IMG/VR virus record: IMGVR_UViG_3300042879_003909
Coordinates: 15,772-79,771 of that record
Direction: 5' to 3' (one strand)
DNA: 64,000 nt
From: a virus
Taxonomy: Duplodnaviria > Heunggongvirae > Uroviricota > Caudoviricetes
This document shows positions 1-64,000 of this stretch, piece after piece. Below the pieces are notes generated by a model, which saw only the letters and a program-made list of their open reading frames with translations, was not told the origin of the DNA and made no database searches. A program made the translations under genes and the position numbers. Position 1 is the first letter of the stretch. Each line of letters opens with the position of its first letter.

Positions 1-243
1 AATGGGGCGATTCCAAATACCTTCAAACGAAGGTGTCCTAATCTCCAAGCGTTCTGCAACAACGTAAGCATGAACATTCTTACGCTGATCTTTTAGGACA
101 CGTTTCCGGCCCTTCTGCGAGACCCTAAATTCTACGTTATAGGCGATTATATTTGTATGGTGGCCGACCACCTTGCCCCGGTGCTTAACAGAGTAGCAAT
201 CTCTATGCAAGTTCCAATAAACGTAATAGCGGGCTTTACTCAT
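1..243 (-). CDS. Conserved small phage protein, truncated by window edge (not in ORF track)
   Basis: Translated by hand from ATG at 243, open to base 1: MSKARYYVYWNLHRDCYSVKHRGKVVGH...GRKRVLKDQRKNVHAYV. Resembles a common phage hypothetical family (VYxNLH...GRxRV...KNVHA). Confidence 0.75.
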   Translation of the reverse strand, partial: MSKARYYVYWNLHRDCYSVKHRGKVVGHHTNIIAYNVEFRVSQKGRKRVLKDQRKNVHAYVVAERLEIRTPSFEGIWNRPI

Positions 244-248
244 GGCTT

Positions 249-443
249 TCACTTATAATAAACCAAATAAATCTCGTCTGCGTCCATTTTATACCCTGAC
301 TTATCGCCTGTCAAGAGGTCATTTACTGGAAAAAACTCATCGCCAAAAGAAAAGTTTTCGTCAGCCGCAAGAACTTCTACTTCTTGTCTTAGTTGCTCGG
401 GTGAAAGCCTCTTAAGCTTTTCTAATAATTCTTTATAGGTCAT
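249..443 (-). CDS. Hypothetical early protein
   Basis: ORF track 249..461. Start moved to the ATG at 443 (MTYKELL), which follows GGAG and abuts the upstream TGA. Confidence 0.7.
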   Translation of the reverse strand: MTYKELLEKLKRLSPEQLRQEVEVLAADENFSFGDEFFPVNDLLTGDKSGYKMDADEIYLVYYK

Positions 444-444
444 G

Positions 445-816
445 TCATTTCTTTTCTCCAATTAGATATACAACTTTACCATTCTCAGAATCATCAAGTT
501 CAACATTGAAGTGTAAACTGTATTCTTTTTCATACCTTGCTTTAAGTTTTTGAAGTGCCTCAATGGCTTCATCAATACTATTACACTCAAAAATATCCCA
601 AAGATCTATGTGTTTAATCAGCCTATCTTCCATTACTTTCTCCTTACGAGGCTTTCGCCCCGCTCCTTCGCGTTTTCCGCCGTGGGTCATGTACAATCTC
701 CGCCTTTCGTCTACTGAACGAGTTATCACCGCTATGATGCTGTTGCCCTCGCATGAGTCACAAATTGAAGTGTTGTGTGAATACAACAATGAACCGCATT
801 TCCTACAATTTTTCAT
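445..816 (-). CDS. Hypothetical early protein with N-terminal CxxC..CxxC and HGGKREGAGRKP motif
   Basis: ORF track 445..834. Start at 816 overlaps the stop of the upstream ORF (ATGA). Confidence 0.7.
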   Translation of the reverse strand: MKNCRKCGSLLYSHNTSICDSCEGNSIIAVITRSVDERRRLYMTHGGKREGAGRKPRKEKVMEDRLIKHIDLWDIFECNSIDEAIEALQKLKARYEKEYSLHFNVELDDSENGKVVYLIGEKK

Positions 817-971
817 ATTCGACACTCGCTGCATTCTCTTGGCTCTGATAATTCAACAATGTGCCACTCTGTATCGTCGTCCTCGCAATAAAGCAGGGCC
901 GAATCGTGGTCAATAAATGGGCCAACAAAACTTAATCCGTCTACAAAATTACCATAAACAATTACAAACAT
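813..971 (-). CDS. Hypothetical 52-aa protein (not in ORF track)
   Basis: Hand translation MFVIVYGNFVDGLSFVGPFIDHDSALLYCEDDDTEWHIVELSEPRECSECRI. Fills the gap in the operon and is coupled to both neighbours. Confidence 0.7.
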   Translation of the reverse strand: MFVIVYGNFVDGLSFVGPFIDHDSALLYCEDDDTEWHIVELSEPRECSECRI

Positions 972-972
972 A

Positions 973-1134
973 TTATTTTCCCTTTCTCAAAGCCCTTACA
1001 GTAAGTCTTAAACTAATCATTGCTAGCTCTGGACTTGGCCCTTGACCGTGACAATTAGCAAACTCGCCACCTAATAAAGTAGCAACATATAAACCGTTCC
1101 AGTGACTAAATTGAATGTGTGCCTTGATATCCAT
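973..1134 (-). CDS. 53-aa protein, HicB-antitoxin-like N-terminal motif (not in ORF track)
   Basis: MDIKAHIQFSHWNGLYVATLLGGEFANCHGQGPSPELAMISLRLTVRALRKGK. AAGGAG RBS; first gene after promoter 1154-1181. Confidence 0.65.
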   Translation of the reverse strand: MDIKAHIQFSHWNGLYVATLLGGEFANCHGQGPSPELAMISLRLTVRALRKGK

Positions 1135-1153
1135 TGCTTTCTCCTTTACGATG

Positions 1154-1181
1154 ATTATACACTATACATCGTCACTGTCAA
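1154..1181 (-). promoter_or_regulatory. sigma70-type promoter P1
   Basis: TTGACA-N16-TATAAT, TG at extended -10. Confidence 0.85.
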
Positions 1182-1216
1182 GGCCCGGAGTTTAATAAAA
1201 GATATATTTTTCTTTA

Positions 1217-1270
1217 CCCCCACAAAAGAGGGGGCCCGGCCGGCCCGGCGCCCCCCGTTAGAGGGGCTAC
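1217..1270. repeat. GC-rich multi-hairpin element E1
   Basis: ccccc-acaaaaga-ggggg / cccggccggcccggcg / cccccc-gtta-gagggg, just 3' of the stop at 1278. Confidence 0.85.
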
Positions 1271-1277
1271 CTTTTAG

Positions 1278-1484
1278 CTAGTTCTTGGCAACGATCTTTT
1301 TGAGGCTCAGCGTTCGATAGCCACCGTTTGCACAATCGACGGTGATATACTTGCCATTAGGGCCGATACCCCTCTTTTCAACTACTCCACTGATAGAACG
1401 CAAGATATTGCGATTACCATGCAAAGGATAAAAAACATCGACCACGCTACCAACTTTAGCACCGATAGCCTTAAAAGAAACCAT
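1278..1484 (-). CDS. Hypothetical early protein
   Basis: ORF track; AAGGA RBS; co-oriented with island. Confidence 0.7.
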   Translation of the reverse strand: MVSFKAIGAKVGSVVDVFYPLHGNRNILRSISGVVEKRGIGPNGKYITVDCANGGYRTLSLKKIVAKN

Positions 1485-1521
1485 ATAAAATCCTTAAAAA
1501 TAATAAATTTTAAACAAAGGA

Positions 1522-1551
1522 TGCGACAGCTACATCTCTGCAACTGTCGCA
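1522..1551 (-). terminator. 13-bp stem with GAGA tetraloop (terminator or processing hairpin)
   Basis: Minus strand TGCGACAGTTGCA-GAGA-TGTAGCTGTCGCA. G.U pairs form only on the minus-strand RNA; followed by a T-rich tract. Confidence 0.55.
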
Positions 1552-1569
1552 CCCCCACACAAAGAAAAA

Positions 1570-1782
1570 CTACGCTTCTTTAGTCGCAAACTTTTCAGCC
1601 TGATCTTTTCGGTAACGCTCTTGACGCTCAACAAGGGCTTTAATTAGAGAGTCTAGGCCAGACGCTCCAACCTTAACGGAAACCTCGTTATTCTCGCTGT
1701 CACGAAATTCGATTGAATCGTAATTCCAACCAATATAGGTCGTAGAAGCATCAAACGAAACCGACTGTTTAACCTTGAGCAT
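1570..1782 (-). CDS. Hypothetical early protein
   Basis: ORF track; AGGAG RBS; downstream of P2. Confidence 0.75.
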   Translation of the reverse strand: MLKVKQSVSFDASTTYIGWNYDSIEFRDSENNEVSVKVGASGLDSLIKALVERQERYRKDQAEKFATKEA

Positions 1783-1820
1783 TTTAGCTCTCCTAACAAA
1801 GAAATGAAACTTACACTCTA

Positions 1821-1848
1821 ATTATACCGGGCGATCAATGATTGTCAA
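1821..1848 (-). promoter_or_regulatory. sigma70-type promoter P2
   Basis: TTGACA-N16-TATAAT, overlaps end of ORF 1835..2104. Confidence 0.8.
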
Positions 1849-2104
1849 ATTTCAGACCGTTAATTTCAAAATACTTTTCGCAATCATTCTTGGAGTCAAT
1901 CAAGCTCTTTCCGGTGCGTTCCTTATAAAGTTTAACACACGCAAGCTTACCACGATGCTGACCCTCATACTGTTCTTCAACAGTCAAATAAATAGAATGA
2001 GCGGTCACTTCACAAAGCTTAATAATTAACTTTGCTACGTGAGAATCCAAGAAAGGGGCAGACTTTGCCGCATTCAATAAATGTCGGATGGCTTCAGTAT
2101 TCAT
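1835..2104 (-). CDS. Small protein with C-terminal ribosomal L7/L12-CTD-like motif
   Basis: KLACVKLYKERTGKSLIDSKNDCE resembles KIxxIKxxRexTGxsLxEAKxxvE; AAGGAG RBS. Confidence 0.55.
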   Translation of the reverse strand: MNTEAIRHLLNAAKSAPFLDSHVAKLIIKLCEVTAHSIYLTVEEQYEGQHRGKLACVKLYKERTGKSLIDSKNDCEKYFEINGLKFDNH

Positions 2105-2123
2105 TCGTTTTCTCCTTTTCCTT

Positions 2124-2151
2124 ATTATACATTATCGACAGAGGTTGTCAA
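2124..2151 (-). promoter_or_regulatory. sigma70-type promoter P3
   Basis: TTGACA-N16 (acctctgtCGATAatg)-TATAAT. Confidence 0.85.
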
Positions 2152-2214
2152 GTTCTTTAGTAAAAATCTTACAAGTTCTTTCGGCCCGGCTTGCCCTAAT
2201 TAATAGGGGGAAAA

Positions 2215-2421
2215 CTAATCTTTTCCAAAATAATCTATGCTATCGTTATTGTGCGTTAACCCCTGCTTGGTCAATTCTCCAACAACATCGATAATCCCTT
2301 GATCTCGGTAAAGTCTTACCAAATAATCCATACAAAATTGCTTCCATTCGTCAACACTTATTTCCCCGGATAGAAACAATCTTCGAACGTCGTCATAACT
2401 TGACCTATCATTCCATTTCAT
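2215..2421 (-). CDS. Hypothetical early protein
   Basis: ORF track; CACAAAGGGG leader. Confidence 0.7.
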   Translation of the reverse strand: MKWNDRSSYDDVRRLFLSGEISVDEWKQFCMDYLVRLYRDQGIIDVVGELTKQGLTHNNDSIDYFGKD

Positions 2422-2438
2422 TTCAATTCCCCTTTGTG

Positions 2439-2627
2439 CTAATAATCGTACTGACCGTGATCCCAGTCATCGCCGCCCATGTAATCCTGCCATTCCGTAT
2501 ATTCGTCCGGCTGGCCGTCGTCGTAGTTCTCGTTGGCTTCCTCGTCGCCCCAAAACTGGGCCATTTCCTCGGCGGTCAACTCTGGGCCATTGAATTCATC
2601 GCACTGAGACTTTTCAAAACTAGACAT
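2439..2627 (-). CDS. Highly acidic 62-aa protein (FExxQCDE family)
   Basis: 20 D/E versus 1 K in 62 aa; ACACAAAGGGG leader. Confidence 0.75.
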   Translation of the reverse strand: MSSFEKSQCDEFNGPELTAEEMAQFWGDEEANENYDDGQPDEYTEWQDYMGGDDWDHGQYDY

Positions 2628-2673
2628 TTTAATTCCCCTTTGTGTCTTTTCTATTAATCCTGCTGACTGTTTT

Positions 2674-2701
2674 ATTATACAATATATATCGTCCTTGTCA
2701 A
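2674..2701 (-). promoter_or_regulatory. sigma70-type promoter P4
   Basis: TTGACA-N16 (aggaCGATAtatattg)-TATAAT. Confidence 0.85.
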
Positions 2702-2736
2702 GTGCCCGGCTGAAATAAAAAAAAGAATATTTCTTT

Positions 2737-2810
2737 TACCCCACCAAAAGAAGACCCCCCATTAGAGGGGGCCCGGCCGGCCCGGCGCCCCCCGTTAGAG
2801 GGGACTTACC
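2737..2810. repeat. GC-rich multi-hairpin element E2
   Basis: Shares gagggggcccggccggcccggcgccccccgttagagggg with E1; 3' of stop at 2820. Confidence 0.85.
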
Positions 2811-2819
2811 CGACACCAC

Positions 2820-3581
2820 CTATCTGGAGTAGCTATGTTTGACCCCCTCCTTTTTGAGTACCTTGAGGGCCTCGGATGCTTCTGAACCCTTTGGCTGTAC
2901 CCCATGAATGAGGAGCCCGAAACTGGTGTACCTCGTTTGGGGGTTGGCTGCGTGTTCATCGGTATGATCGATTTCCAAGCCTAGTTCAGTGGCTTGTTGT
3001 ACACTGAACACAACTTTAGCATATCTTAGTTTATACTGTTCGATCAAGTAGTCCTCTCGACCCCCCTCGCTGGCGGTAAGCACTAGATTCTCTGGAATGT
3101 CATACAATCGGTTAACCCAGTATCGTACACTCTTGGTGTAAGCGTAGAATAAGCGGCCCGGGTTGTTTCGAGCAACTTCAATCCAAGCGTCAAAATAATC
3201 TTGGTTGAAAAAATCACCGGCAACATGAATCCGGCATACCCCTAAATCGTGGGGCATGCTAGACTGAATCGATTCGATCATCTCGGCTTTAGTTAATGGC
3301 CGTAAAGCGTCGAAATTGTGCTTGCGTGAATTGTAAACGTTAGTGTATACTACTTCCTGCGAAGCGGAAAAGCAGCGGAGTTGAGTAGCCGGGCCATCTT
3401 TGATAGAACGTTTACCGTCTTTTAAAACGGCTTTAGATAGGCAATCCTTAGCGAATGGGCAAGAGTAGCCCGAAAGCAGGTCTAATGAATAAACCTTTCG
3501 GCCATCTTCCAAGTAAACAGCGATAGATTCTACTTCGGCAAGTGCTTCGATCTTTGCATTAGCTGGGCTGAATTTTAGCAT
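2820..3581 (-). CDS. Gene product 88 (GP88)-like phage protein
   Basis: SCPFAKDC...C, RIHVAGDF..QDYFDAW..VA...P..LFYAYTKS pattern characteristic of the GP88 family. Confidence 0.7.
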   Translation of the reverse strand: MLKFSPANAKIEALAEVESIAVYLEDGRKVYSLDLLSGYSCPFAKDCLSKAVLKDGKRSIKDGPATQLRCFSASQEVVYTNVYNSRKHNFDALRPLTKAEMIESIQSSMPHDLGVCRIHVAGDFFNQDYFDAWIEVARNNPGRLFYAYTKSVRYWVNRLYDIPENLVLTASEGGREDYLIEQYKLRYAKVVFSVQQATELGLEIDHTDEHAANPQTRYTSFGLLIHGVQPKGSEASEALKVLKKEGVKHSYSR

Positions 3582-3618
3582 TTCTTTGTTCCTTTGTGTT
3601 ATTGCCTTTGACTCTCTT

Positions 3619-3646
3619 ATTATACAATATCGGCAACCGTTGTCAA
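3619..3646 (-). promoter_or_regulatory. sigma70-type promoter P5
   Basis: TTGACA-N16 (acggttgcCGATAttg)-TATAAT. Confidence 0.85.
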
Positions 3647-3731
3647 GTACTTAAATTTATTTTTTATAAAATCCTGCTGACCCTACTAATGGGGGATACG
3701 CTAGAAAAAAACTTTTTTGATTTTATTTTAT

Positions 3732-3850
3732 ACCCCCCGAAAGAGTGTACCCAGATAGACACCCCCCAAAAGAGGGGGCCCGGCCGGCCCGGCTCCCCCC
3801 TTCGGAGGGGTATCCCACCACAAGATACTACCCCCGAGAGAGGAGCCCAC
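3732..3850. repeat. GC-rich multi-hairpin element E3
   Basis: cccccc-aaaa-gaggggg, cccggccggcccggct, cccccc-ttcg-gagggg; 3' of stop at 3855. Confidence 0.85.
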
Positions 3851-3854
3851 GCTA

Positions 3855-4016
3855 CTATACCGCTAAATCGCTGACCCCCATATCGGATTCGAACTGGTGG
3901 AAAAATGCTTCGTTGTAAATCGCCGTCGATTCGATGAAGGCTTCCAGCTCCAAGAGGTCTTCTTGGGTTGGCATGTAAACTTCGTCGCACTGCTGAGTTT
4001 CAAAAACGTTTTCCAT
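3855..4016 (-). CDS. Acidic 53-aa protein (FExxQCDE family)
   Basis: Internal ATG of track ORF 3855..4157, lies after P6 and the ACACAAAGG leader; 13 D/E, no K/R. Confidence 0.75.
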   Translation of the reverse strand: MENVFETQQCDEVYMPTQEDLLELEAFIESTAIYNEAFFHQFESDMGVSDLAV

Positions 4017-4059
4017 TTTCCTAATCCTTTGTGTGATAGAACGTCTTTCGTATGTCTCT

Positions 4060-4087
4060 ATTATACAGTATCGGCCCGGTTTGTCAA
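4060..4087 (-). promoter_or_regulatory. sigma70-type promoter P6
   Basis: TTGACA-N16 (aaccgggcCGATActg)-TATAAT. Confidence 0.85.
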
Positions 4088-4092
4088 GAACT

Positions 4093-4287
4093 TTATTGAA
4101 AAATCTTAGTTGGAGTCCAGAATTTTGGACGGGCTCGGAACGGCCCTTCTTCGTCACAGAACATCATTCCATCGGGGGTACAATAATTCCATTCGCTGAA
4201 AATTTCATACCACTTTACCCAACCTTCATCGGTTAGAATTGGCGACCCGTCTTTTGGGGCGGTTTCAATTGGTTGAATATCAATCAT
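4093..4287 (-). CDS. Small phage protein with PIETAPKDG motif (DUF551-like)
   Basis: MIDIQPIETAPKDGSPIL...PKFWTP; AAAGGA RBS. Confidence 0.7.
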   Translation of the reverse strand: MIDIQPIETAPKDGSPILTDEGWVKWYEIFSEWNYCTPDGMMFCDEEGPFRARPKFWTPTKIFQ

Positions 4288-4318
4288 TTTCCAGTCCTTT
4301 TTCTGATTAGCTGATTAT

Positions 4319-4346
4319 ATTATATCTTATTTATCGGCCTTGTCAA
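4319..4346 (-). promoter_or_regulatory. sigma70-type promoter P7
   Basis: TTGACA-N16 (aggcCGATAaataaga)-TATAAT. Confidence 0.85.
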
Positions 4347-4398
4347 GACTAAAATTTAGCTGAATGCCAAAATCTCAGTGACTATTACCTATCCCAGC

Positions 4399-4500
4399 CG
4401 CCCCTATTTATAGGGGTGTTACACACCACAAAATTCTGCTGACCCGGAAATCCTACTGACCATTCACCCAAAAACACGCCCCTATTTATAGGGGCGCTAC
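4399..4500. repeat. Two copies of palindrome CGCCCCTATTTATAGGGG, 78 bp apart
   Basis: 4399-4416 and 4477-4494, each followed by YGYTACAC. Confidence 0.85.
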
Positions 4501-4570
4501 ACCCGCCCGCCCGAGGCCCCCCGCTAGGGGGGTCAGGCCACCCAGTCGGGGGGGATAGCCCCCCTTTCGA
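4498..4570. repeat. GC-rich hairpin element E4 (divergent)
   Basis: cccccc-gcta-gggggg and gggggggatagcccccc; 3' of stop at 4576. Confidence 0.7.
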
Positions 4571-4575
4571 GCGTA

Positions 4576-4911
4576 CTACTCAAAGTCATCGGCGTCGATT
4601 ATACCTGCACGGATGGCCACCGTAACGAACGCGATTTCCTTTCGGTATACCATATCCTCATCGATATTGTATTGGATATCGCCTTCTGGATTCGCTTCAA
4701 GCTGGGCCCGGTAATTTGCTACCCGAGCAGCTTTTTCGTTTTTGTGTTGCCTATGCTTGGAAGTCTTTTTTGTGGCGATACCTACCGCCTTTGCGAGAAC
4801 ACGTAGCGAACGAATACTACCGCCTTTCGAACGGTATTCAGCTTTCAAGTGCTTGTTGGCAAGGCCGAAAGCGTTTTCAATCGCAATGTCTAGTTCTGTG
4901 AAATCGTACAT
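4576..4911 (-). CDS. Hypothetical 111-aa early protein
   Basis: Start moved to MYDFTELD (4911), directly after the ACACAAAGG leader; the longer track ORF runs into regulatory DNA. Confidence 0.75.
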   Translation of the reverse strand: MYDFTELDIAIENAFGLANKHLKAEYRSKGGSIRSLRVLAKAVGIATKKTSKHRQHKNEKAARVANYRAQLEANPEGDIQYNIDEDMVYRKEIAFVTVAIRAGIIDADDFE

Positions 4912-4949
4912 TCTTTTTTTCCTTTGTGTGAGATAAACTTGCCTTACAC

Positions 4950-5150
4950 TACTATAACCGCACAAACTAAACAAGATTAACAGGTCCGATTTATATTTTG
5001 TGATAAAAAGATTTTTTGATTGTCGTAAGTTGTTATATCGCATAGACTTGTAGCACGAAATTATTTTACAACTTTTTTTTGGCACGATATTTGCAATAGA
5101 TATAGTATAAAAGGGGGGGGAATATAGAAAAAACTTTTGTGATTTTATTA
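4950..5150. repeat. Duplicated regulatory block, copy 1
   Basis: Aligns with 6402-6600 (actataaccgca; agattaacaggtc.gatttatattttg; aaaaagatttttt; gtcgtaagt; cgaaattatttt; ttttggcacgatatttgca; aaaagggggg; gaaaaaactttt.tgattttat). Confidence 0.9.
5079..5095 (+). promoter_or_regulatory. sigma54 (RpoN) -24/-12 promoter consensus
   Basis: TTGGCACG-ATAT-TTGCA, exact match to YTGGCACG-N4-TTGCW. Confidence 0.7.
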
Positions 5151-5151
5151 C

Positions 5152-5362
5152 ACACCCCCCTAACGGGTGGTCTCACATATACACCCCCCAAAAGGGGGGC
5201 CGGGAGCCCCCGGTCCCCCCGTTAGAGGGGGTATCCCCCCTTCTGGGCTACCACCCCCCCCGTTCAGGTGGTTTTCAAAAAAATAAGAAAAGTTTTTTTC
5301 TGGAGCATCCCCCGATAGAGGGACGCCCCAAAGAGTGGCTGGGTTGCCACCCCCCTTTCGGG
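5152..5362. repeat. GC-rich multi-hairpin element E5
   Basis: cccccc-aaaa-gggggg, cccccc-gtta-gaggggg and further C/G-run hairpins; abuts stop at 5363. Confidence 0.8.
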
Positions 5363-5575
5363 CTACATGGCTTGGATCTTTGCCAACCCCACTTCTAGGT
5401 TAGTTCGCAAGAGGCGGTAATCGTCTTGGCTTAAATAAACCTGTTCGCCTACTTTGTTGAAAACGTCGTGAGTTTCGTAGCTTCGTTCTTCCTCATGTTC
5501 TAAGGTAGATACCACGGTGAAACCGTTGGTTAGGTTGTACTTGATTGTTCGTTCATTTACTTTTTCTACTAGCAT
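5363..5575 (-). CDS. Hypothetical early protein
   Basis: ORF track; ACACAAAGG leader; after P8. Confidence 0.75.
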   Translation of the reverse strand: MLVEKVNERTIKYNLTNGFTVVSTLEHEEERSYETHDVFNKVGEQVYLSQDDYRLLRTNLEVGLAKIQAM

Positions 5576-5612
5576 CTTTTTTTCCTTTGTGTTAGTTGCT
5601 TTCTACTCTTCT

Positions 5613-5640
5613 ATTATACCTTATCGGCCCGGCTTGTCAA
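5613..5640 (-). promoter_or_regulatory. sigma70-type promoter P8
   Basis: TTGACA-N16 (agccgggcCGATAagg)-TATAAT. Confidence 0.85.
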
Positions 5641-5646
5641 GAGACT

Positions 5647-5784
5647 TTAAAGATATTTTAAAGCTTTTTCTGCTTGGGCCTTTAATCCCTCAAAAAGCTT
5701 GCGGGTTTCTTCGCTAATTCCTTCTTGCGATAGAAGGTCTTCGATGGCTTCGATTGCTTGTTTGATGTTTTTGTAGTAGTTCAT
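5647..5784 (-). CDS. Hypothetical 45-aa helical protein (not in ORF track)
   Basis: MNYYKNIKQAIEAIEDLLSQEGISEETRKLFEGLKAQAEKALKYL; ACACAAAAGG leader. Confidence 0.65.
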   Translation of the reverse strand: MNYYKNIKQAIEAIEDLLSQEGISEETRKLFEGLKAQAEKALKYL

Positions 5785-5899
5785 TTTCTTTTTTCCTTTT
5801 GTGTTTTGTTTTGTTTTGTTTCGATCAAGCCACGTTAGGTTTGTTATCGGCTTTCGCCTTCCGTTTTAGTCAAGCAACTTTTTGTTTTTCCTTTTCTTT

Positions 5900-5927
5900 A
5901 TTATACCTTATCGGCCGGGCTTGTCAA
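5900..5927 (-). promoter_or_regulatory. sigma70-type promoter P9
   Basis: TTGACA-N16 (agcccggcCGATAagg)-TATAAT. Confidence 0.85.
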
Positions 5928-5944
5928 GTCTCTTGAGTCATTTT

Positions 5945-6097
5945 TTAGAAGAAATTTAAAATTTCTTCCAAGGCAGCTTCTAGTTCTTCCGACATCCCCG
6001 ATTCAGGGGATTCTTCGTTCACTTCTTCAATCCAGATCAATTCGATTTCGACCGATTCTAGTACTTCATCCGATTGTAGATTCTCAAAAACGTTCAT
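5945..6097 (-). CDS. Highly acidic 50-aa protein (FExxQSDE family; not in ORF track)
   Basis: MNVFENLQSDEVLESVEIELIWIEEVNEESPESGMSEELEAALEEILNFF; 16 D/E, no K/R; ACACAAAGG leader. Confidence 0.7.
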   Translation of the reverse strand: MNVFENLQSDEVLESVEIELIWIEEVNEESPESGMSEELEAALEEILNFF

Positions 6098-6134
6098 TTC
6101 TTTTTTCCTTTGTGTTATTGTCTTCGTTTTCTCT

Positions 6135-6162
6135 ATTATACTCTATCGACCAACTTTGTCAA
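6135..6162 (-). promoter_or_regulatory. sigma70-type promoter P10
   Basis: TTGACA-N16 (aagttggtCGATAgag)-TATAAT. Confidence 0.85.
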
Positions 6163-6168
6163 GAGACT

Positions 6169-6363
6169 TTATTGAATTTCTTCAAATTTCTTTTCGAGAT
6201 ATTTTAAATCGTTTGAACGATTTCTGCAATTTCTTGGCGATCCCTCACCGTATGCAATCCAATACTTCTTTGACAATGCAAAATATTCTTTTTTACCATT
6301 GCCAGCTTCTACGATGCTAACCTTAACACCACTTTTTAAAACTTTGCTTTTTAGAATGTTCAT
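6169..6363 (-). CDS. Hypothetical basic 64-aa protein
   Basis: Start moved to MNILKSK (6363) after AAGGA; the track ORF extends into repeat DNA. Confidence 0.7.
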   Translation of the reverse strand: MNILKSKVLKSGVKVSIVEAGNGKKEYFALSKKYWIAYGEGSPRNCRNRSNDLKYLEKKFEEIQ

Positions 6364-6401
6364 TTCTTTTTTCCTTATTTTAAACTTTTGTTCTCTTCTA
6401 C

Positions 6402-6600
6402 CACTATAACCGCAGAAAACAAATAAGATTAACAGGTCTGATTTATATTTTGTTGCAAAAAGATTTTTTCGTCGTCGTAAGTCATTGGTAGATAACAACT
6501 TATGATTCGAAATTATTTTTAAAATATTTTTTGGCACGATATTTGCACTGCTTGTAGTACAAAAGGGGGGTATTGCAGAAAAAAACTTTTTTGATTTTAT
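6402..6600. repeat. Duplicated regulatory block, copy 2
   Basis: Aligns with 4950-5150. Confidence 0.9.
6531..6547 (+). promoter_or_regulatory. sigma54 (RpoN) -24/-12 promoter consensus
   Basis: TTGGCACG-ATAT-TTGCA, identical to 5079-5095. Confidence 0.7.
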
Positions 6601-6603
6601 TGT

Positions 6604-6790
6604 GACCCACCCAGAAGAGGGGGTATTTGAGAGATCCCCCAAAAGGGGGGTTCCGGGCCGGCCCGGCCCCCTCGTTCGGGGGGATATCCCCCCTTTCAGG
6701 CTACACCCCCCCATTCGGGTGGAGTTTAGAAAAAAACTTTTTTCTTTTTTTTCTCGTACCACCCAGAAGGGGGATCACCCCCCTTCCTAG
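6604..6790. repeat. GC-rich multi-hairpin element E6
   Basis: ccccc-aaaa-gggggg, ccgggccggcccgg core, ccccctcgttcggggggatatcccccc; 3' of stop at 6801. Confidence 0.8.
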
Positions 6791-6800
6791 CGTACCACCA

Positions 6801-7019
6801 CTATCCAGCAAGTTTTTCCAACATTTTTAACGTCCATGCGGGGCCACTAGGAAGCGGGTGCATTTCCCCGGCAGGATTGTAGAGGGTGCATTCTTCATAG
6901 TATCGGTCGTCGTCCCATTCTGTGGTTACGATAACATACCATCCGGTTTTAAAGGTAAACTTTGTGGCTCTGTTTGCGATGGTTTCGATGAGTTGGATAG
7001 AAGAAGTTTGTTCGTCCAT
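6801..7019 (-). CDS. Hypothetical early protein
   Basis: ORF track; ACACAAAGG leader; after P11. Confidence 0.75.
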   Translation of the reverse strand: MDEQTSSIQLIETIANRATKFTFKTGWYVIVTTEWDDDRYYEECTLYNPAGEMHPLPSGPAWTLKMLEKLAG

Positions 7020-7054
7020 TTTTTTTCCTTTGTGTTTGTGTCTCGTATGTTCTT

Positions 7055-7083
7055 ATTATACCTTATCGGCCCAACCCCGTCAA
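7055..7083 (-). promoter_or_regulatory. sigma70-type promoter P11
   Basis: TTGACG-N17 (gggttgggcCGATAagg)-TATAAT. Confidence 0.8.
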
Positions 7084-7112
7084 GAGTTGAGCCGAATTTT
7101 TTTTTATTTTTT

Positions 7113-7310
7113 TTATCTTACAATGGCCAACTTTGGAACTAGGCTTTTAGGCCCTTGTCGAATGTCAATTGCGGTTCCGTCCTTGCAAACTAGCATGATA
7201 GGAATCATCCAGTAGTCCTCTCCATCATATTCAATCAAGAAAACATACTTGGTTCCGGCGTCAAGAGCAACTTCGTTGAGACCTACGGTGAACATGTTTA
7301 GCTTTTCCAT
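7113..7310 (-). CDS. Hypothetical early protein
   Basis: ORF track; ACACAAAGG leader; after P12. Confidence 0.75.
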   Translation of the reverse strand: MEKLNMFTVGLNEVALDAGTKYVFLIEYDGEDYWMIPIMLVCKDGTAIDIRQGPKSLVPKLAIVR

Positions 7311-7351
7311 TTTTTCTTTCCTTTGTGTGAAACTGTCTTTCGTATGTTTGT

Positions 7352-7380
7352 ATTATACAATATCGACTCAACCCCGTCAA
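7352..7380 (-). promoter_or_regulatory. sigma70-type promoter P12
   Basis: TTGACG-N17 (gggttgagtCGATAttg)-TATAAT. Confidence 0.8.
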
Positions 7381-7408
7381 GAGTTGAGCCGAATTTTTTT
7401 TATTTTTT

Positions 7409-7585
7409 TTATTGGAACATATCCATTGCGATTGCGTGAAGTTCACAAGAATAGTTGTTCGTCAAGTAATCGCATTCCGCATCCGTCAATGGGCGATTTT
7501 CGACGATATGCCAGCCACCCCGGCAGAACACGGTATCATCGGCAGGTTCTAGTTCTAGGTCGATAACTTGGTTGATTGTAATCAT
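7409..7585 (-). CDS. Hypothetical 58-aa protein (not in ORF track)
   Basis: MITINQVIDLELEPADDTVFCRGGWHIVENRPLTDAECDYLTNNYSCELHAIAMDMFQ; ACACAAAGG leader. Confidence 0.7.
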   Translation of the reverse strand: MITINQVIDLELEPADDTVFCRGGWHIVENRPLTDAECDYLTNNYSCELHAIAMDMFQ

Positions 7586-7628
7586 TTTTTCTTTCCTTTG
7601 TGTTTGAAACTGTCTTTCGTATGTTCTT

Positions 7629-7657
7629 ATTATACCTTATCGACCAATCTTGGTCAA
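7629..7657 (-). promoter_or_regulatory. sigma70-type promoter P13
   Basis: TTGACC-N17 (aagattggtCGATAagg)-TATAAT. Confidence 0.8.
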
Positions 7658-7662
7658 GAGCT

Positions 7663-7824
7663 TTAACCTAAAATTCCGTTTTTATTTTTAACCACTTCAA
7701 CTAAGTAGCTATAGCTCTTGCTGGTATGAACCGTACCATCCGCACAGCGAGCAATAAAATATTGCTGCTTTGTTCCGCGCAATCGGCACTCGATTTTCCA
7801 AACTAGTTTTTCTGTACTAAACAT
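7663..7824 (-). CDS. Hypothetical 53-aa protein (not in ORF track)
   Basis: MFSTEKLVWKIECRLRGTKQQYFIARCADGTVHTSKSYSYLVEVVKNKNGILG; CACAAGG leader. Confidence 0.7.
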   Translation of the reverse strand: MFSTEKLVWKIECRLRGTKQQYFIARCADGTVHTSKSYSYLVEVVKNKNGILG

Positions 7825-7862
7825 TTTTTTTCCTTGTGTGAAACTGTCTTTCGTATGCTCTT

Positions 7863-7890
7863 ATTATACTCTAATTATCGCCATTGTCAA
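7863..7890 (-). promoter_or_regulatory. sigma70-type promoter P14 (first of the island)
   Basis: TTGACA-N16 (atggCGATAattagag)-TATAAT. Confidence 0.85.
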
Positions 7891-8000
7891 TAGGAAACTT
7901 TATTTTTTATTTTTTTATTTTTCTAGTATACGGCCATATACTGTAAAAATGTATATCGTATTCTATTGTAAAGTATATTTCAGTATACCTATAAACCGCT

Positions 8001-8046
8001 GTACATAGTGTACAACCAGTATCATATATCGTTGTACATAGTGTAC
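8001..8046. repeat. Two copies of hyphenated palindrome GTACATAGTGTAC
   Basis: 8001-8013 and 8034-8046, 33 bp apart. Confidence 0.85.
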
Positions 8047-8134
8047 TGGCATACCCCTAGTTTTTCGTTCACCCCCCCTGTCTAGCGACCCCCCGCCGGG
8101 GGGTGGGGTGGGTATTGCATACCAAGTCGCTAAT

Positions 8135-9079
8135 TTATATAGATAAAAAACCACCCTTAGCAACACAATGATCCTTATAGTATCTAAAAACAGCAGTATG
8201 GCCAACAATTGCTATATGGTCGGCTATTTCTCTAAAAGTTTTTCCTTCTTCCACCATTGATATAATTAGGTCTTTATATGGTTCCAGATTAGATTTTGCT
8301 TTTTTATATTTGTTTATAGCATTGTGCTTTGATGTAGAAGACTCTAAATGCTCTGGATTGCAGCATTTTCTATTATGGCATTTGTGATGAACTAAATATG
8401 GATAATCATTATAATGATAAGCATATGAAACCCTATGACATAAATATTGTTTTTTATCATAGATAAAATAACCATAACCCTCTTTTGTCGCTTTTTGCCA
8501 CTCCCAGCATCCATTATCAACCTTGATTAGATTTTTATCTACTTTATTTAAATATAGCTCTTTTAATGGAAAATCTGAATCTTGTTTATTTTTATTGTAA
8601 ATAACGTCTTCGTGCAAAGAGATTATAATTTCATGCTCTTTTTTTAGCAGCTTTTCCGGTGAACATTCTTCTATTATATAAAATAAAAAATCACTACCTA
8701 TATTAAAATCTGTTTGCAAGCCTTTATTATAATGATTATTTTTATTTAATTCTTTAAAATGTAGTTTTAATCTTTGTATTACATCTTCTGATGAGCCTAT
8801 ATACGCCTTATATAAATCATTTCTACAAATAACATAAAGCCCACAGATAACTCTTGTTTCGTCTAAAGATATTTTATGCTTTAATAATTTAGATATATTT
8901 TTGTTTTTTACTTTATAATCTAGCCTGATTGATCTTAGTTGACTTTTTGATATTTGATATTTTTCGCATATCTCTTTATTTGATAGCCTGCCATAGTTCT
9001 CTACAATTTCTTGGGCTTTATCGTGTTTTAAAGTATTTCTTTTTTTATATAAGGATTTTTTGCCTTTTGGTCTAGCCAT
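8135..9079 (-). CDS. Free-standing endonuclease, HTH + GIY-YIG + HNH + HTH
   Basis: GLY...YIGSS...R..H (GIY-YIG) and CWEW...GYG...CHRVSY...VHHKCHNRKCCNPEHL (HNH). Start at MARPKG (9079) after AGGAG. Confidence 0.8.
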   Translation of the reverse strand: MARPKGKKSLYKKRNTLKHDKAQEIVENYGRLSNKEICEKYQISKSQLRSIRLDYKVKNKNISKLLKHKISLDETRVICGLYVICRNDLYKAYIGSSEDVIQRLKLHFKELNKNNHYNKGLQTDFNIGSDFLFYIIEECSPEKLLKKEHEIIISLHEDVIYNKNKQDSDFPLKELYLNKVDKNLIKVDNGCWEWQKATKEGYGYFIYDKKQYLCHRVSYAYHYNDYPYLVHHKCHNRKCCNPEHLESSTSKHNAINKYKKAKSNLEPYKDLIISMVEEGKTFREIADHIAIVGHTAVFRYYKDHCVAKGGFLSI

Positions 9080-9113
9080 ATAATATCTCCTGTAAAAAAG
9101 GGGGTCTGCATAT

Positions 9114-9127
9114 AGATACACAAAAAA
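9114..9127 (-). promoter_or_regulatory. Putative late promoter motif (T-rich GTGTA)
   Basis: Minus strand TTTTTTGTGTATCT, about 35 bp upstream of the ATG at 9079. Confidence 0.45.
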
Positions 9128-9214
9128 CTACCTAGCACAACAAGCTCCTTCTTTTCAATATGTTATGCCCCTACTATTAACTGCATCCCCTTTCTGCTTT
9201 TTGTGCTATGCTCG

Positions 9215-9649
9215 CTAACTGTGACCCGGCTCTGTAGGCTTCCTTAAAAGCGGCATCATTGCTTCTTCTGGGGTACGATTACCCTTCTTAAAGTTGCAAT
9301 CTCTGCATGCACACACCAGATTTTCCCAAGTGTTTCTACCGTTTCTACTTTGAGGCAAAACGTGATCTAGAGTTAAGTGTTCAGGCTTTTCACAGCCACA
9401 GTACTGACACGTATAATTGTCTCTTAAAAATACGTTACGTTTATTAGGAACGAACCTCTTATTTCTTTTAACGTACTTCTTGACCATAACTATCTTAGGA
9501 ACTTGATAGTAGTCACCCCCGGCACTTAAAATAGGGTTTGGCCAAAATTCAATAGCTTGAACTACGCCTTTTAATAAAAGGACCATTCCTTTCTGCCAGC
9601 TACTAATAGTGATGACAGAATAATCCAAATTAAGTATAGTTGTTCTCAT
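9215..9649 (-). CDS. McrA-like HNH endonuclease
   Basis: RDNYTCQYCG...LTLDHVLPQSRNG..TWENLVCACRDCNFKKG. Confidence 0.9.
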   Translation of the reverse strand: MRTTILNLDYSVITISSWQKGMVLLLKGVVQAIEFWPNPILSAGGDYYQVPKIVMVKKYVKRNKRFVPNKRNVFLRDNYTCQYCGCEKPEHLTLDHVLPQSRNGRNTWENLVCACRDCNFKKGNRTPEEAMMPLLRKPTEPGHS

Positions 9650-9670
9650 AATTTTTATCCTTTTTCTGTA

Positions 9671-9681
9671 TTTAGTGTATA
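9671..9681 (+). promoter_or_regulatory. Putative late promoter motif (T-rich GTGTA)
   Basis: TTTAGTGTATA upstream of 9714. Confidence 0.45.
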
Positions 9682-9713
9682 TTATAAAATAGGTTTATAT
9701 AAAGGAGAAAATA

Positions 9714-9923
9714 ATGCATAATATAATACCGCCCGGCGAATATGTTGTCAAGGGCACTGAAGAATTAAATAAACAAGTGGCCCGGGAATTAGATATTCCT
9801 GACGAACCAAAACACACCACCGCACAGCTTTTCGAAGAAGGAGAGGAAATTGGAAGTAGACGACGAAACCCTACAGAAGATAATAAAGATAGCGAAGGCA
9901 CTAGCTCCAAAGTACACATTTGA
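9714..9923 (+). CDS. Hypothetical protein
   Basis: Strong AAGGAG RBS; overlaps the next ORF by 74 nt. Confidence 0.55.
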   Translation: MHNIIPPGEYVVKGTEELNKQVARELDIPDEPKHTTAQLFEEGEEIGSRRRNPTEDNKDSEGTSSKVHI

Positions 9924-10335
9924 TTGTCATAGTAAAGAAGATATCGAACAAGAAGCAATCATGATGGGCATCGAGGCATTGCCCCGGTACGATTCGGCTC
10001 GGCCCCTTGAAAACTTTCTTTACACCCATATTAGCAACCGGCTAAAAAATTTCAAGAGGGATAATTATTTTCGGCCAAATTCTGAGGGCGAACCCGAAAA
10101 GGTTCAGCAAAGTAAGAAGAATATTCTAGATGCCGGGTCCCTAAACGAGGGGGCTATCTACTTTGAGCCCGACTTGGATGACTATCTAGACAGCCGAGAA
10201 GCTGTAGAAAAAGTCCGGGCAGCCCTGCCAGCTTCTTATCGTAAAGACTATCTGAAGCTATGTGCCGGGGTAAGAGTGTCGGCCCATAGAAAGCAGGAGA
10301 TTTATTCTTTAATTAAGGAAATTTTAGATGGCTAG
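9850..10335 (+). CDS. Phage sigma-factor-like protein (sigma70 region 2-like)
   Basis: EDIEQEAIMMGIEALPRYDSARPLENFLYTHISNRLKNFKR resembles region 2 (DLxQE..LGL.EA..RYD...F..YA...I.N.L.N..R); TTG start after GGAG. Confidence 0.6.
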   Translation: MEVDDETLQKIIKIAKALAPKYTFDCHSKEDIEQEAIMMGIEALPRYDSARPLENFLYTHISNRLKNFKRDNYFRPNSEGEPEKVQQSKKNILDAGSLNEGAIYFEPDLDDYLDSREAVEKVRAALPASYRKDYLKLCAGVRVSAHRKQEIYSLIKEILDG

Positions 10336-11122
10336 TTTAAAGACCGGGCGTTTCTCAATATCCGAAATAGGCTATATTAGGGCGAACGTAGATCGGCAAA
10401 GCGTAGACGAGATAGCCGGGCATCTTAACCGGGACCCCATATCGGTCCATAACTGGATCGCTAAAAATGTGGGGTTTTCATCGGGCGAAAAAAGGGAGGC
10501 TGAAGTCCATCAAGAACTCAAGGGGCGACCATATTATAAGGAACTCGCCAAGCAGTTTTCAGAAGATGAGCTGGCAATGTTTGAGTTTCATTTTAAAAAG
10601 ATGTGGGCCCAGTTCAAAGATGACGTTTTCCATACCGAAGAGATGCAAATTATCGACTTGGTAAAATTAGAAATATTAATGAACCGCATACTCCGGGGCC
10701 AGCAGGAAACAGTAGAAAAGATATACCGGCTTGAGGACGAGCTTCAAGACGCAGAAAGGGCCGACGATAAAGATACGGCGATGGCTCTGGAAAGACAGAT
10801 TGCCACGCTCCGGGCATCACAGGAAACGATGTCCCGGGACTTTAAAGATTTGCAGGCCCGTAAATCTGCTTTATATAAAGATCTAAAGGGTACGCGCGAA
10901 CAGCGTATTAAGGCGATTGAAGATCATCGCCAGACATTCCCAACTTTAATTACCAAAGTAATGACGGACCCTAAATACCGGCAGGATATGGCCACTTATA
11001 TCGAAAAGATGCGGCTGGCTACGGAAAAAGAAAGGGCCCGGTTATCTGAGTTAATTTCCTATGAGGACAATATACCAGATAGACCATTGTTAAACTCTGA
11101 CTCTACAATGAAGGACGAATAA
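10328..11122 (+). CDS. HTH + coiled-coil protein, candidate terminase small subunit
   Basis: N-terminal HTH-like SVDEIAGHLNRDPISVHNW, helical C-terminus, upstream of terL; position-based inference. Confidence 0.4.
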   Translation: MASLKTGRFSISEIGYIRANVDRQSVDEIAGHLNRDPISVHNWIAKNVGFSSGEKREAEVHQELKGRPYYKELAKQFSEDELAMFEFHFKKMWAQFKDDVFHTEEMQIIDLVKLEILMNRILRGQQETVEKIYRLEDELQDAERADDKDTAMALERQIATLRASQETMSRDFKDLQARKSALYKDLKGTREQRIKAIEDHRQTFPTLITKVMTDPKYRQDMATYIEKMRLATEKERARLSELISYEDNIPDRPLLNSDSTMKDE

Positions 11123-11124
11123 AA

Positions 11125-11373
11125 ATGACACCAGAAAATTTTATATATTGGATACAGGGATTTTTTGAAATACAAGACCCAAAAAATATTACTGAACAAC
11201 AGGTCCAGATTATTAAAGACCATATAGCACTAGTGCTAAAAAAAGATACGCCGCAATATACGCTAAATTTTATTAAGAGCGATTCATCAGAAATATATTG
11301 CTTAAATCAGAAGCCTCCTCTACCAACAAATCCAGTAAATAACATTGTATTACCATTCGGAGGATCTTGTTAA
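11125..11373 (+). CDS. Conserved phage hypothetical protein
   Basis: MTPENFIYWIQGFFEI...QVQIIKDHIALV pattern seen in phage hypotheticals. Confidence 0.7.
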   Translation: MTPENFIYWIQGFFEIQDPKNITEQQVQIIKDHIALVLKKDTPQYTLNFIKSDSSEIYCLNQKPPLPTNPVNNIVLPFGGSC

Positions 11374-12449
11374 TGAAAACAGCCATAATATACGGCGTCA
11401 CCGGGCAGGACGGGTTTTATTTAACCCAAGAATTACTAAGGCACAATTATCAAGTAGTTGGTGTTACGCGAAGATCAAGCACTAATAATACCACTAGATT
11501 GACCCCTTTTCTTACCAACAAAAATTTAACGCTTATAGAGGGCGATGTAACCGACTGTTTTTCTATAGCGAATTTAATAAACAAATATAGGCCCGACGAA
11601 ATTTATAATCTTGCTGCACAGTCCCATGTGGCAACCTCGTTTGTCCAGCCTTCTTTGACTTGGGATATTACGGCCGGGGGATGTTTAAATATACTTGAGG
11701 CGATACGAAATGTTAGCCCGGGTATTAAGTTTTATCAGGCTTCTTCAAGCGAAATGTTTGGTAAAAATTATACGACCGCAGCCGATGGTAAAAAGTATCA
11801 AAATGAGGACACTCCGATGATGCCACAGTCGCCATATGCTATTGCCAAATTGGCGGCACATCACTTGGTAAGAAACTACCGGGACTCCTATGGCACCTTT
11901 GCATGCTCTGGTATTCTCTTTAATCATGAGAGCGCTCATAGGGGTGAGAATTTTGTTACCAGAAAGATTACCAAGTGGATAGGGGGATTGTGTGCCCTAT
12001 CAAGAGAAAATAACGATATAGTATTTTATGATGATTATATATTGTGCGGCAATACTAAATATCCAAAGCTAAGACTAGGCAACCTAGAGGCTAAAAGAGA
12101 CTGGGGACATGCAAAAGATTACTGCCGGGCCATGTATTTAATGCTACAACAAGATACCCCGGACGATTATGTTGTTTCTACCCAAGAAACCCACAGTGTT
12201 AAAGAGTTTTTAGATACGGCCTTTAAGGTGGCTCATTTGGGCGATTATAATAATTATATTGTTATAGATCCCGCTTTTTATAGACCAGCCGAGGTTGATT
12301 ACTTATTGGGAGATTCTACTAAAGCTAGAACAGTTTTAAAGTGGACCCCTGAATATGATTTTGCTTCTTTAGTAGAAGAAATGGTGGAGCACGATATACA
12401 TGAGGCAGAGAAGACAAGATTCGGAATTGCGCAAGTCAGTTCTCGTTAG
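11373..12449 (+). CDS. gmd: GDP-mannose 4,6-dehydratase
   Basis: GVTGQDG, PDEIYNLAAQSHV, FYQASSSEMFG, PQSPYAIAK, GILFNHES, FVTRKIT, LGNLEAKRDWGHAKDY, RPAEVDYLLGD. Confidence 0.95.
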   Translation: MKTAIIYGVTGQDGFYLTQELLRHNYQVVGVTRRSSTNNTTRLTPFLTNKNLTLIEGDVTDCFSIANLINKYRPDEIYNLAAQSHVATSFVQPSLTWDITAGGCLNILEAIRNVSPGIKFYQASSSEMFGKNYTTAADGKKYQNEDTPMMPQSPYAIAKLAAHHLVRNYRDSYGTFACSGILFNHESAHRGENFVTRKITKWIGGLCALSRENNDIVFYDDYILCGNTKYPKLRLGNLEAKRDWGHAKDYCRAMYLMLQQDTPDDYVVSTQETHSVKEFLDTAFKVAHLGDYNNYIVIDPAFYRPAEVDYLLGDSTKARTVLKWTPEYDFASLVEEMVEHDIHEAEKTRFGIAQVSSR

Positions 12450-12651
12450 AGATAAACATACGTGCCAGCTTTGTTTTAAAAAGAAAAGGGCCCGGTATTT
12501 ACAGGTGCACCATATCAGGATGTGGTCTAGGTCGGCCCATTTAAGATTTGAGCCGGGCAACTGTATTACGTTATGTATTCCTTGCCATAAATCAATTAGG
12601 GGCAAAGAACATCATTACGAAAGTTATTTTATGAGGATTATTAATGAGTGA
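12400..12651 (+). CDS. Small HNH endonuclease, terminase-adjacent (HK97 gp74-like position)
   Basis: RDKHTCQLC...LQVHHI...GNCITLCIPCH. Confidence 0.85.
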   Translation: MRQRRQDSELRKSVLVRDKHTCQLCFKKKRARYLQVHHIRMWSRSAHLRFEPGNCITLCIPCHKSIRGKEHHYESYFMRIINE

Positions 12652-13138
12652 ATATATAATATTGAGAGACACTAGAGAAAAACAAGGCTGGGATTTTCCC
12701 CGGGACAATTTGTGTCTGGGAGTTGAGGATGTTGCCCTAAAGACCGGGGACTACACTATGAAAGGATATGAAAACGTAATTTGTATAGAGCGTAAAAAGG
12801 AAGTATCCGAAATAGCTGGAAATATTGGTAAATATAAAAAAAGATTTGAGGCCGAACTACAGAGACTCACAGCCTTTAGATATTCATATATTATTTGTGA
12901 ATTTAGTTTACAGGACATAATAGATTATCCAAAGTTTTCACATATACCACAAAAGAGAAGACAGAACATAGTTATTACCGGAAAGTATGTCCTAAAATGC
13001 CTAATAGAATATCAGCTAAAATATGGCGTACATGTTATGTTTTGCGAAAATCCTGAAAACGCCGCCCATTTTGCCCGGAGCCTTATGAAAAGAATACATG
13101 AAATGCTAGAGAAAGAAAATGATCTCAATAGAAAATAA
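12644..13138 (+). CDS. ERCC4-domain nuclease
   Basis: DTREK...LKTGDY...ICIERKK motif. Confidence 0.8.
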   Translation: MSEYIILRDTREKQGWDFPRDNLCLGVEDVALKTGDYTMKGYENVICIERKKEVSEIAGNIGKYKKRFEAELQRLTAFRYSYIICEFSLQDIIDYPKFSHIPQKRRQNIVITGKYVLKCLIEYQLKYGVHVMFCENPENAAHFARSLMKRIHEMLEKENDLNRK

Positions 13139-15101
13139 ACTAAAAGATGCTTGGCTAAACATAGAAGTTAATGAAAACGATCTATTTAATCCTTTATCTA
13201 TATTAGACGAAGTAGAAGACGTTGAGCAATATATAGAGCGCATAACTTGGTTAATGGCCCAGCCCGAGTATTTTTCTTTTATTACAAAATATGTATTAAA
13301 TCTTGAGCTTGCCCCTTTCCAGTATGTCGTTTTACAGGAAATGTGGAATAAAAAATTTCCAATGCTCATCGGTAGCCGTGGTATGTCTAAGTCTTTTACT
13401 ATGGCTGTATACTGTATATTAAGATGCTTGCTTATGCCACGTAGAAAAATTATCGTGGTCGGTGCGGCTTTCCGCCAGTCCAAAGTTATTTTCGAATATA
13501 TGGAAACGATTTGGAAGAATGCTCCGATATTAAGGGATTTGTGTGATAAAGATAGCGGGCCTTCTAGAGACATAGATAGGTGCGTTCTTAGGATTAACGG
13601 TGGAACTATTACCTGCCTACCTCTGGGCAATGGCGAAAAAATTAGAGGTCAGCGCGCTAACGACATTATAGCCGACGAATTTGCTTCTATACCGAGAGAT
13701 ATTTTTGAAAACGTTGTAGCGGGTTTTGCGTCAGTTTCAGCTTCGCCAATAGAAAATATTAAGCTAAAAGCATCAAGGAAAAAGGCCAAAGAGCTTGGTG
13801 TTGTGTGGGAAGACCATTTAGAGGATGCTGGAACTATACATGCCACAAACCAGATTATATTATCAGGTACAGCATACTATGAATTTAATCACTTTGCCCA
13901 ATACTGGAAAAAATATAAAAGCATTGTAGAGACCAAGGGCAACTATAAAAAACTAACAGAAGTATTAGGCTCTCCACCAAGCCCAGATTTTAATTGGGCA
14001 GATTATACAATACTAAGAATACCAGTTAATTATTTGCCGGAAGGATTCATGGATGAAGCTCAGATAGAGCGAGCTAGGGCCACTGTTCACTCCGGCATCT
14101 TTCAGATGGAATATGGCTCAGTATTTACCTCAGACTCTCAGGGCTTCTTTAAACGCAGCTTGATTGAGTCTTGTTGCGTGTCAAACGATAATCCTATTAA
14201 GCTACCAAGCGGAGACGTTTTCTTTGAGCCACTGCTTACGGGCAGTCAGCAGAAACAATATGTTTATGGAGTTGACCCAGCTTCGGAAGTGGATAATTTT
14301 AGCATAGTCGTATTAGAAATAAATGACGATCATAGAAGAATAGTTCATTGCTGGACTACTAATAGGCAAGAGCACAAAAATAGGGTCAAGTCTGGGCTAG
14401 CAGAAGAGGATGATTTTTATTCTTATTGTGCTAGAAAAATACGTAATCTAATGAAGATATTTCCCTGTAGAGAAATCGCTATGGACTCTCAGGGTGGCGG
14501 TATAGCGGTCATGGAAGCACTGCACGACAAAGATAAGATCAGGGACGGAGAACTACCGATATGGCCGACAATAGATGCAGAAAGCCCAAAGGATACAGAC
14601 GACAATCCGGGCCTACATATATTAAAAATGTGCAACTTTGCTAAAGCAGACTGGCTTAGCGAAGCTAACCACGGTCTGCGTAAAGACATGGAGGACAAAG
14701 TCCTTCTTTTCCCATATTTTGATGCTGTTAGCTTGGGCCTATCATCAGAATTAGATAATTTAGAGAATCGGCTTTATGATACAAGAGAAGATTGTATTTT
14801 AGAAATAGAAGAACTTAAAAATGAATTATCTATGATTGTAATCAGCCAAACACAAAGCGGCAGAGAACGATGGGATACGCCTGAAACTAAAATAGGTATA
14901 AATAAAAAACTTAAACTAAGAAAAGATAGATATTCTTCTTTACTAATGGCCAATATGTCGGCTAGATCTAAGCCCTCTGTTAATGTGATAGAGTCTTATA
15001 CATGCATAGGCGGATTTGCTCAATCTTATAATTCTAATGATTCTGATGATAGCGATGAAGACCTATATTATGGACCCCAGTGGTGGTCGCCAGAATACTA
15101 A
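13119..15101 (+). CDS. terL: Terminase large subunit
   Basis: Walker A GSRGMSKS, Walker B IIADEF, ILSGT coupling motif, RNase H-like YGVDPAS...KDRYSS. Confidence 0.9.
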   Translation: MISIENKLKDAWLNIEVNENDLFNPLSILDEVEDVEQYIERITWLMAQPEYFSFITKYVLNLELAPFQYVVLQEMWNKKFPMLIGSRGMSKSFTMAVYCILRCLLMPRRKIIVVGAAFRQSKVIFEYMETIWKNAPILRDLCDKDSGPSRDIDRCVLRINGGTITCLPLGNGEKIRGQRANDIIADEFASIPRDIFENVVAGFASVSASPIENIKLKASRKKAKELGVVWEDHLEDAGTIHATNQIILSGTAYYEFNHFAQYWKKYKSIVETKGNYKKLTEVLGSPPSPDFNWADYTILRIPVNYLPEGFMDEAQIERARATVHSGIFQMEYGSVFTSDSQGFFKRSLIESCCVSNDNPIKLPSGDVFFEPLLTGSQQKQYVYGVDPASEVDNFSIVVLEINDDHRRIVHCWTTNRQEHKNRVKSGLAEEDDFYSYCARKIRNLMKIFPCREIAMDSQGGGIAVMEALHDKDKIRDGELPIWPTIDAESPKDTDDNPGLHILKMCNFAKADWLSEANHGLRKDMEDKVLLFPYFDAVSLGLSSELDNLENRLYDTREDCILEIEELKNELSMIVISQTQSGRERWDTPETKIGINKKLKLRKDRYSSLLMANMSARSKPSVNVIESYTCIGGFAQSYNSNDSDDSDEDLYYGPQWWSPEY

Positions 15102-15112
15102 TTCTGTGTATA
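15102..15112 (+). promoter_or_regulatory. Putative late promoter motif (T-rich GTGTA)
   Basis: TTCTGTGTATA in gap before portal. Confidence 0.45.
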
Positions 15113-15162
15113 GAATTATGTAATGGTATTACTAATTCAATTACAGGGGTTTTAATCAAATT

Positions 15163-17205
15163 ATGAATAAGTCACCAGAAGATCAAGAGTTTTTTAGAAG
15201 TTATGGCTCCAAAGAAATTGTTGATGCTTATGGCTCAGTAGAAAGAGCAACGGCCTATAGAGACAGAACATTTATTGATGTTGAGCCAAGTCGCTCCGTT
15301 AGGCCCGGATTTAATAAATCTGATTATTATTCCTTTAGATCATCAGAAATTATACCTTCTCAACAAAAGAAGATCATGAAGCAGTCGATGGATGCTTATG
15401 ATAGAGTTGGTATTGTAAGAAATGTAATCGACCTCATGGGAGATTTTGCGTGTCAGGGCATTACTCTTGTTCACGAAAATAAAACAATAGAAAAATTTTA
15501 TAGAAGATGGTTTTCCGAAGTAAATGGTATAGAAAGATCAGAAAGATTTTGCAATTATCTATTTCGTCACGGAAACCCAATAGTTAGACGATCCACAGCT
15601 AAAATTTCTGCTAAAAAAGAAAAAGAACTGAGAGCTTCAGCCGCCGAAGATATTTACCCGGAAGAAGTAGATGTAAAAAAGCGAGAGATTCCGTGGAGAT
15701 ATGAATTCTTAAATCCTACAGCCTGTGACTTTAAGAAGACCGGGGTAGGCCAATATAAGCTTGTAATGAATCTAAGCTCAAGCACCGTCCAAGATCTAAA
15801 ACGACAAAACAATGTTTATGTTTTATCTGATAACTTGCGTAAGAATATTGAAGCAGGGCAAAACTATATCGATTTAGATACAAACTCTGTCTCTATATAT
15901 CATTACAAAAAAGACGATTGGCTATTATGGGCTAATCCTATGATTTACGCAATTCTAGATGATATTTTCATGCTAGAAAAAATGAAGCTTGCAGATTTGG
16001 CGGCTCTAGACGGGGCTATTTCTAATATTCGCCTTTGGACTCTGGGAGACCTAGAACACAAGATTGCTCCAAAGAAAGCTATATTAAATAAACTAAGAGA
16101 TATATTAGCCAGCAATGTCGGTGGCGGTACTATGGATCTTGTATGGGGCCCCGAACTTAAATTTACCGAAAGCAACTCCCAGATTTATAAATTCTTGGGC
16201 TCTGAAAAATACCAACCTGTTCTTACCTCAATTTATGCCGGGCTCGGCATACCCCCAACACTCACCGGGGCGTCTGGGTCTAGCGGCGGATATACCAATA
16301 ATTATGTTTCTCTTAAAACATTAATTGAAAGATTAGAATACGGCAGATCTGTATTATTAACCTTCTGGCAGAAGGAGCTAGAAATAATAAGAAAAGCTAT
16401 GGGCTTTAAAAAAGCGGCCCAGATTCACTTTGATTCTATTATTTTATCAGACGAAGCATCCATGAAGAAACTAATGATCGATCTGGCTGACAGAAACATC
16501 ATTAGCAATGAAACATTGCTTGAACGAATGAGAGAAATGCCAGAAATAGAAAAAATCCGTGTCAAGCGGGAAGAGAAGGCTAGAAATGAAAATAATGATA
16601 TGCCAGATAAGGCTAGTCCATTTCATAGTCCACAGCACGCTAAAAAGATTGCTGAAATATCTGCTCAGAGGGGCGCACTAGATAAGCCTTATTATGACAA
16701 GTTAGAGATTCCATATAAGGAGCCGACAGTGCCTCAAGGTGGCGGCGGTCTTGGTAATCCTGCAAAACCAAAGGATAACCCATCTCCATCTGGTGGTCGC
16801 CCCCTGAACAGTAAAGACACAACCAAAAGAGCTACTAAGGTTGTTCAGCCAAGAAGCAAGGCCGACATTGCTATGTGGGCTGTTTCTGCACAAAAACAAA
16901 TAGCCGATATCTTAAATCCTTTTATCTTAAAACATTTTGATAAGAAAAATTTAAGGGCTATGACCAATGAAGAAACACGCCAATATGAAAACCTTAAATT
17001 GTCAGTTTTAGCCAATATTGAGCCTTTTACCAAGATAGGCCCGGAAAATGTTTATGAGGCTATTAATCTAAATAAAACTTATTCTAAAGAGTTTTCAGAC
17101 ATGGTAAAAACAAAGGTAGAAGAGTTTATTTCTGATAATAATGAAAAGCCAAGCTTTGAACAAATGAAGCATATTTATGCTAATTGTTATGCCGAATTAA
17201 CTTAA
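15163..17205 (+). CDS. Portal protein
   Basis: 680 aa directly after terL and before protease/capsid; helical, with LGIP...G and LIERLE..R segments typical of portals. Confidence 0.8.
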   Translation: MNKSPEDQEFFRSYGSKEIVDAYGSVERATAYRDRTFIDVEPSRSVRPGFNKSDYYSFRSSEIIPSQQKKIMKQSMDAYDRVGIVRNVIDLMGDFACQGITLVHENKTIEKFYRRWFSEVNGIERSERFCNYLFRHGNPIVRRSTAKISAKKEKELRASAAEDIYPEEVDVKKREIPWRYEFLNPTACDFKKTGVGQYKLVMNLSSSTVQDLKRQNNVYVLSDNLRKNIEAGQNYIDLDTNSVSIYHYKKDDWLLWANPMIYAILDDIFMLEKMKLADLAALDGAISNIRLWTLGDLEHKIAPKKAILNKLRDILASNVGGGTMDLVWGPELKFTESNSQIYKFLGSEKYQPVLTSIYAGLGIPPTLTGASGSSGGYTNNYVSLKTLIERLEYGRSVLLTFWQKELEIIRKAMGFKKAAQIHFDSIILSDEASMKKLMIDLADRNIISNETLLERMREMPEIEKIRVKREEKARNENNDMPDKASPFHSPQHAKKIAEISAQRGALDKPYYDKLEIPYKEPTVPQGGGGLGNPAKPKDNPSPSGGRPLNSKDTTKRATKVVQPRSKADIAMWAVSAQKQIADILNPFILKHFDKKNLRAMTNEETRQYENLKLSVLANIEPFTKIGPENVYEAINLNKTYSKEFSDMVKTKVEEFISDNNEKPSFEQMKHIYANCYAELT

Positions 17206-17213
17206 AAATAAAT

Positions 17214-17225
17214 TTTTTGTGTATT
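17214..17225 (+). promoter_or_regulatory. Putative late promoter motif (T-rich GTGTA)
   Basis: TTTTTGTGTATT in gap before protease gene. Confidence 0.45.
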
Positions 17226-17263
17226 AAGAAACGTATACATTTATTAAAACTATGAGGTTAAAA

Positions 17264-18688
17264 ATGGAAATTTTTCAAAAAGAGATAGAAGACGGTTTGG
17301 CTCAAGCTATAGCTTCGCAGTCGTCCGTTGCTTATTTATCTCCGGCAGTCAGTGCCAAAAAAAGCTTCCATTTAAATGAAAGGTCCGTTGCTCACATTGT
17401 TAAAGCCGCCGAGCTTGATAATGAGAACCAAATGGACCTTTTTTATTTAACATCTGTTCTTGTCAGCACCGGCTGGAATAAAAACGACGACATATTTCTA
17501 GCAGAAGAAATGTGGGCGGCTCGAAAAACCCCGGAAGACAAACAGTTTAATTATATGCACAATGAAAAGGATATCATCGGCCATATTACGGGTAATTATG
17601 TTGTTGATTATATGGGCGACTTAATACCAGACGATATGGATCTAGCAGATATTCCTGCCGATTTTAATATTATCACTAATGCTGTTATTTATAAGACTTG
17701 GAGTGATAAAGAACTTAGAGACAGAATGAGAACCATCATTGAAGAAATTGAGCAAGGTGGTAAATGGCATGTTTCTATGGAGTGCCTGTTTCCAAGATTC
17801 GACTACGCCCTACAAGATAGTAAGGGCAGTATGAAACTGGTTAACCGGGAAGAGTCAACAGCATATTTAACAAAACACCTAAGAGCCTACGGGGGTTCCG
17901 GTGAATACGACGGTTATAAGCTTGGACGGGTTTTGCGCAATTTATCGTTTTCAGGTAAAGGCTTGGTAACAAAACCCGCTAATCCTCGCAGCGTTATATT
18001 AAATGAAAAATCTGTTTCTGAAAATATTAAGGAGAAACAAATGGATATTGAAGAACTGAAGGCCAAACTAGCTAAAGCTGAACTTGAGCTAGCAGAAGCC
18101 GCAAAGATGAACGAAGAAATGAAAAAGAAAATGGAGCAAAAGAAAGACGAAGAAAGCAAAGCTACTCTAGCCCAGCTAGAAGAATACAAAACAGCTATTG
18201 CTGAAAAAGATCAAACTTTGGCTTCATTGCAAGAGCAAATCAGCAAGCTATCGCAAGAGCTTACAGACACCAAGGCATCTTTTGATGCTCTAAGGACTGA
18301 AAAAGAAGCTACTGAAGCTAAGTATCAAGATATGCAAAAGAAAATGAAAATGGAAAAGAGAAAGGCTCAGTTGGCGGAAGCTGGCGTTGAAGAGTCTGAT
18401 CTAGAAGAAACCTTGGCTTCAGTTGAAGCTTTGGATGACGTAGGCTTCGATAAAATCGTAGCTATGATGAAAAAGAAAATGGCAAAAGAAAAAATGAAAG
18501 AAGTTCCTGCTAAGGCTAGCGAGTCTGCTGCGGAAGACATTTTGGATGATGCCGTTGAAAGCAATAAAACTGTTGCGTCTGTTATCAACGAAACCGAAGA
18601 TGATGACGCTTCTCAAAAACTAAGATCATCTGCTGCTGAGTGGCTAGGCGGTTGCTTTTCTACTCTTGGCAAAAAAACTAAAAAGTAA
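17264..18688 (+). CDS. Prohead protease/scaffold fusion
   Basis: N-terminal globular domain (YMHNEKDIIGHI, VSMECLF, FSGKGLV.KPANP) plus long E/K-rich coiled coil; between portal and capsid. Confidence 0.7.
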   Translation: MEIFQKEIEDGLAQAIASQSSVAYLSPAVSAKKSFHLNERSVAHIVKAAELDNENQMDLFYLTSVLVSTGWNKNDDIFLAEEMWAARKTPEDKQFNYMHNEKDIIGHITGNYVVDYMGDLIPDDMDLADIPADFNIITNAVIYKTWSDKELRDRMRTIIEEIEQGGKWHVSMECLFPRFDYALQDSKGSMKLVNREESTAYLTKHLRAYGGSGEYDGYKLGRVLRNLSFSGKGLVTKPANPRSVILNEKSVSENIKEKQMDIEELKAKLAKAELELAEAAKMNEEMKKKMEQKKDEESKATLAQLEEYKTAIAEKDQTLASLQEQISKLSQELTDTKASFDALRTEKEATEAKYQDMQKKMKMEKRKAQLAEAGVEESDLEETLASVEALDDVGFDKIVAMMKKKMAKEKMKEVPAKASESAAEDILDDAVESNKTVASVINETEDDDASQKLRSSAAEWLGGCFSTLGKKTKK

Positions 18689-18706
18689 TAAATAGGAGAT
18701 ATAAAT

Positions 18707-19186
18707 ATGGCTCTAAAAGGCGATAGATACGAACTACAAACCGACATTTCTTTCTTCATGAATGAAGTTGCCGAGCGAGGCGGTATGGCCGTGTTAAGTA
18801 CTGGTGGTTCCGGTGCTGCTATGGATCAAAGCCAAGCTTTGGTTACATATGCTTCAACTGGTTCTGGTAAAGTTCCTGTTGGTATTTTGCTAAACGATAT
18901 GGTCAATATTGACCTAACTCGTCAGCACATTAATTGGTACAAGAACGAAGTACAGAAGGGCGGCAAGGTAACTTTGCTACGCAAAGGCTATGTTGTTACC
19001 AACAGAATTCAGGGCGCTGCTCCTGCTGCTGGTAATGCAGTTTATGTTGCTCATAGCGGAAACCTATCAGCAACAGACCTTGTTGGTCAAGGTACTTCGC
19101 TCGTAGTTGGTACTTGGATGTCAAGCCCAGACCAAGATGGTTACGCTAAGGTTGAAATCAATCTTCCTGTAACCCGTAGACAATAA
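18707..19186 (+). CDS. Capsid decoration/cement protein
   Basis: 159 aa, beta-rich, immediately upstream of major capsid. Confidence 0.6.
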   Translation: MALKGDRYELQTDISFFMNEVAERGGMAVLSTGGSGAAMDQSQALVTYASTGSGKVPVGILLNDMVNIDLTRQHINWYKNEVQKGGKVTLLRKGYVVTNRIQGAAPAAGNAVYVAHSGNLSATDLVGQGTSLVVGTWMSSPDQDGYAKVEINLPVTRRQ

Positions 19187-19214
19187 TTATAAAATATAAA
19201 TAGGAGAATATAAC

Positions 19215-20222
19215 ATGGTTAAAAGCGTAGAACGTCCAAGCGACGAACTAATTGATCTATACAAAAGATCTGGTAGCGCAGACAAGTCTGTAGCTATCGA
19301 AGCACAACGCGAAATCGCAAAAGCTATCGAAACCCCTCTTCGTGAAGGCGTTTTGTTTGGCGATGTGATTGGCGGTATTTATCAGCCAATGCCTCTAGAA
19401 GCTAATGCTTCTCCAGAGTTTCCATTGGACTTGCTAGCTCCGGGCACCGAATTGGAGCATGTGGCCTATACCAACCCGGGCCACGGTCGCATCCCTGAAA
19501 AATCAGTGGAAAGCGACTACGTTATGATTCACACCTATGGCATCACTTCATCGATTGACTTCTTGCTAAAGTATGCTCGTCAAGCAAACTGGAATGTTTT
19601 GCAACGCGCTATGCAAGTTATGGAAGCTAGCTTCGTCAAGAAGATGAACGATGACGGCTGGCACACCTTGCTAGCTGCTGCTGTGGATCGTAACATTTTG
19701 GTTTATGACGCCGATGCGGCTGCTGGTCAGTTCACCAAGAGACTTGTTTCTCTTATGAAGACCGTTATGCGCCGAAACGGTGGCGGTAATAGCGTTACAG
19801 CTAAGGGCAAGTTGACCGATCTTTATATGTCTCCAGAAGGCATTGAAGACGTTCGCAACTGGGGCGTTGATCAGTTGGACGAAGTTTCTCGTAGAGAAGT
19901 TTACGTTGCTGCTGACAACGGCGGTCCTTTGGCTAGAATCTTTGGTGTTAACTTGAACGAATTGCTCGAATTGGGCGACGGTCAAGAATATCAAGATTAC
20001 TTTGTAACCGATCTAGGTGGCGCTCTTGAAGGATCTGACGTTGAATTGCTAATTGGTTTGGATAAGGCTCGTACAACCAGCTTTATCATGCCAGTTCGTG
20101 AAAACGTTCAGGTATTCGAAGACGAAACCCTACATCGTCAACAAAGACAAGGCTATTACGGTTGGGCAGAACTAGGATTCGGCGTTTTGGATAATCGCCA
20201 AATCATTGCTGGTTCTTACTAA
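19215..20222 (+). CDS. Major capsid protein (HK97 fold, inferred)
   Basis: 335 aa, strong RBS, position, strong terminator after, GYYGWAELGFGVLD C-terminal strand. Confidence 0.85.
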   Translation: MVKSVERPSDELIDLYKRSGSADKSVAIEAQREIAKAIETPLREGVLFGDVIGGIYQPMPLEANASPEFPLDLLAPGTELEHVAYTNPGHGRIPEKSVESDYVMIHTYGITSSIDFLLKYARQANWNVLQRAMQVMEASFVKKMNDDGWHTLLAAAVDRNILVYDADAAAGQFTKRLVSLMKTVMRRNGGGNSVTAKGKLTDLYMSPEGIEDVRNWGVDQLDEVSRREVYVAADNGGPLARIFGVNLNELLELGDGQEYQDYFVTDLGGALEGSDVELLIGLDKARTTSFIMPVRENVQVFEDETLHRQQRQGYYGWAELGFGVLDNRQIIAGSY

Positions 20223-20235
20223 ACCAAAAACAAAG

Positions 20236-20264
20236 AAGCGGGGTTGCAAAGCCCCGCTTTTTTT
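20236..20264 (+). terminator. Rho-independent terminator
   Basis: AAGCGGGGTT-GCAA-AGCCCCGCTT then T run. Confidence 0.9.
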
Positions 20265-20295
20265 GTTGTATAATACTGCGGTTATGCCAAATATA

Positions 20296-20307
20296 TTTTG
20301 GTGTAAT
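20296..20307 (+). promoter_or_regulatory. Putative late promoter motif (T-rich GTGTA)
   Basis: TTTTGGTGTAAT immediately after the capsid terminator. Confidence 0.5.
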
Positions 20308-20327
20308 TAGTAGCAGGGGGACTACTA

Positions 20328-23039
20328 ATGACGAATCCAAGGTATGGCTACGTTCTAACGACCGACGATGAGGGCCGGGTAATCTGGTCATCTATTAATG
20401 AAAATAATATACTTCCTTCGCAGTCTGGTAAAGCTGATTATGTTTTATCTACAACCGGAAGCGGTATTTATTGGAGGCTTCCGAGCGCCTCTATTTCTAT
20501 AGCTAATACAACCGCCAATCAGACATTCTATCCAGTGCTTTCTAGTGGCGATGGTTCTACAACGGGCGTATATGTCAGAAGTTCTCCCTATGCTTTTTCT
20601 TTTAACCCAAATCAAAATCGTTTATATACAGAAAATGCGACCGTAAATACTATTACTGTGGGCAGCGGTAATTCTGGTGGCATAGGTCAGCTATCTTGGA
20701 ATCCTGATGATGGCACTTTAGATTTAGGCTTGCTGGGCGGTAATTCTACCCTTCAAGTTGGTCAAGAATTAATGATCCGGGTTTTTAATGATGAAAATAA
20801 TCAAATTAATGATGGTCAAGTAGTATCTATTAATGGCGCTCAGGGACAGAGGCTTGCTATTTTAAGAGCCGTAGCTTCTGGTGCTTATTCTGCGGCTCAT
20901 GCTATTGGTATTGCTACTGAGAATATTCCATCTAAACAATTAGGTTTCATTACTGTTTTTGGAGTAGTTAGAAATCTAAATACATATATTGACGGAAGTT
21001 CTGAAGGAAGGGAAATATTTTTATCGCCAACTACGCCGGGCGACTGGACAGTAACTCGCCCTTCAGCCCCTAATCATGCTGTTTCAGTAGGTTTTATTCA
21101 GAGAGAGCATCCAAACGCTGGCAGTATTTTTGTTAGGGTTCAAACAGGCGATCACTTAGAATACCTGCATGATGTTTTATTAACCTCTCCCGCCAGCGGA
21201 GATATTATAAGATATGATTCATCTAATCAGGTTTGGAAAAATAGCCCGCTTCCATCTGGTGGTATTTATACTGCCGGTAGTGGCTTAATATTAGAAGGCT
21301 CTCAATTTAGAGTTCATGGCACTGGACAATTAAGTGAGCTAAGATTAAGAGCTAATGCTAGTAACTATACAGCTATTATAGCGTCCGGGCTAAATACTAA
21401 TTTGACTTTTATTTTACCATCAGGCTATGGATCTAATAATCAGGTGCTAAAGACAAATGGGGCCGGAGTTTTAGACTGGACTACCGTATCAACAGGAAGT
21501 ACTTACACGGCCGGGTCTGGCTTAACTTTAGTCGGCTCAGAATTTAATCTTGCTGGAACTGGCGTATTAGATAAATTAACTGTTACAAATAAACAATCAT
21601 CTAATATTCCTTTTATTGTAAGATCAGCCGCCGCTCAGTCTGCCAATATTCAAGAGTGGCAAAATTCAGCGCTGGGCGTTTTAGCTAGCGTAGACAAGGA
21701 TGGTAATTTTAGCAATTCAGCGACTGGGGCTTTTAATTTTGTACAGCTTAATAGTACTTTGGCGGCGCAGTCGGGCATACTTTTTGTAAATAATAGTAAA
21801 ATAGTATCTACGGCACCAAACTTAATATTTAATAATTCTAATTTAGCTTCACCGAAACTAACATTCCGGGCATCTGGCACTATAACGCCCGATATTTCAT
21901 TAAATATACTTACTACGGCTAGTGGCTCTACTTCTGGCGTACAAACATTATCTTTCGAGGGATCGGCCGGGCAGTTATTTTCTATTACCGATGTTTTAAA
22001 TAGCGGCACCATATTTAGTGTAAACGATATTTCTGGCTTACCTTTAATTGAGGCTGATGCAAGCGGCCTAGTTAGATTGGCCCGGTTTGGAACTGATGTT
22101 GAGGTTTATGCCCCGCTTGAATTAATGCCGACCGGAACCACATCGGGTAGAACTAATGAGCTTAGATTTTATGAGCTTGCTGCTAGTGGCTCAAACTATG
22201 TAGGATTTAGATCACCCGATTCTTTGGCGGCTAATCGTATATGGGTTTTGCCTACTGGCGATGGCTCTGCCTCTCAGGCCCTAACAACAAATGGGGCTGG
22301 TGTATTAAGCTGGTCAACGCCGTCCGGAACTACCTATACGGCTGGGTCTGGCTTGGCTTTAACGGGAACTCAGTTTAGTTTGGGTGGCACTGGCAATATT
22401 AGACAATTAAGATTTTTGTCTTCTGGTAATGCTAATTATATTTCTTTTACATCACCCGCCCTATCGGGTATTACAAATTATATTTTACCTACCGGCGATG
22501 GAACTTCTGGACAAGCTTTACTAACTAATGGCTCTGCGACTTTAAGCTGGGGCCTGCCAGTTCCTACCAGCGGCACAGCCACAGCCCTTAATAGTGTGGC
22601 CATAACAACCAATGCAAACTTTTATCCAGTTCTATCAAGCGGCACCGGGCCCAACGCTTCTTCCATAGATTTAGCTTTAACTTATAATCCTAGCACCGAC
22701 ATGCTTACAGCAAGCGGTATTACGGCAACTAGGTTTGCGGGTCATCCTAGCTCAATTATTACTGAATCTACCACATCTCGCACTCTACAGGCCGGGGATA
22801 ATGGCGGCGTAATAATGTGTACTAATAATAGTGGAGCCACCCTAACAGTCCCAACAGGTCTTCCGGTAGGATTTTCTGTCGGCGTTATGGCTGCGGCTAC
22901 TGGGGTTGTATCTTTTACAACATCTGGAACTACCTTAAATCATAGACAAAGCCATACTAAGCTGGCGGGACAATGGGCTATGGGAACTGTAATACAAAGA
23001 ACGACCAATAATTTTGTTTTAGCTGGGGACACTGCCTAA
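20328..23039 (+). CDS. Virion fibre/adhesin protein (mosaic)
   Basis: 903 aa, G/S/T/N-rich, repeated YTAGSGL.L.G..F and F.LP.GdG...QaL.TNG.GvL.W units. Confidence 0.65.
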   Translation: MTNPRYGYVLTTDDEGRVIWSSINENNILPSQSGKADYVLSTTGSGIYWRLPSASISIANTTANQTFYPVLSSGDGSTTGVYVRSSPYAFSFNPNQNRLYTENATVNTITVGSGNSGGIGQLSWNPDDGTLDLGLLGGNSTLQVGQELMIRVFNDENNQINDGQVVSINGAQGQRLAILRAVASGAYSAAHAIGIATENIPSKQLGFITVFGVVRNLNTYIDGSSEGREIFLSPTTPGDWTVTRPSAPNHAVSVGFIQREHPNAGSIFVRVQTGDHLEYLHDVLLTSPASGDIIRYDSSNQVWKNSPLPSGGIYTAGSGLILEGSQFRVHGTGQLSELRLRANASNYTAIIASGLNTNLTFILPSGYGSNNQVLKTNGAGVLDWTTVSTGSTYTAGSGLTLVGSEFNLAGTGVLDKLTVTNKQSSNIPFIVRSAAAQSANIQEWQNSALGVLASVDKDGNFSNSATGAFNFVQLNSTLAAQSGILFVNNSKIVSTAPNLIFNNSNLASPKLTFRASGTITPDISLNILTTASGSTSGVQTLSFEGSAGQLFSITDVLNSGTIFSVNDISGLPLIEADASGLVRLARFGTDVEVYAPLELMPTGTTSGRTNELRFYELAASGSNYVGFRSPDSLAANRIWVLPTGDGSASQALTTNGAGVLSWSTPSGTTYTAGSGLALTGTQFSLGGTGNIRQLRFLSSGNANYISFTSPALSGITNYILPTGDGTSGQALLTNGSATLSWGLPVPTSGTATALNSVAITTNANFYPVLSSGTGPNASSIDLALTYNPSTDMLTASGITATRFAGHPSSIITESTTSRTLQAGDNGGVIMCTNNSGATLTVPTGLPVGFSVGVMAAATGVVSFTTSGTTLNHRQSHTKLAGQWAMGTVIQRTTNNFVLAGDTA

Positions 23040-23398
23040 TGTTTATTAATCTTATTCGCGGCACATTAAGGCCCGGCACTGCTGCCTGTGTTAACATAAC
23101 GGTAAATACAACTAACGAAAGTCTTACATATTCTGAAAATCAATCGTTTACACTCAATGCTGGTGTATTAACTGGTAGTACTCCAATTACGTATCAGTGG
23201 CAAAGAAAATACCCCGCTGGATCATTTGCGGATATTAGTGGGGCTACAAGTGCTAGCTATACCGAATCATCGGGTCTAACCGTGGCTCAAAGCGGCACCG
23301 AATATAGATGTAATGTATCCAACGCTTGTAGTAGTGCAACAAGTAGAGTAATAACAATAACAGTTTTAGCCTCGCCACCGCCCGGCGGAGGCTTATAG
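23039..23398 (+). CDS. Ig-like domain protein
   Basis: TPITYQWQRK...DISGAT.ASY...YRCNVSNAC. Confidence 0.7.
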   Translation: MFINLIRGTLRPGTAACVNITVNTTNESLTYSENQSFTLNAGVLTGSTPITYQWQRKYPAGSFADISGATSASYTESSGLTVAQSGTEYRCNVSNACSSATSRVITITVLASPPPGGGL

Positions 23399-23408
23399 GA
23401 GATTTATA

Positions 23409-23858
23409 ATGGCTCAATTTTGTGTTGGAATAGCGGACGAACAAGTTCAGTTAGTAATAACCTCACTTTGTTCTTTATATAAATATGTACCCATTGTGCC
23501 CAACCCTGACCCCTATAATCATCCAAACCCAGCTTTCGACCCAGCTCAGGAAGAAGGCCCGGATAACTTGAAGTCCATTCCTCAGTTTTTACCAAATCCA
23601 GAATATGTCGAGCCTACTGAAGAATCCACTGTTGGGGATGTATTGAGTGGTCCGCCCCAGTTTATTTTAAATCCTGACTGGAATCCGCCAGCAACAATTC
23701 CTAATCCAGAAAGCCCGTATCACTTTGTTAATAGAATGGTTCGTAACTGGATTACGGAAAATGTTAAGGCGTATCAGGCTCAAGTTGCCGCAGAAGCCGC
23801 TAGACAGGCTGCTTTAGAGGCTACACAGGTGGAGATTACTGATCCTTATGTCAGTTAA
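23409..23858 (+). CDS. Hypothetical virion-associated protein with PNP repeats
   Basis: ORF track; internal PQF.xNPxY/W repeats. Confidence 0.65.
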   Translation: MAQFCVGIADEQVQLVITSLCSLYKYVPIVPNPDPYNHPNPAFDPAQEEGPDNLKSIPQFLPNPEYVEPTEESTVGDVLSGPPQFILNPDWNPPATIPNPESPYHFVNRMVRNWITENVKAYQAQVAAEAARQAALEATQVEITDPYVS

Positions 23859-24537
23859 TTATAACCCGGCTACGCCAACAGACGGGCTTGTTCTTTGTTT
23901 GGACACGGCGAATCGCAGAAGCTACCCCGGGTCTGGAACTACTTGGTTTGACCTTAGCGGCAAAGGAAATAATGGCACACTAACTAACGGCCCTACATTA
24001 AATACAGGGTTTGGTGGCGGTATTAGTTTCGATGGGACGGATGACAGAGCTACCTCGACAATGTTTCTGCAATCAAGTTTTCCATACTCTATTAGTGCGT
24101 TTTTTCGCACTACAAAAACTTCGGGCATCCAGCGCATTACAACTCTACATAAAGCAAATACCAATTTAGGTTTTTTCTCTTTGCGAATTAGTGATGGCGG
24201 GGCAATAAGCGCCAATGCTTACGCTGATACTGGTAATGAATCATTTGCAGTTGGATCAATAATATCAACAAATATTTGGTATCACGCAGTTGCTGTATTT
24301 GCATCTGCTACTGACCGCAAAATTTATTTAAACGGCAAACTTGAAGCGACAGACACTACATCAATTGCAATACCAGCAACAATTGACTACGCAGGATTTG
24401 GGTCGATCAATTGGTCAACAGGCCATATACAGTATTTTCAAGGTCAATTAGACGACATACGCATCTACTCCCGCGCCTTATCTCCATCTGAAATATATCA
24501 ATTATTCTCCTCTAAGCGTGGGAGGTTTAATGTATGA
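23848..24537 (+). CDS. LamG/concanavalin A-like lectin domain protein 1
   Basis: GLVLCLDTANRRSYPGSGTTWFDLSG..WYHAVAV..IYLNG..DDIRIYSRALS. Confidence 0.85.
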   Translation: MSVNYNPATPTDGLVLCLDTANRRSYPGSGTTWFDLSGKGNNGTLTNGPTLNTGFGGGISFDGTDDRATSTMFLQSSFPYSISAFFRTTKTSGIQRITTLHKANTNLGFFSLRISDGGAISANAYADTGNESFAVGSIISTNIWYHAVAVFASATDRKIYLNGKLEATDTTSIAIPATIDYAGFGSINWSTGHIQYFQGQLDDIRIYSRALSPSEIYQLFSSKRGRFNV

Positions 24538-25280
24538 GCATCTATTCTGGGCCTAACACCGCCCAATCCGGGCTAGTCCTGCATATCGATGCCTCTAATC
24601 CTCGCTGCTACCCGGGCTCTGGCTCTACTTTGTTTGACCTGAGTGGGCAGGGTAATAATGGCACACTATCTAATAGCGCATCTTTTACTAATAATTCATT
24701 TTATATAAACCAAACAGATGCCAATATTAACTTACAATCTAACGCTAGTATTGCTGATTTCTATAAAAATAATACATCTCTTACTTTAGAAGTGCTTATA
24801 AACAAAACTTCTATTACTAGCGCGACAAGTGGCTATAATTTGGGATTTGTTTTATTTAATAATAATGATTCTGGATGGGTGTCGGGATGGTCTGTAGTTA
24901 TTAGAAATGCTATTGCAAATAATAATGATGTATTGTTTCAAATAGGGTATAATAGTGTTTCTGATTCTAGATATATTTGTCCCTTTGGCGCATTAGATAA
25001 TACTTGGGTGCATATATGTGTTACACATTCTGTTATTAGCGGAAATTCATCTGCTGGGTTTTATAAAAATGGATTACTATTAAATAGTTACAGCGGCACA
25101 ATATCTAACTTTTCTAGTTCTGTAAGTTTTGCAAATAGAATAGGTAGAAATACCGAGATTTCTTATCAGGGGCATAATTGTGCTGGATATATATCTTGTT
25201 ATAGAATTTATAACAGAGTTTTAACACCTGTAGAAGTTTTTCAAAATTATAGTACTGTTAGAGGGAGGTATGGACTATAA
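24534..25280 (+). CDS. LamG/concanavalin A-like lectin domain protein 2
   Basis: GLVLHIDASNPRCYPGSG..WVHICVT..YKNG..RIYNRVLT. Confidence 0.85.
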   Translation: MSIYSGPNTAQSGLVLHIDASNPRCYPGSGSTLFDLSGQGNNGTLSNSASFTNNSFYINQTDANINLQSNASIADFYKNNTSLTLEVLINKTSITSATSGYNLGFVLFNNNDSGWVSGWSVVIRNAIANNNDVLFQIGYNSVSDSRYICPFGALDNTWVHICVTHSVISGNSSAGFYKNGLLLNSYSGTISNFSSSVSFANRIGRNTEISYQGHNCAGYISCYRIYNRVLTPVEVFQNYSTVRGRYGL

Positions 25281-25957
25281 TGGCACTTAATCATTCGCCC
25301 TCGATTGTGACTAATGGGTTGGTCCTCTATCTGGATGCGGCGAATCGCCGTAGTTACCCCGGTTCCGGCACAAGCTGGTTTGACTTGAGCGGGAATAACA
25401 ATCACGGAACATTAACTAACGGGCCCACTTTCAGTTCCGCGAATGGCGGCGGAATTGTGTTTGATGGAAGTAATGATTATGTTGTTTCAGCAAATAACAC
25501 CAATATATCTGGATCGGCAGCAAGAAGTTTATGTGCATTCTTTTATTTAACAAAATCTTCTTCAAATTATATCAATGTCATTAAAATAGGGAATAGTAAT
25601 AATAATGCAGCATTGTTTGAAATTCTATTACAGCAAAACAGTATTGTTGGTCATTTTTGGGGAACAAATCAAGCTTTTGCTGCTGATTCTAAAAAAATAT
25701 TATTAAATAATTATACTTATGTTGTTATGACTTATTCGGGCTCTATAGTTAATGCATACGTGGACGGGTATTTTATTTATAGTGGTATTTTTAATCTTAA
25801 CACATCTAATACTCAATTATTCTGTGGGCTAAAAGAATATTATGAGCACGAAAACTATCAGGGCTCACAATTTATGGCACACCTGTATAACAGGGCTCTA
25901 TCTCCCGCAGAAATAGTTCAAAACTACAATGCTATTAAAGGCAGATTTGGACTATAA
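25280..25957 (+). CDS. LamG/concanavalin A-like lectin domain protein 3
   Basis: GLVLYLDAANRRSYPGSGTSWFDLSG..YVDG..LYNRALS. Confidence 0.85.
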   Translation: MALNHSPSIVTNGLVLYLDAANRRSYPGSGTSWFDLSGNNNHGTLTNGPTFSSANGGGIVFDGSNDYVVSANNTNISGSAARSLCAFFYLTKSSSNYINVIKIGNSNNNAALFEILLQQNSIVGHFWGTNQAFAADSKKILLNNYTYVVMTYSGSIVNAYVDGYFIYSGIFNLNTSNTQLFCGLKEYYEHENYQGSQFMAHLYNRALSPAEIVQNYNAIKGRFGL

Positions 25958-25961
25958 TCTA

Positions 25962-25972
25962 TTTTGTGTATA
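25962..25972 (+). promoter_or_regulatory. Putative late promoter motif (T-rich GTGTA)
   Basis: TTTTGTGTATA in gap before 26002. Confidence 0.5.
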
Positions 25973-26001
25973 TCTTATTAGCCCCAATATAGGAGACACA
26001 T

Positions 26002-26499
26002 ATGGCTTGGACTACAGACTTAGTATTATTCGTTCGTTCCCTAATAGGGGATTTGGACGCTACCAAATATAATAATGATAGGATTAAGCAGGTCATCGCC
26101 GTTTCTGCCTACCAAATGCTATCGACTACCACTTTTTTAAATGAATATACTGTAGATATTAGTTCAGTATCGATTAGCCCGGACCCTATGGAAGATGTGG
26201 ATTTTTGCTTATTAGTAGCATATAAAGCCGCTGTGATCATTATAGGGGGCGAAGTTAAAAATGCCTCTAATCAAGCTATTTCTTATAGAGAGGGCCCTAA
26301 CTCGCTAGATTTGGCCGGGGTAGCCGCTGCTCTTCAGGCTCTTTATAAACAATTGTCGGCAACTTTTGAAGACTTGCTGAATGGTTATATGATGGAGCAA
26401 GGCAGTGCAAATGGTCAAGCTATATTGGGACCATACTCGCCGGGCAGTGATTTCATTGCATTTTTCAGGGGTCAAGATCACAGAAGTAATAACCTATAG
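26002..26499 (+). CDS. Head-tail adaptor-like protein
   Basis: Helical 165 aa, VRSLIGD..KY.NDRI pattern of adaptor proteins; inference. Confidence 0.5.
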   Translation: MAWTTDLVLFVRSLIGDLDATKYNNDRIKQVIAVSAYQMLSTTTFLNEYTVDISSVSISPDPMEDVDFCLLVAYKAAVIIIGGEVKNASNQAISYREGPNSLDLAGVAAALQALYKQLSATFEDLLNGYMMEQGSANGQAILGPYSPGSDFIAFFRGQDHRSNNL

Positions 26500-26508
26500 G
26501 AGTTTTAT

Positions 26509-26730
26509 ATGCCAGACGTAGCAAAAAAAATTATTAACGCTAACCCACAAAGGGGCGGCGGGATTGTATCAATGGCCGGGGCCAAGGCTCTTTCGGCTTC
26601 TGAAAAAATTAGTGCAAACTATGAAGTGGGCGTGCCTGTTCAAAAAGACCAGCCCGTGACCGTTATCGAGGCCCGGCTAGATACTCGTCTTGATGATGTA
26701 AGATACTATTCAGGCGATTCTTCTAGCTAA
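26509..26730 (+). CDS. Hypothetical protein
   Basis: AGGAG RBS, ORF track. Confidence 0.65.
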   Translation: MPDVAKKIINANPQRGGGIVSMAGAKALSASEKISANYEVGVPVQKDQPVTVIEARLDTRLDDVRYYSGDSSS

Positions 26731-26743
26731 TTAGGGGTTATCA

Positions 26744-28639
26744 ATGGGTGCTACCAGTTTAGATTTATCACAAATAAAAACCGATGCTCTGTCTACTGCT
26801 AGCACCTTTCGTAGTTTAATTGGGCTGGGCAATGTTAATAATACGAGCGATGCTAATAAGCCCATTAGTAGCGCTACCCAGAGCGCCTTAGATGGCAAGC
26901 TGTCGCTTTCGGGCGGGACTTTAACAGGGGCTTTAAGTGGTACAAGTGCTACGTTTAGTGGTGTCCTTACTGTCGGTACAGTTGGATCAACATTAAATCG
27001 TATTGCATTTGCATCTGGCCCTAATGGTGCTGCTGGTGCTTATGACATTGTTCAAACATATCCAGAAGTAATTTTATTTAGAAGGAATCAAATTGGTTTT
27101 GCAAAATTAGAAAATAGTGTGACTGAATCTGGTTCCTATACCGGTGGATTGATGCTTACCGGAGGCGGTATATCTTGGGCAACAAATTCAACAGTCGCAA
27201 ACGGTCAAGATACTCCCAATCTTTGCATCATGCGTGATGCCGCAGATGCTCTTGCCCTTCGTCGTAGCACCAACGCCCAAACGCTTCGTATCTACGGCAC
27301 CTACACCGATGCCAGCAACTATCGCAGATTATACATATCCTCTACTACAGCAGGTGCGTTTACTCTCGGCGTAGAAGGAGCAGGGACGGGGGCGAGTGGG
27401 AATACGCTGACGGTTGCTAACGATCTAAATATTTCTGGTTTGCAGATTACGCTAGGTGACTCTACTCATTGGCTCTATAATAGCGTCGGTACTGGCTTCG
27501 GGTTAATGTTTAGTGGATTTGGAAGCAAATTAACTTTTAATGGCAATTTTATATTAACAGGTCGTTATACTAACCACGAACTGTATGTAGGACATCAAAA
27601 CGCCAGAATAATATATGGTACACAATCGTATACAAACACTGATACTAATAGAGTTATTGTGCAAGCGGTAGATGGGTTGCATATTAGAAATACGCCAGCA
27701 ACAACAAGTGCAACGGCGTTTTTGTACAACACCTTCACCGATGCCAGCAACTACATCCGTCAATCGCTCTCATTCACCACCTACAGCAGCACAGTTCACG
27801 CACAGCATGTAGTCGAAGGTGCTGGCACTGGGGCGGTCAACGTACCGTTTGTTATTACGCCAAGGGGTGATGGGGCTTTCATTCTGGGTCGAATGGCTGA
27901 CGGAACAATCGCGGGCGGCAATCTGAGAGGTCGACTTGCTGTTGATTTGCAAATGGAACGTAGCTTTGCCAATGAAGTAGCTAGCGGGCAATACTCGGCT
28001 ATAATAGGAGGGGCACAGAGTAGAGCAAGTGGATATGCTTCACTGGCGTTTGGTATTCGTGCTGTTGCAACTGGTACGGGAGCCGTAGCGATTGGCTCGG
28101 ATTTGACTGCATCGGGTAACGAATCAAACGTTATAGGAACTGACTCGGAGGCAACAAGCTTTCAATCAATGGCACTTGGTAGAGGTGCCAAGTCAGTCGT
28201 GTCAGGTCAGATAGCCTACGCCGCATGGAAGTTTTCTAGCAGAGGAGATGCTCAAGGTAGCATTTATATTTTGCTTGGAAAAACAACTAACAATACTCCA
28301 GCTTCATTGTTTTGTCAGACATGGAATAGTAGCAGACTATTGATACCATCTGGAAAACTCCTGCTGTTCACTGCAAAGATTGTCGGCGTTAAATCAGACG
28401 GCACTGCCGCAGCAACGTATTATCGCAAAGGCTGTATCGAGAACGTGGGCGGTACAACGATGCTCGTAGGCAACATAGAAACAATAGGCACAGACCACGA
28501 AGACAATCCTTTAACCGATGTTTCTATTACGGCGGATAACACTAACGACGCCCTTGATATTAGCGTTACCGGGATAACGGGCGAAACTTGGCGGTGGGTC
28601 GCGGTTGTTGAAGGCGTAGAAGTAGCTTATGGAACATAG
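26744..28639 (+). CDS. Fibre/adhesin protein (mosaic, YadA-head-like repeats)
   Basis: A.A.G..A.A.G repeats; modules shared with 28648 and 32095 genes. Confidence 0.65.
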   Translation: MGATSLDLSQIKTDALSTASTFRSLIGLGNVNNTSDANKPISSATQSALDGKLSLSGGTLTGALSGTSATFSGVLTVGTVGSTLNRIAFASGPNGAAGAYDIVQTYPEVILFRRNQIGFAKLENSVTESGSYTGGLMLTGGGISWATNSTVANGQDTPNLCIMRDAADALALRRSTNAQTLRIYGTYTDASNYRRLYISSTTAGAFTLGVEGAGTGASGNTLTVANDLNISGLQITLGDSTHWLYNSVGTGFGLMFSGFGSKLTFNGNFILTGRYTNHELYVGHQNARIIYGTQSYTNTDTNRVIVQAVDGLHIRNTPATTSATAFLYNTFTDASNYIRQSLSFTTYSSTVHAQHVVEGAGTGAVNVPFVITPRGDGAFILGRMADGTIAGGNLRGRLAVDLQMERSFANEVASGQYSAIIGGAQSRASGYASLAFGIRAVATGTGAVAIGSDLTASGNESNVIGTDSEATSFQSMALGRGAKSVVSGQIAYAAWKFSSRGDAQGSIYILLGKTTNNTPASLFCQTWNSSRLLIPSGKLLLFTAKIVGVKSDGTAAATYYRKGCIENVGGTTMLVGNIETIGTDHEDNPLTDVSITADNTNDALDISVTGITGETWRWVAVVEGVEVAYGT

Positions 28640-28647
28640 GAGATAAC

Positions 28648-29946
28648 ATGACACAATTCGCACCAATCTGGAATTCTTCCGGGGTTAGCTTTAACGCAAT
28701 CCGGGCCAATGTGACTGATATTGCTAGTTCGGGCACTTCTACCCTGCTGGATCTTCGTGTCAATAATTCCGGGGTTTTCTCTGTTGATAAGACGGGGGCT
28801 GTTGTCTACGGGGGTGGGACTAATTTAGGAAGCACGCTGGATGGCAAGTTGAGCCTGACCGGGGGGACTCTGACAGGAGCATTGAATGGAACAAGTGCCA
28901 ATTTTAATACATCGGTTCAGGTAGGTAACGCAATAATAAGTAGCGGTATAGTGCTTGGTGGATGGGGGATTGTCTTAGGTGGTTATAATTTTTCTGCTTA
29001 TCAAATTACTACTACGGGTGGTCGATGTTATTTATTTAACAATTTTAATGTCGCTAATAACTTTGGCTATACATTCTCTGCTAATACCGCAGGTAATGGC
29101 GCTGAAGAATTTGGGCTATACCGCAATGGGTCGCATACCTTAATGCAAGTGGGCGGAGCAAATGCCCAACGCTTCAATCTCTACGGCACTTATACCGATG
29201 GCTCCAACTATCGCAGATTATACATATCCTCTACTACCGCTGGGGCTTTTACGTTAGGAGTTGAAGGAGCGGGAACGGGTGCGAGCGGTAATACGCTGAA
29301 CATCGGCCCGGGTATTACTATTGATCGTGGTGGTTTTCTCATAAGTGTTGAATCTTCGCTTATATTAGCCACCACAGTATTACAGTTAAATTCAGACACA
29401 GGTCAGTTACGAGGGAGAAATGGTCGAATAATTCTCTCTGACAATGCAACTGGAAGCACTTTTGATTTATTGAGATTTGGTGGGATTACCAGTTCTTTCC
29501 CCGCCATTAAGCGCAATGCTGCTGCAATCAATTTTCGCCTTGCCGATGATAGTGCCGATGCCGCAATAACAGCAGGCAATGGGACTTTTTCCGGAGCTTT
29601 ATCTGCTGTAACCAAGTCCTTCTTGATCGATCACCCCACACAGCCGGGCAAGAAACTTCAGTACGGCAGTTTAGAATCGCCCTATCACGGCATCAGACTA
29701 ACAGGCCGGGCCCAGCTTGTAAACGGCTCTTGCGTAGTCGAATTGCCGGGCTATGTATCGGCCCTAGTCCATGACGATATTAATATTCAGCTTACTCCGG
29801 TGGGTAGAAATGTGGTCTGGGTCGAGGGGCACGATTTAGAGTCTAATACATTTACGGCCCGGGGCGATCAGGACGGCATGTTCTACTGGTCATTTACCGC
29901 CGTAAGAAAAGATATTGAGCCGCTTGAGGTAGAGCCGTGGGCATAA
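28648..29946 (+). CDS. Fibre protein with C-terminal chaperone-like domain
   Basis: C-terminal TKSFLIDHP...LQYGSLESP...RKD domain typical of phage fibre ends. Confidence 0.65.
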   Translation: MTQFAPIWNSSGVSFNAIRANVTDIASSGTSTLLDLRVNNSGVFSVDKTGAVVYGGGTNLGSTLDGKLSLTGGTLTGALNGTSANFNTSVQVGNAIISSGIVLGGWGIVLGGYNFSAYQITTTGGRCYLFNNFNVANNFGYTFSANTAGNGAEEFGLYRNGSHTLMQVGGANAQRFNLYGTYTDGSNYRRLYISSTTAGAFTLGVEGAGTGASGNTLNIGPGITIDRGGFLISVESSLILATTVLQLNSDTGQLRGRNGRIILSDNATGSTFDLLRFGGITSSFPAIKRNAAAINFRLADDSADAAITAGNGTFSGALSAVTKSFLIDHPTQPGKKLQYGSLESPYHGIRLTGRAQLVNGSCVVELPGYVSALVHDDINIQLTPVGRNVVWVEGHDLESNTFTARGDQDGMFYWSFTAVRKDIEPLEVEPWA

Positions 29947-30662
29947 TATATAATTCGCTTACACCAACAGATGGGCTAGTATTATCACTAGATAGTGCCA
30001 ATCGCCGTAGCTATCCGGGGTCTGGAAATACTTGGCTCGATTTAAGCGGAAATAATAATCATGGAACTTTAACGGGCGGCGTAACTTATAACGGATTTAC
30101 CATGAATTTTGATGGAATAGATGACAGAGTTATAACACCTATCACTCAAACATATTCCCTGTTTACTTTGTCGTGTTGGTTTTTAAATAGTCAAGATTTA
30201 GCAAAAGATAATAGAACATTAATAAGCAAAAACTCTTATTATGCTAATACTGAAAATGATTGGCCTATTTCTTTATCTGTTGGTAGTGCTGGTACTGCTA
30301 TAGGCATTGTTATAACTTCCGGAACGAGTTTTTTTGTAACGACGCCAAGCACTGGTTCTGCTATATCTACTTCAATAAGCGGCCTAGGAAAATGGTTTCA
30401 TGCTGCCGCAACATATGATAGAAATAATTTACGTTTATATATTAATGGTATATTAACTAACTCTACCGCTAATACTATAGCTTTACCAAATAACACCGGA
30501 AGAGCTTATACTATAGGCAGAGCCCCTTTTGAAAGAGATGGTGGATTAAATAAAACAGCGTTCAACAGTTCTATTGATGATGTTCGTATTTATAGCAGGG
30601 CCCTTTCCGCAGCCGAGATTATGATCTTATTTAACGCCAAACGCAGGAGGTACGGCCTCTAA
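29937..30662 (+). CDS. LamG/concanavalin A-like lectin domain protein 4
   Basis: Same conserved N- and C-terminal blocks; WFHAAATYD..LYING. Confidence 0.85.
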   Translation: MGIIYNSLTPTDGLVLSLDSANRRSYPGSGNTWLDLSGNNNHGTLTGGVTYNGFTMNFDGIDDRVITPITQTYSLFTLSCWFLNSQDLAKDNRTLISKNSYYANTENDWPISLSVGSAGTAIGIVITSGTSFFVTTPSTGSAISTSISGLGKWFHAAATYDRNNLRLYINGILTNSTANTIALPNNTGRAYTIGRAPFERDGGLNKTAFNSSIDDVRIYSRALSAAEIMILFNAKRRRYGL

Positions 30663-31369
30663 TGGGACTATTACACTCACCCCTCGCCCCTACTGATGGG
30701 CTTGTATTATGTTTAGACTCGGCTAATCGCCGTAGTTACCCCGGGTCTGGTAATACTTGGTTTGACTTAAGTGGTAATGGTAATAATGGTACATTGATAA
30801 ATGGTGCTAGCTATAATGGACTTGCTATGAATTTTGATGGAGCGGATGATAGGGTAAATGTTTTAAGAATATCTCAATATGAATCTACGAGATTTTCTGC
30901 ATCTTGCTGGATACTACTTAACCCTACGACAGAAAATTCTAACAGGTCTATTTTCGGTTCATTTGCATTTGATGGAACAAATTTTACCGGAGGATGGATA
31001 ATAGGCAAAAGACGATCTGATGCAACTGATGGTAATGCAAACAAATTGTTTTGGATATATAAAACAGCAACTACAGCTCTTGCATCTTATTCAATTGATT
31101 TAGCTCAAACTAGAAGGTTTTTTCATGCTGCCTTGACATATGATGGATCTAGGTTTATAGGATATATAAATGGGATACAGCAATTTTCTGATGCTCAAAC
31201 TTATATTCCAAATACTCAAAGAAATTTATCGGTTGGAGGAAATGATTGGGGCGGATTCGATGTTAACCATTCTGGCCTGTTGGATGATTGCCGCATTTAT
31301 AATCGTGCTCTGAATGCAGTTGAGGTAGGCGCTCTTTTTAATGCCAAGCGCAAGAGGTACGGCCTATGA
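30662..31369 (+). CDS. LamG/concanavalin A-like lectin domain protein 5
   Basis: Same conserved blocks; FFHAALTYDG..YING. Confidence 0.85.
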   Translation: MGLLHSPLAPTDGLVLCLDSANRRSYPGSGNTWFDLSGNGNNGTLINGASYNGLAMNFDGADDRVNVLRISQYESTRFSASCWILLNPTTENSNRSIFGSFAFDGTNFTGGWIIGKRRSDATDGNANKLFWIYKTATTALASYSIDLAQTRRFFHAALTYDGSRFIGYINGIQQFSDAQTYIPNTQRNLSVGGNDWGGFDVNHSGLLDDCRIYNRALNAVEVGALFNAKRKRYGL

Positions 31370-32067
31370 GCATATTCTCTGGTAAAGATCCAAACTGGGT
31401 AGCTAAAAGAGGCACAGTCACAAACGGGCTTGTGGGCCACTGGGACAGCATGGTTATGTCGGCGGCAGACCGGGCTGGTAATAGGTGGCTTGATATTAGT
31501 GGCAATAATAATCATGGCACATTAGTCGGCGGGGCGAGTTTTGATAGAATTGGTTGTAGTTTTGATGGGTCGAATGATTATGCGAGCTTTGGTTTTGGTG
31601 GCATTGGGAAATTAACAAATTCTCAAGCAACTGTTTCTGTTTGGGTTAATCCTGCAACTGTTTCGGTTAGGCAAGCTATTATTGCGGATTGGAGTTCAGG
31701 AGGAATAGCAGAGTCGTTTGCATTACAAATTTCTTCAGTAGGTAGAATTGGTATTTTTGTAAGAAGTCAAACAGCCATAATCCAAGAAACATCTATAGAC
31801 TCAATCTCTACTAATACTTGGACTAATTTGATTGCTACTGCGGGGAATAACGGATTATATGTCTATAAAAATGGTGTTCAGGTTTATGCAAACGCAACGT
31901 CGATACCCTTAACTAACGGAATTACAACTTCAATCGGGCGAGCAGGAGCGCTTGATGGCTTGTATTATCAGGGTCAAATTGATGATGTCCGCATCTACAA
32001 TCGCGCCCTATCAGCCGCAGAAATATTAAGAAACTTCAACGCAACCAGAGCCCGGTTTGGTGTTTAG
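31366..32067 (+). CDS. LamG/concanavalin A-like lectin domain protein 6
   Basis: GLVGHWDS..WLDISGNNNHGTL..YKNG..DDVRIYNRALS. Confidence 0.85.
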   Translation: MSIFSGKDPNWVAKRGTVTNGLVGHWDSMVMSAADRAGNRWLDISGNNNHGTLVGGASFDRIGCSFDGSNDYASFGFGGIGKLTNSQATVSVWVNPATVSVRQAIIADWSSGGIAESFALQISSVGRIGIFVRSQTAIIQETSIDSISTNTWTNLIATAGNNGLYVYKNGVQVYANATSIPLTNGITTSIGRAGALDGLYYQGQIDDVRIYNRALSAAEILRNFNATRARFGV

Positions 32068-32074
32068 GTGTATA
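32063..32074 (+). promoter_or_regulatory. Putative late promoter motif (T-rich GTGTA)
   Basis: TTTAGGTGTATA before AAGGAGG and 32095. Confidence 0.45.
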
Positions 32075-32094
32075 TCATAAAAGGAGGACTTTAA

Positions 32095-34386
32095 ATGCCA
32101 CAAGATATATTAATTACGCCAACAAGCGGCGAGCCACAAATCCTTTTTAGAGGTAGTGGGGCCCTAGATACCGCAATACAACTTAATGTACTTTCGTCTT
32201 ATCAAAGTGCATCTCGGTCCGGCACGGCCCTAGTCTTTGAAGGTACAGAGGGGCAGTTGTTCGCTATTACGGACAACCTATCTAGTGGCGTTATTTTTGC
32301 CGTTGGAGATGTGACGGGGCTTCCTCTTGTTAAAGTAGACGCTAGTGGGGATGTAACACTAGCCGAGTATGGTCGTTTTGTGGGTGTAGGCACGGGCGTA
32401 CCCAGATTTCACCTAGATGTCCGGGGCACTGGAAACTTCAGTACTGCCGTTGTGACCAATAATGCCACCGTTAACGGAAACTTGGGCGTATCAAACAGTA
32501 GCCCGGGCGCTAAGGCCCATATTAATACTTTAGTAAGCACAAATAAGGGCTTAATAGTTCAGGGGGCCGCTGCTCAATCGGCCAACTTGCAGGAGTGGCA
32601 GAATTCGGCCGGGGCCGTTATTGCTTCTATCGATAAGGACGGGGATATCACGGCTCCTACCGGGACCTTTAACTTTGTCCAGCTAACTAGCACATTGCCC
32701 CGACAGTCCGGGCTGTTATTTTTAGATACCGGGGGCTTCCTTAATACCTCCCCCAACCTAATATACAATTATTCGAACTTGGCCTCGCCCAAATTGGCGT
32801 TCCGGGCCTCTGGTACTACAACCCCTGATATTTCTCTTAATATACTAACGACCGCAAGTGGGTCCACTTCGGGCGTACAAACCCTGTCTTTTGAAGGGTC
32901 GGCCGGGCAGTTATTCTCTATCACTGACGTATTAAACAGTGGTACTATCTTCGGGGTTAACGATATATCCGGGCTACCTATATTAGAGGCTGATGCCACC
33001 GGGCTTGTATCTCTGGCTCGCTTTGGTACGGGTATTGAGGCGTATAGGGCTATAAATGCGAGAGAGGGTGTAAACACTTCTTTAATTTCGTCAACCGGAA
33101 ACGTGAGACTAAATTCTACATTATTAACGCTTAGCGGTACAACATCTTCTTTTCCAGCAATTAAACGCAATGCTGCTGCAATCAATTTTCGCCTTGCCGA
33201 TGATAGCGGAGATGCAGAAATTACGGCTGGTACAGGCAGATTTAGTGGTGCGATTTATAATGTAGGGCCAATATATAATACGAGTAGTGCAAGTAGCAAT
33301 GTTTACGCTATGTATGCTAGTCAGTATGGCTATGCATTTATGCGTTTTGATAATTGGAAAACAATTACTTTCAATGCTGGTGAGTCTACTGCCTACGAGC
33401 ATTCAATAAGTATTGCAGGCTGGAGATTAAATACAAATAGCAATGGAAGCGCTTATTTACATACTGATGCCGCTAATATATTTGCACAACGCAATAGCAC
33501 CAACGCCCAAACGCTTCGACTCTACGGCACTTATACCGATGCCTCCAACTACCGCAGACTCTACCTATCCAGCACTACAGCAGGTGCGTTTACTCTCGGC
33601 GTAGAAGGAGCAGGGACGGGGGCGAGTGGGAATACGCTGAATTTTTCAGTTACTAGTGGAGTTAACCAATTAGCGATTTTGCCTGACGAGATACGGGCTA
33701 GTAGTTCCGGTGGCAATAACTTAATCAGAGTAAACCAAAGTGCTGGTAATTCTGCTATTGCTATTGGTCATAATTCAAGTCTAGTCGCACAGGCTACTAT
33801 TGTTGGTGTAGGATCAACCGGAGATGCATTTATGAGCATAATTGCCATAGGTACATCTAACAATGTCACCGGTGGGGCTTCTGTATGTATAGGCCGTGAA
33901 AGCTCAGTAACGGGCCATGAGTCTATAGGTCTGGGACGGGGGATAAATCTAGCTCGTTCTTGTACTTTGGGATATTCTATTGGTTCTGGCAACTATAATG
34001 ATACAACAACCATAGCGAGTATCGTAACAACAGATAACACTCCCACAACATTAAAATGCAGATGGTATGGAGGAACAAATAACTTTATTATTCCGTCTGG
34101 AAGAGCGTTGTTTTTTGTAGCACATATTTGTGGCATTAAATCAGACGGTTCTGCTGTTGCAAGTTATATAAGAAGAGGATGCATAAAAAATATAGGTGGT
34201 ACTACTTCTTTAGTTGGAACTATTGAAACCATTGGAACAGATTACGAAGACAATGCGGCAACCGATGTTGCCATTACAGCAGACAATACCAATGATGCTT
34301 TGCAAATTGATGTTACCGGTATTACAGGCGAAACTTGGAGATGGCAGGCTTCTGTAAAATCGGTTGAAATGATCTATGGAACCTAG
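32095..34386 (+). CDS. Fibre/adhesin protein (mosaic of modules from 20328, 26744, 28648)
   Basis: See shared-module finding. Confidence 0.7.
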   Translation: MPQDILITPTSGEPQILFRGSGALDTAIQLNVLSSYQSASRSGTALVFEGTEGQLFAITDNLSSGVIFAVGDVTGLPLVKVDASGDVTLAEYGRFVGVGTGVPRFHLDVRGTGNFSTAVVTNNATVNGNLGVSNSSPGAKAHINTLVSTNKGLIVQGAAAQSANLQEWQNSAGAVIASIDKDGDITAPTGTFNFVQLTSTLPRQSGLLFLDTGGFLNTSPNLIYNYSNLASPKLAFRASGTTTPDISLNILTTASGSTSGVQTLSFEGSAGQLFSITDVLNSGTIFGVNDISGLPILEADATGLVSLARFGTGIEAYRAINAREGVNTSLISSTGNVRLNSTLLTLSGTTSSFPAIKRNAAAINFRLADDSGDAEITAGTGRFSGAIYNVGPIYNTSSASSNVYAMYASQYGYAFMRFDNWKTITFNAGESTAYEHSISIAGWRLNTNSNGSAYLHTDAANIFAQRNSTNAQTLRLYGTYTDASNYRRLYLSSTTAGAFTLGVEGAGTGASGNTLNFSVTSGVNQLAILPDEIRASSSGGNNLIRVNQSAGNSAIAIGHNSSLVAQATIVGVGSTGDAFMSIIAIGTSNNVTGGASVCIGRESSVTGHESIGLGRGINLARSCTLGYSIGSGNYNDTTTIASIVTTDNTPTTLKCRWYGGTNNFIIPSGRALFFVAHICGIKSDGSAVASYIRRGCIKNIGGTTSLVGTIETIGTDYEDNAATDVAITADNTNDALQIDVTGITGETWRWQASVKSVEMIYGT

Positions 34387-34430
34387 GAGTTTTTATGCCC
34401 AAAGCTGTTTTGAAATTAAATAAGGCCCAA

Positions 34431-34440
34431 ATTGTGTAAT
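34431..34440 (+). promoter_or_regulatory. Putative late promoter motif (T-rich GTGTA)
   Basis: ATTGTGTAAT before AGGAGG and 34458. Confidence 0.45.
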
Positions 34441-34457
34441 CCTATTAGGAGGACAAC

Positions 34458-34862
34458 ATGGCTACTCAAACATTAGAATTTTCTGCCGGGACCGGCTTAA
34501 CACTAAACTGTAAAATATTTGCTTTGGGCTCAAATACCATTGTAGCTACTGCTATCGCTACAGAGAAAACCAATGACCAAAACAGATATACGGTTGCTTA
34601 TACCGATCTTCCGGCTGGGGCCTATAGACTGAACGCCTTTGTTGGGTCAGCGCCCGGCTTTGCTAATGAGGTTTATGATTTAACCTTAACTACGGCCACC
34701 TTTTATCCTCGCTCAGAATATTCAACCATATCAAGTGATGTAACCAGTATTAAGAATAATGTGGATGCTATCAAGGCTAAAACCGACAATTTACCGGCAA
34801 GCCCAGCTTCTACGGCAGATATTACATCGCTACAAAATAACGCACCAACGGAGGTCTTTTAA
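34458..34862 (+). CDS. Hypothetical virion protein
   Basis: AGGAGG RBS; C-terminus shared with 35445 gene. Confidence 0.7.
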   Translation: MATQTLEFSAGTGLTLNCKIFALGSNTIVATAIATEKTNDQNRYTVAYTDLPAGAYRLNAFVGSAPGFANEVYDLTLTTATFYPRSEYSTISSDVTSIKNNVDAIKAKTDNLPASPASTADITSLQNNAPTEVF

Positions 34863-35452
34863 TGACACTAGTAGAATTAGTAAATTCTGGAAATTATTCA
34901 TCTATAGAAGAAGCACATCAGGCAATTACGGCCAAAAACATTCCAGTAGCCGACCCAGATAGATGGGACTGGGCCGATATTAATGACCTATTGGGCCCGG
35001 TTGTAGCCGACCAAATGCTACAGTTTCTAGAGACCCATAGCATGCGCTCTATCGCCCTTCAGTTGGGCGGTGACGGGGTTGTTATGTCAGACCCCAGAGT
35101 TCAGGAAGTTTTAAAGCAGATGGGCACCCAAATTCCGGGCGCTTTAACTTTGGTTCAAAAAACCCTGTCTTATACTTCTTTATATGAAATGCACGGATTG
35201 CCAGAGCCTACTATCCATGAAGTATCAGATGCTTGGAATTGGGTTGGTGTAGAGCCAGATTCTTGGGGTGATGAAGTTTTATTAACGCTAAATAAACAGG
35301 CTGATAACTCGGTCAATTGCTTTATGAGGGTTACTAAAGTTGGCTTTAAAGATGGCAAGGAAGTTGTGAGAGATACCCCAGCCGTAACTGTTAATGATAA
35401 CATGCTGAATCATGCTGTTTTATCTTTAGTAGAAAGGTTTATAAATGGCTGA
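34862..35452 (+). CDS. Hypothetical protein
   Basis: ORF track; TAATG coupling. Confidence 0.7.
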   Translation: MTLVELVNSGNYSSIEEAHQAITAKNIPVADPDRWDWADINDLLGPVVADQMLQFLETHSMRSIALQLGGDGVVMSDPRVQEVLKQMGTQIPGALTLVQKTLSYTSLYEMHGLPEPTIHEVSDAWNWVGVEPDSWGDEVLLTLNKQADNSVNCFMRVTKVGFKDGKEVVRDTPAVTVNDNMLNHAVLSLVERFING

Positions 35453-37133
35453 TAGATGGGCAGTAGCTACGGGAAACTGGAGCAGCACAGCAACGTGGAA
35501 TGGTGGTACTCTGCCTACTGCGGCTGACGATGTTTTTGCTGACGGATTCACGGTTACGATAGACCAAGATGTGACCGTGCTTTCTATCCGCACTACACAA
35601 CGTAGCGGCGGAACAAATGGAGGCACTTTCAATTGTTCTACCAGCCGAAATATTATTGGTAATATTGTTTCTGGAAAAGGTACCGGATTAACATTTTCCG
35701 CTGCTTCGCCAGCGATACTAAACATTACTGGCAGCATAATAGTAACAGCTCTTGGGAACGACAATAGCTTTCTTAATTGTAAAGGTTTAGTGGTAACATC
35801 TACCGGAACCGTTAATATTATTGGAAGCGCTTCGGCATCAGGCTCAAATAATAACGCACACGCTATTGATTTAAATGGATCAAGCGTATTAAATTTAACT
35901 GGGTCAGTTTATGGGGCTGGAAGCGGAAATTATGGTATTTTAATGTCTGGTTCTAGTATTGTATCCATAACCGGTAATGTATACGCCGGATCTAATCTTA
36001 ATGGTCATGGTATTCAAATGTCTTCATTTGGTAGCCTGACTGTTAACGGCAATGTTTATGGAGCATATCAAGGCACTGCTTATGGCATAAATGCGACATC
36101 AACCACTACGATAATTATTAACGGGACTGTAGACGGAGGGGGAACCGCCGGAAATAATGCGCCCGGTCATGCGGTTGTTACTTCTGGAGCATTGACAATC
36201 ATAGGAAATATTATTGGAGGATTATCTACGTCAAATAATAGTATTGGTGTTGTTTGTAGCGGTACAACTGTAATAAGTGGCAACATAACAGCAAATGGCT
36301 CTGTCGGAGTTTCTGTAGTCGGCGGAGCGATAACTATAAATGGTAACATAACTGGTGGATCATTTGCGTCTGGCTTAATATCTACAACGTCATCAACAGT
36401 ATTGCATAACGGCAACTCTACGGCTTCTTCAAATGGTTTTTGCGGCTTGGTTGCAACTAAATCTTTAATTAAATCAACTGACATAGTTCAGCATACATAT
36501 CGCGTTAATAGCTCTGGTTCTCCCGGCATAGCTCGTTCCCTCTACACCGGCGGTCAAAACTTAGGTCAACCTTCCGGCATTCATGTTCGTGCTGGTCATA
36601 CTTACGGTGTGTCGAATGAATTTGTCGGCACTCTTATAGTTCCATCGGCCCAATTTGTATCTTTGGGAACTCCCGTTGATAGCGGCGTTGGCAGTTTGCA
36701 GTATTTAAGTTCGTCAGACTTACAAGCGGCCCTAGCCCCTAACTCGCCCGTTATGGCTCAAAGAAGCGACGATGATACAAAGGCCCTAACCTTTTCATGG
36801 CCAGCTTCCGGGGCATCTATCATTGGACAAAAATCTATTGATAATGCAGCATATGTCCCGGTCTCTGGGGCTATTAGTTATTTACGCACAGAGAACGCCC
36901 GGCACTATTATACTCTTGCCTACAGTCCTTTTGATAGAACCACGCAAGAATCTACTATTAGATATAAAATGGACGACGGTACATATACTAAATATTTTAA
37001 TTTAAGAATTATGCCATCTACTAATGCTGAGGTAATTGCTATTAAGGCTAAGACTGATAATTTGCCCCCGGACCCAGCTTCGGCTTCTGATATTACTTCA
37101 CTTCAGAATAATGCACCTATGGAGGCGTTCTAA
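35445..37133 (+). CDS. Beta-helix adhesin-like virion protein A
   Basis: W...GNWS...WNGG..P...DDV.ADG N-terminus plus I.GNV.G repeats. Confidence 0.65.
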   Translation: MADRWAVATGNWSSTATWNGGTLPTAADDVFADGFTVTIDQDVTVLSIRTTQRSGGTNGGTFNCSTSRNIIGNIVSGKGTGLTFSAASPAILNITGSIIVTALGNDNSFLNCKGLVVTSTGTVNIIGSASASGSNNNAHAIDLNGSSVLNLTGSVYGAGSGNYGILMSGSSIVSITGNVYAGSNLNGHGIQMSSFGSLTVNGNVYGAYQGTAYGINATSTTTIIINGTVDGGGTAGNNAPGHAVVTSGALTIIGNIIGGLSTSNNSIGVVCSGTTVISGNITANGSVGVSVVGGAITINGNITGGSFASGLISTTSSTVLHNGNSTASSNGFCGLVATKSLIKSTDIVQHTYRVNSSGSPGIARSLYTGGQNLGQPSGIHVRAGHTYGVSNEFVGTLIVPSAQFVSLGTPVDSGVGSLQYLSSSDLQAALAPNSPVMAQRSDDDTKALTFSWPASGASIIGQKSIDNAAYVPVSGAISYLRTENARHYYTLAYSPFDRTTQESTIRYKMDDGTYTKYFNLRIMPSTNAEVIAIKAKTDNLPPDPASASDITSLQNNAPMEAF

Positions 37134-39040
37134 TGGCAGATAAATGGCCTTTGGCAAATGGTAACTGGAGTAATGCGGCAAACTGGAATGATGGAACCAA
37201 ACCTCAGTCTGGTGATGATGTTTATGCCGATGGTAAAATACTTACCATTGATGAAAATGTTAACATCGGCACAGGAACGTTGAGAACATCTCAAAGAACT
37301 GGAGGCACTACTGGCGGATCATACAGCGTGACAGCATCGGGTTTATCTATAACTGCGAATATGGACTTCTTAAGTACAGGACTTACATATTCTGGCACTG
37401 GATTACTGACAATAACCGGAAATTTATTGTACAGAGGTGCTGGAGTAACAAACTCCTCTAGTGGCACACTTACTTTGATTGGAAATGTTTCTGGATTAAA
37501 TACTGGTTATATCAATATATATGGGTTAGTTAATAGTTCCACTGGAACCGTTAATGTAATTGGTAATGTAACTGGTGGAACAACTAATAGTGGTAGATCG
37601 GTTGTCAATTCCAATGCGAGTGGAACGATAAATGTTACAGGCACACTCAATGCAGGTGCAACAGGAAATAATACCAACGCTGTGTATTTGGATGCTGGAA
37701 CAGCAAATATCACTGGAAATTGTTTTGGCGGTGGATCGGTTGCGGGGAATACTTGTTCTGCCGTGACTAATAATGGTGGTGGAGTAGTCACTATAAACGG
37801 CAATGTTACGGGTGGGCCCGGAGTAGATGCAAAAGGTGTTATCAATTCTTCTAGTGGGACGGTAATAATTACAGGCAATGCAACAGGTGGTAGTGGGTCT
37901 ACGGCATACGGCGCAAGCAATCAATCTATAGGGGTATTGCGAGTTTACGGTGCTGCAATTGGTAACGATCACGGGCTAGGTTTTTCAACCAATAATGGTA
38001 ATGCAGGGGTTTTCGGTTACGGGATCAATACGGGCACAGTGCAAGCTACTACCACGGTGCGAGCTATTCAGTATGGAGCAAAAGGTCAATCTCCAACAAT
38101 TGGTTTAGTGCAGTTAGACACGACGGTTTTAGCCAACAGTTTCGCCAAGTTCCGTACTGCCCCAACATCATTTACTGAATACACCTTCGGCCCTCCTGAA
38201 AATATCGGCGGTCAGCCAGCAGCGTCTAATGTGCGATTGGGTACGGTCTACAACTTCGGCAACACCACTGGAACATGCGCAGTTCCGCCTTCCGGCTCTG
38301 TTGCTTTGGGCGTACCTGTCGATAATACAACGGGAACAGCTATATTAACAGCCGCAGACTTTAATAATATTTTATCTAGCGCTCTTCAGCCAAATGGTCC
38401 TATCGTAGTAGAAAGAAGCAAAGAAGACACTAACGGTATTACATTCTCATGGCCCGTATCTGGGGCTACTATTTCTGGTCAAGTAAGCAAAAATAATGGG
38501 GCTTACGTTAATACGGCCGGGGCTATTACTTTCTTACGTACAGACGGGACACGCCACTATTATATACTGGCATACAATGCAGCAGATCGCCCGGCGGCAG
38601 AAGGTACGGCCCGGTATAAACTGACAGACGGAACTTATACTAAATATTTCACCCTTAGAGTTGAGCCTTCTTATGTGGCTAATGTAAGTGTTACGCCCGG
38701 CTTTGTAACTCAAGAAGATATACCAAATAAAAATAATTTAGAAATTTTTACCTCCGAACAAGACAATATTACAGTTAATATATATGAGTCGGATGGATAT
38801 ACGCCACTTAGCTTGACCGGAGTTACCCCGGAATTTAGGGTTTCCGACCTTAATGATATTCTTCTTTATACAATAACTTCGGGGAATATTACTGTGGGTG
38901 GCCCGGACAATAATCAGATTACATTCGCTAAAACTCTTCTTACCACAGATGATTTTGAGGGTAAGTGGAGCCTGCGAGACATGGCGACCAATGCTAAAGT
39001 TTTAAGCACCGGCAGATTTAAAGTAACATATGCACCATAG
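37133..39040 (+). CDS. Beta-helix adhesin-like virion protein B (paralogue of A)
   Basis: Same N-terminus, ITGNV.GG repeats, shared TFSWP.SGA...DGTYTKYF domain. Confidence 0.65.
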   Translation: MADKWPLANGNWSNAANWNDGTKPQSGDDVYADGKILTIDENVNIGTGTLRTSQRTGGTTGGSYSVTASGLSITANMDFLSTGLTYSGTGLLTITGNLLYRGAGVTNSSSGTLTLIGNVSGLNTGYINIYGLVNSSTGTVNVIGNVTGGTTNSGRSVVNSNASGTINVTGTLNAGATGNNTNAVYLDAGTANITGNCFGGGSVAGNTCSAVTNNGGGVVTINGNVTGGPGVDAKGVINSSSGTVIITGNATGGSGSTAYGASNQSIGVLRVYGAAIGNDHGLGFSTNNGNAGVFGYGINTGTVQATTTVRAIQYGAKGQSPTIGLVQLDTTVLANSFAKFRTAPTSFTEYTFGPPENIGGQPAASNVRLGTVYNFGNTTGTCAVPPSGSVALGVPVDNTTGTAILTAADFNNILSSALQPNGPIVVERSKEDTNGITFSWPVSGATISGQVSKNNGAYVNTAGAITFLRTDGTRHYYILAYNAADRPAAEGTARYKLTDGTYTKYFTLRVEPSYVANVSVTPGFVTQEDIPNKNNLEIFTSEQDNITVNIYESDGYTPLSLTGVTPEFRVSDLNDILLYTITSGNITVGGPDNNQITFAKTLLTTDDFEGKWSLRDMATNAKVLSTGRFKVTYAP

Positions 39041-39049
39041 GAGTATATA

Positions 39050-39376
39050 ATGGAAATTAAAGTAGAACTTACGCAAGAGCAACTTTGGGGTGTACACTAC
39101 GTACTACAATATGTGGTAAACCCGCCTATTATCAAAGAAAACGAGCAGATTACAGAACAAAATAAAGATAAGCCAGTTGAAGAACAGGCTGCTCTAAAAA
39201 ATCTTCACACCGAAGAAAGCTATATTCAATTTGTTGTTGGTATGGCTACTGATGATTATTATAAGCAGCTATTAAAGTTTAAAGAAGATAATGCTTTAAA
39301 GATGTTTAATAGTTTATCGGATCAAGAAAAGCTTGCGCTTGTTGCGCAGCTTCAAATTCCAGACGTAGTTAAGTAA
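39050..39376 (+). CDS. Hypothetical protein
   Basis: AGGAG RBS, ORF track. Confidence 0.7.
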   Translation: MEIKVELTQEQLWGVHYVLQYVVNPPIIKENEQITEQNKDKPVEEQAALKNLHTEESYIQFVVGMATDDYYKQLLKFKEDNALKMFNSLSDQEKLALVAQLQIPDVVK

Positions 39377-39387
39377 AGGAGAAATGG

Positions 39388-39540
39388 ATGGTAGTTTTAG
39401 AACTAACTAAAGAAGAAGCACAACAGCTATTAGAACTTTTGGACGTTGCCACTAAGGCCGGGGGCTTGCAAGTAGCACAGGCTGCTTTACCTCTAGCCGG
39501 TAAGCTAGTACAGGCTTCACAAGAGAAGAAAGATGGATAG
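39388..39540 (+). CDS. Hypothetical 50-aa protein (not in ORF track)
   Basis: MVVLELTKEEAQQLLELLDVATKAGGLQVAQAALPLAGKLVQASQEKKDG; AAGGAG RBS. Confidence 0.7.
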   Translation: MVVLELTKEEAQQLLELLDVATKAGGLQVAQAALPLAGKLVQASQEKKDG

Positions 39541-39751
39541 ATTTTCCCATTTTCAGGTAGCTTGTAGTAGATTTGTCAACACCATATTTCTTGGTGATTA
39601 TGATGAAATGTTGTCTTCTAGGGTTTACCGGGAAAGAAACTGGTTTGGTATGTTTATTATCGATACCATTTTCTTTTGGGAAAAGAATCATTGCCGGGCC
39701 AATTACGAGTGGGAGCTAGAGGAAAAAAAGAAATGTTCAATTTTTCATTAA
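39533..39751 (+). CDS. Conserved small phage protein
   Basis: N...GD.DE.LSSR.YR...W...IDTIFFW..NHC..YE.E pattern. Confidence 0.65.
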   Translation: MDRFSHFQVACSRFVNTIFLGDYDEMLSSRVYRERNWFGMFIIDTIFFWEKNHCRANYEWELEEKKKCSIFH

Positions 39752-40251
39752 ATTCTTCTATATTTGAACCGTTTAATCAAGCGGCCCAGCTTCTTTTTGA
39801 GAGAAAAGCCACGTTGGTATTTCCTGAAAAAAGAGAAGAATGTCCAAATTGTTATCTAAATACCTTTGGAACAAAGACCCGCTCTGTGAGTATATACAAG
39901 CAGGGCGGTCCTTATCCGTTCGATGACGGTATGCCTTGCCCATATTGTGAAGGTAAAGGATATAAGCAAGTAGAATTGAGTGAAACCATTCCCATTCAAA
40001 TACTTTGGGAAGTTCAGTCTTACTATAAAAAAATGCTACCGATAGAGATTCAACAGGGTTCGATTCAAACTATCGCCCGGTCTATTTATGCACCCAAGCT
40101 AGAAATGGCTAAATACTTAATACCTAATGATGGTGGCATAGAAAATTTAGACATTAAAAAATACGAAAGATTAACTCCAATGTACCCTCTGGGCTTTAAA
40201 GATAACCCGGTAAAATATATGGTACATTTCTGGAAACAAAATGGTTCTTAA
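39733..40251 (+). CDS. Head-closure/neck protein (inferred), CxxC-CxxC
   Basis: CPNC...CPYC; first gene of neck/tail block; start moved to MFNFSL. Confidence 0.5.
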   Translation: MFNFSLNSSIFEPFNQAAQLLFERKATLVFPEKREECPNCYLNTFGTKTRSVSIYKQGGPYPFDDGMPCPYCEGKGYKQVELSETIPIQILWEVQSYYKKMLPIEIQQGSIQTIARSIYAPKLEMAKYLIPNDGGIENLDIKKYERLTPMYPLGFKDNPVKYMVHFWKQNGS

Positions 40252-40858
40252 AATTTTTCTTACCGAAAGTGATGCTAGAATAGAGGCCAAAATATTAAGG
40301 GCCATTTCGGAAGAAGCAAATCTAAGTTTTCCTAAAAAAGCTAATTTAATAACTAATATATTCTCCCGGTCGGCCTATGATGCTATCTTGGGTTGCCCAG
40401 AAATGATTTCTGTTAGTAGCGGCCTGTTAAAAATAGATTTTGGCTTGAACTTTGACCCCGTTGCCGCTATAGCAAATGCCGTAGCTCAAAGTATAATTAT
40501 AAAGTTTAAACCATTTAATATTAAACTAACTTCGGGCGGCTATAATATTCGTGTTCAACCTCTGGACTATTTAAATCTTTTATCTTTACCAGAGGCCGTA
40601 GTTATAACCGAAAAAGGGGTTTCGCTGCCTTGGCTAGATTGGCTTCTAACTTATGGAGACAGCATTATAATAGCTGATTTTGGTGTAAAATACAGTACGG
40701 GCAAGGGTAGAGCGGGCGGCGGATATATGTTACCTACAGAGAGGCCATTTAGTGTTAATGCCGCATATTCTGGAACCGTAGATGATAATTTTATCACTAG
40801 GGCTATCATGAATCAAATTCCTAGCATAGAACAAGATTTAATTAAGGCGTTAAAATGA
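40241..40858 (+). CDS. Neck/tail completion protein (inferred)
   Basis: Synteny; ends DNFITRAI as in virion morphogenesis proteins. Confidence 0.45.
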   Translation: MVLKIFLTESDARIEAKILRAISEEANLSFPKKANLITNIFSRSAYDAILGCPEMISVSSGLLKIDFGLNFDPVAAIANAVAQSIIIKFKPFNIKLTSGGYNIRVQPLDYLNLLSLPEAVVITEKGVSLPWLDWLLTYGDSIIIADFGVKYSTGKGRAGGGYMLPTERPFSVNAAYSGTVDDNFITRAIMNQIPSIEQDLIKALK

Positions 40859-41796
40859 ACGATTTAGTAGGTTTTAATAAATCACAAGAACCCTCAATAA
40901 GTAATATCCTACTAGATAATTTCATTAACTTATATGACTGGGGCTTTCTAGATAAAGGCGGTTTTGTAAATAATAATATACCATCGTCAGGAATGTACGG
41001 TGGAGAAAAAACAAGACTTAGGCCAGTTCAAGACCCTAACTATACCACCGGGCAGGTATGGCAAGCCCACAGGCCAAACTGGGTGTGGGAAACGGGAGTA
41101 TCTGTAGGTTCTCCGATAAACATTAGTGGAGTTTTTGTTACCGGCGTTTTCAGACCTGTAGGCAATACTACCCAACCATATCATATTGATTATGTTAACG
41201 GCCGGGTCGTATTTAATAGTCCCATTTCTGTTTCGTCAAATGTAAGAATTGAATATTCCAGCAAGTGGATTAATGTTATCCCGGCTCAGGGCGTACCGTG
41301 GTTCCGAGAGATTCAGCAGGGCTCACAAAGAGCGGCAGGACAGTTTGAGTATTTTGCCTCTGGTAACTGGGCCCAGCTAGGACAGACCCGTGTTCCTTTG
41401 CCCACAATAGCCATAGATGTGTCGCCCCCAGCCAGCTTAAAACCTTTCCAGTTGGGCGGAGGGCAGTGGGTTAATAATGATATACTGTTCCACGTAGTTG
41501 CTGAAAATGAGTGGGAATGTACCAATATTTTAGATAAAATTATTTATCAAAACGATAGAACGATTAGCCTTTATGATGTTGATCAGTCAATTAGGTCTGG
41601 CGTGGCACCACTAGATTATAGAAACTCGCTAACGCCCGGCGCCTTGCCTAGTGGCTTATATCCTAATTTAATAAATAAATTTAAATATTTAGACTGTTAT
41701 ATAAAAGATTCAAAATTAACCGGTAAAGTAACACAACTTTCGCCCGATTTATATGTGGGAACCGTTAGATGTACTACAGAAACGAGACCAATATAG
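40855..41796 (+). CDS. Tail terminator-like protein (inferred)
   Basis: Directly upstream of tail tube gene. Confidence 0.45.
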   Translation: MNDLVGFNKSQEPSISNILLDNFINLYDWGFLDKGGFVNNNIPSSGMYGGEKTRLRPVQDPNYTTGQVWQAHRPNWVWETGVSVGSPINISGVFVTGVFRPVGNTTQPYHIDYVNGRVVFNSPISVSSNVRIEYSSKWINVIPAQGVPWFREIQQGSQRAAGQFEYFASGNWAQLGQTRVPLPTIAIDVSPPASLKPFQLGGGQWVNNDILFHVVAENEWECTNILDKIIYQNDRTISLYDVDQSIRSGVAPLDYRNSLTPGALPSGLYPNLINKFKYLDCYIKDSKLTGKVTQLSPDLYVGTVRCTTETRPI

Positions 41797-41808
41797 TTTT
41801 TGTGTATA
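41797..41808 (+). promoter_or_regulatory. Putative late promoter motif (T-rich GTGTA)
   Basis: TTTTTGTGTATA before tail tube gene. Confidence 0.5.
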
Positions 41809-41854
41809 TTTTTATACCAAGCCTATAGGTTTTTAAACATGGGAGTTAACTCAA

Positions 41855-42895
41855 ATGCCAAATAATAGAATATTTTATGCTTGTCAAGCGGTGGCCATCG
41901 CTAAGACAGGCTGGAGCAGTGGAGCCGAATTTAAGATCATGAAAGGTGTTCAGTCTGTCGGCCTGAATACTAATTTTACACTAGAGCAGGTTTTCGAGCT
42001 GGGGCAAGTAGAGCTTTATGCTAACGAAGAAGAAATTGCAGAAGTAGAAGTAACCATTGAAAAAGTTATCGATGGTGAACCTTTGCTTTATTTGCAAGCT
42101 GTTGGTAATATTGGTAAGACAAGTATCGTGGGAGCATCTAATAGTCGTGCTGACGTTTACTTAGCTATTTACGAAGATAATATTACCGGTATTGCTGCTC
42201 AGACGCCCGGTAGTGTTGTAATGTGCTCTGGTATGTTTGTAAGTTCTGTTTCTTACACCTATCCAGTAGATGGTAATGCTACTGAGTCCCTCACTCTGGT
42301 AGGAAATGAAAAAGTATGGAATAACCAAGTTCCAACTATTGTAGCTAATGCTATTACTAAATTTGTTGAAGATAATACTGAAGACAACGATTTTGATGGC
42401 ACTGACTTTCCGGTTTCTGGTATTGTTCGTCGAGCAAGAGTGAATATTCCACAATGCATTATTCCGCCAGAAGTTTGTACCCAAAGACATCAAGGCGTTA
42501 CTACTGTTGGAGCATCAACATTCCCTAATAGCGGTATTCAAAGTATTACTATTAGTGCCGACTTCGGTAGAGAAAACCAGTTGGAATTGGGTCGATTTGG
42601 TCCATACAATCGATATGCAACATTCCCATTCGAAGTTACTTGCGAGTTTGAAGTTAATGCAACTTCAGGCGATTTAATCTCGGTATCTGGTTTCGGTAGA
42701 AACTTAACCGATAGGTCAATCGTGATTCGTGACTTGGCGGGAACAGTGATTAACTTGGGCGGTAAGAATAGATTGACTTCTATCGCTTACAGCGGTGGAG
42801 ATACTGGTGGTGGTATTGCTACTATCACTTATTCTTACTCAACATATAATTCATTGAATGTTGATCATGGTGGTGTTAATGCAACGTATTACTAA
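41855..42895 (+). CDS. Major tail (tube) protein
   Basis: 346 aa, beta-rich, GVQSVG.NT.F.LEQVFELG, own promoter motif, upstream of chaperones and tape measure. Confidence 0.7.
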   Translation: MPNNRIFYACQAVAIAKTGWSSGAEFKIMKGVQSVGLNTNFTLEQVFELGQVELYANEEEIAEVEVTIEKVIDGEPLLYLQAVGNIGKTSIVGASNSRADVYLAIYEDNITGIAAQTPGSVVMCSGMFVSSVSYTYPVDGNATESLTLVGNEKVWNNQVPTIVANAITKFVEDNTEDNDFDGTDFPVSGIVRRARVNIPQCIIPPEVCTQRHQGVTTVGASTFPNSGIQSITISADFGRENQLELGRFGPYNRYATFPFEVTCEFEVNATSGDLISVSGFGRNLTDRSIVIRDLAGTVINLGGKNRLTSIAYSGGDTGGGIATITYSYSTYNSLNVDHGGVNATYY

Positions 42896-42935
42896 TCTGC
42901 GATAGCCATTAGGCGAGTAGATTTAGGACTTTAGG

Positions 42936-43979
42936 ATGGTTTTGGAAAATAAAATAAACAGTTTACTATATAGAATTATAAAAGGCCGCTTACGCCTGAG
43001 CGTGGGCGGTCTTTCTTTAATTATACAAGAACCAAATTCTGATTTAATAGAAGAATCTTATGAAGTATATGAATCTGTTTACAACGAACACTACGGAAAC
43101 GGTGACTGGGTAGAAGATGAATTAAAACAACATCTTGTAGAACAAGGACTTTGGACACCACTAGACGATAAAGAAATAGAAAAAATAAATAAAGAAATTG
43201 AAGACATAAAAGTAGAATGTTTTCAGAATTTTTTTAAAACCCGGGAATTGGTTCAGTTAAAAAGAAAAATTTTATTAAAACAAGAATCGGCCAGCGAGAT
43301 ATTGGGCCGTAAACATTCTTTAGATCATTTATGTTGTGAGAATGCGGCAGAAATGACCCGGCAAAACTGGCTACTCTCTAAAAGCTGTTTTTATAAAAAC
43401 TGGGAGCCCATAGACTGGACAAATATTAACTTTAGTAAAATTATGGATTTTTATAAAGAAAATATTATTGATCACTCTACTATCAGAAAGATTGCCCGGG
43501 GAAATGTTTGGCGCACCATCTGGGTTTCTAGCAAAAAGATAGACCTCTTCGATAGGCCCGGTATTGATTTAACTAGAGACCAGCTTACTCTTTGTTCTTA
43601 TTCAAATATGTATGACTCTGTCTACGAGAATCCTGAAAGCCCTAATGAAAAAATTATTGAGGATGACGATTGTCTAGACGGTTGGTTTATATTCCAAAGA
43701 CGCAAGCACGAAAAAGATAAAAAGCTTCAAGAGACCGAAAATCTTATTGCTAATCCTAAAATTAAAAACGCCAAAGAAGTTTTTGTTATGGCAAAAAATA
43801 AACAAGAGGCTGAATCCATTAATGATTTAAACAATGAATTATCAAAAGCGATTGTAGCCCAAAGGAAGAATATTATTAAAGAAAAAGGTTCTGCAAAAGA
43901 TACTGATTTCTTTGATGTACAGACAGATTTACAGATGGAAAGGCATCAGGCATTTATGAATAAAATGAAAGGAAGATAA
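42936..43979 (+). CDS. Hypothetical (tail assembly region)
   Basis: ORF track; synteny. Confidence 0.65.
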   Translation: MVLENKINSLLYRIIKGRLRLSVGGLSLIIQEPNSDLIEESYEVYESVYNEHYGNGDWVEDELKQHLVEQGLWTPLDDKEIEKINKEIEDIKVECFQNFFKTRELVQLKRKILLKQESASEILGRKHSLDHLCCENAAEMTRQNWLLSKSCFYKNWEPIDWTNINFSKIMDFYKENIIDHSTIRKIARGNVWRTIWVSSKKIDLFDRPGIDLTRDQLTLCSYSNMYDSVYENPESPNEKIIEDDDCLDGWFIFQRRKHEKDKKLQETENLIANPKIKNAKEVFVMAKNKQEAESINDLNNELSKAIVAQRKNIIKEKGSAKDTDFFDVQTDLQMERHQAFMNKMKGR

Positions 43980-44323
43980 TGGACGATTTTGATGAAATGT
44001 TAAAAGTGTCTTTAGAGCGAAAAAGACTAAAAGAGGAAGGGTTAAAGGATGTTTCAAAAAACAAACTTTATCAAGTATCAAAAAAGAAAATTTTGACTAC
44101 TATGATTGGGGCCCTAGATTCTATAGAAAAGAATTTTGGTTTTTTGTGGAGCGATTCTGAAAATATGACATCGCAGCAAAAACAAATGCGTTCGATTTAT
44201 GACCAAATCCGTTCTGAAATTTTAGATAAGGGAAATACCCAAATCAGAAATTTAGAAGCAGAGTTTTCTAATTATGATATTGTTTTTAGAAAATATAATA
44301 CAGTTATTCCGTTTAAGAAGTAG
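43979..44323 (+). CDS. Hypothetical (tail assembly region)
   Basis: ORF track. Confidence 0.65.
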   Translation: MDDFDEMLKVSLERKRLKEEGLKDVSKNKLYQVSKKKILTTMIGALDSIEKNFGFLWSDSENMTSQQKQMRSIYDQIRSEILDKGNTQIRNLEAEFSNYDIVFRKYNTVIPFKK

Positions 44324-44336
44324 GAGAGGATAAAAG

Positions 44337-45215
44337 ATGGCAAAAGTAGAAACAGTTAAGAGTAAAGATTTAAGTGGCGCAGAAGTTGTTCTTGTTGTAA
44401 AGTCGCCTTCGCCAAAAAATTTCAGAGATGCACAAGTTATTTACAATAAAGCTCTCAGAACAGCCTTGGAAGGTGGTTCTATTTTAAGACGCAAGCTTAA
44501 TGAGTTCTTGACCGAACAAAAAGTTTGGGATTCTGATAAAGAAAATAATTATCAAAAAATCCTAAAGGAAATTTCGGATCACGAAGACACAATTAAGGCT
44601 GGGGGTATTTCTCTCAAAAGAGCCAAAGAAGTGGCTCTAGAGCTTAGGGACTTGCGATTAAAGCTAAGAGAGCTATTGTCAGAGCGACAAACTTATGATG
44701 CTACTACGGCAGAAGGTCAAGCTGATAATACTCAGTTTAATTTTTTGGTTTCTGTCTGCACATTTAAGGAGGATGGAAATTCTCTAATGTGGTCTAAGCT
44801 AGAAGATTATGACAATTCCCGAGAGCCCTATGCCGCAGACGCCGCATCCACGCTCGCTAAGATGATTTATGATCTTGATCCAGATTACGACAATAATTTG
44901 GTAGAAAACAAATTCTTGAAAAAGTTCAAGTTCGTGCGAGATGACTTGCGATTGGTTAATAAGGATGGCCACCTAATTGATGAAGATGGTCGTCTGATTA
45001 ACGAAAACGGTCGATTTGTAGCCTACCGAGAAGATGGAACTCAGTATTTTGTTAATCGTGACGGCGAAGAAGTCGATGAAAGCGGAGAAAAGAAAATTAC
45101 CGTATTGCCATTTTTGGATGATGATGGAAACCCTATCGTAGAAGAAACGGTAGCCTCAGCATCAGAGCCAGAAAAGGTAGAAGAAAAAACGCAAGATGAA
45201 CCAGAAAATGTGTAA
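44337..45215 (+). CDS. Tail assembly chaperone-like protein (inferred)
   Basis: Charged, helical, immediately before tape measure gene. Confidence 0.45.
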   Translation: MAKVETVKSKDLSGAEVVLVVKSPSPKNFRDAQVIYNKALRTALEGGSILRRKLNEFLTEQKVWDSDKENNYQKILKEISDHEDTIKAGGISLKRAKEVALELRDLRLKLRELLSERQTYDATTAEGQADNTQFNFLVSVCTFKEDGNSLMWSKLEDYDNSREPYAADAASTLAKMIYDLDPDYDNNLVENKFLKKFKFVRDDLRLVNKDGHLIDEDGRLINENGRFVAYREDGTQYFVNRDGEEVDESGEKKITVLPFLDDDGNPIVEETVASASEPEKVEEKTQDEPENV

Positions 45216-45243
45216 TTAATAGCGGGGATAGTGTGTTTTGTAG

Positions 45244-45285
45244 GGCAGTCCATGTATAGGTATTATATGTGGTCTGCCTTTTTTT
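45244..45285 (+). terminator. Rho-independent terminator-like hairpin before tape measure gene
   Basis: GGCAGtCCATGTATA-ggtat-TATATGTGGtCTGCC then T7. Confidence 0.65.
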
Positions 45286-45301
45286 ATAGGAAGAAAAAAC
45301 A

Positions 45302-48300
45302 ATGGCAAATTTCGTTTTAACTGCTCAAATAGCTTTGCAGGCACCTAGAAACGTTAATCAGGTTGTTAGTCAGATCAGAAGGCAGCTACAAGGAATTAGT
45401 GTTAACATTAAAGTAAACGCTAATACTCAAGCTCTTAATAATACTAATGCACAATTAGCGACTACTACTAAATCGGCAAGAGCGGCTGAAAAATCTATTT
45501 CCGATCTTGGTAGAAGTCTGGGACTTGCCGCTAGACGTTTTGGGGCTATTGCCATTGCCACAGGAACCTTTTTAAGTTTAAGCCGGGCCATTAAATCGTC
45601 TCTCGGGGATGCTATAGAGTTTGAACGCCAGTTTGTTAACTTATCACAGGTTACAGGAAAATCCGTCAAAGACCTAAGAGATATTTCGCAGGAAATTACG
45701 CGACTATCTACCGGGCTGGGTGTTTCATCCGACCAACTGCTTAGAACCTCTGTTATATTAGCACAGGCGGGCCTAGAAGCTAGAAAAACTAAGGCTGCTC
45801 TTGAGGTATTGGCAAAAACAGAGCTTGCATCTTCTTTCGATAATATAGAAAACACTACCGAAGGTGCTATTGCTATCTTGAGCCAGTTTAGAAAAGAAGC
45901 TGCTGCTGCTGGTGGAGACGTTGCTTATTTAGAGAGGGCCTTGGGCGCAATCAACGATGTTAGTAAAAGATTTGCGGTTGAGTCTGCTGACTTGGTTGCT
46001 GTTATTCGTCGCTCTGGTGGTGCGTTTGAGGCTGCTGGTGGCTCATTAAATGAATTATTGGCCCTGTTTACCTCTGTTCGTGCTACAACCCGCGAATCTG
46101 CTGAAACGATTGCTACCGGCTTGCGTACTATCTTTACACGTATTCAAAGAGTTGATACGATTAGACAGTTGCAGGAGTTGGGCATTGCGCTTCAGGATGC
46201 AGAGGGTAAATTCGTTGGTCCATTTGAGGCTATCAAGCGTATTTCTGAGGGTCTTTCTGGACTGGACCCTAGAGACTTTAGGTTTGCCGCTATTGTGGAA
46301 GAGCTTGGTGGATTCCGTCAAATCGGTAAAGTTATTCCTCTTATCAAACAATTTGCCGTAGCTCAAGATGCGCTAAATGTTGCTCAAGGGGCTTCAGGAA
46401 GCTTGGCAAAAGACGCTGAGATAGCACAGCAGTCTTTAGCTAATCAAATATCGAAGGTAAAGCAAGAATTTCAGGCATTAATTAGAGACTTTGTTGACAG
46501 TAGTGGTTTTCAGTCTGTAGCTAGGGGCGCTCTAAAATTTGCAAGTGCATTGATTAGAATCGCTGATGCTTTAGAGCCAATACTGCCCTTAATTGCTAGT
46601 TTAGCAGCTTTACAAATCGGAAAAGGCTTAATACCCGCTCTTGGGGCCTTAACTGGGGTAACTCGTAGAAATCAGGGTGGTAAAATTCATGCTTTTGCTA
46701 GCGGCGGTTTTGTACCGGGCGTAGGTAATCGTGATACCGTTCCTGCCATGATGACCCCGGGCGAATTTGTTATTAGAAAAAGCAGTGTTAAAAAAATTGG
46801 TGCCGAAAATTTACAAAAATTAAATAAAGGCGGAGCTGTGGATGAATTATCACCCATTAGACCGTCATTGACAAAAAGATATGACTCTGGAGATTTAAAT
46901 AGATATAAAAATCCTACATATGATACATATTCAAAACCAAAAATTAGTAGACAGAGACTAGATTTAGATTATAATAACTCTAGAGCAGAAGCTCAGAAAA
47001 TTTTTGATAAAGCAGTTGCCAAAAAAAATAAATACAAAGATCCGCAGAAAGGGTTAGCAGAAGCTAATAAATATATTAAGTCGCAAACCGGAGAGCTATC
47101 GCAAAATTTAGGGGCCGAATTAGATCAACCCACTAATCGATCATTAAATAAAATTGCTGGAGCACTAGCAGAAAAACGAGTCAGTGAATTATATAATAAT
47201 AAGCTAGTTAGAATAGCAGATAGAGATGGGGCAGATTTTTACGACAAAAATATGGATGAATATATTGAAGTTAAAAATAAAATTGCCACAACAACAAATG
47301 ATGAATTAACAGCCAAAGCCTTATTGGCACACGGGACATCACAGAATTATAAAAATAAAAAATCAGAAAACGTTAAGTCTCTTACGATAAAACTTTTAAC
47401 AACTAATATAAAAGATATACCAAAGAAAAATATAGGAGGAATGATTCAAAAATTTGCCGCTGGTGGTATCGTAGATGTTATTAAAGGTAATCAGCCCGTT
47501 GGCATATTAACTACTGATGATAATAGCACAGCGCCCTATTCAATAAGACCTGATTATAGCCAATCATTTAAACAACAATTAGCCGTAGCAGAACCAAGCA
47601 TCATAAAGCAGGGGCAAGAATTACCCTATATTGATGTTAATCAATTTGGCTTAAATCAATCTGCCGAATCTGGTATTGGTAAAAAGCTAAGACAAAACTT
47701 AATTTCTAATGCCGCAAATGCAGTAAACGTTACGGCCGGGCAAATGTCTGATGTCTTCAAGGGCCTCGGTATTGGTGTTAATGCTAAAAATCTAGTGCCA
47801 GAATCAGAAGCTAAAAAGGCTATTACTGGTAGCGTTGTTGGAACCATGTTTGAATCTTTAGTCCGGGGCGTTTCTAATGCTTCAGGTTCAGATCTTAAAG
47901 ATTCTGGATATTTTGACTTTGTGGGCCCTATTTCTGATCAGGCTACGCAGTTATTTGAAAAATCTGGTCAAATTAATGCTAGTCAGTATAAAGATGCTAA
48001 GGCCGGGGCTATTAAGGCTCAAAATATTGCTAGTAAAGTTATAAATCAGGCAGCAGAAGAATATGGCATGCAGGGGGTTATTAAATCCACTGTTGGAACT
48101 GCTAGATCGATGGAAGATATAGTGTCTAAACTTCCCGCAGGTCTTCGTGCAGATTTTGCGAATCCTGCAAAGGGTGTAACAGCTTCAAAATTAAAACCTT
48201 ATTACAAAGCTAAAAATGTTGATGAGCTTGTAAGACTATTAAGAGATAAAGGTCTTGATATTGAAACTAAGCCAAGAAAAGACGGCGGAACAGATATCTT

Positions 48301-51300
48301 CGCTAAAAATATTAGCGGAATGGCTACTGGAGGAGCCGCATCTGATACTCAACCAGCCATGTTAACGCCGGGCGAATTTGTTGTCAATAAGAAAAAAGCC
48401 CAAGAGATTGGTTATTCTACTTTACATAAAATGAATAAAACCGGAAAGATTCCGGGCTATGCCAAAGGGGGCGTAGTGGGATATGCTAATGGTGGGCCAG
48501 TTAATCCTAATTTACAACCGCCTAAACGACCTCCCGGTGGCGTGCCTTCTATTCCATTAGATGAATTTGCTGCAATGTTTAACGAAATTATTAAAGCTGG
48601 GGGAGGTGTTGTAACTTCTGCCGAGGCCGTAAGAAAAACTTATCTTCAAATGTTATCTAATAATACTAATTTTACTAAAGCAGAAAAACAAAAAATAAAT
48701 AATCTTTATGCTATTGCAAAAAAAAGAGAAGCAGCAGAACAAAAATTAATTGACGATTATAAGAAACAACAGGCTGCTATTCAAGACTCTACAGACGCGC
48801 AAAATAAACTAAAAGATAGGTTCTCTAAAATAGCTAGTTCAGCTCAGCAATTTATATTTTTAGGTTCCGCTGTGGCATCTGTAGCTGCTCAATTTAGCAG
48901 TCTTGATAGAGCTACCGCAGACGCCTTGACGGAAACGCTGACTTTTGGTTCTACTATTCTTGGTATTGGTGGGACAATAGCAGATTTAATTTTAAGTACT
49001 GGGGCCGCTGATATAGCCCTAAAGTACTTTACTACTTCTGTTACAGCAGCCGCTAATGCTGCTTCTGGTCAGGCGGCTACTGCTGCTAGCGGCGGCGGTT
49101 TAATGGCTGGATTAATGAAATTTGCAATGAATCCTTTGACTTTAGCTATTGCTGCCGCTGCTGCTGCTATTTTAGGAACGATTTATTTCTTTGAAGCGAA
49201 AGCAAGAAAAACAGCGGAGCAGTTAAATAAAGCAGCCGACGAAATATTACAGTCGGCAGAACAGGGCAAGGGGGGATCTTTAGAGTCTTTTGTTGGAACA
49301 AGAGTTCAGGCAACTATGGCCGCTCAAAAAGCTCCTTCTTACGCATTTACAGGAGAGGCCGAAAAACAAAAAGAAATAGACGCAACTAGACAAGCTGCCG
49401 CATCTCTATATAACATGACTGTAGCATCTAGATTATTAGAAGAAAAACTATTGTCTATAGAAAAAAATGTCGGTTTTACATCTTTGGAACAAGCTTCATT
49501 ATCAATTAATGAAATTGCTAAGGCTTCTTCCCAAGCAAGTAAAGAGTTTGCCAAATCTTCTCAGGGCTTAATAGGCGTTTCCGGAGGAAAAAGAATAGAA
49601 GATCTTTCTGGAATCGCTAAAACAAGCGCTGAAGATTTTGATAAAGCTATGAAAATTGCCCAAGAGCAAATGTCTTCGACTTTAGGTAAAGGTAATCAAG
49701 AATTACAAAAAGCTATAGAAGCAAGTATTCAAAACTACGATTTTTCTACTGGCCAAAATCCTGTAAAAGATATACTTTCTGGATCATTAGGAAATAATCT
49801 TGAAACTTTAAATAAAATTATCGCTGAACAAGCTCAGGTTCAGGCACAAGAGGTAGCAGAAAGGGCTAAAGCTACTAAAAACTTTAGCCAAGCTGAGGCT
49901 GAAATTGAGCAAATTAGAAAAAATGCGGCACGATCTCAGGCCGACAATGTAATAGCCGCAGAATCTCAAATAGAGGCCGCTCGCAAACAAAGAGAATCAT
50001 CAGCATTGATTACTAAGGCTTTAACCGAGCAGAAAAATGAAATAATGCAAGCCAATAGTGCTATTAAATTTTTTAGTGCTACGCTTGAAAATATATCACA
50101 ATATAATAAATCTTTAGAATCAAATATGTCTCGCCTGAATACGGGTATTACCACCACATCTGTTTCAAACGTTCAGGGTATTGGTAATCTTAACGAAATA
50201 ATCGATCCAAAAGTATTCAACGATCAGCTCTCTAAGGCGGTTAAACCTTTTGGGGCTTTTGGAGATGAGGTTAATAAAAACTTAACTTCTACGGCTGAAT
50301 TATTAGATAAAGCTAGGAAAAAACTTTTGAATGTTAGCTTTGGAGAGGCGGATATTCAGGCAGCTATTAATGATTTATTTCAAGGAGTAAATATATCTCC
50401 TGCTTTAAAATCTGCTATTTCTGGATTGATTCAAGATGCCACAAAAGCATCTAGCGAAGGGCTTTCTACTATTACCGCCACAGAGTTTGAAAATATATTT
50501 TCTCCTTTAATTGCTCAGTCTGAGCCTTTTAGAAAGGCTGTTGAAGGATTAATTAATACTCAAAATGAATTGATTAATGCAAATATTGCATATTTGAACG
50601 AAATAAATAAAGCTAGACAAGAAGAAATAGATGGAAAACGTAAACTTGTAGATATTGAAACAAGGCTACAAGAAAGATTGGCTACTGTTTCACAAAAAAG
50701 TCTAAGTTCTCAGCAAAAAGAAGCAGCGAGAAATGCCAGAAGGGGTTTTGGTGCAGAAAATAGGGCTGGACTATTGGCTAATTTCAAACAAGTGTCAGAT
50801 GATATGAGAACGGCTGGGGAAAATATTAAAAATTCTACCGATAAGGGAGTTGTTGAAACCACAAAACTTCAAAATGCTCAAGCTAAATTGTCTGTAGAAT
50901 TTAATAATTTAAAAGGCATAGTAGAAGAATTAGCCGACCAAAGCGAAAGAGCCGCAGATGTAATGTCTGAAATAGATAAAGAGCGAGCTAAAAGAGATAC
51001 GCTAACTAAAATTGTTGAAGACTTTGTTGTTGGGGGAAATCAAGAGCGTACTAGTATAGCTCAGTCTTTTCAGGGTGTTCAATTTGCTGCCGCTACCGGA
51101 AGCCTCCAAGGGCTTGATGAAGAACAACGAAAAACTACTTTTGGATTATTGAGTCAGTTAGCAGATGTAGACGATAGATTTAAGGCATTAAAACAAAATT
51201 TAATTTTTTCTGATGCTGTTAGAATGGGATTAGATCCAAAGGTAGCTAAAGCACTGGCTACACAAACACCAAAAGAAGAACAATTAATTAATGAACTAAG

Positions 51301-53116
51301 AGCAATATCTAACGAAGAACAGGCGTTCCAAAATGCTTTAAACGAAAATAGAAGAAAAGAAACAGATGTTTTATCACAAGGGCTTGGTAAACTATCTGGA
51401 GAAATATCTAGTTTTCCAGAAAAATTAAAAAAGGCTTTATCCGATGCCGCGCAAGAAGCTAGAGATGAAGAGGCTAAAATAGCTGAGTCTAGAATTAGTG
51501 CAGAAGAAACGGCAAAAAAAGCAGCAGCGGAAGCACAGAAAAAATCTGAGAAGGAAGCCAGAGACCGAGAAAAAGCTATAGATAGAAGATATGAAGAACT
51601 GGGTGTGCAACTTGGTGCTTTAGCCGAAGCTCTTCGGGCCAAGGCTCTTGAGGAAAAAACAAAACAAGAATCTCAGCCCCCTAAGACAGAAGCTCCTAAA
51701 GTAGGGTCTATGTTTGGCGATACTAAGGCTCAAATGCAAAAAAGATGGGAGGAAAAAGAAGCTCAAAAAGCGACTGGAATTGTAGAGCAAAAACCTCAGC
51801 CAGCTTCTACTGGGTCTGTATTTAGTGCCCAAGATGCAAACCAAAAATATTGGGAAGACAGAAGAAAAGCAAAAGAAGCTCAGGGTAAATCTATGGGTGG
51901 TATAGTTTATCGCGCCTCTGGCGGACCAGCATTTAAGCCTAAAGGCACTGATACAGTCCCAGCAATGTTAACGCCCGGCGAATTTGTTATGCAAAAATCT
52001 GCTGTAGATAAATATGGTATTGGTGTAATGAACGCTATAAATAATAGTGCTACTTATGCTAGTAAAGGAGCTTTTATCAAATATTTAGCTAAAGGCGGCA
52101 AAATAGAGCCGGATTTGGTTCCGAGCGATGAGGTTGATGGATCTATTGCTTTTGCTAAGGCCGGAATAAATATGTCGGGCGAAAATATTCAGCGTCACAT
52201 GAATACTTTAACTGGGCAAAAATCTGATGCAGCTAGAGACGCTTATCAAAAACTTGTTGAAAAGAATCTTGAACAATCTAGAGCCGCAAGAGCAGAGTCT
52301 ATGGCTAGACTTTCGCCCGCTGTAGCACCCGAATTAACAAATTTTAGTCCTTTGCCGAGCGATAATCCAGAACAAATGACAAATCTATTTGATACATCCG
52401 CTATCCAAGCCCCAAGTGCATCTAAGTTAATAGCAGAATCAATCGAGCAACCGGTTAGCACTAAAGGCTATAGCAAATTTAGAGATCCAGAGTATCAAAA
52501 GGGGCAAAGAGCTAAATATGTCAAGCAGCGACAGGAGCGAGAGGCTAGATCTAGAAAAATTCGTTCCGGAGAAATAGACCCGCGAGCAGAACGCAATGCA
52601 GCTATTCAGGAAAAACTAAAAACAAGACAAGGAAATATAGCTACAGCTAGATATCAAAGACAACAAAGATCATTACCGTCTTATGAAAGAGATGCCGACT
52701 GGCAAAATAAACGAATTAATCCGACACAATCGCAAGGAGCTATGCAAGGAGCTATGCAAGGAGCGGGCATGGCCCAAAATCCTATGATGGCACAGCAAGC
52801 CATGATGCAGCCCGGTCAGCCGATGATGAATCCTATGATGGCACAGCAGGCTATGGCTCAGGGGGGTGGCGGAATGGGCGCTCAAGGATTTAATATGGAG
52901 CCATTAATGCAGCTAAAACAAACATTTGATACTCTTACCGGTGTATTAAATAATATGCAGATGACGCATCAGGTTAATGTAGACGGAGCCCTAAATATAA
53001 ATGGTGTTAACGCTCCTCAAGTTGCGGAAGCCATTAAAACTTATTTAGGAGAGTTTATCATTTCTGAAGTTAAGAAGATAATTGATGGTCAAGGAAAACA
53101 ATTTAAGCAAGGATAA
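45302..53116 (+). CDS. Tail tape measure protein, 2604 aa, with inserted domains
   Basis: TP901-type N-terminal region (AIEFERQFVNLSQVTG..L.DISQEI..LSTGLGVS), long A/K/E/Q helical stretches, three DTxPAMxTPGEFV repeats. Confidence 0.9.
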   Translation: MANFVLTAQIALQAPRNVNQVVSQIRRQLQGISVNIKVNANTQALNNTNAQLATTTKSARAAEKSISDLGRSLGLAARRFGAIAIATGTFLSLSRAIKSSLGDAIEFERQFVNLSQVTGKSVKDLRDISQEITRLSTGLGVSSDQLLRTSVILAQAGLEARKTKAALEVLAKTELASSFDNIENTTEGAIAILSQFRKEAAAAGGDVAYLERALGAINDVSKRFAVESADLVAVIRRSGGAFEAAGGSLNELLALFTSVRATTRESAETIATGLRTIFTRIQRVDTIRQLQELGIALQDAEGKFVGPFEAIKRISEGLSGLDPRDFRFAAIVEELGGFRQIGKVIPLIKQFAVAQDALNVAQGASGSLAKDAEIAQQSLANQISKVKQEFQALIRDFVDSSGFQSVARGALKFASALIRIADALEPILPLIASLAALQIGKGLIPALGALTGVTRRNQGGKIHAFASGGFVPGVGNRDTVPAMMTPGEFVIRKSSVKKIGAENLQKLNKGGAVDELSPIRPSLTKRYDSGDLNRYKNPTYDTYSKPKISRQRLDLDYNNSRAEAQKIFDKAVAKKNKYKDPQKGLAEANKYIKSQTGELSQNLGAELDQPTNRSLNKIAGALAEKRVSELYNNKLVRIADRDGADFYDKNMDEYIEVKNKIATTTNDELTAKALLAHGTSQNYKNKKSENVKSLTIKLLTTNIKDIPKKNIGGMIQKFAAGGIVDVIKGNQPVGILTTDDNSTAPYSIRPDYSQSFKQQLAVAEPSIIKQGQELPYIDVNQFGLNQSAESGIGKKLRQNLISNAANAVNVTAGQMSDVFKGLGIGVNAKNLVPESEAKKAITGSVVGTMFESLVRGVSNASGSDLKDSGYFDFVGPISDQATQLFEKSGQINASQYKDAKAGAIKAQNIASKVINQAAEEYGMQGVIKSTVGTARSMEDIVSKLPAGLRADFANPAKGVTASKLKPYYKAKNVDELVRLLRDKGLDIETKPRKDGGTDIFAKNISGMATGGAASDTQPAMLTPGEFVVNKKKAQEIGYSTLHKMNKTGKIPGYAKGGVVGYANGGPVNPNLQPPKRPPGGVPSIPLDEFAAMFNEIIKAGGGVVTSAEAVRKTYLQMLSNNTNFTKAEKQKINNLYAIAKKREAAEQKLIDDYKKQQAAIQDSTDAQNKLKDRFSKIASSAQQFIFLGSAVASVAAQFSSLDRATADALTETLTFGSTILGIGGTIADLILSTGAADIALKYFTTSVTAAANAASGQAATAASGGGLMAGLMKFAMNPLTLAIAAAAAAILGTIYFFEAKARKTAEQLNKAADEILQSAEQGKGGSLESFVGTRVQATMAAQKAPSYAFTGEAEKQKEIDATRQAAASLYNMTVASRLLEEKLLSIEKNVGFTSLEQASLSINEIAKASSQASKEFAKSSQGLIGVSGGKRIEDLSGIAKTSAEDFDKAMKIAQEQMSSTLGKGNQELQKAIEASIQNYDFSTGQNPVKDILSGSLGNNLETLNKIIAEQAQVQAQEVAERAKATKNFSQAEAEIEQIRKNAARSQADNVIAAESQIEAARKQRESSALITKALTEQKNEIMQANSAIKFFSATLENISQYNKSLESNMSRLNTGITTTSVSNVQGIGNLNEIIDPKVFNDQLSKAVKPFGAFGDEVNKNLTSTAELLDKARKKLLNVSFGEADIQAAINDLFQGVNISPALKSAISGLIQDATKASSEGLSTITATEFENIFSPLIAQSEPFRKAVEGLINTQNELINANIAYLNEINKARQEEIDGKRKLVDIETRLQERLATVSQKSLSSQQKEAARNARRGFGAENRAGLLANFKQVSDDMRTAGENIKNSTDKGVVETTKLQNAQAKLSVEFNNLKGIVEELADQSERAADVMSEIDKERAKRDTLTKIVEDFVVGGNQERTSIAQSFQGVQFAAATGSLQGLDEEQRKTTFGLLSQLADVDDRFKALKQNLIFSDAVRMGLDPKVAKALATQTPKEEQLINELRAISNEEQAFQNALNENRRKETDVLSQGLGKLSGEISSFPEKLKKALSDAAQEARDEEAKIAESRISAEETAKKAAAEAQKKSEKEARDREKAIDRRYEELGVQLGALAEALRAKALEEKTKQESQPPKTEAPKVGSMFGDTKAQMQKRWEEKEAQKATGIVEQKPQPASTGSVFSAQDANQKYWEDRRKAKEAQGKSMGGIVYRASGGPAFKPKGTDTVPAMLTPGEFVMQKSAVDKYGIGVMNAINNSATYASKGAFIKYLAKGGKIEPDLVPSDEVDGSIAFAKAGINMSGENIQRHMNTLTGQKSDAARDAYQKLVEKNLEQSRAARAESMARLSPAVAPELTNFSPLPSDNPEQMTNLFDTSAIQAPSASKLIAESIEQPVSTKGYSKFRDPEYQKGQRAKYVKQRQEREARSRKIRSGEIDPRAERNAAIQEKLKTRQGNIATARYQRQQRSLPSYERDADWQNKRINPTQSQGAMQGAMQGAGMAQNPMMAQQAMMQPGQPMMNPMMAQQAMAQGGGGMGAQGFNMEPLMQLKQTFDTLTGVLNNMQMTHQVNVDGALNINGVNAPQVAEAIKTYLGEFIISEVKKIIDGQGKQFKQG
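52732..52848 (+). repeat. In-frame tandem repeats (MQGA; NPMMAQQAM)
   Basis: gcaaggagctat x2.75 at 52732-52764; aatcctatgatggcacagca at 52778 and 52829. Confidence 0.85.
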
Positions 53117-53119
53117 TAG

Positions 53120-56100
53120 ATGACTAATACAAAAGAATCATTAGGACTGCACACGATATCAGACGGGCCCGTTGGAGGAATATATTCTAGGACGGGCCAA
53201 TCAAACCTCGTTCTTCAGGCTTCTTCGGTTGGAACGCCTCATTTTACCAACTGGGATGCTGGGCTAACCTCGTTAGAAAATACCACTAAAGAACGATTTG
53301 AAGCTAGAACAGCCACTCGGTTTTTGGACGATTATTTGTCCGAAAAAGGCAATTATAAAATAAGATTTGGGGCAAAAGATATTAAGATTGCAGACAATCT
53401 GGCGGCTGTATCTTATCCAGAGTACACCGATATTAACAAGTCGATTGTCAAAATATTTGATACTAATCTTTTAACATATCACACTGGAATTAAAGTAAAC
53501 TCATACGATTACACATGTATTGATTGGTCTTTAGTTTATAATGATAGCGTATTAATGCCCCAAATTAATTTGGATACTTTGCTTAATCCATATGCCGGGT
53601 TTCCTAGTAGCACAAATAATCGCTTTGATGCCGACCTAGATGGCCTATATATTATTATAGAATATACTGGCTATTATACCCTAGCAGACGCCGACCCATG
53701 TGTTTTAGCGGCCCCTTATTATAATTCTGTTTTAGATGGCAAAAGACAAATACTAAAATATAATTCGAATGAAAACTCTTTGCTCGCTGGGGAATATACT
53801 ATTGTAGACTTTAGTGCAGGTAGCCCAACTTCTAAAAAGATGGTATTGGCTAGGATTGGTCACACATTAGATATTGGCCCAACAGAATTCTTTTCTGCAA
53901 ATCTAGCAACTTTGGATGTCGGCGGATTTGGATTTATTGGATGTAATATTTATTTACTTCGTTATAAACCCGTTATAGAATGTGGAAAAGTAGATCTTTA
54001 TACTAAAAAAAGAGGACAGATCACTTCTTATGATTCTAATGGGAAGTTGGTTTGTCTAAAGCACAATTTACAAAATGGCGATATCATAAAAATATCTGGG
54101 GCAAAAAATTCTAAAATTAATGGAATAAGATATGTTCAGGTTGTTAATGATTCGACATTTATTATTTATTCTACTGCGGACCTAACTGTAAGAGTTGATT
54201 CTTATTACGAAGGACTACCGGAATGGACTGCGTGTGGCAATATTTATGATTCAGAATCTCAGGCTTGGGACTATTTAGGCACATTAACATCCCCAGATGG
54301 TAGGAATGGATATTGTTTTGAGCATCAAGAATCAATATCAAATGTTGGTTTTCATAGTTTTTATAAAACAAATACGCTGGGCGATAATTTTAATAATGTT
54401 TCTACTTTGGACCAATTACTAGAATTAGATTTTAGTATGACTAGCGGCATACTTACTAACTTTTACAATTTTCCTATTTTTTCATATGGTTCGCCAACAC
54501 GGGCACCGTCTGTAGACGCTTTCTTAAATTCTATAAATTTTGATCAGGGATTATTAAAAAGTACGAATGTAGCTAATGAATATGCTCCATCTCCGCTAGA
54601 TAGCGTTTGGGCCGGGCCATATAATTACCTTAATTCTTTTAAATTTGGTCACTCTATAGACTTAGTTAAATATCAAAATAAATATGTATTAGCCGTAGGA
54701 GAAAGGGGCTTATCTTCTATACCAAATCTAAACTTTTCTTTTCAGCTTCCGGTAAGCCCTATATATGGTAAAGTATTTTTATTTAATATTTATATGGATT
54801 CTAATGGACAGATAGAAAATTTGTCTTATCCAGATAGACCTGTAGAATTTGACTCTAAGTATTATGCTTATACTAATGATTCTAGTATTGCCAAGCCGCC
54901 ATATTTAACGCCCGGTAATAATGTTTCTGGATTCTATAGGTCTCTTTCTCACTTTACACCAATAGATTTTGCCGATAAACAATATAATTATTACTACGGA
55001 ACACTGACGCACACAAATGGCTCTGTTACAGGGGCCACTGACTCAGAATACTTCTTTGATTATTGTAATGATGAAATGCTTGGGGATTCTAATCTTTATA
55101 GAAGAATAGAATATCTGAATGGTATGGACTACTGGTATGGCTCTATGGTTTATTCTTTATTAGATTTAGATAAAAATGGAGCACTGCCAGAAGACCCAGT
55201 TGGGCTAGACTATAATGCTGGCGGCTGTAGGGATGCATATTTTACCAATATTAGCATACCAAAATTTTTATCAAATACTAGTTTTGTTTACAGTAATCCC
55301 CCTATATATCACCGGGGAGGATTTAACGTTTATCCATACGTAGATAACTTTGGCAAGGCGGTTGCATTAGATGTATCAGGCAATGATATTTATCTTTTAT
55401 CTTCTTCTAAAACTAAACCAATTGTAGAAAGACCAAATTATAGCGATGGTCTACCATCAGAAATAGAAATAGGCGATGGCCCCGGCTCTTGCTCTAATGA
55501 TAATTTAAATAAAACTCATTGTGGATATATTCACGTTTTTAAGAACGGAATAAAGATTCAAAAAATATATGAAACAGAAGCCTATACTTTACCTAGCGGC
55601 AGACACTATGGATTCTATTACAAGGCTGATAAATTTGCTTCATCTATGTATGCTAAAGGCGGCGAGCTTGTTTTTGGCCAAACAAAACCTATTGATTATC
55701 ATGATTCCGCATCTAATCAGCTAGAAACATCTAAAATTTTTATATACAAAAGAAGTGGCGATCTTTATTATAAAATAAATACTATACAAAACTCTAAAAA
55801 TAATAACTTTTCTTTTATTAATGATTTTTCTTTTCCGGATCAGAAAGAATTCTTTTTAAGAGACGGAAACGAGTTTATGGTATTTAGCGGTGGCATATTA
55901 TCAGGCACAGATATTAGCGGCTTATATTATTATCCGCCGGATAGATTTGGTAATTATTTTAAATACAACGGAAACATTTTAGTTGCTAACGCTTTCGATA
56001 TTTATAATGAGGACGGGGAGTATCATGCTTCTAATAATGACATTTTCACCGGAAGATCTAATGAGTTTAATCGACCAATAGATTATTTACATGTATACGA

Positions 56101-58522
56101 AAAAAATAGTAACGGATGGGATTTTGTAACCAAGATAGCCCCGGCTTTTGACGAATTTGATGCATCTTATTCTTATGCAGACATACTTGGTCCAAATATT
56201 TATCATTCTATTAGAACATTGGGTAATAGAAATTATTCTAATAGCTCGTTTAATTCTAGAACTTGGGATATTGATTTAACTGGATGCTATGATTTAATTA
56301 ATGATAGAATCTTGTTAAAAGATCCATTAAGCTATTCTGTTTTTCAAAAAGAACCAGATTATATTAATTCTTCCAGAATAGAAACAAGATTAACTCTGGA
56401 TAAATATTTTACTTATGATGAAAAATATCAAGCCGAATCAAGCCAGCTTTCAACCTGTCAGCTTAAATTTGATAGAGTTAGTGCTATACATAAATACGAT
56501 AATTATTTAGATGATTATAAAAATCTGTACTGTGAAAATAATAAGAGCATAAGTGTTCCATCCATTAATTACCGGGCGCCAATTTATTTTATTAATATAC
56601 CTATAAATAGCGAAGGTATAACTCAATTTAATTCTATCACGCTTAAATTAGAGGAAGTGCGATCCGTTAGTGCTGGTGTGAATTTAAAGCTTGTATTATT
56701 TAAAAAAGATCCAAGGACAACAGTGTATCCATTTTATAACAACCTATGTTCTCCTAATGCGAGCGATGACGCACAAAAGAAGTGGAGAAGTAGTGTCGGA
56801 TATAATCAGCAGACGTTTTTAAAAGGTGGAGTATTTGATTCTTCCTTGTATTCTAGCTCTAGCGGTGGAGATACATGGACTGAGTGCCAAGGTACATCAT
56901 GTTTGGCTAAACTAATTAATGCCAGCAGTATTTTGATTTCTGGTGCTAGAAGAGATTATACTTTTGTTATAGATAACACTCAGGTAGACATAAACGATTT
57001 TATCATACAAGACGATCTGATACTTGATTCTAGTGATAATAGAACAATTACAAGAAGTGGCGTACCAACAGAGACTATAGAGTTTGATGATTTAAGCAAT
57101 ATTGGCTACGACGTATCCGTAAACGTGGAAGCCAGTATTATCGTTGGTTTTATTTATCAGCCGATGGATTATAAAATAAATACAGACTTTAGCGCCCGAG
57201 CCGATGTGAGAATTATCGATATTACTTTTGATGGTTATTCATCTTCTCCTCCATCTCCGATATCTCAAGTAGACTATACATATAAATGTAAATTTAATAA
57301 GGTTGTTAGTTTTGATTATTTTAGAACTTACTATAACAATCCAGCCAATAAAATTATTGTTAGCAATTCTGCGGATACTTCTACCTATGTCTATGACGGT
57401 AAGTTATCTTATACGAATCCTATCATGGGCATTGGTGTCGTGCCAACAGCTTCTTTTAACGATAGCACTAACGGAACTCAAGACGGCGTTTTTTCTAAGA
57501 GCTATGAAGTCTTATCAATAGATAATTTCGGCACTACCCCGGAAACATCTATTTTTACCAACACTAGAAGTCTAGATGTTCAATATCTTGAAACGCTGCC
57601 TCTATATATTAATTCCGTAGATTCTATTCCGTATATTAATTTATTTTTAAAAACCGCAGAACCGATAAGCTCTGATATTAATTTATTTTTGCAAAATCAA
57701 GGTAAAGATAATAACTTTAAACTATATATTGGCCCCTCGGCTCCAGCCTCCGGATCGCAAGATTTGAGAATTAATGGAGCATATTATGCTTCCGGAGATT
57801 TTTCCCAGCATATTGTTGGGGGACCTATTGGGGCTATGCCATTATTCTTCAAGGTTCCAGATTTAAGCGATGCAAGCCTTAGCTCTTATATAAAGGGGTA
57901 TGACACTGCTAGCGGATCGATACCCCTGTATATTGGCAACATTGTTCAATCAGTAGCGCCCCTGTATCTTAAATCAAGAGATGTAGTTGCCTCTACCGGT
58001 AATTTTAGTCAAATCATCTATGGCTCCACAGACGGATCATCTTTCTCTGCCAATAATGCAAATCTATTTATTGATGTATTTGATGATGCCCGGTCATCTG
58101 TAGAAAATAATATTCCACTAAAAATTACTGGCCCGGATTCGTATTCTGCAAGTGGCATAAACACGATGCCTTTGTATATTGGCCAAATAGTTAGAAATGC
58201 CTCGGGTGATTTTTCTTTATATAACTTTGGTGGATTTGGAGGCATTCCGTCTACTGGTTCGCTTAATTTTGTTATAAACAATACTGGAATTAATGATTCA
58301 GGCTCTATGCCATTATCAATACCAAACAGAGGGTTTAATGATTCTTTAGTATTATCAGAAAATACATCTCTATTTATAAAGCAGGCTTCAAGCTCTGGTA
58401 ATCTGGACCTATATTTAAATGCTACCCAGCCCACAGCTACCGGTTTTAATATGTCATTAAAAACTGGCTTTGGTGTATTATCTAGTGGGACTACTACTTT
58501 TATCAGAGGATATAGAAGTTAA
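53120..58522 (+). CDS. Large minor tail protein (FG-GAP/propeller-like segments, C-terminal xPLYI repeats)
   Basis: 1800 aa after tape measure; FGHSIDL, DNFGKAVAL, DRFG motifs. Confidence 0.55.
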   Translation: MTNTKESLGLHTISDGPVGGIYSRTGQSNLVLQASSVGTPHFTNWDAGLTSLENTTKERFEARTATRFLDDYLSEKGNYKIRFGAKDIKIADNLAAVSYPEYTDINKSIVKIFDTNLLTYHTGIKVNSYDYTCIDWSLVYNDSVLMPQINLDTLLNPYAGFPSSTNNRFDADLDGLYIIIEYTGYYTLADADPCVLAAPYYNSVLDGKRQILKYNSNENSLLAGEYTIVDFSAGSPTSKKMVLARIGHTLDIGPTEFFSANLATLDVGGFGFIGCNIYLLRYKPVIECGKVDLYTKKRGQITSYDSNGKLVCLKHNLQNGDIIKISGAKNSKINGIRYVQVVNDSTFIIYSTADLTVRVDSYYEGLPEWTACGNIYDSESQAWDYLGTLTSPDGRNGYCFEHQESISNVGFHSFYKTNTLGDNFNNVSTLDQLLELDFSMTSGILTNFYNFPIFSYGSPTRAPSVDAFLNSINFDQGLLKSTNVANEYAPSPLDSVWAGPYNYLNSFKFGHSIDLVKYQNKYVLAVGERGLSSIPNLNFSFQLPVSPIYGKVFLFNIYMDSNGQIENLSYPDRPVEFDSKYYAYTNDSSIAKPPYLTPGNNVSGFYRSLSHFTPIDFADKQYNYYYGTLTHTNGSVTGATDSEYFFDYCNDEMLGDSNLYRRIEYLNGMDYWYGSMVYSLLDLDKNGALPEDPVGLDYNAGGCRDAYFTNISIPKFLSNTSFVYSNPPIYHRGGFNVYPYVDNFGKAVALDVSGNDIYLLSSSKTKPIVERPNYSDGLPSEIEIGDGPGSCSNDNLNKTHCGYIHVFKNGIKIQKIYETEAYTLPSGRHYGFYYKADKFASSMYAKGGELVFGQTKPIDYHDSASNQLETSKIFIYKRSGDLYYKINTIQNSKNNNFSFINDFSFPDQKEFFLRDGNEFMVFSGGILSGTDISGLYYYPPDRFGNYFKYNGNILVANAFDIYNEDGEYHASNNDIFTGRSNEFNRPIDYLHVYEKNSNGWDFVTKIAPAFDEFDASYSYADILGPNIYHSIRTLGNRNYSNSSFNSRTWDIDLTGCYDLINDRILLKDPLSYSVFQKEPDYINSSRIETRLTLDKYFTYDEKYQAESSQLSTCQLKFDRVSAIHKYDNYLDDYKNLYCENNKSISVPSINYRAPIYFINIPINSEGITQFNSITLKLEEVRSVSAGVNLKLVLFKKDPRTTVYPFYNNLCSPNASDDAQKKWRSSVGYNQQTFLKGGVFDSSLYSSSSGGDTWTECQGTSCLAKLINASSILISGARRDYTFVIDNTQVDINDFIIQDDLILDSSDNRTITRSGVPTETIEFDDLSNIGYDVSVNVEASIIVGFIYQPMDYKINTDFSARADVRIIDITFDGYSSSPPSPISQVDYTYKCKFNKVVSFDYFRTYYNNPANKIIVSNSADTSTYVYDGKLSYTNPIMGIGVVPTASFNDSTNGTQDGVFSKSYEVLSIDNFGTTPETSIFTNTRSLDVQYLETLPLYINSVDSIPYINLFLKTAEPISSDINLFLQNQGKDNNFKLYIGPSAPASGSQDLRINGAYYASGDFSQHIVGGPIGAMPLFFKVPDLSDASLSSYIKGYDTASGSIPLYIGNIVQSVAPLYLKSRDVVASTGNFSQIIYGSTDGSSFSANNANLFIDVFDDARSSVENNIPLKITGPDSYSASGINTMPLYIGQIVRNASGDFSLYNFGGFGGIPSTGSLNFVINNTGINDSGSMPLSIPNRGFNDSLVLSENTSLFIKQASSSGNLDLYLNATQPTATGFNMSLKTGFGVLSSGTTTFIRGYRS

Positions 58523-60054
58523 TGGCTATTATTTATACTATTAGTGGACAAGAGTTTGAAATAGGATCAGGATTTTCTTACCAAGGGGTCGCTGAGAGTC
58601 CGTCTATTGTAAACCCCTTTCCAAAATATTCTATCTCTAGAGAATATATTAGTGCTGGCGATGATACACATCTTGGAAATCGCTATAATATTACCGTTAG
58701 CGGCAGACTCATTGTTCCCTCTTCTGCTGATGCTACCGTAGACGGAGAGAAGCAGAACGCTCTACATAAACAAATGATATGGCATCTACAGACGCTATCT
58801 AGCAAATCTCATAATTTAGGCAAGCTAGAAATAGTTCCTCATGGGGGTCTGGATAAGCCCTTTATATTTGTTGATGCAAGACTTAGAAACATTGAATTTC
58901 CAGAACAAGATGACCAGAGTTTAGGTGTTTTGTTTTCGGACTATACGTTTCAGTTTGAGGCTTATTTAGAAGCCAGCAATAATAACGAGAGCTTTTGTTT
59001 AAAAATAAATTCGGCAGAAGAGTCTTGGGAGCTATCTTTAAACGAAGACGAAGTATCATTTTATACAGCGACAGACGGGACTCCATACAAGACCTATACG
59101 TTAACTCACACAATATCTGCTAATGGTATTAAAAGTATTAATTCTGCGGCGACCGAGATTACTCCCGCTTGGAAAAATGCCGCAGAGTGGGTAAAAACTA
59201 GAGTTGTTAATAATTTATCTTTACCTGTTACATCCGATGTAGCAAATAATTCAGATAGAATTGTAGCTTCTTCTTATTTTTATCCCACAAAATTTGATAG
59301 TGTTGTTTCAACTTTGTGCCCAGATTTATCTGGGACTGGTTATTCTCACTATAATCATATTAGGACTCCGACATGCAATATGTCTGAAGGTTCTTACTCT
59401 GTTACAGAGACTTGGTTTATATCTAATATGCCAGCAACTTTAGATATGGAAATAGAGACATCTGTTGAAGAGTCCGGCATTATTACTATGACTTTGAGCG
59501 GCACGATAAAGGGCCTAGATGGATCTTCTGTAAATAGTAATGCTGTTGCTAAGATTGCTAATGCCGAAATAGTTTTAAGTAATTTAGAAACTAAATCATA
59601 TAATATTTTAGTACCATATTATCCAGTTGATGGTAGCGGTTTTACTTTACAAAATGTAGTAAGACAAAAAACAATAGGAAGAAATAAAGGCACTGGGATT
59701 ATAACTTTTAGTTATACCTATAACGATCAAGAAGTATTTGTGCCCGGCGCTATATCTTCTTCCTTAAAAATAAATGATAATAATTTAAATAAAGATGTTC
59801 AAACAATCGCAATAATACCTATTATTGGAAAAGTTGATGGGCCAATTATACAGGATATGAATACTACGCCAGAATCTAGCAGATCATTAGAAATTAATGT
59901 TGTTATGAATAGATCCAACCGAGTTAATAAGCCTAATTTATCCTCAGTTTATAATTCTTATAAGTTAACTGATTCTTATACTAGAAACTTTGATGAAAAC
60001 TGGGAGCCATATACTGGGTCTTATACTTTGAGCATAGAATGGGTTAAAGAATGA
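58522..60054 (+). CDS. Minor tail/distal tail protein (inferred)
   Basis: Synteny; beta-rich. Confidence 0.5.
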   Translation: MAIIYTISGQEFEIGSGFSYQGVAESPSIVNPFPKYSISREYISAGDDTHLGNRYNITVSGRLIVPSSADATVDGEKQNALHKQMIWHLQTLSSKSHNLGKLEIVPHGGLDKPFIFVDARLRNIEFPEQDDQSLGVLFSDYTFQFEAYLEASNNNESFCLKINSAEESWELSLNEDEVSFYTATDGTPYKTYTLTHTISANGIKSINSAATEITPAWKNAAEWVKTRVVNNLSLPVTSDVANNSDRIVASSYFYPTKFDSVVSTLCPDLSGTGYSHYNHIRTPTCNMSEGSYSVTETWFISNMPATLDMEIETSVEESGIITMTLSGTIKGLDGSSVNSNAVAKIANAEIVLSNLETKSYNILVPYYPVDGSGFTLQNVVRQKTIGRNKGTGIITFSYTYNDQEVFVPGAISSSLKINDNNLNKDVQTIAIIPIIGKVDGPIIQDMNTTPESSRSLEINVVMNRSNRVNKPNLSSVYNSYKLTDSYTRNFDENWEPYTGSYTLSIEWVKE

Positions 60055-63000
60055 GTGTTAATGTACCTGCCGCACCAATGCTGTTTGGTGCATATGTCGA
60101 AAGTATTTCTGCTAGCGCCGGATATGGTGCTGATGGCGGCTCTTGTCAAATGTCGCTGGTTTTTGAAAATGACGGGCCATTAAGACCATACGACCTAGAA
60201 TCCAATTTTCCAGAGCTTGGAACAGCAGTTGGTATTAAGTGGGGCGAATTTGAATTTGGCGGAATCCTACAAAGATTTACTCATAAAAGATCTTTAGATG
60301 GTTATAGATATGATGTTATTCTAGAATCTCCTTCAAAATGGCTAGATGGAATTCAAATTATTTTAGATGGTTTTCAGGGGACTACTTTCCCGCCGGTTGG
60401 TCACACTCACCCACAAGAAAACAACTTTTTGCCAGCAAATAAATTTTCTACCGAGCTTAATTACATATTTACAAATAATATTAATAATGTTTGGAATCCA
60501 TTTGCCGTTTTAGAAAATTATCAATATGGCGGAAACTTTGGTGCGTCTGACACAAATTCTGCTGGCTTTCCTGCTATAAGATTATTGCAATTAATAGAAG
60601 AGATTTCTCGCGGTGAACACCCATTTGGCGGCAGGGCTGTTTTTGGAGAATCCGAATACGAAGTCGATCTATCGGAATTAATACCAATTGTTCCAGAGTT
60701 TTTTAGAGTACAAGGTAGCCCTAGTCAATCTTTAAATTCCATTATTCAAGAATGTTGCGAAATTGCTACTCATGATTATATTGTTTTTGTTGAGCCTAAA
60801 ACTGGGGCAATGCCTAATGGAGTTATACGAAGACCTGTAATTAAGGTTAAGGTAATAGATAAAAGATTACCACCCGATCCAGATACCATAAAGAAGATGG
60901 TAAATCAGTATGAAAGAGAACAAAAATTAGTTTCCGCCGATTTCGGAAAAGAATTTTCTGACGTAGTAACCCAAAAAATGGTAATAGGTGCTCCTGCAAC
61001 TAGACATTGTATGTCGTCGCCCTACAACTTTTATCCTATTTGGGGCAAGACTTCTGGAATAAGACCACAATATATTATTGGAAACCAAACTGTTGCTTCT
61101 GGCGGCATGGATATGTTTGCTTCCGTTCAAGTCCCACTGAATAGTGGTGCTATCTATAATGCTACTGTTTTAGAAGTTAGATGTGCCATGTCTTCTTTTG
61201 AAACTTGGATTTTATATAAAGCCTTAATGGGCGATCCAGAAATGGCAAAATTTTCTAAAATAAGAATTGATGATTATGCTATTCAGGGATTAATTAGCGG
61301 TAGATTAACGGCCCAAAATTTGTTTAATACAAAAGAAGATTCCAAAGAAGTCTATCAACCATATTATCAAAATCAAAATCCATATGAAGAGATTCAAAAA
61401 ATTTATGACGCAATTAAATCTTGCGGAGACGGATTTTATGGCAAAAAGTTTTTAGTTCCATTACCGTTTGAGCCGGGCGGAATAGATAATAATATCAAGT
61501 TTTTAAGTGAAGATCAGTCTTATATTACATCATGGCAAATATCTCAATCTGCTTGGGTAGACAATAAGCCGTTTAGCGATATATCATTTTATGATTCAGA
61601 TGGTAAGCTGAAAGCTGTAGCATCTTGGCTAGTTAGTAACAGCTTCGATTATTCTGATTTGGGCAATAGATATGCTTTCGGGATGGGTGGCTTAGGAACA
61701 GATAGTATCGAGGTCGAGACCGATATTTATTGGTATGTTTTGGGCCCTATTGCTTTGCCATACTGCGTAGTTACTGTGCCGGGCGTATTACATTTTGATG
61801 AATATACGACAGATAAACTTGGGGCCTCTTATTTATTAAAACTAATAAGAAATATTAATATAGATCCGGGCTTAATGCTTGGTTTTGGGGCTGATGATGG
61901 CGCTGGTGCATATGCTATATCTCCTGCTAGACAAGCCCCAATGATTATTAGTGTGCCCCAAGAAAGTAATCGTTATAATTGGGGCCCGTGGTGGAAGTAC
62001 AGTAGCAAAAAAGGAAAGGCCGAAGTAACGTCTGATCCCAGCTTAGCCCCTGAAACGTTTGGAAGTTCTTTCTTGCTTAATTCTATTGGATATGACTATG
62101 CTTATGTTAGTGATGCTAATGTCTCCGGAAATGAGTCTGGATATGTTGAAGTAGCTGAAGTGCCAGCCTATAACTTATCAGAAAGATTCGCTGTATCCGG
62201 GCCGTATGTTAGCAACATGGATATATCTGTTGGGGTCGATGGCGTAAAGACAACATATAAATTTAACAGTTGGACGCCGCAGTTTGGAAAATTGACAAAA
62301 TATAACGCCGACAGAATATCTCGCATCAATAAAAATCATATAAAATTCTTGCAGGATCAAAGGCAGAAATTCTTTAAGCCGCCTCTGCCCCAAAAAACAG
62401 TAATGGATATCCTAAAAAGCAAATTTATTCCAACGCTTGCTGGAGCGCCATCATTGATTATGGCTGTTAATCTTGATCTTATAGATGGAAAAAGACCTGT
62501 CGCTGTAGCACCATGCCATCATCAGCAGGCAAATATCGTTGGAGCTAATCCAAAAATTCAACCTTATGGTTGTACACAGGAACAAATTTTTACTCCGTGC
62601 ATACTTCAAAAACCAAAAGACGCCGATCCAAAATCATTAAATCCATATTTTTCTTTTGAGGATACTGATTTTACCCATGTTGTTTGTAAAGGTAATGGCG
62701 TAAATAGTACAGACTTTCAGGAGCACAAAGACAAGGTTACAGAAGTTAGAACTATAGGTTTAAGGGGACCAATTTTATTATCTGGTTGGGGATATGATAT
62801 TTCCGGAAATCCTGTTCCGGCTAAACAAGGTAGTACAACTGAATTTCATGAAAACACTGCCACAGATAGAAGTCTTTGGAAAACTGGGCCCATTGACTTA
62901 AAATGGGACGACTCTAGAAAAATGTGGGTTGCTGGAGGATTATCAATAATAGAAGGTATATTAACAACAGATATTGCCGCCCCAGATAATCCATTTGATG

Positions 63001-63197
63001 ATTCTAGATCTTTTACTATAGAAAAATATAAAAAAAATAGCAATGGTACATGGGCGTCTGATGGATCGGAAACAATTATTAATAGAGATCCATTTTTATC
63101 CTTAACATTAAATGCAAATAACACTGGAAAAATTTTAGTTATAGCTATTAAAATTAATAATGAATGGCGACCAGTATGGGTTAGCTGTCCCTCTTAG
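60051..63197 (+). CDS. Tail tip/baseplate hub-like protein (inferred)
   Basis: 1048 aa; synteny after distal tail gene. Confidence 0.5.
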   Translation: MSVNVPAAPMLFGAYVESISASAGYGADGGSCQMSLVFENDGPLRPYDLESNFPELGTAVGIKWGEFEFGGILQRFTHKRSLDGYRYDVILESPSKWLDGIQIILDGFQGTTFPPVGHTHPQENNFLPANKFSTELNYIFTNNINNVWNPFAVLENYQYGGNFGASDTNSAGFPAIRLLQLIEEISRGEHPFGGRAVFGESEYEVDLSELIPIVPEFFRVQGSPSQSLNSIIQECCEIATHDYIVFVEPKTGAMPNGVIRRPVIKVKVIDKRLPPDPDTIKKMVNQYEREQKLVSADFGKEFSDVVTQKMVIGAPATRHCMSSPYNFYPIWGKTSGIRPQYIIGNQTVASGGMDMFASVQVPLNSGAIYNATVLEVRCAMSSFETWILYKALMGDPEMAKFSKIRIDDYAIQGLISGRLTAQNLFNTKEDSKEVYQPYYQNQNPYEEIQKIYDAIKSCGDGFYGKKFLVPLPFEPGGIDNNIKFLSEDQSYITSWQISQSAWVDNKPFSDISFYDSDGKLKAVASWLVSNSFDYSDLGNRYAFGMGGLGTDSIEVETDIYWYVLGPIALPYCVVTVPGVLHFDEYTTDKLGASYLLKLIRNINIDPGLMLGFGADDGAGAYAISPARQAPMIISVPQESNRYNWGPWWKYSSKKGKAEVTSDPSLAPETFGSSFLLNSIGYDYAYVSDANVSGNESGYVEVAEVPAYNLSERFAVSGPYVSNMDISVGVDGVKTTYKFNSWTPQFGKLTKYNADRISRINKNHIKFLQDQRQKFFKPPLPQKTVMDILKSKFIPTLAGAPSLIMAVNLDLIDGKRPVAVAPCHHQQANIVGANPKIQPYGCTQEQIFTPCILQKPKDADPKSLNPYFSFEDTDFTHVVCKGNGVNSTDFQEHKDKVTEVRTIGLRGPILLSGWGYDISGNPVPAKQGSTTEFHENTATDRSLWKTGPIDLKWDDSRKMWVAGGLSIIEGILTTDIAAPDNPFDDSRSFTIEKYKKNSNGTWASDGSETIINRDPFLSLTLNANNTGKILVIAIKINNEWRPVWVSCPS

Positions 63198-63206
63198 GAG
63201 AACTCA

Positions 63207-64000
63207 ATGGGAAGAACATGTTATTGCTGCGATAAAAAAGAAACCCAAGAATGTACTATATGTTATCAGAGAGATTATCCAGACATTCCAGAAAATTTTA
63301 GTAAAACTAAATTTATTATTTCTGGATTTGAAGATTATAATATAGATTCTACATACTCTGGGCCATTTTATTCATCTGCAAAAACAAGATTAGAAATAGA
63401 TCCAAGAGATCTTTATGGTAGAAAGCAATATGCCTTTTTTGGTAATGCTTCTTTTAGATATTATGTTAGTGTTTCTGGGCTAAATCAATTAAATACTACA
63501 GTAGAATTTGAACGATCTGGAAATAAGTTCGTACCAAAAGAAAAAACTAAATTACTTGGAGAAATAATAGTTACAACATTTGTTGAAACATCTATTTCTG
63601 GCGATGGATATGCTTTATTTGACGATTTCCCATGCGACGTTGGATGCGGAAACTTTTATTGTGATTGTTCTCTTGTAAATACTTTTGGATGCTCTAAAAA
63701 CTGTGATCCTACCGAAGAATGTGAGCCAATATCGTCTGGCCCATTTCTCTCAATAAATTCCGCTTACCAGTGCTTATCACGCGCCAGCATTCCGTCCGAA
63801 TGGGGAGGAAAAATAGGAGCTATCGCTAGATATGACATATATTTAATTATAAATGAATATTCTTGTGATACTGGAAAAGATAGTTCTATGTTTCCTTATG
63901 GAGATCTCTGTTATAATAGAAACAATAATTTGATTCAGGGCCATATGCCCATGATAAATACGCTTCAGGGGTTTGGAGGATATGGATTTTCACAATTTCC
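63207..64000 (+). CDS. Cys-rich protein, truncated by window edge (not in ORF track)
   Basis: AGGAG RBS, ATG 63207, MGRTCYCCDKKETQECTIC...; read by hand, open to the end of the window. Confidence 0.75.
   Translation, partial: MGRTCYCCDKKETQECTICYQRDYPDIPENFSKTKFIISGFEDYNIDSTYSGPFYSSAKTRLEIDPRDLYGRKQYAFFGNASFRYYVSVSGLNQLNTTVEFERSGNKFVPKEKTKLLGEIIVTTFVETSISGDGYALFDDFPCDVGCGNFYCDCSLVNTFGCSKNCDPTEECEPISSGPFLSINSAYQCLSRASIPSEWGGKIGAIARYDIYLIINEYSCDTGKDSSMFPYGDLCYNRNNNLIQGHMPMINTLQGFGGYGFSQF

Follow-up and report, generated by a model that had tools for sequence, protein, structure and literature searches.

Duplicated control blocks with sigma-54-type boxes facing away from early genes in an uncultured T4-like phage

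Two perfect sigma-54 promoter boxes lie in the early region of a large, uncultured, lake-derived T4-like phage (whole genome 158,520 bp, i.e., 158.5 kb), each pointing away from the leftward gene beside it and into a group of hairpins, which raises the question of what such a site could do for a phage. We addressed it in a stretch of 64,000 nucleotides of this genome, hereafter the window. A preliminary description of the locus had proposed a switch responsive to host signals that makes structured or antisense RNA, primes replication or blocks early transcription. From that proposal a selected sigma-54 element can be retained, with rpoN present in the proposed host order, while the suggested start-site motif has to be given up, as has any use of the neighboring dyad as a host enhancer site.

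The duplicated block and the genes it serves

Control block copy A (4906-5126) lies 5' of the leftward gene at 4576-4911 and copy B (6358-6578) 5' of the leftward gene at 6169-6363; neither block is assigned a strand. The copies align without a gap at 84% identity and an offset of 1452 bp. They belong to repeat families D7 and D12, and a related phage, L274, has homologous blocks. The duplication noted in the preliminary description, two diverged copies of about 200 bp, is real, while its limits shift from 4950-5150 and 6402-6600 to approximately those given here; the right-hand AAAAAACTTTTTTGATTTTATT was assigned to the hairpin element and not to the block, since the element at 3706 is headed by it as well. 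Since the copies are already 84% identical, the 20-nt identical run that they share is in itself not significant, and the weight for the box comes from other genomes.

The gene served by block A encodes P0001, an orphan protein of 111 aa (4576-4911, minus strand) without a match in Pfam or PHROG. It has just two homologues, and the one in L274 is 67% identical and lies behind a homologous block. Its peptide patterns had no matches in viral contigs, Pfam, PHROG and Atlas gave no lead to its function, and its AlphaFold model (pLDDT 50) was unusable. Block B serves P0002 (6169-6363, minus strand), which has 64 aa and belongs to no family. The early region is in general rich in orphan small proteins such as P0001. 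The genes behind the block in the source phage and in L274 are unrelated.

All other heads of leftward cassettes in 1-7900 carry a TTGAC(A/G/C)-N16/17-TATAAT promoter, so the genes starting at 4911 and 6363 are exceptions, and the earlier observation that they are the only heads lacking a TTGACA promoter holds across this interval. A leftward -10-like element had also been noted at this end of the blocks; it is TGCGGTTATAGT, on the minus strand of both copies (4951-4962 and 6403-6414), 40 nt before the ATG, where normal cassettes have their -10. The motif TGCGGTTA(T/A)AGT is retained in the four block copies of the source phage and L274, and the -35 position is without TTGACA. About 18 nt upstream of the -10-like hexamer, also on the minus strand, is a conserved GACCTGTTAATCTT (4973-4986 and 6425-6438); GACCTGTTAATC is unchanged in the four copies and absent elsewhere in the genome. 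Farther on, between the dyad discussed below and the box, all four copies conserve an AT-rich spacer of CGAAATTATTTT and a T-run (5056-5078 and 6508-6530, no strand assigned), which reads AAAAATAATTT(C/T)G on the minus strand. Megablast of the region against phage records found no close DNA relatives, and the left-end motif of the block had no matches in viral contigs. Each block is best explained as a portable control cassette, about 220 bp long and placed upstream of the gene, that substitutes for the usual strong sigma-70 promoter at two leftward heads of the early region.

The box is under selection across the phage family

Transcripts from sigma-54 promoters start 11-13 nt after the GC and depend on rpoN. 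Box A (5079-5095) and box B (6531-6547) both read TTGGCACGATATTTGCA on the plus strand, as the preliminary description had stated, and both match the consensus YTGGCACG-N4-TTGCW exactly, with GG at -24, GC at -12 and exact spacing; in box A, GG is at 5081-5082 and GC at 5093-5094. The predicted starts are about 5106 and 6558. The strict pattern TGGCACG-N4-TTGCW has perfect matches at these two sites only, in the window as well as in the 158,520-bp genome, and even with one mismatch allowed, 0.46 matches are expected in the window by chance. No credible plus-strand ORF was found downstream of the box, which agrees with the earlier remark that no plus-strand gene lies at the predicted starts, and an Rfam search of the window returned no families.

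Altogether, 37 viral contigs contain the exact 17-mer, and by tblastn at least 12 of them are relatives. In 80 related loci, covering 1.18 Mb around a shared gene, we counted 88 box-like sites versus 4 for a reversed-pattern control, an enrichment of about 20-fold, and almost every one of these sites falls within the early region. In L274, the two homologous blocks likewise stand at cassette heads without TTGACA, and they contain five boxes, all antisense to early genes. Alignment of the four block copies shows GCAAAT and GTGCCAAAAA unchanged beside a variable spacer, as is typical of sigma-54 sites. Loss of the GG/GC spacing in homologues had been named in advance as evidence against a sigma-54 site; we looked for it, and both the GG/GC blocks and their spacing are retained in the five boxes of the L274 homologous blocks.

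Natural strain variation points the same way. Variants of copy A carry 1 substitution in 208 nt of the block versus 11 in 255 nt of the adjoining gene, and neither box contains a single substitution even where the neighboring gene is altered. One variant replaces most of block A yet retains 22 nt around box A (5073-5094), and the variable letters around box B (6551, 6554, 6575 and 6576) all fall outside it. Across the family, 81 boxes are antisense and 47 sense, and in this sub-lineage all seven (7/7) are antisense, a bias that argues for a directional function. These comparisons show that the box is not a chance match, that selection maintains it throughout the phage family, and that the antisense orientation holds in this sub-lineage. 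We read it as a genuine host sigma-54 docking site at the far end of the block, facing away from the gene and pointing at the preceding cassette's terminator element.

Flanking sequences, host factors and possible functions

Box A points into E5, a GC-rich multi-hairpin element (5127-5360, no strand assigned) that forms the terminator region of the preceding leftward cassette, and E6 (6579-6800, no strand assigned) is its counterpart downstream of box B. Nothing other than this hairpin element follows the box; the same element is found elsewhere without a box, and the repeat families D3, D4 and D8 of E5 also occur in elements with no adjoining box. Folding energies did not distinguish the plus from the minus strand and were rejected as a guide to which strand is transcribed. 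The preliminary description had placed the predicted starts at a conserved TA(T/C)AAAAGGGGGG. On the minus strand the sequence GTA(T/C)AAAAGGGGGG (5104-5120 in copy A, 6556-6570 in copy B) reads CCCCCC-TTTT and forms the tail of a leftward terminator-like hairpin that is convincing in copy A only, and TA(T/C)AAAAGGGGGG is absent 3' of the L274 boxes. The idea of a structured-RNA start or replication primer is therefore weakened, and an R-loop or replication primer formed from the G-run at the start was rejected, the G-run being lost downstream of the L274 boxes.

On the other side of the box, the imperfect dyad reported earlier is present in both copies (no strand assigned), as CGTAAGT-N15-ACTTGTA at 5024-5052, with its center about 67 bp before the predicted start, and as CGTAAGT-N15-ACTTATG at 6476-6504. 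Degenerate in copy A, it belongs to a family of elements (44 distinct copies) in which the gap is always 15 nt; the arm sequence is AACTTACGACGACG, and the GTAAGTT arm alone (AACTTAC on the minus strand) is unchanged in the four block copies. Of the dyad matches from a scan of 185,579 genomes (at least 120), 85 bacterial ones were examined, and only 5 of these had a box nearby; with a single arm invariant, a role as a host enhancer site was rejected. The matches near a box include two phage-like contigs binned into MAGs (L141 and L177). No flanking protein family common to the bacterial dyad loci was found, and Rfam returned no families around the bacterial dyads. The dyad was also rejected as an RNA hairpin (covariation no better than in shuffles; RNAalifold about -0.9 kcal/mol); an excess of plus-strand G-T wobbles (139 versus 61) comes mainly from one conserved subtype and is therefore not independent evidence.

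The candidate host order, Pirellulales, has sigma-54, with rpoN present in 4/4 genomes. In four Pirellulales genomes, strict boxes lie upstream of groEL and hsp20 with the palindrome TGCCA-N3-TGGCA 88-123 bp further upstream, in agreement with an in silico regulon study that places chaperone genes of Planctomycetota and Bacteroidota under sigma-54 (PMC12316311). The phage yielded no activator ATPase (PF00158) and no sigma-54 (Sigma54_DBD). The AAA+ activator and nearby sites that accompany a sigma-54 promoter are thus lacking in phage and blocks: in addition to the missing PF00158, the dyad is not of the host type and TGCCA-N3-TGGCA is absent from blocks A and B. A host activator may act without a binding site in the blocks. 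In four relatives (L005, L072, L082 and L083), pairs of the palindrome do adjoin the boxes (50 versus 2 in the control), so boxes travel with host sigma-54 activator sites. The palindrome that these relatives share with Pirellulales chaperone promoters is one of the grounds for the tentative assignment of the host.

We hypothesize that the phage probably taps the host sigma-54 transcription route. The account we prefer, which we hold tentatively and rate as possible though somewhat short of probable, is that the box is a promoter firing rightward into the preceding terminator element and shielding the leftward promoter. It would depend for its activation on a host enhancer-binding ATPase; sigma-54 runs the chaperone (heat-shock) genes in the planctomycetes proposed as hosts. 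The product would be a short rightward non-coding transcript of about 170 nt ending in the hairpin element. Such counter-transcription would begin exactly where leftward transcripts should end, and could shield the weak leftward promoter without a -35 from read-through of the strong upstream early promoters, while the promoter would also couple the region to the stress state of the host. Holoenzyme binding and promoter firing are inferred from sequence, as are the activator, the transcript and the effect of the latter. Two conserved hairpin-like dyads come after the box in other relatives, with a T-run on the box strand in 7/18 cases, a layout that resembles a small RNA gene.

As the phage has no activator gene and the box no downstream gene, a parked, non-transcribing polymerase is a serious rival, although on balance we consider it unlikely. 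The box would bind the sigma-54 holoenzyme without firing, and the stable closed complex would either titrate sigma-54, together with the heat-shock activator in relatives with adjoining sites, or occupy the DNA past the terminator and so influence the neighboring promoter. In relatives, the palindromes sit 5-10 bp downstream of the box, on the wrong side for a classical enhancer, and many boxes form face-to-face pairs, often 2-3 bp apart; neither arrangement supports normal initiation and both suit non-productive binding. The position just past the terminator element is constant across the family, yet the orientation goes either way, and most sigma-54 sites of E. coli are bound but inactive (PMC4591121). 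However, a pure decoy has no need of an orientation bias or of strict antisense placement in a sub-lineage, only a weak sink results from two sites per genome in the absence of extensive genome replication, and in a direct test in E. coli, bound sigma-54 polymerase gave no roadblock (PMC4591121). A bolder version, which we regard as improbable, is that the phage family uses inverted parts of sigma-54 heat-shock promoters as traps: the core box, plus the wrong-side palindrome in relatives, would hold polymerase and the chaperone activator on replicating DNA, retune the host stress response and insulate cassettes. If true, this would be capture of host factors by DNA and not by a phage protein.

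Equally doubtful is that a phage DNA-binding protein reads a bipartite T(G/T)GCA-N6-TTGCA, the likeness to -24/-12 being coincidental and the block an operator of the regulated leftward promoter. The box does lie within a conserved region with genome-unique sub-elements upstream of a weak promoter lacking a -35, the face-to-face pairs of relatives look like palindromic operators, and orphan small proteins, e.g., P0001, abound in the early region. On the other hand, the match spans all positions that define sigma-54 promoters at exact spacing and varies where these vary, the boxes co-occur with the palindromes that flank host sigma-54 chaperone promoters, and no candidate regulator common to the diverse contigs with the identical 17-mer was found. 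Hardly credible is an overlapping plus-strand sigma-70 promoter TTGGCA-N16-TATAGT or a T4-type late element: the former scores 10/12 in copy A in a consensus scan but is contradicted by TGTAGT in copy B, by a strain variant that deletes a spacer base and by relatives with the same box and no -10 at that distance, and the latter, suggested by TATAAAT on the minus strand of both blocks, a gp55-like sigma and TATAAATA before late genes, was rejected because TATAAAT is not conserved in L274, whose blocks have TGTAAAT or TCTAAAT. A T4-type middle promoter was also rejected; MotA and AsiA were not found in the phage.

Comparison with known systems

What is understood of how phages take over host transcription comes almost wholly from sigma-70, phage polymerases or phage sigma factors, and in this family of large phages from the environment, consensus sigma-54 sites are maintained by selection with no activator gene present. 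Should the sites fire or trap polymerase, control of early genes would be linked to host stress by a route with a single published cultured example, phage YuA. The block is short and conserved and is amenable to in vitro and reporter tests without phage culture. As far as the literature goes, the preliminary description is right that few accounts of sigma-54 promoters in lytic phages exist, with YuA as the precedent: its start site P015 was mapped to a sigma-54-like promoter region (bioRxiv 10.1101/2023.10.13.562163, citing Ceyssens et al. 2008). YuA is, like our phage, a virulent phage with a host sigma-54-type promoter and neither a sigma-54 nor an activator of its own; its promoter, however, drives phage genes and is backed by a promoter trap and a mapped start site. 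In our phage, the box points from a gene into a terminator, belongs to a duplicated portable cassette of an uncultured T4-like family, and is known from its sequence.

The promoter-early stem-loops (PeSLs) of T4-type phages (Arbiol et al. 2010, PMC2839356) likewise separate small early genes by repeated cassettes of a terminator stem-loop and a promoter, which recombine and shuffle genes. Recombination between copies that reshuffles genes is seen here in the joined block copies of natural variants, with contigs from other lake samples joining 6631 to 5181 and 5258 to 6566. However, PeSLs carry a strong sigma-70 promoter, and whereas the neighboring cassettes fit this pattern of a terminator stem-loop with such a promoter, blocks A and B do not, being instead 220 bp long with an antisense sigma-54 box. 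The chaperone promoters of Planctomycetota and Bacteroidota (PMC12316311) have the same core box, and some phage relatives also carry TGCCA-N3-TGGCA; in the hosts, the box precedes a chaperone gene and has the palindrome about 90-125 bp upstream of it, whereas the palindromes of phage relatives abut the downstream edge of the box and the window has neither palindrome nor gene. A likeness in conservation, non-random orientation and lack of an obvious gene to drive is offered by the intragenic and antisense sigma-54 sites of E. coli, most of which are transcriptionally silent, being bound but inactive (Bonocora et al. 2015, PMC4591121). Those sites lie inside bacterial genes, whereas the phage boxes are intergenic and fixed beside terminators and promoters.

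Duplicated control blocks in the early region of a T4-like phage

The virus record (158,520 bp, assembled as a circle with a 122-bp end repeat) represents a T4-like phage whose genes include those for a gp55-like sigma factor, a terminase of the T4 type and the major head protein. The late sigma gene (161 aa, Sigma-70 region 2 match) lies at 9850-10335, just right of the early region, and TATAAATA motifs immediately precede late genes, e.g., at 19195 ahead of the head gene (19215). The genome has 24 TTGACA-N16/17-TATAAT promoters, every one directed leftward, and they are grouped in the early region, which takes in positions 1-7900 and is built of cassettes running from a GC-rich hairpin element through promoter and conserved leader to a small gene, an arrangement similar to that of T4-type PeSL cassettes (PMC2839356). 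The early region is separated from the late sigma gene by two minus-strand genes for HNH-type homing endonucleases (8135-9121 and 9215-9649). Of the 22 phage tRNA genes, 19 form a minus-strand cluster at genome positions 151,970-156,223, outside the window, in the second arm of the leftward early region.

Two leftward orphan genes (4576-4911 and 6169-6363) are headed by copies of a block carrying a predicted sigma-54 -24/-12 site, hereafter the box, on the plus strand (5079-5095 and 6531-6547). What the preliminary description stated about the sequence of this duplication proved correct throughout. The copies, 1452 bp apart, are 84% identical in a gapless alignment, and the block proper spans 4906-5126 (copy A) and 6358-6578 (copy B), because the right-edge AAAAAACTTTTTTGATTTTATT recurs at the head of a hairpin element at 3706 that has no block. 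The boxes are the only sigma-54 pattern matches in the genome, and CGTAAGT-type dyads likewise occur only in the two blocks (5024-5052 and 6476-6504), apart from one unrelated GTAAAT-type match far away; box and dyad thus form one unit. The remaining conserved sub-elements are unique to the blocks genome-wide, save one distant AAAAAGATTTTTT and loose two-mismatch matches to short motifs. Elsewhere in the window only TGGCAAGGCGGTTGCA at 55351-55366 comes close to the box (one mismatch); it falls within an 1800-aa gene (53120-58522) and is probably due to chance. Lake metagenome contigs of other samples contain joins of 6631 to 5181 and of 5258 to 6566 (window 4300-7300). These joins reflect natural recombination or deletion between copies of the block and of the hairpin element, with loss or exchange of the three intervening cassettes.

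Conservation of the box

The 20-nt identical run inside the duplicate carries little weight by itself, and it is the comparison of related sequences that argues strongly for a box beyond chance. Its exact 17-mer was found in 37 viral contigs, at least 12 of them relatives with a shared module beside the early region (tblastn). In 80 related loci retrieved around a common GDP-mannose dehydratase gene (11367-12449), TGG[CT]A[CT][GA]-N4-TTGC[ATC] had 88 matches versus 4 for the pattern read backwards, and nearly all box-like matches lay within the early region. The gene behind block A has a single diverged homologue (P0004, 67% identical), on the relative L274, which carries two homologous blocks at its only cassette heads lacking a TTGACA promoter; these hold two and three boxes, every one antisense to the early genes. 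Across the four block copies GCAAAT and GTGCCAAAAA are invariant and the spacer varies (ATATCG, ATACTG or ATGTCG), which is the conservation pattern of a predicted -24/-12 element. Among strain variants on contigs from other lake samples, the adjacent gene has 11 substitutions in 255 nt, block A one in 208 nt and the boxes none; in one variant most of block A is replaced and 22 nt around the box are retained. Loss of the GG/GC spacing in homologues, named in the preliminary description as evidence against sigma-54, was looked for and not seen in the L274 blocks or the strain variants, since these retain the box.

The proposed conserved start-site motif did not hold. TA(T/C)AAAAGGGGGG reads leftward as CCCCCC-TTTT, a terminator-like hairpin tail of the preceding cassette that is clear in copy A only, and the predicted sigma-54 start (~5106; ~6558 in copy B) therefore coincides with the expected leftward transcript stop.

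The flanking dyad and a palindrome of candidate-host promoters

In the family the dyad is sharply defined (CGTAAGT-N15-ACTTACG, 44 distinct copies) and often present as two subtypes 53 bp apart. The suggested scan of related phages for the box with this dyad bore out the association: 36 of 194 boxes have a dyad within 150 bp versus 4.3 at random, with favoured positions at about -70, +10 and +50 from the predicted start. Bacterial genomes gave at least 120 dyad matches, many of them in Planctomycetota and spirochaetes; in the hairpin form CGTAAGTnnTT-N7-AAnnACTTACG the dyad recurs in numerous genomes of Planctomycetota, Treponema, Fibrobacter and others. A host enhancer site was rejected because the bacterial copies do not accompany sigma-54 boxes (near one in 5 of 85 examined). 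No common neighbouring gene was found for them and no Rfam family for the hairpin; 11 of the 85 follow a tRNA or tmRNA gene at 2-22 nt (one at 101 nt) from its 3' end, placed similarly to terminator hairpins. Covariation gave no support for RNA structure in the dyad. In the four homologous blocks a single arm is invariant (AACTTAC on the gene strand), and the dyad there is taken to be either a putative site for a protein or a family element in decay.

All four genomes examined from the candidate host order Pirellulales carry rpoN and together contain 27 strict sigma-54 boxes versus 7 for the control. At least five of these promoters (contigs L248, L257, L261, L252 and L265) have a TGCCA-N3-TGGCA palindrome 88-123 bp upstream, probably a heat-shock activator binding site, and groEL or hsp20 downstream, in agreement with the in silico enrichment of predicted sigma-54 promoters of GroEL, IbpA, GroES, GrpE and DnaJK in Planctomycetota and Bacteroidota (PMC12316311). 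The identical palindrome adjoins boxes of the phage relatives L005, L072, L082 and L083, in pairs 29 bp apart (50 occurrences versus 2 in the control); thus phage boxes accompany parts of host sigma-54 chaperone promoters, which would be hard to explain unless sigma-54 reads the boxes. The palindrome stands upstream in the host promoters, whereas in the relatives it lies 5-10 bp off the downstream edge of the box; neither block of this window contains it. Contigs L141, L144/L199, L157, L161 and L177 belong to the phage family by promoter grammar, boxes and dyads and are binned in MAGs labelled Gammaproteobacteria, Enterobacterales, Micavibrio, Rhodobacteraceae and Planctomycetaceae, so that bin labels are unreliable as host evidence.

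Possible action of the site

The box lies within a portable cassette, directed toward the incoming early transcription, and we consider it probable that sigma-54 holoenzyme really binds there. On the leftward side of the blocks, TGCGGTTA(T/A)AGT lies 40 nt ahead of the ATG, at the -10 position of normal cassettes, with GACCTGTTAATC 18 nt further upstream, both retained throughout the four copies. That side shows no -35 consensus, a T4-type late promoter was rejected as TATAAAT is not conserved in the four-copy alignment, and the phage lacks MotA and AsiA, so the two genes appear to stand behind a weak or factor-dependent promoter.

Our leading but tentative reading is an activator-dependent promoter: host sigma-54 holoenzyme would dock at the box and, once activated, transcribe rightward for a short distance into the hairpin element. 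The resulting transcript would counter read-through into the two genes, which differ from those around them in lacking a strong promoter. Firing is favoured by the orientation bias (81 antisense versus 47 sense boxes in the family, 7 of 7 antisense in this sub-lineage) and by relatives in which box, two dyads and a T-run are arranged like a small RNA gene. The main rival, a parked or decoy sigma-54 complex, is somewhat less likely; in its favour are the face-to-face box pairs and wrong-sided palindromes of relatives, the lack of an activator gene in the phage, and E. coli sigma-54 sites that are mostly silent (PMC4591121). Its pure roadblock version is weakened by a negative E. coli test in the same study. 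A phage protein as reader of the site is less likely still, in view of the palindromes that accompany boxes in relatives, and a sigma-70 or late-promoter reading, given the unconserved TATAAAT, is very improbable.

Sigma-54-type promoters have been published for the virulent phage YuA (Ceyssens et al. 2008, cited in bioRxiv 10.1101/2023.10.13.562163). To these our analysis adds the conserved antisense placement of the box within a duplicated, recombining cassette, the recurrence of this layout in the relative L274, and a host chaperone-promoter palindrome common to some members of the phage family.
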